From the NCBI GenBank assembly GCA_021432655.1, contig MU271567.1, positions 1 through 32,027 of the forward strand: 32,027 nucleotides of DNA, written 5' to 3'. A model generated the notes under the pieces. It worked only from the letters and a program-made list of their open reading frames with translations, searched no databases and was not told the origin of the DNA. Positions 1 to 32,027 of this stretch are shown here, piece after piece. Made by a program: the position numbers and the translations under genes. The number at the start of each line of letters is the position of its first letter. Position 1 is the stretch's first letter. Origin of the DNA: Atractiella rhizophila. Taxonomy: Eukaryota.

Positions 1-95
1 GAGGACGGTGTCGGAGATTCCGGCTCCGGGAGGTCGGCGGCAGAGGGAGGGAGGAAGGGAGAGCGTGGGGGAGATGGGAAGGGCGTCGTCTCCAT
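1..95 (-). CDS. 5' end of a gene running off the left edge (Pro/Ser-rich N-terminus, product unknown)
   Basis: CAT at 93-95; the reverse complement reads METTPFPSPPRSPFLPPSAADLPEPESPTPS with no stop to the window edge; divergent from the gene at 323. Confidence 0.4.
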   Translation of the reverse strand, partial: METTPFPSPPRSPFLPPSAADLPEPESPTPS

Positions 96-200
96 CGCTG
101 GTGAAGAAGAAGGAGGCGATCGGGATGTCCGCAAGAGATTAAGGCTGGATTACGGAAAATTTGCGGCCTTCTTTCCATCAAGCAGCGGGCGGAAGTATTG

Positions 201-214
201 AAGTGACGTCACTT
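201..214. promoter_or_regulatory. Perfect 14-bp palindrome AAGTGACGTCACTT containing a CRE/ATF site (TGACGTCA)
   Basis: Seen directly, about 110 nt upstream of ATG 323. TGACGTCA is the established ATF/CREB (Atf1/Sko1-type) consensus; function here is inferred. Confidence 0.45.
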
Positions 215-322
215 TACCTCTTCATCTCTCTCACAGTGCATAAAAAGCGCGCTTTATTGCTATCACCCTCACACTATAACTGATACACAATTTTGAAGCT
301 TTGGAGTCTAGAAAATACAGCA

Positions 323-782
323 ATGTCGCTCCTCAACGGCCCCCAACAAAACTCGTCCACCTCTCCCGCCCGCGAACCGTCCACCAACCCCTCTCACGTC
401 CCGAACCCACACAACAGAGCAGGAGGCGGAAACTGGGAGGCATACGAGTGCGTCACTTCCCCTAACCGATCTACCAGCACTCACCATTCAAATTTTGAAT
501 TTCACTGTGGTTGTCCCACAGGAAGAAGAACGAGACAGGTCTTACTGCCCTTGCTCATGGAGCAAAGGATACCGTGAATTCCTTCGCGGATAAAGCTGGG
601 GAATTCGTCACTGGAAATCCTTCTTCTGGGACGAGTGGACTCGGAGGCTCAGACGGGAGTGAGTTGGTGTCTTTTTGCGGTTAGAAAGGTTGTTGAGATT
701 CACTTTGGTAGATCGGGAAATTCTTCACGGTGGAAAGGAGACAAAGGAGAAGTCGCATGCAGATAGAGGTGGAGCACTTTGA
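323..782 (+). CDS. Small 3-exon hydrophilic protein (~110 aa), hydrophilin/LEA-like composition
   Basis: Introns GTGCGT..CACAG (~448-521) and GTGAGT..GGTAG (~659-711) splice in phase to give MSLLNGPQQNSSTSPAREPSTNPSHVPNPHNRAGGGNWEAYEKKNETGLTALAHGAKDTVNSFADKAGEFVTGNPSSGTSGLGGSDGNREILHGGKETKEKSHADRGGAL*. Confidence 0.65.
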
Positions 783-1019
783 CGCTCTCAATTATGAGGT
801 TGTGTAGATATGAGAAAGGAGTGTGCATAGGAAAATAATGTGAATATCCATCTCGCAAATTCCTCATACACCAAATTCGATGAACCAATGTGAGGATCCA
901 TGCTCTTGCTTTCTGCACATTACCGCTTGGAACAATGAGATAACTGCCAAATGTATTTTATAATTAGCTTTAAAGATCGTGTAATACCACGCTTGTCACC
1001 CAGAACATAAAAGTTTCCA

Positions 1020-3301
1020 TTAGAGAACCTCCTTGACGTCCGACCTAGCATCCACCTCCGGCGACTTCTCCTTATCGTCGAGACTATCGACATCATCGTT
1101 CTTCGGCCCAGGAGCGAACCATTTCTCAAGTCTATTCTCCTCTCCCTCCTTCACGCCCATCGTCGACGTATCGTATCCATTCGCTTCCAAATAAGCGCGG
1201 AACTGCAACACCCACAACGTTCATCAGTCTCTATTCCGTGCTGTTCTGACACAGAGAAAGAGATGGAAGAGGAATAGAAGGGGTCGCACCTCAGCGTCGG
1301 CATCGAGGAGATGGTTACCGCCGATTTCGGGAAGGAAGAACCAAGCGACGATGGCGGACAGGATTGCGAGACCGCTCCCAATGTAAAAGGGTCCAGTTTG
1401 GCCAGCTGTTCCACTTCCAAAGTCGTCAATGATCACTGGGAACACCCAGGTTCCTGAAAACCATCATTTTCATCAGTTATCGGCTATATGAGCGGAGGAT
1501 GATGAGATGAGAGTTCTTACCGACGAAGGCTCCAATCTTTCCGACAGCTGCTGCTCCGCCGTAGACTATTTCTTATACTTAGAATACGTTCTTTGTCTTC
1601 AGCGAAAGAGCGAAACTTACACTTTCCCCTGAATGCCGTGGGAGAGACTTTGGCGGCTAGAAGTCCGAGACAGTTTCCTGGGCCTGCTTCTCCAAGGGAA
1701 AGGAAAATGCCTATGTCGTCGCCCCATCAGATGTCTGATAATATTGGCAAAGAATTAAGTCTGTACCGTAGGCGACGGTGAATCCGCCAATGTGTTTGAT
1801 GAGATGATCGTCTGTTGAGATTTGGTCAGTTCGTGTTCAAGATTGAGGTGGAGGTGAAGAAACTAACATCCTCCGCTCATGCCGAATCCGAGGATAGCTA
1901 AGCGATAACAAGTCAGTGTATTCCTATTCTTACCGCCTACTGTGCACAGAGAGACAATGAAGGCTCACCTTGGAGGATCAGACAGATGCACATTAAGCGT
2001 TTGGGCCCAACCCAGTCGACAAGCAATGCGCCGCCCATTGTTCCAGGGATGTAAAATAGATTCACCTGCTCACAATAAGCTAGACTCTTGATTGAGCGAG
2101 GTGGGACTTACGACGACGTTCCAACCGAAGACGGTTGTCAACGAAGCGTCAGCACCGATGATTTGGTTAATGATGGTCGAAGAGTAAATACCTGAATTGC
2201 AATCAGAACTCACTCTGTAGAATGATTGAGAGGAATTAGCTCACCAAAGGGGTACACGATGAAATCGTAAATGAACCAGGAGAGGGAAAGAGCGCAGAAC
2301 GGGATCCAATATTTCTTGATGATGAGCCAATAAGGAGTCTTGCCCCTGACGATGGCCTCCTTCCTGTACCTTTCTGGCTCCTGCATTCCGAATCGCCAGA
2401 TGAGAACGAGCAGGGGAGGGATGACACCGAAACCGAGGGAAAGGCGCCAAACGAGTCTAAGGTGGTCTTCTCCACAGATCCAGAGGAAAACGAGCGGGAC
2501 AAAGGAGGAAATGACGAATCCCCAATCGATGGCGCTACAGTCGAGCAATGGATTCAGTCATCCAGTATATGTAGCGTGATAAAGCGTACCTGTTCGTGGC
2601 GAGAGCAAAGAGTCCATGTCGGATGCCTTGTTTGATCGCAGGATCCTCGGAGCTCTCTCCACAGGCGACAGATCCTGCTGGGTATTCTGCTCCAATACCG
2701 ATCCCAATGAAGAAACGCCATGCCGCGAGTGCACTCAACATCCCTCCCGTCGTTCCACCTCCGTAACTGCCGGCACTGAGGGCGGCGAATACTGCAACGA
2801 TCAGGGTCGCCAGGATCATTCCGAACTTTCTTCCCTGTTGTTATTCCTGTCAGTTCTGGTCTTATGATCCAGGGAGATGAAGACATCGAGCAACGAACGA
2901 TCGAATCGGAGAAGTACCCAAAGACCAACTGTCCAACGACCGTTCCAGCAAATGCTGTACTCCTGAAAGCTTTCGCATAGTTTTTCTTTGCGACGGTGTC
3001 TGGGTAGAGGATGCCCAAGATCGTGTTGACATCTCCCACGACTCCGTTTTGATAACCATCTGTGATGCATTTTCAGCATTTGGGACAGCGCGTGCAGAAG
3101 GATGATGGGTACCAGAGAACAGCGCAGTTCCGCAGGCAAAGACCTGGGCCAAAACGATCAGAGCTTGAACCTGAAAGGGTGGAAGGAGATACTAACATTG
3201 CCAATTTTGCCATACCCAAAGCGAGGCTTCTTCTCTCCTGCCTGCTTCACCTCGACGGGGGCAGCCTCGACATCAACAGCGGTGATCTTCTCGTCTGCCA
3301 T
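1020..3301 (-). CDS. GIT1: MFS glycerophosphodiester/phosphate:H+ symporter (Git1-like), multi-exon
   Basis: Start [15 protein letters not shown]; motifs [98 protein letters not shown]; ends [21 protein letters not shown]. Substrate is inferred from the family. Confidence 0.85.
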
Positions 3302-5159
3302 ATCTTGTCACGACGCCAAACTTAAAGCCAACCAACAGCTTTTCCGTAAGTTGAGGGTGACAGACAAGCAAATGAAAGCTAAGGCGCTTTTGACTCCACC
3401 GGTGCCGCTAGATCGGCTTAAAAAACAGCAGCATGAGGTCGGAATGATGGTGGCGATCTAGAAACAATCTCTTACCGAACCTGATGACAAAAATAGCACA
3501 TGATAAAGGCAACATGTCGTTACCGCCACGGAAACGACAAGGCTCGCCAAGGGGGAAGGCTTGGTTGGGATATACAGCAAGTTCTTGGCCTTTCTGAAGC
3601 AGGGAGCTGCTGAGAGTTCGATGGGGAGACGAGCAGGGAGGCGGCAGCCTGCAAGCTGACCCGATTTCAGATGACTGAAAGACCATCTGTGTGCGGGGTT
3701 TTGGGCAATAGGGCACAACCGTTAGGTCCATCATCTGATTGCAGCAGCAGGAGCAATGAATTGTGGAAGGAGAACCTCTTCTCCGTCACGCATCATGTTC
3801 CGGCCAGGGATCAATTTATCACAGCTGGTCGCGTCCTCTCCAATACTGCGATGCTAAAATCAGGCAGGAACGTGCAGGACATTGTTTCTTTGCCTGTTAC
3901 CTCAAAATGGAACTTCGAAGATACCATCTGGACAGTGACCGAAATATCATAATCTGTGTAGGACCTCACCTTGAACGCGGAAACGTTCTTTCGCCATGCC
4001 CCAACTTTCCCCTGTTGATATCTTATACGGGCTACGGTCCACGCAGAAATGAAACTATGGGGGTTCTGATTCACTACTTTCGCTCGCTCGCTCCCCCTCC
4101 CCTTTGGTAACTTGAATTCTTGTTGGAATGGTCTTTTCCCTGAATATAGTTGCTACAAAATACTCATGTAGGATTAGTCATCGGTATTTCTGGAGAGATA
4201 TCAAGCTATTAGTTCAATTCACCGGCGCAACAATTCAAGACCTGAAGCTCGTAGGAGTGGGAGGTCTGTTGGCTAAGATTTCTGCATAATGTCTGAGCAA
4301 TGCTATAGTCGTGGACTTTCAAACAGTCTCGATCACTTCACCATTATGATCACATCAAGGCACTTTATTCACAAGATATCCGTGCTCTCGGTGGATGCGA
4401 TCGCACGTTTCTCAATCGCTTCCTGACGTCTTTCACAGTGCTTAGCTGTGTAGGACTATCTGGACTATACATTTGACAATTGAGTGATGGTAAATACATT
4501 CCAGATTTGATCCAGTTGGATCCACAGACCAGACGAAACATAGTTCTGAGCGAGCTGGACACAGAGGACATGTCGTCCGTCAACCTCAAGCTGAATTCTG
4601 CTAATACATATCATAATGAGCGTCCTGTATCACGCTTGTAAGAATATCTGAACACCTTGATGAAATTGCACAAATTATCCCACAGGCATAAATTGTTTCA
4701 ATCAAATGCAACCACATGACTCAATAAAAATTCGTCAGATTGTCTACATATTCTGATTGTGATAAGCTATAATCGATATTAATCATAATGAAGACGAGAT
4801 TCTGAGAATGTTGTGATGCGAAACCCATCGCATTCTCTGCTTACCAAAAGCAAAAGGTCAACGCACTTGAATGTTGGCATTGCTCCTCCAATTGCAATCT
4901 AATACGCTACTTTGCCGCCCGATGTAACTGTTACAATCAGCATTGTCCCCCCATCTAGCAGCCTAACCCCACGTCTACGTGTTCAGCTACCTGTTCCTGC
5001 CTCGTTCTGGTTGACTGGTGGACTTGCGGAACCTTTCGCAGCCGGGCCCGTCCGCCTTTGTTCAACCACTTCTTTCCGTCAGCCCTCCAACTTATTTCTT
5101 TCGCCAATCAAGTTGCCGCCTCTAGAATCTAGCTGTACTCGTATATTTAATACCGTCTA

Positions 5160-8100
5160 ATGTCAGAACACAACCAAGTACGTTTTTTGTAGCGTTGCTC
5201 AGTCGCTTTGTAACCACCTCGTCTGACTGGACCATGTTCGCCGTGCAGGTCTTACGAGCGTTTTATAAGGAGATAGCGGTGGCGAGACGGCTGGTTGGCG
5301 GTAGGGGACGGGGTATGCCTAGAATGGCGAGAGGAGGTGAGTTATTGCTGTCCTATAGGTTGGGCAGTGGATTTTGGTGGTCGTGAACAAGTGGACCTCC
5401 ACTGCTACAGTCGAGCTGCATGTTGGCAAACTAGGGTTCTCTTTCCTTACTTTAATGCGAGGACTGTTCGTTGACAGGATGCAGCGATTTGTTCAGAGTT
5501 GCACATTCAACATCAATGCAGTCTTTTTGGTCAGCAAGATCGTAGACTTTCTTGTGCACTATTTGGACAGAGTTTCTCGATGATAGCTCTATGGTATATC
5601 ACATTTGCAAAGAAATAGAACTAACACATTTTTGCAGCTCGCCACTTTTCAATACGAACCTCCGCCTTGCCAAGTCTTGCCACTTCTTCGCCCCTGCGAT
5701 CCCGCCACCTCCACACCACTCTTCCCATCCGTGCCCTCTTCCGCAACGTAGAGTCAACCGTTTTCGAGTCTTACATCCGCTCACTCGCTCTCCGTTCGAA
5801 AGAAGTCCTTTCCTCGTCTTCCGACGTTTCACCCCACCTCTCCTACTTCCGCGCACTCATTGGTGACGATCCTAAGACGGTTTCTCTGGACGGGGAAACG
5901 CGAGAGGCGTACGCGGTCGAGTTAGTAGAGAGGTACGAAGAGCTTACCAAGATCTGGGAGGGATTCGGAGAGGTCACTACTGATGCGAATGGGGTCACGA
6001 ACGAGAGTGTGCCGGAATTGAGCGAGGTTTTAAGGAGCGACGAAGCGTTCAATTACTACCTCCGCGCCCTCCTACTCGCCAAAACCTCCGTCTCGTCCTC
6101 TGAAGTCATTTCCCTCGCATCGAAGCGACGCGACTCTATCCTCGCACACCATGGCGTCCAACCAGTTTCAACTCCTCTCCCCTCTGCTTCCGAAGGTGCG
6201 AGCACGGCGGTTGACCCAGAGCTTGCCAAGAGAGAGATCCTCAAGGCAGCGCTCTCGAGGAAGAAACCTAGGTTGGCAGAGCAGGCGAATTGGGCAGGGC
6301 TGGGGCAACGACTGGGTACGGGAGGTGGCGAAAAGGCCAGCGCCGGTGCGAGTGCTGCAGCTAGTAGTGGGAGTGGATTCTGGAGCTTTTCAAATCCTGG
6401 AAAGGCGCCAGGAACGGGAATTAACGACTTTAAACTCGTGATCGAAGAGAGTACGTTTTCTACGTGGCTGTCACAGTCACTATAAAGACAAGAAAGGATG
6501 TCTGTGCTGACATGTTGTTTGTGTGCGTATAGACAAGGGATCAACCACCTTTCGCATCTTTCGCTTTTTGGGAGTTGTTACGGTCGTCACTGTTGCTGTT
6601 CGTCCCACGCTCTCACTTTATGTCTGTCCTAATGAAGTGTGACGGTCATTACAGGGCATCACGTTGATGAGTTGGATGATGGAACACTTCAAATTCAACG
6701 TTGCTGGCGGAGCGGCTGGCGCTCGCGGGTTTGCTACTCAGGCCCCATCAAAGCATCAACCTAACGGGAAGAGCACTACTACCTTTGAGGACGTACATGG
6801 ATGTGAAGAGGCAAAGGAAGAGTTGGTGGAGATTGTGGAATTCTTGAAGAACCCTGTACGATTTACCAAGTTAGGAGGGAAGATGCCCAAGGGCTGTCTG
6901 CTTATTGGACCTCCTGGTTCGTCATCCCATAATATTCTTCGCATAGGAGGTACTGAAAATCGCTCGCGATCATAGGAACCGGAAAGACTCTTCTTGCTCG
7001 TGCGGTTGCAGGAGAAGCTGGTGTCCAGTTCTTCTTCGCTAGTGGTGCTGAATTCGATGAAATCTTCGTCGGTGTTGGAGCTGCAAGGATCAGGGAGCTC
7101 TTCAAACAGGCGCGTGCCAACTCACCTGCCATAGTCTTCATCGATGAATTGGACGCTATCGGATCAAGAAGGAACCCGAGGGATCAACAACACTCTAAGC
7201 AGACGCTCAATCAGTTGTTGGTCGAACTTGACGGGTTCAATCAGACTGAAGGGATCATTATTATTGTTTGTTTTCTCTTTCTCTCTTGATAGAGAAAAAT
7301 GGATGACATCGGATGACAACAGGGTGCAACCAACTTTCCCGAGATGCTGGATAAAGCTTTAACTCGTCCCGGTCGCTTCGACAAAGAGGTCGTCGTCCCT
7401 CTTCCCGACGTGCGAGGTCGACTTAACATTCTCAAACACCATTTGAAAACTATCAAGTACGATCGTTCTGTAGACCTTTCCACCGTCGCTCGCGGAACGA
7501 TTGGATTTTCAGGAGCAGAATTGCAGAATCTTGTCAATCAAGCTGCCATCAAAGCGGCGGTGGATGACCAAGAAATGGTTACACTTCGACACATGAATTG
7601 GGCGAGGGATAAGGTACGTTTATCTTTGATCGAGTGAAGTAAGAACTGACGAAGGCACCTGTGGTAGATTTTGATGGGAGCTGAACGGAGAAGTGCAGTC
7701 ATTACCCCAGAGAACAAACTCGCAACTGCCTACCATGAGGGCGGCCATGCCCTTGTCGCTCTCTTCAATGAACACTGCGATCCTCTCCATCAAGTGACGG
7801 TCATGCCCCGTGGTCGTGCTTTGGGTGTCACATCCTCTCTCCCTTTGATGGATAAGATGAACCGTAGTCACGTCGAGTACCTTGCACGAATCCAGATGGC
7901 AATGGGAGGACGGCGGCGGAGAAGCTTCTCTACGGAAAGGAGAACATAACCGATGGGGCCTCATCTGATATTCGCAATGCCTCGCACGTCGCTCACACCA
8001 TGGTTCGCCATTTTGGATTTTCGGATGCTCTAGGACCGGTCCATCTGGAGAAAGACGATGCTTCGATATCTCCCCAAACTAGAGCCCTGATTGAAAGCGA

Positions 8101-8395
8101 AGTCCGGGATATCATCGAGGACCAACAGACAAAAGCTTACGAACTGCTTGAGAAGCATCGCGTCGAGCTAGATCGCTTAGCCAACGCCCTGGTAGAATAC
8201 GAAACGCTTTCATTGGAGGAAGTCAAGGAGGTGATTAAGGGTGTTCCGTTGTTGGACCGGAAGAGGCAGTTGGAGGAGGCGAAGAAGCTCGATGTGAAGG
8301 AGCATGATGATCAGGTGGGAGGTGATGGGGGCCTAGGGGTGATCGTAGATGGAGGAAAGGAGCAGGAGCCAGCGGGTTTGAAGAGGGACCGGTAA
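5160..8395 (+). CDS. YME1: Mitochondrial i-AAA ATP-dependent metalloprotease (FtsH/Yme1 family)
   Basis: [25 protein letters not shown]; Walker A GPPG/TGKT split by an intron; Walker [24 protein letters not shown]; Zn motif AYHEGGHA; C-terminal [11 protein letters not shown]. The 5' exon model (ATG 5160) is tentative. There is one apparent frameshift at ~7912. Confidence 0.92.
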
Positions 8396-9922
8396 TGTCG
8401 TTCGCTTCTTTCTCTTTTATCCCTCTTTTCTTTTTCTTCCTTTGTAGACGTTCTTGAATCCCCATATGAATAGTTCTCGCACTACTCCACGCAATCCCAT
8501 TTCCTTCATCCCAGTCAACTTCTGGCTGTGGAACTGAATCAATCCTCTTGACCGTCAGTCAGAGTGACAAATATTAGAGTCGATTGAGACAACTCGTTGA
8601 CCGTTACTTCCAACCAAATATGTCCACATTTCGACCTTCCTCACTCTAGACAACAAAGAAATCAGTCCATTATAAAGGTATGGAACCTTGGCTATGTTGA
8701 ACAAACCAATGTTAACGCTCGCGTGTCCCAGTCCGATTGATAGCGTTGTCAAAGCCTGACACTCAAGGAGCTTTCCTCAATGAGAACACAGGGTAGTATA
8801 GCCAGACACATGCATGTCCTTTTATGATTTGTATTAGTTACAGTAATACTGCCGGTTCTTTTGCCCTGACGCGTCTCTCAATTAATGCTCTAGAAACAGA
8901 GTTTCAGCCCCGACTACAATATACATGTTTGAGAACTTGCTATAATCGCATGATTTAGGATCTCGACTTCCTTCAAGAGCACGGCTCTTTTCAAATTTCT
9001 TCCGTCAGGAACTCAACGCCTCCCTTTTTTACGCATACCAAGACATTCCTTCCAAGCTGCCTTGTTGTAGTTCCAAAGCGCGCTCGCCAGTCGTAGAACT
9101 ATTATTAATAATGAGCTTGTCAAAAGCTGAATGCTATTTGGCCGTTGGCAGAAACGAGCAGAACGCTATCACCATGATTTAGTTGGCAGTGCGGTTTCAC
9201 TGTCGCGCTGATCCAGTTACCACTATAGGTAACAAGCTACAGCATGGTTGAAGAGAAGGGATGTTGAAATTCAACTAACAAAGCAGCCCTACTGCAACCC
9301 AAGCTTTCATCGCGTCACGTTGTGAATCAAAGAATGTCAGTCGATTGACACCTTATTTGTTCATAAAGTATTGTTTGCGTGCCGATCTCTGCCAGACTTG
9401 CTCAGCAACAGGTTAGCGTAGCTCTGGGACAAAGACTATATCCAGCGCAGTCAAAAGGGAAAAAGCTTAAATACAAAAGAATCGGGTCTGAGTGAATGGC
9501 GAAGCATTCTGAATAATTTATGTACAAAGCCACAAGTCCCATTGTTTCACAAAGGACGTTAGCTGTTGGGACAGCTGTTATTGACATGTCTATAAGTGCT
9601 AGGAAGAAGATGGGAGTAACAGATGTCCGTCACGATTGGCCACGGTCAACAAATCTTCAATCTTTCCTCAAACGTACTCCAGGTTCAACTGTAGCTCGAA
9701 TTGTTCTTTGAAGGATCAACCATCCAGTCAAGGAAGCATCGGAAGCTCTCAATCAAATAAAATGTCTCTTGATGTAACATTAGATTACATATATGTGTGG
9801 TGTGCTGATATAAGGTTAGGAAGGTAATCAATTGAAGGTAACGGACAGGGGGTCTGACATGAAGGAACCCATGAAAAGTACCGTACCCTTGTTTGATACA
9901 TTTGATACTCACGACTGAATAG

Positions 9923-10336
9923 GTATTGTTTGGCAACGACGTGATGGAGTTCCCGTTTTAGGATCAAGAAGGGTTCGCCAGGTTCTCTTGGCGGCCATCT
10001 TCCCAGAATTTTACACAACAGAGGAAGTAGACGCCTTACACAGAAGAATGGGCTGCGAAATGTCACTTTTTTGGAGAGATTAACGTGGTGCCGGATCGAA
10101 ACCGTTCGACGGGGCGTTGGAGAGCAGGCCAGTTTGAATCAATTCGATGGGCGGGTTCTCCTTCAGATGACCCTCATAGTCTATCTCCATGGTGGGCGGG
10201 CAGTATCATTTCTGGATTATTGAACGAAATGCCTCGAGAATTCAAGAAACATGTTGGTCCTTATCTACAGGTTATGAAGACGGTCAATCTTATGACTGGG
10301 ATGGAAAAGCCACCAAGATTCGTACGAAGGTACTGA
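9923..10336 (+). CDS. Probable exon of an orphan gene (or pseudogene), broken by a T-run frameshift
   Basis: After acceptor CTGAATAG the frame reads IVWQRRDGVPVLGSRRVRQVLLAAIFPEFYTTEEVDALHRRMGCEMSLF; removing one T from T6 (10067-10072) joins it to ORF 10085-10336. No family recognised. Confidence 0.35.
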
Positions 10337-10936
10337 TATATGAACGATGATATTTCAGTCTTGGCATCGCTGCCTATGAAATTTTTTGACATGGACAGTC
10401 AATGACATTGATAACATCATTAAGATCTGTAGTTGATAAAAGAGGAGGCAAATAGGACACCGCAGAGGTACTAGATCAAGCACCGCCGCCCAAGATTGAG
10501 CATCGTCTCTACTGATGAAACGGGGAGCGGCTCAGCCATTCGCGAGAAAAAAGGAAAGACCATTGTGTCAGACTCGTGTGCAGTTCCACTAGACTCCCCA
10601 AGAAAGGGCTAACTGTACGTGATGCTTTTGGTGCGACTGAGGCCCCTATCCAACCTGTCTTGGCTAGCTTAACTGTCCATGAACACTGAGAACCGTCCAC
10701 CATCACGAATTGGATTAATGTTCATGATCTTTAGAACAAGTTTTCCCACGTATAAATGGATTGCAAATTGAACGCCAATATAGTCCTGTGAGTGTACATG
10801 AAAATGTCCATAGAAGAAAGAAGCTGAAACGGACAGGACAAAGAAAAAGTGTGGCGCGATAGAGAACGAACCACTGTTATCTCTCAGACTATCCAGGTCC
10901 ACTTCCTCCGTCCTGATTACCATCTCCGCCGGGTCA

Positions 10937-12264
10937 TCACCAGCTGCCTAACCACCAGTTCATGACATTAACATTTGTCTCTATCTGTTTGTACAACAGA
11001 CACGGAAATAAATTGGTGAATGGACGAAGGGAAACAACTTACTCAGGTCGAAGTCCACTATCGCAGGACCAGCGACGACGCTGATGTCCGACACACTCTC
11101 TGCCCAAGTGAGGAAGATGTAAGTCTGTCCAGTCGCAGAACCGTCAGTCGGAACCCTGCATCTTCCTTCGCTAACAGGAGCGAAGGTAGCTGAGGTCCCG
11201 GATAAAAAGGCACAAAAGAGTGGAGTGTCCTGTGGCGGACTGGGGGTGGAAACCGTGATTTGATCTCCAGGTTGAGGATTTAGAGGTGCAACGGTGAGCA
11301 TTGGGAATGCTTGAAGAGCCTGTGTCACGTTGCGGAGGTTAAGGAAGCTAACAAGAGGAGAGAGATGTCAAAAGCGCACAGGAGCGTTGGGGGCTCCAGG
11401 AACGAACATGGACGCTGCGAGAGTCACAACGCTTCGAGGAGAAATCCCAGCATCGAGTGTAGTTGGGAAGGGTGATTGTCCGTTGACGTATCGAATAAAA
11501 GCGTTGTGCCGAGCTGAAGAATATTCAAGTTTTCCGGCAGGTGCGGGATAGAAGCATACCTTCGATGGTGAGGATGGAACCAGCCGCAGAGAGATATGCA
11601 GGATCCTTTATCAACGGAGCCGCACCTATAGGCATTCGGAAAGCTCAGCAATGTCGTGTGCTTAAGGTAAATTAACTGACCAAGGTAAGCAGATATGCCT
11701 ACACCTTCAAGGATTTGTGCTACTGCCAGGAACGACCTGACATCGGTAGAGCTGAAGGTGTACTCTGACTCTTTGATCGGCTCTACTCCAGCAGCTGTAA
11801 AGGTTGTCAGCTCACGCCGCCGGGAAACTGTGGAGATGGAGGAAAGGGAGAAAGATGACAAACCCTGCAGTGCGGCAATAAGGAACTTAACATGTTCGTT
11901 CTCGTCGACTCGGATCTTTTCGATCTTCTTGAAAATGCTGGGAAAGCCGGCCTGACAACACCGTCGTCGGACTAGTGACTACTCGGAGAGAAAGAGATGA
12001 CCCACGTCTTCAAAATCCGCTTCGGTGTAATTCGACATTCCCTGGTTGTAGAACGTAGCCTCCAAATATTCACTAGGCACTCAGATGTCAGGAAGACGAT
12101 TAAAGAGGACTAAATACGAACAGGGTAAGTGCAAAATTGAGAATATCAATGTCCGTTATGCCATCATATCCACTCTCGTAGCTGTAGTCCTGCCGTTTCG
12201 CGATAGCCGCAGCGGACGTAAGGCCAAGAAGGCAGAGTGCAGGGATGGCTTTAGCAAACAACAT
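10937..12264 (-). CDS. Secreted ferritin-like domain protein, Rds1/desiccation-related family
   Basis: Signal peptide and KR site MLFAKAIPALCLLGLTSAAAIAKR; DIDILNFALTL/EYLEATFYNQG, DENEHVKFL, FLAVAQILEGVGISAYLGAA, AAGSILTIEARH; C-terminal GQTYIFLT..VVAGPAIV. Multiple GT..AG introns. Confidence 0.88.
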
Positions 12265-13607
12265 TGTCCACTTTATAAGTGTCGGGAGAAATTAAGTGAG
12301 AGTTGAGATCGTATTGAAGTGAAAGGAAAGTTGGAGCAACAGGCTAAGTCTTTTATATCGTATCTGCCAGGCATAGCCATGGCCTCATAAGGGATGGCCT
12401 GACCGCTTCACTCGTCCTACTCCACTAACAGAATACGGAGAAGCAAGGTCCGCATATAATCCACGGCGATAGTAGTCGGATCATGATGGGCTGGTGCATA
12501 CTGTTCTCTTTCAAGCCGCTGCACCTCGCTGTATGACTACATAAGTTGATATGCCCTGATAGCTTCCAGACGCAGCCGTGGCCATCATCCATCTTGTCGC
12601 CTCATCTAAACACTGTCGCCTCGTACGACTTCTGAATTTTGAGTTCAATAAAGTGGGATGATATGAGAACCTCGAAGAAGGAAATTCAAAGACAGGCAAC
12701 TAGAGGCACGGGAACAATGGTCAAGACACCGAAAGATGCAGGTAAGATTTTCATCACGTGAAATGTTTCAGACTGCGAAATTTGCGTCCTACTCCCAAGT
12801 TGTAGGCTAGAATAAGAGATTGTCGCTTATTTCTCAAGAGATCAATCCACCAGACTGATACAAATAGTTTGATTGCTCAAGGTTCCTAGTTTTGACCAAT
12901 CGGGACATCCACGCTGATTCCAGTTCGATTTACCAAAAGAGACACCTAAGGAGCTTGTCATTTCATCGATCTTCATGTCAGCACCTCTATTCACACTAGT
13001 GGAAGGGACACGAACGTGCTCCTTGCCGTTTGTAAAAGATATAATGAGAGGTATGAAGAGGATATTGCATGCACAGCTGTTCGATGATGATCTCTAACGT
13101 AACATGGCTGATGTGAACAATACACAGGTCCACCACAAGCAGACAAGGATGCCATCAAGTCGACGTTTCACTTTGCAATTTAGCAATTTACATCTCTGTA
13201 ATCAATTTAGCTACGTTTTAAGGCTGGCCTTCACGGCATGTTCCTTGGCGCAGCTTAGACGTATTCAGGAAGGGGAGAGCACGCTCATGTCACGAAGTTG
13301 GCAAAGAGATAAAAATGTCCCAGAAGTTCGCGAAACATCACTGTTCACTTTGCCCTCTCCCCTTACTATATTAAGATGAGTTGCACCTGTCATGTCATGC
13401 CCGTCGCTCCTGCCTGCCATCAGCCCATGCGTTTACGGCTTCCGCATCAACCCATTCAGTATGACAACTCTGGTCGGTTTGTGGCCAAGATACACTTCGC
13501 TGCGGGTGCAATGGAAACTTCGGATGGTTCGGAACATTACAGTACTGTCAGGGCCAGTTCAGTCCATCAACCGAAACGACTCTAGCCAATAGTCAAGAGT
13601 ATTTGCA

Positions 13608-14878
13608 ATGCTCCTGCTCCTCTCTTTTCTTCTTGGTCTGCTCCTCCCGAACCTGTACGGATTCTTCTCCAGGCTGGTACGGAAAGAAGAGCCATACAAC
13701 TTGGATCATTTGCTGCTCAATGTGCAACCTGAAACTTGCAGTACGTGGCTAAATATGGGATATTGGAAGGTGATATAACTACTTTTCTAGTGTTCTTAGT
13801 CGACCTAACTTGACAGAAGGACACAGTCGACTTTCCACGAGCTTGCGAAGGTGGCATCCTTCTTCCTACCTTTGTTGAATCAGAAAAATTGACAGGAAAG
13901 GCCAGCGCTTGCCCTCAAATTGGCATCATTTTGGCGGTTTGCGACAGAACTGTCGAATAAAAGGTCTGTCCCTCTTCGTGATGCTCCCGTTTGAGCTCCA
14001 TTCATGCTGCGAGCTTATTCAAGTTTCCACCTGAAAAGTATCAAGGGTATTTGAGCTCTCATTTCTCGTTTTATTTTTAAATGGAGAAGAAAAGATCTCC
14101 CGCGAAGCAAGCGGTCCATTTCATAATAACCACAGTGCCAGCACTGACTTATTTTCTTCCCAAACTCGAAGAGGTTGGCTACGGCTGTGGTGACTCCCTC
14201 CTTCTGTGGGCCAACCGCTTCTCTCCCGCCCTGCTCGACGGTGTTACGTCCCTCTCGACACAACGCGATATCGCCATCGAAAAACTAAGGGGCTATGAGG
14301 TGGAATCGAAGGTGAAGGGAGATGTTCGATGTGGAGATGCGTGCGCAGATGGCGGAGAGGGCAAGCAGTATGATTTCATAATTGCCTGGATTGCGTCTAT
14401 CAGTTCGTCTCCTCTTACTTTCGTTTGCAGTCACTGACAGCGTGGAATATAGCTTCCCATCTCGCTTCAAGTTCCTCCAACTCTCTCATTCCCAGCTTGC
14501 CGACAACGGCACTCTCCTCCTCACCGATCTTGTACCCGTCCCTCCTACCTCCTCTAATCCGCTCACGCATCTCTTCACCATCACTCTCCATCGCCTCATC
14601 TGCCTACTGTCGTCCGCCCATACTCGAACCTCCTTCCCATGAACGAGTACATCGCCGAATTCAAACGGGCCGGTTATGAAGTCGAGGTTGAGGACCTGAC
14701 TGAATACGTGTTTGGAGGATTGAGGAGTTTCATTGAGCGCAGGGATAAGCAGAAACGATTTGAACCCTTCAAGGGAGGACCATGGGCGGGCTTCGTTGGC
14801 TTCGCAAAAGTCCTGCAGTGGTGGGAGGGAGGGAGAATGAAGTTTATACTTGTAAAGGCGACAAAGCAAGACCGTTAA
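13608..14878 (+). CDS. Class I SAM-dependent methyltransferase with hydrophobic N-terminus
   Basis: MLLLLSFLLGLLLP.., WLNMGYWK, DFPRACEALA, motif I EVGYGCGD, YDFII(ALDCVY)HFPSR, GTLLLTDL, EDLTEYVFGG. Two apparent 1-nt deletions (~14385, ~14618). Substrate unknown. Confidence 0.8.
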
Positions 14879-15379
14879 TTGGAGAGGGCAGTTCGAAGAG
14901 CTTATGCGCCTTCAAAAGCGAGTTCAGTTGAGTGTAGTTGGAAAGCACTCACCCTGTTAGGATGTAGACTTTCTGGTTTCTTTCAAACGTCGCAGTTGTG
15001 ATTTCATTCTAGCATCGCACTCAGCGAACGTAAACCCAACCACCTTAAGTAAAGAAACCCCGAATAGGTCAGTAGGGGAACTTAAAGATTGTCCCACTCT
15101 CTCTTCATCCAGGATTTAGGGAACATGGGAGCGCCGAGCTCCCATCTACGAATTTTCTGAGGGGCCCTTGATTTCTTGATGTAACTTATGCCTGACTTGA
15201 CTGGTGAGAAGTTTGATCGTAAATTCAAAAGTCATGACAAAAATTGTCGCCTATTTGCAATTGTTACATGAGGGATAGCCGCATACAAGGGGCTCAAACA
15301 TTGGACAAGGAAACTCTAATTCTCCGACTGCCATCTTTTCAAATTACGCCAAACAACCACACCACTGTGGATAAGCAAG

Positions 15380-16984
15380 ATGTTGGGATTACTCTCGTTG
15401 CTGCTCGCTTCGGCGGCAGCGTATCAGGTAGAAATAACGTCAGAATCGATGTCGAGACAAGTGTGCTCTGGGATGTGGGGGAAGGCGAACGTGGCAGGGG
15501 CAGCAGACCCATTTATCGAAAGTGAGCTCTTCTTCTCTTTGTGCCTGGGATATTGTTGGCCGGAATATCTGCTTTAGCAACATTTTGTGAATTGAATGGC
15601 AGAATATGCTGCTGCCTTGCTCCTTGTGCACAGCATCAACCTGGGCAAGTAACCTCAGCCATGAAGCTGCCAAGCTGTTCCCAACTTCCCATGTCCAATG
15701 CTTTTCGCCGGGGATGATTTTTGGTTTTACGGCATTTACTAAGAGTTTGGCAGAGTAGCTGGAAAGCTCGCACAGTCCTGCTGTGCTTCGGCGCAGCCTC
15801 GCTCTATTTTGGTTGATATAGTCGTACCATTTAGGATACTTTGCATCTTGAGACACTGGGCATCAAAGCAGGTCTTTTCTCATTCTGGAAGCGCGAACTC
15901 AACCTATTTTGAAACATGCTGACCGTCCCGGCGCCAGTCATCTTTGGCCCTTCTTCAAAGGGGTACCTCGCTCTTGTAGTTTACGAATGGGCGGATGCAC
16001 GTTATTTGGGGGTTGATCCCACTGGCACCAATGTGGAGAATGAATGGGGGGATGATGTAAGTCTCATTCTCCTCTTACCGGCCCTGCTAAACTGTGTTGT
16101 TAGCGAATATACGTCTGCACTCCATCTTCAGTATCATCTGGTTTATGCGACAGTGCCGATTTGGGGGAATTTCATCGTTTCACTACCGGATGGAAAGGGA
16201 ATCACAACTACAACTATTTGGACAACACATTTACACCTAGAGGAGGAGAAAGGGCCCGTTTCGGTATGTTTTTCCTTATCCCCAATACGCCGAACCGAAT
16301 ATGACCGGGACGGTGTGGAAAGATACGAAATTCCTCGCACTGGTTACTATTGCGTTGGGACGGTTCCTGTGACCTTAACAGTGGCAGGAGCGGACGGAGA
16401 AGCAGGAGAAGAAAGCTATTATGAAGGCGTGGTTGACTTCAGTAACACTTTCAAAGGATATCTACCTGCCAGCGAATACCCCAAAGTCGTTTTCTACGGC
16501 ACTCTTGTTCTTGTCTACCTGGCACTGGGAGCGACATGGGGTTGGCAATGCTGGAAGTTTCGGGAAGATTTGTTGCCTATCCAGGTGTGTTGGTTTCTTG
16601 CTCTGGGAGGTGAGCGGAGCTGACGGAAACCATCGTTGACAGCATTATATTACCGGCACCATTCTGTTTCTCATTGTCGAGATGGTTTCTATTTGGGGTA
16701 TGTTTCCATGGTCATCTCCAGGGGGGAAAGTTGATGCGTTTGACAGGTTACTATGCGTACCTCAACGCGTACGGCTCTGCAGGTTTCGGTCGTGTCCTTC
16801 TCGTCCTTGTTGCCATCTTGAACGCGGGCCGGAATTCACTATCCTTTTTCTTGCTCCTCCTTGTCTCGATGGGTTACGGTATCGTCCGCCCATCGCTGGG
16901 AAGCGTGATGACGAAAGTACGAATCTTGGCGGGTGTTCACTTTTTCTTCGGTATTATGTGAGCGGTTATCCCATCTTTCGAAGG
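15380..16984 (+). CDS. PTM1: PTM1/GOST (lung seven-TM receptor family) protein, 5' part, cut by the N gap
   Basis: Signal peptide, RQVCSGMWG, LVVYEWAD, TGYYCV, FSNTFKGYLPASEYPK, DLLPIQ, ILNAGRNSLSFFLLLLVSMGYGIVRPSLG, HFFFGI. Contains indels at ~16163-16300. Confidence 0.88.
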
Positions 16985-17009
16985 NNNNNNNNNNNNNNNN
17001 NNNNNNNNN
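16985..17009. other. Assembly gap (25 N)
   Basis: Run of 25 n. Confidence 0.99.
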
Positions 17010-17360
17010 TCGCTTCAGTCCAGAGGGGAGCAAATCCTAGTTGACGGTGTTGATATTTCCGGCATCAAGTACACAGATCCAGTGTTTGACTGCAGTAGTG
17101 CAACTATTCAGCGGGCAAAGGCGTGCAATCCTCACACGCAACGAGAGGTCGTACTGCGTACCATCTACGAAAAGGGGCAGGCTCAAAGTGAGTCTCACTG
17201 ATATAAAAAAGTGTAATACTGAACGGATGCGCAAGTGTGTGCTATGTGGGCCTGCTGACCAAGAAACTTGTACAGGAGCGGGAATGCGCAGCTGAAGAGA
17301 ATTTGCAAGACAGGGAAGCAACAAGGCAAGAGGAAGGCATCATGATGCAAACAGACTGAG
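17010..17360 (+). CDS. Possible 3' fragment of an unidentified gene
   Basis: Open frame from the gap, LQSRGEQILVDGVDISGIKYTDPVFDCSSATIQRAKACNPHTQREVVLRTIYEKGQAQ, ending at a GTGAGT donor (~17188); the last exon frame is unresolved. Confidence 0.3.
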
Positions 17361-18135
17361 TGATGTAATAAATTGCATGATTCTACATTCTCCACAAGCA
17401 AAATCATCAAGCATGTCATTGCTTGTTTAGTGGAATCAAGACATGCTCCATGTGCCTGTGATGCTGCAGAGTACTCCTAAATCATCATCCCTTACATTGC
17501 AAATCAGCTCGCTCAGGATGGAGACATAGTTAGACTTGAATGAGAAGAGAGGGAAGTCCAATCGCAAGAGGGGGAGATGGCTGATTTGCGGTTGTGCTGC
17601 TGACTTTCCTGCAGCATTTTCAAGTCGCGATGAGATTGTGGAATTGGAGAGACACACCTTCGGACACAATCCAAAGCTTGCGGCCAACTTGCGCAGTTTC
17701 AGCTGCATGGGGACTCGAAATCATGCATCAGAGGACGGTCGCTCACCGAGCTTATCAGACATCTCTCGCAAATCGAGCGACGAAAGGTTTCTCGCCTCTA
17801 GGCCAGAGTACCAACAGCATTGGCAGATAGTACGGAGAGCCGGATGCAACTAACAAAACACACGAACCCAGCAAATGGGAGATCGAGAGCGAACTCACCT
17901 TGAGCTCACTTCGGTGACTATTCAAATTTTGGATTTCCTGGACTCGAAACTTACTTCGCCGTGTAATGCAAAGGATACGATCGAGATGTAGTATAGGAAC
18001 GGGATTTGGTTGATGGATACAGATTTCTCTTTCTTCGATTGGACAACCTACACAAAGACAGCAGCAACACTCGACATCATTCTACAATTGTTCATTTCCT
18101 TAGATCCCTTCACACAGGTATCAATATCAATTCGT

Positions 18136-18812
18136 TTATGCCGCTTCCACCTGCCCACTCCATCAACATTGTAAACAGGAAGAAAGAGAAGAGACAGACC
18201 TGAGCGATGTGCGCGACGGCCTCTTCGTTGTCTGGGAACCTCTTGTGGAACTGTTACACACAATCCCGATCAACATTGTTTTTCCTCGCTCACTTCCGCA
18301 TGACATCGGGAAGAGAAGAGAGAAGGACTGACTTCGAGAAAAGTGTTTACGTATTCGGCCTTAGCCTCTTCCTTCGACATTCCCTTATGAGAATTCCACG
18401 CATCCCTTCCCACCACCGTCGTCAGCACCACATCTCCTTTGTTCCATCAGTAGAAGAGACGAGGACGGACCATTTAGCCTTGCCTACGAAATCGAGCACT
18501 CCAGGACGAGAGGTGTTAACGTCACCCTCAGTGGCTTGCTTATAAAATCCGTAAAACTATCCGCCATCCCACCATCCAATCAATCCATCGGGCACACGCA
18601 ACACGCCGCCGCGATTGCGACTGCGACTTCGAAGGAGGAGGAGGAGGAGATACGAACTCTGAGCTGATCGTCCTGGCTGGGTTGGACCGGTCCATTCTTG
18701 GGAAGACCCTGCAGCCATCGATCTGCTGGTTAGTTTCTCTGGTGATAACAGATGATGGCAGGAGACTGACCTGGATGATCTTGCAGGCGGTGGTGAACTT
18801 GGCGTCTGACAT
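18136..18812 (-). CDS. ACB1: Acyl-CoA-binding protein (ACBP/DBI), 6 short exons
   Basis: Spliced: [105 protein letters not shown]. Contains the ACBP signatures YKQATxGD and KAKWDAW. Confidence 0.95.
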
Positions 18813-19079
18813 ATCTTCGCTCTTGATTTAAACAGAATAGGTTAGGTTATGTATAGATACCGAATATACTTCTTCGTCCCTCGTCTTGGACTCGACTTGG
18901 TCGTCTCTTTCTTGGTTTTGGTTGGGAAGGAGATCAGATCTGTTCGATTCCAGATTCACGTGATTGTCTTTCCAGTTCTCCTCGTGTCCGTGTACGCGCA
19001 CCATAAACAAACCATCCACCAGCACCTGCTCTCTGCCTTCACTCAGCCAACAGAACACCGACACGACACAAAGAGGGAG

Positions 19080-20494
19080 ATGGTCCTGATACCCGTCCGT
19101 TCGCACGCGCGAGCCTACGCGCGCATCCTCTCCCACTCCCGCACCACCTCCGTCCTCCTCCTCTGCTCCCCGGACGTCGACGCGCTCTGTGCCTGTCGGA
19201 TCCTCACACAGCTGCTCAGGGACGACCACGTGCCGCATAAGGTGGTGCCCGTGGGCGGGTGGGAGGAATTGAGTAGGGTCGCGGAGGAGGTCGAGGGCGA
19301 TGGATCCGTATGTTGCTCGTTCAGTCTTCTCTGCGTCTGGACGAGGATGGGATGTGTCTGTGCTCTTGGTCTGTGTCGCTCATGTGTGCTCCCTGCTCCG
19401 TCTTGGGATAGATCGGTACCCTCGTCCTCCTCAACCTCGGAGGACTCTTCGATCTCTCCGAATTCTTCTCCCTCCCGAAATCCACGACCCTACATCTCAT
19501 AGACTCCCATCGTCCGACCAATCTTTCCAACCTGTTCGGAAGCCGCGTGTCCGCCGAAGAAGGAGAAGTCTGGGTGTGGGACGACGGAGAGGGCGATACA
19601 GACTTGGAGGAAGAGAAGCGGGCCTTTCAGCGTCTCGAAGTGAGTCCTCCCCTACACCGCTGTGTGCCGTATGTTCTATAGGAGTTGTGTTGAACCTTTA
19701 CTGTCGTGTAGTTCGAGCCGGAGAGCGATGGCGAGGACGAAGACGAAGACGAGGATGAAGATATCATCTTGCCCAATGGGCGGCGGCGGTTGCGCACCGG
19801 GAGCTCCACCGATTCAGAGGGAGAGGAAGGAGGAGAAGGAGGGAGTCGGAAACGACGACGCTTATCTGAGGATGGGGAGTCGCAATCGACCCGGACGTTG
19901 AATCGTCGGGAGAAGGGGATGTTGAAGAAGCGGATTCAGAAGTATTATTCGACTGGAACGTATTACGGACAATCCATAGCTTGCCAACTCTACACCCTCA
20001 CTTCTTCCCTCGGTCGCTCGTCCCCTGACCTTTTGTGGCTCGCTATATTGGGACTCACTTATCAGTTTACGAGTTCACTGATTGACAGGGATCGGTATGA
20101 TGCGTATGCGGAGGTGTTCAAGACGGAGGTGAGGAGGATGGGTGCTGGTGGAGGAGAGGAGGAGGAAAAGAATGCGGATAGGAGAGAGATTACGGAGGAA
20201 GAGGAATTGCAGTTTAGGTTGTTTAGGCACTGGAACCTCTTCGATTCCATGCTTCACTCGTCATACGTCGCCGGAAAGCTGGAGTTGTGGAGGGAAAAGG
20301 GTAGGAAGAGACTTCAAGGCTTATTAGCAAAGATGGGGTGCGTTCCCTGTCCCTCCTCGCTACTTTCACTGTGAAGAATAAACGCTGACCGACCAATTGC
20401 ACAAAGTTTCTCCCTGGATCAATGCCAACAAACTTACTCACACATGGCACCACCGCTCAAGAACTCTCTCCGTGCCTCACTCCTAGCCATCGCA
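19080..20494 (+). CDS. CDC45: DNA replication factor Cdc45, 5' half only
   Basis: [43 protein letters not shown], acidic loop, [63 protein letters not shown]; Cdc45 similarity stops at LRASLLAIA. Confidence 0.92.
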
Positions 20495-21283
20495 GTGGTC
20501 CCTCTTGAGGAAGCAAGCTATTTCATCCTCATTTTCATCTTCCCTCTGGCTTTCAGCTTGACCGCTTTTATGAGTATTGCTTTCGTCTACCCGATTGAAT
20601 ATAGAAACTGACATGAGGATAGTGTGGATCATGTATTCTCTCAACGCGACAATTGCTGATCTTGCTGCTCGCCGACAAACGTACAAGAAGCAGAGTACGC
20701 TGTCTTCTTTCACTCACAGCATACACTGATGATTATGTAGTGTTCACGAGGCTGTATCGCATTCTAATTGGCGCAGCACTTGTTATCTTTGCCTTCTTTG
20801 GTATGCATCCTAGTTCCTTGGTTCCCTTTCCGCGCTCACGGACATGCAGTGATCTCTTCAATCTCGTTCTCCAACCGACTCGATGAGGATTACGCTCCAG
20901 ATACGTGGAAAACGCGTTGGTTCTTGCTTGATGGATGGCTCGGCCTGCTCTATCTCTCCGTTTTCGCTTCCATAGCCTTCTTGTGGAGACCCACAGCTCA
21001 CAACCGCCGCCTCCTAATGTCTGACGAGCTTGCAACGGATGAAGACGATGAGCAGCTTGACACTTTGCGACCCCATGGAGCCGAGGATGACGATGATGAA
21101 AATGAAGATGATGCGAAAGAAGGAGAGTATCGCCCCCTCACCGGAAGAAATCGTGACGGTGGAATGAGGGTAGGGAATGATAGTCTCGTGTTCGACATTG
21201 GGGATGAGGAGGATGATGAAGATGATGAGAGGAAGGGATTGACGAGTGGAAAGAAGAAGGAACCGCCGCCGTACGAGGTTTGA
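20495..21283 (+). CDS. PTM1: PTM1/GOST 3' part (copy 1), in frame with the upstream CDC45 exon
   Basis: VVPLEEASYFILIFIFPLAFSLTAFM/MWIMYSLNATIADLAARRQTYKKQ/MFTRLYRIL../..WKTRWFLLDGWLGLLY..IAFLWRPTAHNRRL, then an acidic tail ending PPPYEV*. Confidence 0.88.
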
Positions 21284-23196
21284 TTTGATGCGGAATAGAT
21301 TATGGACGCTCTGTGAAAATTACGGATACTACAGATTCTTTCATGTAATTTCATCCGCCTCCGCCGTAATCAAATTGTCAGTAGTGGCTGCCACGGTTGT
21401 GAGTCTATGATGTGTGTTTCATTATGTTTATCAGGTCGAGTCTTGGGAATACCCCGTACATCCCTCTAGCCCTAAAGCATTGCTGGGATTCTTGCGGTTT
21501 CTTCCTCGAAGCGAACCGTCTTCCTCTCCTCAAACCAACCCCACCTCTCCAACTCCTCTATCGGCGGATCTGCGACTCTGTCTAGCGAGGGGTTACGGAT
21601 GTCAACTCCCAAGGGCCAAACTGTGTGGAGTTCCAGAAGTTCTTCTTGCTCAACCTCATTCCTAGTGAATTCATGTACCCTGTCTCTGATCGTGTCCCAA
21701 AAGAAGACCCTGAAATACGGATTCCGAACGTGCCTCGCAAAAACATCTGCCTGATAGTGAGGGTCGACGAGTAGGAGGTAAAGCTCATCTGTCCTTAGCT
21801 CCCAGGGATGAAGGTCATCGGGAGGTAGCTTCCAACACATAAAATTCTCATCGATGGCGACGTCGTCAACCCATGCCACCTTGAGATTGGTGGGAGGGAT
21901 GCCATATTTGTGGTAGAATGAACGAGTGTCATTTCTAAAGTCTTCCTTGCGGTTAGCCGGTCGTTTGAATTCGAGGTTGGCGAGTCGCTCCTCGAATTGT
22001 TCCTTCCTCGCGATCTCAATGGACTTTTTGCTAGAGGCGAATGCGAGTTGCGTTAATCACCTAATACCCATTGGCGAAACTAAGTAAAGCTCACTGGTAC
22101 AATTCGTCGTCCCTTTTTTGAGCAATAATGCGCATTCGTGTCTGCCTCTCTTGAACCGTCTCCTTCTTTGGTCCCTTTATCCATGCCTTCCGTTCCCTTA
22201 GATAATCGGCCACGGTAAAAGTATTAGGAGCTAAGATTTCCTTCGCCAACCAATGGACGTCGGTGCGCTCTTCAAACTTGATAGGATCGCTGATATAACT
22301 GTAACCAGGCTGAGCACGACTCAAGAAAACAAGGGAAACTGACTCTTTCCAAAGTTGGTCCCATTCCACAGGTGTATAGACAGCCGGTTTGTCTTTTCCA
22401 AAGAGTGGCATAATACTTGGGCTGTAAATACCAACTTCTTACAGATTACGCCGCAGGGTTTGTTGATGGGATATTGAACGACGATGCAAAGAGGGGACAG
22501 GAGGCCGGTAACTTGATAACTGAACCAGGGAACCTACAGTGATGTGGAAACCTGTGTTGATGCACGGGAAAAAACCTGTGTAACAAAGTGAGACTTGGTT
22601 CTCGACAAGGGATGTCATGGTGTGCTTACCAGCAGAAGGTAGCAAAGTGTCACCGTCAGAAATGGCTGCTGCCCCTTTGATCAAGTCTTTGGAATTAAAA
22701 TGTAGACGGCAACGCTAACTGTCTTCTTCAAACCAAGAGTTGATGGTTAGATGGTGGAAGACAAAACTCGAGGTGAAAATACGGGCGGAGCGGCTGCCAA
22801 AAAGAAACCAGCACTTTTTGGCAACAGCAGATCCACCCGAGGAAGCAAGTTTCGTTGTGGGAGTCAAAGTAACTTCTGCAAGCTGGAATTGAATTCGCTG
22901 CAAGAACGACACTTGACCAGTTGACTCGTTGATATCTGGTTAACTACCGCCGTAAGAAAGTCCTGTTGCTCCTAGAAAATCTTCCTTGACCACTGCTATC
23001 CACTTCCAATCACCAATCAGGGAGACAATTGTGGCGGATACCTTCACAGCGAAGAGCGTCAGTATGTGGCTGTTGGGAGGGACTGATGTCAGGTCCCGCA
23101 CAGTGCTGCCACCGAGTCTGTCCCTGTGTCAACCACTGCTGGAGACGCTTTCGACGAGGACGGTTTCAGCTCCATCACAAGGAGGTAACAAAGGCG
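20855..23196 (+). repeat. Copy 1 of a ~2.35-kb diverged direct duplication (matches 25992-28346)
   Basis: Colinear from TCTTCAATCTCGTTC to GGTAACAAAGGCG with scattered substitutions and non-coding indels. Confidence 0.97.
21472..22411 (-). CDS. Orphan protein, copy 1 (~3 exons; true start may lie further upstream)
   Basis: MPLFGKDKPAVYTPVEWDQLWK..KRDDELY/(intron GTGAGC)..IEIARKEQFEERLANLEFKRP..AWVDDVAIDENFMCWKLPPDDLHPWEL..RIPAML*. The frame is preserved in both copies. Confidence 0.7.
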
Positions 23197-23221
23197 NNNN
23201 NNNNNNNNNNNNNNNNNNNNN
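23197..23221. other. Assembly gap (25 N)
   Basis: Run of 25 n. Confidence 0.99.
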
Positions 23222-25991
23222 CTAGTGACGTACAGGTACTCGCTCCTTTCCCTTGGTTCCTTGGTCCTACGTATGGTTTCTTCCGTTTCTATTGTTCATG
23301 ACGCGGTTAATCTTACGCTATGTCGGAGCACTTGTGATTTATTAGTAGTTACATACGACATTCACTTTCTTCTGTCGCATGAGACGAAGAACATGCAAAC
23401 AGCCGCTCGTCGTTCTAGTCGTTAACAGCGCAACTCTCTTATGTACTAGGTGTGATAGGAGTACAGTCAAAGATATAAGTTAGCCCATCTGCTTTCGTTA
23501 TGAGTATTTTCGCCAGTTCGACTTTCGGTCTCCCTTCTACTTTTACTCCTACTTTATCGAACGAAGGAGTTCTCCCTGGTGTAGCCAAGGCTATCTCTTG
23601 GACGTTTGTTTGCTGTAACTCACCGAGGAAGCTTTCTACCCTATTGGCGAGTGTATTATGGCTTCTTTTTCACTTGTGGGCGGTTCTAAGCATGAAAGCA
23701 GTAGTGCGAAGGGTCGCTACCCGCCTGCTATGGCATTGGGTAGCTCTGTTCCTCCTCGTTCTTTTTCCTATCACTTAAGGCCGGGCGCAAGTTCTACCGT
23801 TGTTCCTGCTCTTCCTGTGCTGGCTTTGGACGTCTCGGCATGCGCAACTCCATGCGTATCATTGGACAGTTTGCGTAGTTGAAAGGGGGGACCTCTACTG
23901 GTACCTTTTGTATGGGGTTTATCTTTGGTAGAGCTGTTACTCTTTGTCTTACCACGGCCATTATATTACGACAGTTGCTACCAAAGGCAGTCGAGGCGAG
24001 TGGAGGGTCTCGTTCTTTGGTTGTGTGGACCTATCCGTTGTTTAGAAGGGCTTTGAAGGTCGTAACGGTTGGGGTACAGCGAGGGTCACGGTCCATCTGT
24101 TCTTGTTCTCACGGCATCTTTTGCTGAAACCCCATAAGCGACCGTCCATCTATAGGAAACTTTCACAATGACTTCAGTTGGTGCGGAAGTATTATCGAAA
24201 GAAGAGGACGAAGAGGCAGGCGAGGACGGTGACAATTCCAGTGTCCTTGGCAGGGTTGCGTTATCATTGGTCACGCTCCTTAAAGCATAGAAAGGTGTGG
24301 CAGGGCCAGTATAAGACCAAGCCGCATAACCCCTATTCCTTTTTGTATGGCTTTGCCGGAAAGAGGAGGAGATCCACATTTACACAACAGGTTTATCAAC
24401 ATCAACACTAAGGGAAAGGTAGGCCATCACTTTGCTACTTTAAGGGGTTTAGCCGTGACAGCGTATTTGGTCTACTATGACTTCTACCTCACGTCTGCAT
24501 ATAAGCGATTGTTGTGTCAAATCGTCCCGGCCATTCTCCTCTTACTCTGAATGTAGTAGGGGGGTAAGTAAGAGGTGTAACCACGGTCACCCTAGTTGGG
24601 GGTTTATTGCACGTAGGCGGGTAAGCATTTGATGTTCTCGCTCCATGGGGAAACTTCTTCCCGGTTTCTACTGACCGCGGCCCTGCCCAGTCGTACAAAG
24701 TTTTATCCAACTCAAGCGCGAAGGTCTTACTCTTTTCTGGACGAAACTACGGGTCACAGAGTTCTACGTTTCATAGGATTTACCATGCTGATATAGTTGG
24801 TTTTATCTCGCTCCGACGCGGCTTCGTGTCGTCCTGACACGCTCGAAAGGTCGATGAGACGGTTTGAGAATCATTTACGGCATTTTGGTTTTTAGTAGGG
24901 GCCGCTTTTCGTAACCTGTACCCTTCAACCCTTGTCGAACCGTCGAAGTACCGACTCCAATGAACGGGTCCAACTACGACACGTGTTCCTCCTTCCGTCG
25001 TCGTATAAGACGGTAAGTTAAGTGTTTTACAACGATTTCGTCTATAAGGCCGGTTGTTATAGGGTCCGTGTTTCTCTTCTTCTCGAGTGAAAGCTATTTA
25101 CCCAGACGACGGGGACGGTGCAAGCGGAAGGGGGTGTAGGGTCTCGTGTGAACAGAGCTGTAGCTAAGACTGCAATAAAGATGGACTATGCGACGGCGGC
25201 TTCGCTCGTCGTTTGCTCTCATTAGGGTTGTAGAACGAATAGGTGTCACCACACCAACAAACCGCATTAAACTTTTCTACCGTCAGCCTCTTAATCTCAA
25301 AGGAACAGGTTACAAACTCGGGGAACATACGCCGATAGGGAGTACATTGTTAACGTTTATCCGCTGTTAAAAACAGTACTGAAAACTTAAATGCTAGTTT
25401 GAAGAGTGGTCAGTTCAGTCCGTATTCAATGTAGTTCTTTAGTTCCCGGGGAGTCTTTTAAGCATCTACCCTCGAGCCGCGAGGGTACAAGGGATTTAGG
25501 ACCTACTTCTCTCTCACCCTGTTAGAAAATTCAAGGGGATGACTGGATAAGCCCCAAAGAAATGAATTCCGACCAACCCAAATGCAAGCGACTCACGCTA
25601 CGATCTTACTTTAGTGTTTGACGCTGCAAACTTTCTTTGGTCTTTCAGATGTAGGATTGTCCCACTCACGAAAGGTTGATGTGAGTTGACTTGAGCGAAA
25701 ACTTCCGCGTATTCGAGAAGCTTGACGGGAGAGTTAATTGCCAGAACGAAACAGCGGAAATGTTCATATTTGAAGTAAGAGGGAGGGAGGGTGGTGACGT
25801 CCTGAAAACGCTTCGGTTGCTTCGGGCGGGTACCAGGAGGGAACTTCCCAAGTTTAGCAAAGACGAATAGGGACGCGAGTTACTTTGAGGAGTTAGGAGG
25901 TTTGTGCATAAGTCAGTCCAGGAGTTGGAGCTGAAGTATTGGCCGGGCAAACTTAAGCCGCTACATGAGCAAGTACCCTTCCTCCAAGCTC
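23222..25991. repeat. Reversed, NOT complemented (mirror) copy of methyltransferase 3' end + intergenic + PTM1 5' two-thirds
   Basis: Read right-to-left from 25991 it gives CTCGAACCTCCTTCCCATGAACGAGTAC.. (= 14623 onward). 23627 corresponds to 16984, 23581 to 20495 and 23222 to 20854. The PTM1 ATG is read backwards at 25232-25230. Confidence 0.98.
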
Positions 25992-26420
25992 TCTTCAATC
26001 TCGTTCTCCAACCGACTCGATGAGGATTACGCTCCAGATACGTGGAAAACGCGTTGGTTCTTGCTTGATGGATGGCTCGGCCTGCTCTATCTCTCCGTTT
26101 TCGCTTCCATAGCCTTCTTGTGGAGACCCACAGCTCACAACCGCCGCCTCCTAATGTCTGACGAGCTTGCAACGGATGAAGACGATGAGCAGCTTGACAC
26201 TTTGCGACCCCATGGAGCCGAGGATGATGATGATGAAGATGAAGATGATGCGAAAGAAGGAGAGTATCGCCCTCTCACCGGAAGAAACCGTGACGGTGGC
26301 ATGAGGGTAGGGAATGATAGTCTCGTGTTCGATATTGGGGATGAGGAGGATGATGAAGATGATGAGAGGAAGGGATTGACGAGTGGAAAGAAAAAGGAAC
26401 CACCCCCGTACGAAGTTTGA
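25992..26420 (+). CDS. PTM1: PTM1/GOST last exon (copy 2); its upstream exons are in the mirrored segment
   Basis: SSISFSNRLDEDYAPDTWKTRWFLLDGW..WRPTAHNRRL..PPPYEV*; differs from copy 1 by one amino acid (N/D). Confidence 0.88.
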   Translation, partial: SSISFSNRLDEDYAPDTWKTRWFLLDGWLGLLYLSVFASIAFLWRPTAHNRRLLMSDELATDEDDEQLDTLRPHGAEDDDDEDEDDAKEGEYRPLTGRNRDGGMRVGNDSLVFDIGDEEDDEDDERKGLTSGKKKEPPPYEV

Positions 26421-26606
26421 TTGGATGCGGAATAGATTATGGACGCTCTGTGAAAATTACGGATACTACAGATTCTTTCATGTAATTTCGTCCTCCTCCG
26501 CCGAAATCAAATTGTCAGTAGTGGCTGCCGCGGCTGTGAGTTTAGGATTTGTGTTTCATTACGTTTATCAGGTCGAGTCTTGGGATACCCCGTACATCCC
26601 TCTAGC

Positions 26607-27545
26607 CTAAAGCATTGCTGGAATTCTTGCGGTTTCTTCCTCGAAGCGAACCATCTTCCTCTCCTCAAACCAGCCCCACCTCTCCAACTCCTCTACCGGC
26701 GGATCTGGGACTCTGTCTAGCGAGGGGTTACGGATGTCAACTCCCAAGGGCCAAACTGTGTGGAGTTCTAGAAGTTCTTCTTGTTCAACTTCATTCCTAG
26801 TGAATTCATGTACCCTGTCTCTGACCGTGTCCCAAAAGAAGACCCTAAAATACGGATTGCGAATGTGCCTCGCAAAAACATCTGCCTGATAGTGAGGGTC
26901 GACGAGTAGGAGGTAAAGCTCATCTGTCCTTAGCTCCCAGGGATGAAGGTCATCGGGAGGTAGCTTCCAACACATAAAATTCTCGTCGATGGCGACGTCG
27001 TCAACCCATGCCACCTTGAGATTGGTGGGAGGGATGCCATATTTGTGGTAGAATGAACGAGTGTCATTTCTAAAGTCTTCCTTGCGGTTAGCCGGTCGTT
27101 TGAATTCGAGGTTGGCGAGTCGCTCCTCGAATTGTTCCTTCCTCGCGATCTCAATGGACTTTTTGCTAGAGGCGAATGCGAGTTGCGTTAATCACCTAAT
27201 ACCCATTGGCAAACTAAGTAAAGCTCACTGGTACAATTCGTCGTCCCTTTTTTGAGCAATAATGCGCATTCGTTTCTGCCTCTCTTGAACTGTCTCCTTC
27301 TTTGGTCCCTTTATCCGTGCCTTCCGTTCCCTTAGATAATCGGCCACGGTAAAAGTATTAGGAGCTAAGATTTCCTTCGCCAACCAATGGACGTCGGTGC
27401 GCTCTTCAAAGTTGATAGGGTTGCTGATATAACTGTAACCAGGCTGAGCACGAGTCAAGAAAACAAGGGAAACTGACTCTTTCCAAAGTTGGTCCCATTC
27501 CACAGGTGTATAGACAGCCGGTTTGTCTTTTCCAAAGAGTGGCAT
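26607..27545 (-). CDS. Orphan protein, copy 2
   Basis: Same exon structure as 21472-22411 with about 9 amino-acid differences and no stops or coding indels seen. Confidence 0.7.
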
Positions 27546-30225
27546 AATACTTGGGCTGTAAATACGAACTTCTTACAGATGACGCCATGGGATATTGAAC
27601 GACGATGCAAAGAGGGGACAGGAGGCCGGTAACTTGATAACTGAGCCAGGGAACCTACAATCGACGTGGAAACCTGTGTTGAGGCAACGGAAAAAAACCT
27701 GTGGAACAAAGTGAGACTTCGTTCTCGACAAGGGATGTCATGGTGTGCTTACCAGCAGAAGGCAGCAAAGTGTCACCGTCAGAAATGGCTGCTGTCCCTT
27801 TGATCAAGTCCTTGGAATTAAAATGTAGACTGCAACGCTAACTGTCTTCTTCAAACCAAGAGTTTCTGGTTAGATGGTGGAAGACAAAGCTCGAGGGGGG
27901 AATACGGGCGGAGCGGCTGCCAAAAAGAAACCAGCACTGTTTGACAACCTTGAACTTTGCACAGCAGATCCACCCCAGGAAGCAAGTTTCGTGGTGGGAG
28001 TCAAAGTAACTTCTGCGAGATGGAGTTGAATTCGCTGCACGAGATTCAGGCAAGAACGACTTGACCAGTTGACTCGTTGATATCTGGTTAACTACCGCCG
28101 TAAAAAAGCCCTGTTGCTCCTAAAAAATCTTCCTTGACCACTGCTATCCACTTCCAATCACCAATCAGGGAGACGATTGTGGCGGATACCTTCACAGCGA
28201 AGAGCGTCAGTATGTGGCTGTTGGGAGGGACTGATGTCAGGTCCCGCACAGTGCTGCCACCGAGTCTGTCCCTGTGTCAATTCCACTGCTGGGGACGCTT
28301 TCGGTGAGGAGGGTTTCCGGTCCATCACAAGGAGGTAACAAAGGCGCTTTGACGCCGCAGGGGACACTTTGCACGTTTGATCGGATGCGTGTTTGACTTC
28401 AACCCCGTTTCGACGGTCCTGATTTTCGTTGACAGTCAAAATCAGTTAAATGGTGGATATATGGAGGTATAAATCAGCCAAGACAGCTCCCTCTGTTGAA
28501 CAGCATGCTGTTTAACCTGAGCGCTGGAGTCTTGGTTTGGGCTGGCTCGCTTTGAAGCTTTGATGCTCCATGGATGCATAGGCTTCCATCTATTTTGTCT
28601 GCCATCTGGCAGCTTAGAGGACAAGGCTGAAGAAACTTTGCTTCTTCATGGCAGTCTATGGCAGTCATGTGACCAGGAGTCTCCCGGTGTTGAGTCATCT
28701 GTCGAGCTAGCCATTGACTCGGACTGGACTGAAACGTCCAGAGACTCATGGCGCGAGGGACTTAGAAAGTGTTGAGCTAGCGAGGCGTGGACAGGGATGG
28801 CGTGCGCTCAGATCAGTTAGGTCGGCTGAGGTTCGTTACCTTTCTCCTTCTGTTGCAGAATGTGCGATCTTTGGGACGTTCCCTCGGGTTTTGTGGTATC
28901 AAGAGAGCGTTTATGACAACCGAGTTCAGCTCAGGGGCTGAGTCCTCAGCTCTGTCAGCGAGGTACACAGTTGGCTTTATGTCAAAAGGAGGCATTATGA
29001 CCAACGAGAGAAACATAGTTTCCCGGACGAACACACGCGTTTCATCGCTACCTGTTTAGAAGTGTAGCTATCATTCATTGCAGTTGGATCCCTCGTATGG
29101 TGATGATACGTTCCTTGGTCAGGAGCGACAAAGTAACAGCTGCACATTTTCACCCCATTTTGCTTGAATGGATGGTCGTATGGCTGTAAACTTGCTACGT
29201 AGTGTAGTTGTTCAGCCCAGCGTTTTTTACTAATTATCCATTAAGTTAACAATATGCTGTTGCACATCTCACATCGCCCTTCATTTATTATTTTACCCAC
29301 GCCGACGTGGTCGTGGGTGCAGCGCAGTGGTGATGGAAGTCAGACTGTTCACAATGTTTACATCGACAGCTCCCGAAACTTCGAGAGGAACTATTCAACG
29401 TTCCCCTCCAGGAACAGACGACCAACAGGAACTGGAGTTGTGCATTGGCAAATAATTGTTGCGGAATGGTCGTCTGTTGCCTGCCCGTCACGCCGATGCC
29501 AGGTCCGACATTCTCCATCCTTCCTCTCAAATATCGGTTACGGGTGGAAGGCTGAAGCCGGGGAGAGAGCGGACCGGGAAACACCGCTGTGTCATCCGCC
29601 GCCAAGTCCGCGTGAGGCGAGGAGTGTCTCTGCGCCTCTTGGGTTAATGTAGCTGGGTTAGCTGGGCCGGCTGGGTCAGTTGTTACAAACATCAATGCAA
29701 ACGCAAACCTGAGTTGGAAACTCACCAGCAGGCGTTCGTTTCGTGCATGCTAAGCAGCCAGGTTCCAATTCTTCCGACGCCGCCCAGGAATGAATTGGTC
29801 GCCCGGAGTCGCATTCCTGCGAAGTCCGGAAGCTGTATAAAGAGCGCGCCGCGGTGGTTGGAGTGGCAAAACGACTTCCAGCCCACACGGATCCATATCT
29901 CATCTCCTTGCGCGTCTAAGAGCTGCTTCGTAACGCCAAAGCAATATTGCTCTCATTCTCTCGTCACAGCACCCTGAACTAGAGATCGGCACGTCACGGA
30001 AAATACGCGGCTGCGAGCTTACTGCGTATATTCACCACGACGTCGAAGTTTGCATTCAGCAGCATCCAGAAGAGCTTTCGTGATTTCGGGATTACTTGAA
30101 GCTTTGGTCGAGTGAGCATTTGGAAGGCTGACGTGTCGTGCCCATAAAGCCAGCACCAGCTGCACGAGAACGGGACAGAGCGTAGCAGTTGCCACTGACC
30201 ACTGGGACTTCAACTGACAGGCGAC

Positions 30226-30716
30226 ATGACCTTTCTCCAACAAAATGATCGTCGTACTCTATCAGCGCCTTCCATGCTCAACGGTCAATCACTCGGTGGA
30301 GCGAATGGCGAAAATGTTTTGCATTCGGGGAACACGGCAGCACAGACCCGCCCCTTCTTCACCAATTCCATGACAAACTCCCGATTTAACCAACCAGCGA
30401 TGATCTCGAACGAACCGCAGGATGTGAACCCGAGGCCACCGCGTATATGGCCTAATCCAGAGGGTATCTTTGTTCGGGTGGAGGCATTGGAAGGTCCTAG
30501 CTGGGTCTGCTTGCGGTGGGAAAAGCTGGAGGAGTACCTCCTCGATCCCAGGAACACGGAAGGGTTACCAGAAGATGATGTTCTCAAGAGAACTGCCAAG
30601 CATCTGCAAGGTGTGTTCTTTCACATTTTCTTGTCCTGTCGCCTTGTTCATCACTTCGTCCTGTAGCCCAAGCTCAGCTCCGCGAAATGGAGCGGCGGAA
30701 GTCTGAGTCTGGGTGA
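30226..30716 (+). CDS. Hypothetical 2-exon protein (~145 aa)
   Basis: ORF MTFLQQNDRR..WVCLRWEKLEEYLLDP..KRTAKHLQ; donor GTGTGT (~30611) and acceptor CTGTAG (30666) splice in phase to AQAQLREMERRKSESG*. Confidence 0.55.
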
Positions 30717-31264
30717 AACGATGTTTACAGCTTCTTACGCCACCGCATCTCTGCGCAGATCGGAAGGAACAATCTAGAAGTCTGGACATATGGACAGTCT
30801 AGCTTCTGTCATTTGTGGATTAAAAGTATTAGGACTCTCGTCATTTTCAAGTCAGTTTCGCATAGGACTCTTGCCTCTCATTATCGTTGTCACCCAAATC
30901 TCCCTTAATTCCCTCCCGTCAAGCATCAATTGGTCTCCGATTACCCAAGCACAATGTTATCTTAGATTGCGCAGTTCTCCTTCTCTGATTCTTCTCTTTA
31001 GACGTCTGCAGCTTATCCTCCAATTGTTGCCAATACTATACCACCACTGCATGTATGATTTCCCACAGCCTAATATTGGCGCTTGTAACAATCCTTTATT
31101 CACTCCCTCAAGATTTGGCGTGTAAATTGATGGGGAGGTATTTGCAATACGGACCTGATGAGTACAATTACAACATAGTTTCATGAATAACTGGATAACT
31201 GGAATCGTGAAATAAACTCAAAGTGACAATCCTTAAACGTATAAATGTATTCATCCTGAGAGGT

Positions 31265-31648
31265 CTAATTGATGAAGGTGAGTGTCTTGGCTCTATCTCG
31301 TAAACGAGGTCGTTCCATACTCTCCTTCCCACCAAGCTTGAATAATTCCGTGCTTTCTCTTCTTATTCGAGCGTCCGTGACCTCAACAAGATGGTCTAAT
31401 AGCAGTAAAACGATACCAAGCACACCAGAGAGGACCCCGAGCACCGCGAATATGATTCCCGCAATGTCCCCTACTCCAATGTTCTGAATAGCCCCGAAGA
31501 GCGAGGAAAATGCAACCAATGGTCTATATAGCGAGGAGTTCTTTTTTTGTGAGGCTTCTTGGCGTGACTCGGTGATGTTAGGGTGCAAGAACCGTACCCG
31601 TTTAGGTGAGCTAGGTCTAGTCTCACGCATGAACAGGAAGCATTTCAT
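31265..31648 (-). CDS. Hypothetical small single-pass membrane protein
   Basis: 127-aa ORF with a hydrophobic Gly-rich stretch IAGIIFAVLGVLSGVLGIVLLLL followed by a charged tail; 5' end uncertain. Confidence 0.4.
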   Translation of the reverse strand: MKCFLFMRETRPSSPKRVRFLHPNITESRQEASQKKNSSLYRPLVAFSSLFGAIQNIGVGDIAGIIFAVLGVLSGVLGIVLLLLDHLVEVTDARIRRESTELFKLGGKESMERPRLRDRAKTLTFIN

Positions 31649-32027
31649 GGTCGTAAGTTACAAGAAAGTCCGGGTGAACAAAGTTCCCCATGCTATTTTC
31701 TAGTGTAGCAATAGTTACTGCCCTAGGGGGAATAATGTGTGGCGTGAAAGCGAGAGCTCGCGCAGTACGTTGGTCGGACCTACTTCGGACAAGGTGCAGG
31801 TCGACCTGCCGCTCGCAGGGACATACGAGAAGAGTTTACTAAAGAGGGAGTCTCTTTTAATGACTGGAATATACTTTCATTGCTTGTTGTAGCGAGAGGA
31901 CGCCAAGTATTTAAGAAGTTGCGAATAGTTTTCAGGAGTGAGGCCTATGCGACCGACGCTTTTATGTTCATCCACTTAAGTAAAGGGAAGTCAAGCAGAG
32001 AGTTCAGCCAAATCCGCAACCCACTGT

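Follow-up and report, generated by a model that had tools for sequence, protein, structure and literature searches.

A 2770-nt segment of an Atractiella rhizophila scaffold lies in reversed, non-complemented letter order and conceals most of a PTM1-like gene

The locus considered here raises an unusual question. Positions 23222-25991 of an Atractiella rhizophila scaffold, in a window of 32,027 nt (by which we mean the whole stretch of DNA that was analyzed), were described in the initial annotation as gene-less in all six frames and yet, when read backwards letter by letter, as a near-copy of two other places in the same window. If such a mirror match is real, does it reflect an arrangement of the DNA or the way in which the scaffold was written? 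The gene-less appearance holds: in the deposited order, the longest ORF of the segment is no longer than 107 aa, and five of its deposited-order ORFs gave no Pfam match above the cut-off (the best had an E of 0.02 and 15 bits versus the 27 needed).

The segment was masked in the window, reversed without complementation and compared with the rest of the window by BLAST. Positions 1-2365 of the reversed string match the plus strand of 14623-16984 with 99.49% identity over 2369 columns (1 mismatch, 10 gap openings, E 0.0), and positions 2411-2770 match 20495-20854 with 98.06% identity over 360 columns (7 mismatches, 0 gaps). The succession of one long backward match, 45 nt of unique sequence and a second backward match is thus as it had been described. 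In the deposited order, the same search returned no match on either strand at E<=1e-5; identity is present solely in the reversed reading, i.e., the segment is reversed and not complemented. When the whole window was reversed and compared with itself, no reverse-only pair was found besides these two. The reversed-only match is therefore confirmed at these coordinates and is far beyond chance. The parts of the segment are as follows:

23222..25991, no strand: mirror segment, 2770 nt reversed without complement (BLAST, negative k-mer orientation score)
23627..25991, no strand: mirror of 14623-16984 (99.49%), comprising the upstream region, PTM1-like exons 1-5 and part of an intron
23582..23626, no strand: 45-nt unique piece; read backwards, 27 nt of the 3' end of an intron and 18 nt coding for FSIGTD, residues 337-342 of the protein P0002 introduced below (family alignment)
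23222..23581, no strand: counterpart of 20495-20854 in mirror order, differing by 7 substitutions; its backward reading contains PTM1-like exons 6-8 and 6 nt from the start of the last exon

The 45-nt piece shares none of its 32 14-mers with the rest of the window, whether in the forward, reverse-complement, reversed or complemented reading. At the right edge, the last 9 letters of the reversed segment followed by 25992-26000 form an 18-mer identical to 20846-20863, so that the exact join proposed in the initial annotation is reproduced. At the left edge, 23222 is the base that directly follows the second run of 25 N (23197-23221).

The altered letter order can also be seen without any alignment. 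We used an orientation score that compares the strand-symmetrized frequency of each k-mer with that of the same k-mer reversed by letters. Outside the segment its mean per nt is +0.060, as opposed to -0.057 inside, and all three informative dinucleotide contrasts (CA+TG vs AC+GT, GA+TC vs AG+CT, AT vs TA) are flipped within the segment. Since it needs no reference and finds the mirror, the score could be used for screening assemblies for errors of this kind.

A homology search retrieved two annotated A. rhizophila proteins: P0001 (568 aa), which is 100% identical to the query ORF, and P0002 (556 aa), which is annotated on a different contig. Aligned to the backward reading continued into 25992 onwards, P0002 is recovered in collinear exact blocks that account for all of its residues save 48, 369, 393 and 493. 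The gene structure derived from P0002 has nine exons; seven of the introns between them are short (47-55 nt) and one measures ~417 nt, and the exon for residues 413-492 spans the 25991/25992 boundary. FSIGTD is encoded by the 45-nt stretch alone; in three more distant fungal homologues this site is equally long and uninterrupted, with the G and the T invariant. By the P0002 blocks, the restored reading is a coherent gene across 25991/25992. The two flanking forward sequences that bear on this gene are:

14623..16984, plus strand: forward copy at the end of contig 1, with the PTM1-like N-terminal domain and GOST_TM positions 1-119 (BLAST, Pfam, P0002)
25992..26420, plus strand: remainder of the last PTM1-like exon, in normal orientation, coding for the C-terminal end of GOST_TM; the original contig starts at 25992 (Pfam, contigs of the runs X1 and X2 described below, P0002)

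In the forward copies, Pfam detects PF21902 (PTM1-like_N; 28.5 bits, cut-off 27.4) and PF06814 (GOST_TM) within 15913-16961, and the C-terminal end of PF06814 within both 20768-21283 and 25935-26420. For P0001 and P0002, precomputed annotation gives these two families as well, the combination that marks the PTM1-like/GOST seven-transmembrane family. The backward reading joined to 25992-26420 thus encodes a complete PTM1-like/GOST gene, apart from two 1-nt frame errors; its placement in this family is predicted from the exact collinearity with P0002. With the reservation of these frame errors, the hidden contiguous PTM1 gene that had been claimed is borne out by the P0002 alignment.

The mirror and the forward copy differ in 12 alignment columns, namely 11 indel columns (10 events) and one substitution. 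Indels thus make up 10 of the 11 difference events, and eight of the ten alter the length of a homopolymer run. Such indel-rich differences in homopolymer length point to a consensus built from noisy reads. It had been stated that the mirror is not a simple copy of the forward piece, and the differences it carries agree with that. In particular, alignment confirms a run of five G at 16163 in the forward copy, where it shifts the frame, versus four G in the mirror. An additional T in the signal-peptide codons of the mirror is likewise present, at 25214 and not at 25213 as had been given. As for the CAG acceptor said to be lacking in the forward copy, an A that the mirror contains is indeed missing between 16296 and 16297, but the role of this site as an acceptor is not upheld, because P0002 codes through it. 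A 35-nt GT..CAG intron at ~16262-16297 was considered and is held to be the less likely reading: P0002 remains in frame through the stretch, and the seven short introns of the gene measure 47-55 nt. Relative to P0002, the forward copy has three frame breaks (at 16163, ~16254 and ~16297) and the backward reading has two (the T at 25214 and one base near 24357); neither copy is therefore clean.

Three public runs share sequence with 23222-28500, and their contigs were compared with 23222-29000. Two of the runs, X1 and X2, are from one sample, which is possibly the source of the assembly; they are suited to a test of the assembly and do not amount to a second independent sample. The third, X3, carries another organism code and has no record of the kind of library. 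In both X1 and X2, one 498-nt contig aligns over its whole length to 25992-26489 and so starts exactly at 25992. One further contig of X1 and one of X2 cross 25992, and leftward of it 30 of 30 letters are those of the backward reading of 23224-23253. In each of the two runs, a second crossing contig represents a variant with a different letter immediately before 25992. Given two variants at this letter, the read graph branches between two haplotypes at 25991/25992. Both edges of the segment therefore coincide with units of the assembly: the edge of a gap on the left, and the start of whole X1 and X2 contigs together with the variant branch on the right.

In the 1361-nt contig of X3, the 27 letters to the left of 25990 are those of positions 2690-2716 of the backward reading. 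They abut the start of the exon and omit a 49-nt GT..AG interval, which is the very splice predicted from P0002. Across the boundary, read-derived sequence therefore follows the backward reading, in genomic as well as in spliced form, and the orientation error next to the 25-N gap that the initial annotation proposed is supported by these contigs: those of X1 and X2 that cross 25992 and the spliced one of X3 with its upstream exon. In the deposited order, depth is 0 in all 14 bins of 23222-25923 in three of three runs, a result that we do not count as evidence; all 16 bins of 25924-29000 have cover in each of the three. It was also observed that X3 contains four joints with CT..AC ends, which resemble spliced RNA of a minus-strand gene.

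The window contains two runs of exactly 25 N and is therefore a scaffold of three contigs. The features of its central part are:

16985..17009, no strand: 25-N gap 1
17010..20494, plus strand: left part of contig 2, foreign to the PTM1 locus, with the N-terminal half of CDC45 (Pfam, abrupt end at 20494/20495)
20495..23196, plus strand: remainder of contig 2, where the PTM1-like 3' part and downstream sequence occur a second time in diverged form (98%, then 94.9% identity), starting mid-exon
23197..23221, no strand: 25-N gap 2
25990..28346, plus strand: contig 3, direct copy of 20853-23196, 94.9% identical (self-comparison)

By ordinary self-comparison, this last pair (20853-23196 and 25990-28346) is the sole direct repeat of the window. 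The CDC45 half, at 18846-20374, corresponds to positions 1-352 of the 624 of the Pfam profile, and the left 3.5 kb of contig 2, to which it belongs, meets the PTM1-like sequence abruptly and mid-exon at 20494/20495. Like this junction, a break at 28968/28969 may represent a chimera or, alternatively, a true rearrangement or indel. Contig 2 (17010-23196) appears to be a chimeric second-haplotype contig and has been wrongly interposed. With a foreign left part and a 95-98% copy on the right, it leaves contigs 1 and 3 as the truly adjacent ones, which overlap once the extension is restored to its proper order. Of the four gap flanks in the window, one is mirrored, and the other three are normal by homology or by k-mer score. 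The left end of contig 2, from 17010 onwards, is among those not mirrored by k-mer score, so that a fault of leftward extension, if there is one, was either inactive there or never came into play because that end was not extended. No Pfam family was found in 14 ORFs of 17010-18841, or in 7 ORFs of a minus-strand region at 21472-22714 and 27455-28761. Elsewhere, the window contains an AAA/M41 protease gene at ~6679-8392 and, on the minus strand, a ferritin-like ORF at 11427-11978.

The public gene model for this locus, P0001, is a chimera of exons taken from three contigs of the scaffold:

15380-15520, 15940-16584, 16640-16699, 16746-16949: P0001 exons in contig 1
20486-20572, 20625-20693, 20743-20802: P0001 exons in contig 2
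25989-26417: last P0001 exon, in contig 3

Comparison of P0001 with P0002 and with the proteins of three other fungi revealed four deviating places. A 47-nt intron has been included as coding sequence, and the additional G at 16163 restores the frame; a frameshifted stretch runs from ~16254 to 16297; AIA, derived from contig-2 sequence on the CDC45 side of the junction, replaces GIMFSIGTD; and GGRL replaces VI. The leucine of this last replacement, Leu426, has the codon CTC, formed by the three deposited letters with which the mirror ends (25989-25991) and preceded by AG; the true reading and P0002 have Ile. For residues 423-425 (GGR), no placement gives canonical splice sites at every junction, and the use of the deposited mirror by P0001 is therefore argued mainly from one codon and one AG. 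As far as these letters go, they suggest that the mirror was already present when the scaffold was annotated. The public cost of the misassembly is thus a deposited protein that departs from its sister copy and from its family.

What, then, produced the segment? Very probably 23222-25991 is an in silico artefact, genuine sequence of the locus placed in the wrong letter order, and not a biological arrangement. The operation would amount to half of a reverse-complement: a plus-strand string that was reversed, or a minus-strand string that was complemented without being reversed, the outcome being identical. We lean towards an extension or gap-filling step as its origin, which we regard as somewhat better supported than not, and would tentatively name PBJelly as a candidate program, although for that specific tool the case is doubtful. 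The events may have run as follows. A short-read graph assembler would have stopped contig 3 at 25992, as proposed because a heterozygous site just to the left splits the graph. A scaffolder would then have separated contigs 1 and 3, which are truly adjacent, by the chimeric contig 17010-23196 from the other haplotype. Gap closing or extension with error-prone reads would have lengthened contig 3 leftwards by 2770 nt, written backwards. As the added sequence could never meet and overlap the end of contig 2, the minimal gap of 25 N would have stayed. The outcome would be a redundant and unreadable copy of 14623-16984, followed at annotation by the chimeric P0001 across three contigs. A literature search found no documentation of PBJelly having been used for the A. 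rhizophila assembly, and since no record of the making of the assembly was found, we infer the software, as we do its kind and the order of events.

A different account would place the fault in the writing of the scaffold: a separate contig or patch in minus orientation might have been complemented without reversal, or the converse, and abutted to contig 3 without Ns. The same pattern of letters would be expected, and the exact 25991/25992 join, with neither gap nor overlap, fits a piece that had been split off at a branch point of the graph. However, a separate component is normally set off by Ns, as at the other two contig joins, and the indel-rich differences from 14623-16984 indicate a data source noisier than that of the neighboring contig; downstream, contig 3 differs from the X1 and X2 contigs by 0-2 letters in several pieces. 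We therefore hold an error of scaffold writing, a variant of the same artefact, to be the less likely account, though one of appreciable probability. Far less probable is a deliberate reversal after deposition, either as a planted control or as manipulation of the record, an alternative that the initial annotation had left standing. Nothing speaks for it specifically, except that a clean, gap-bounded reversal in place could resemble a planted control, and two observations speak against it. The Leu426 of P0001, with the CTC codon of the mirror, suggests that the annotators already saw the mirror, which argues against a later manipulation; and the right edge falls exactly on the branch point of the X1 and X2 graph, which an arbitrary edit would miss.

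That the DNA itself contains a kilobase mirror repeat in the deposited order has a probability close to nil. The deposited sequence alone favors this reading, whereas the contigs that cross 25992 differ from it in three of three runs, two having the backward reading and one the spliced exon. Moreover, the deposited order destroys a conserved gene that the backward order restores, and k-mer usage is inverted within the segment. We know of no copying mechanism that gives parallel mirror copies of complex sequence. The artefact reading, with extension or gap filling as its favored source, is the one retained below.

If the backward writing arose in such a step, it need not have occurred only once. 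Two further patches, 4954-5452 and 31521-31984, show an inverted k-mer signature, with z from -3.9 to -4.5, whereas 218 other windows go no lower than ~-2.1; these z-scores are somewhat inflated, because the coordinates were picked as extreme segments, and lie within the range of sub-windows of the proven mirror. In both patches the three dinucleotide contrasts are flipped and no Ns adjoin, and the longest open frames measure 151 and 145 aa backwards versus 86 and 93 aa as deposited. A homology search with the ORF at 5625-6482 gave no longer relative. P0008 (515 aa, from another contig) maps to 6679-8392 only and had no match to the reversed window at E <2. From letter statistics, it is conceivable, if rather unlikely, that backward writing is systematic and that the two patches are candidate closed gaps which were filled backwards. 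Were this so, an appreciable share of the assembly could be in mirror order, as possibly could parts of other assemblies made with the same software version, and such stretches would escape ordinary quality control and silently harm gene models. As it stands, 2.8 kb of a public reference scaffold is unrecognizable to an aligner, a gene finder or a homology search, and the mirror conceals most of a conserved gene, including the sole copy of the 45 nt. The value of the observation lies in data curation; it brings no new biology, and its biological interest is low.

Several known systems resemble the segment in part. Natural mirror repeats of the H-DNA or triplex type are short homopurine/homopyrimidine tracts with adjacent halves. 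The segment shares with them the formal mirror symmetry of its letters. Unlike them, it is a complex sequence of 2770 nt, with a GC content of ~48% and roughly balanced base use, and its partner lies 6-9 kb away. A mirror repeat of this type was accordingly considered as a candidate and rejected: the segment is not homopurine/homopyrimidine, it is far longer and its halves are apart, and the read-derived contigs contradict the deposited order by having the opposite one. Our literature search yielded no description of a mirror segment of kilobase size in a deposited assembly, and what it returned on sequence reversed but not complemented concerned deliberate decoys or synthetic constructs only.

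For Dfam, reversed and non-complemented genome sequence reportedly serves as a deliberate decoy or negative control. Such sequence is also employed as a deliberate control in the part of a preprint on RRE that was available (10.64898/2026.04.14.718546). The string operation in these decoys is the same as here, with composition kept and homology and genes lost. Decoys are, however, deliberate and labelled, whereas the present segment stands without any label in a deposited scaffold.

Haplotigs and false duplications offer a further parallel, in that two diverged copies of the PTM1-like 3' part and downstream sequence stand in tandem (98%, then 94.9%) and two variants occur in X1 and X2. Haplotig duplication accounts for contig 2 and for the wrong join, but not for the mirror.

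The closest parallel is with the overfilled gaps of PBJelly. An overfilled gap is probably reset by this program to 25 N. In the available passages of its description, a gap is a run of at least 25 N, and the flanks are extended into gaps (English et al. 2012, PMC3504050); extensions without overlap, called overfilled, typically occur at scaffolding errors according to passages of the same paper and of a second one (PMC3504050, PMC9635638), and the overfilled or flank-extended gaps of long-read gap fillers are also discussed in part of PMC7757076. PBJelly2 was applied to a PacBio assembly of another fungus, as an excerpt of an Armillaria preprint relates. What sets the present case apart is that the added sequence is backwards and not complemented, a feature that the PBJelly passages referred to above do not describe. 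In other respects the segment has the marks of an overfilled gap or flank extension: a gap of 25 N, no overlap with the other flank and an added sequence rich in indels. As in the cases of those passages, sequence has been added at the end of a contig next to a minimal gap, at a wrong join whose flanks do not overlap, and the result is a spurious duplication of scaffold sequence with indel-type errors in the added part.

The k-mer orientation score, which is strand-symmetric and turns negative where letters run backwards, points to two stretches of the window besides the proven mirror at 23222-25991 (sequence stored reversed without complementation). It is inverted at 4954-5452, where z is roughly -3.9 to -4.0, and inverted too at 31521-31984, with z of about -4.2 to -4.5; the lowest z reached by any of 218 other windows is roughly -2.1. 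The z values of the two stretches are somewhat inflated by the choice of extreme segments. Dinucleotide contrasts of 4954-5452 are flipped like those of the proven mirror, and those of 31521-31984 are likewise flipped. When 4801-5600, the region around the former stretch, is reversed, it holds an open frame of 151 aa, compared with 86 aa as deposited; for 31401-32027 the corresponding figures are 145 and 93 aa. No Ns adjoin 4954-5452. Judged by composition and reading frames, 4954-5452 may be a second patch written backwards, and 31521-31984 may be a third, extending towards the end of the window.

The plus strand at 5625-6482, upstream of the exons of an AAA/M41 protease, contains a 286-aa open frame, for which neither a Pfam family nor a longer relative was found. 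The orientation score of this interval is mildly negative. P0008, the 515-aa model of the protease sister copy on another contig, begins only at 6679, i.e., past this frame.

The public protein model P0001 (568 aa; window positions 15380-26417) is a chimera whose exons are drawn from three contigs, and it includes intron-derived and frameshifted residues. The correct form of the PTM1-like protein looks like that of P0002 (556 aa), annotated on another contig. Within contig 2 (17010-23196), an abrupt junction lies at 20494/20495: CDC45 breaks off after its N-terminal half, which covers positions 1-352 of the 624 in the Pfam profile, and the sequence continues at once inside a PTM1-like exon. 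The C-terminal half of CDC45 was not found among the ORFs scanned. Either the contig is chimeric, or the second haplotype is truly rearranged at this point.

Another break was located at 28968/28969. Left-hand contigs diverge past 28969 in all three public runs (X1 and X2, from one sample, and X3, which carries another organism code and no recorded library kind), and right-hand contigs diverge ahead of 28968 in X1 and X2. The overhanging letters (up to 55) do not occur in the window in any of the four readings searched. Probably, the deposited sequence lacks an insertion that is present in the runs, or the strains differ at this position.

Downstream of the PTM1-like gene lies a minus-strand region, 26531-27935, a copy of which is found within 21400-22800. 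Its ORFs matched no Pfam family. Contigs of X3 leave out four short stretches of the region.

Stretches left out of X3 contigs
27166-27228, skipped stretch 1, CT..AC ends
27433-27477, skipped stretch 2, CT..AC ends
27698-27752, skipped stretch 3, CT..AC ends
27789-27905, skipped stretch 4, CT..AC ends

By their terminal dinucleotides and their omission, the four look like introns of a putative expressed gene on the minus strand.
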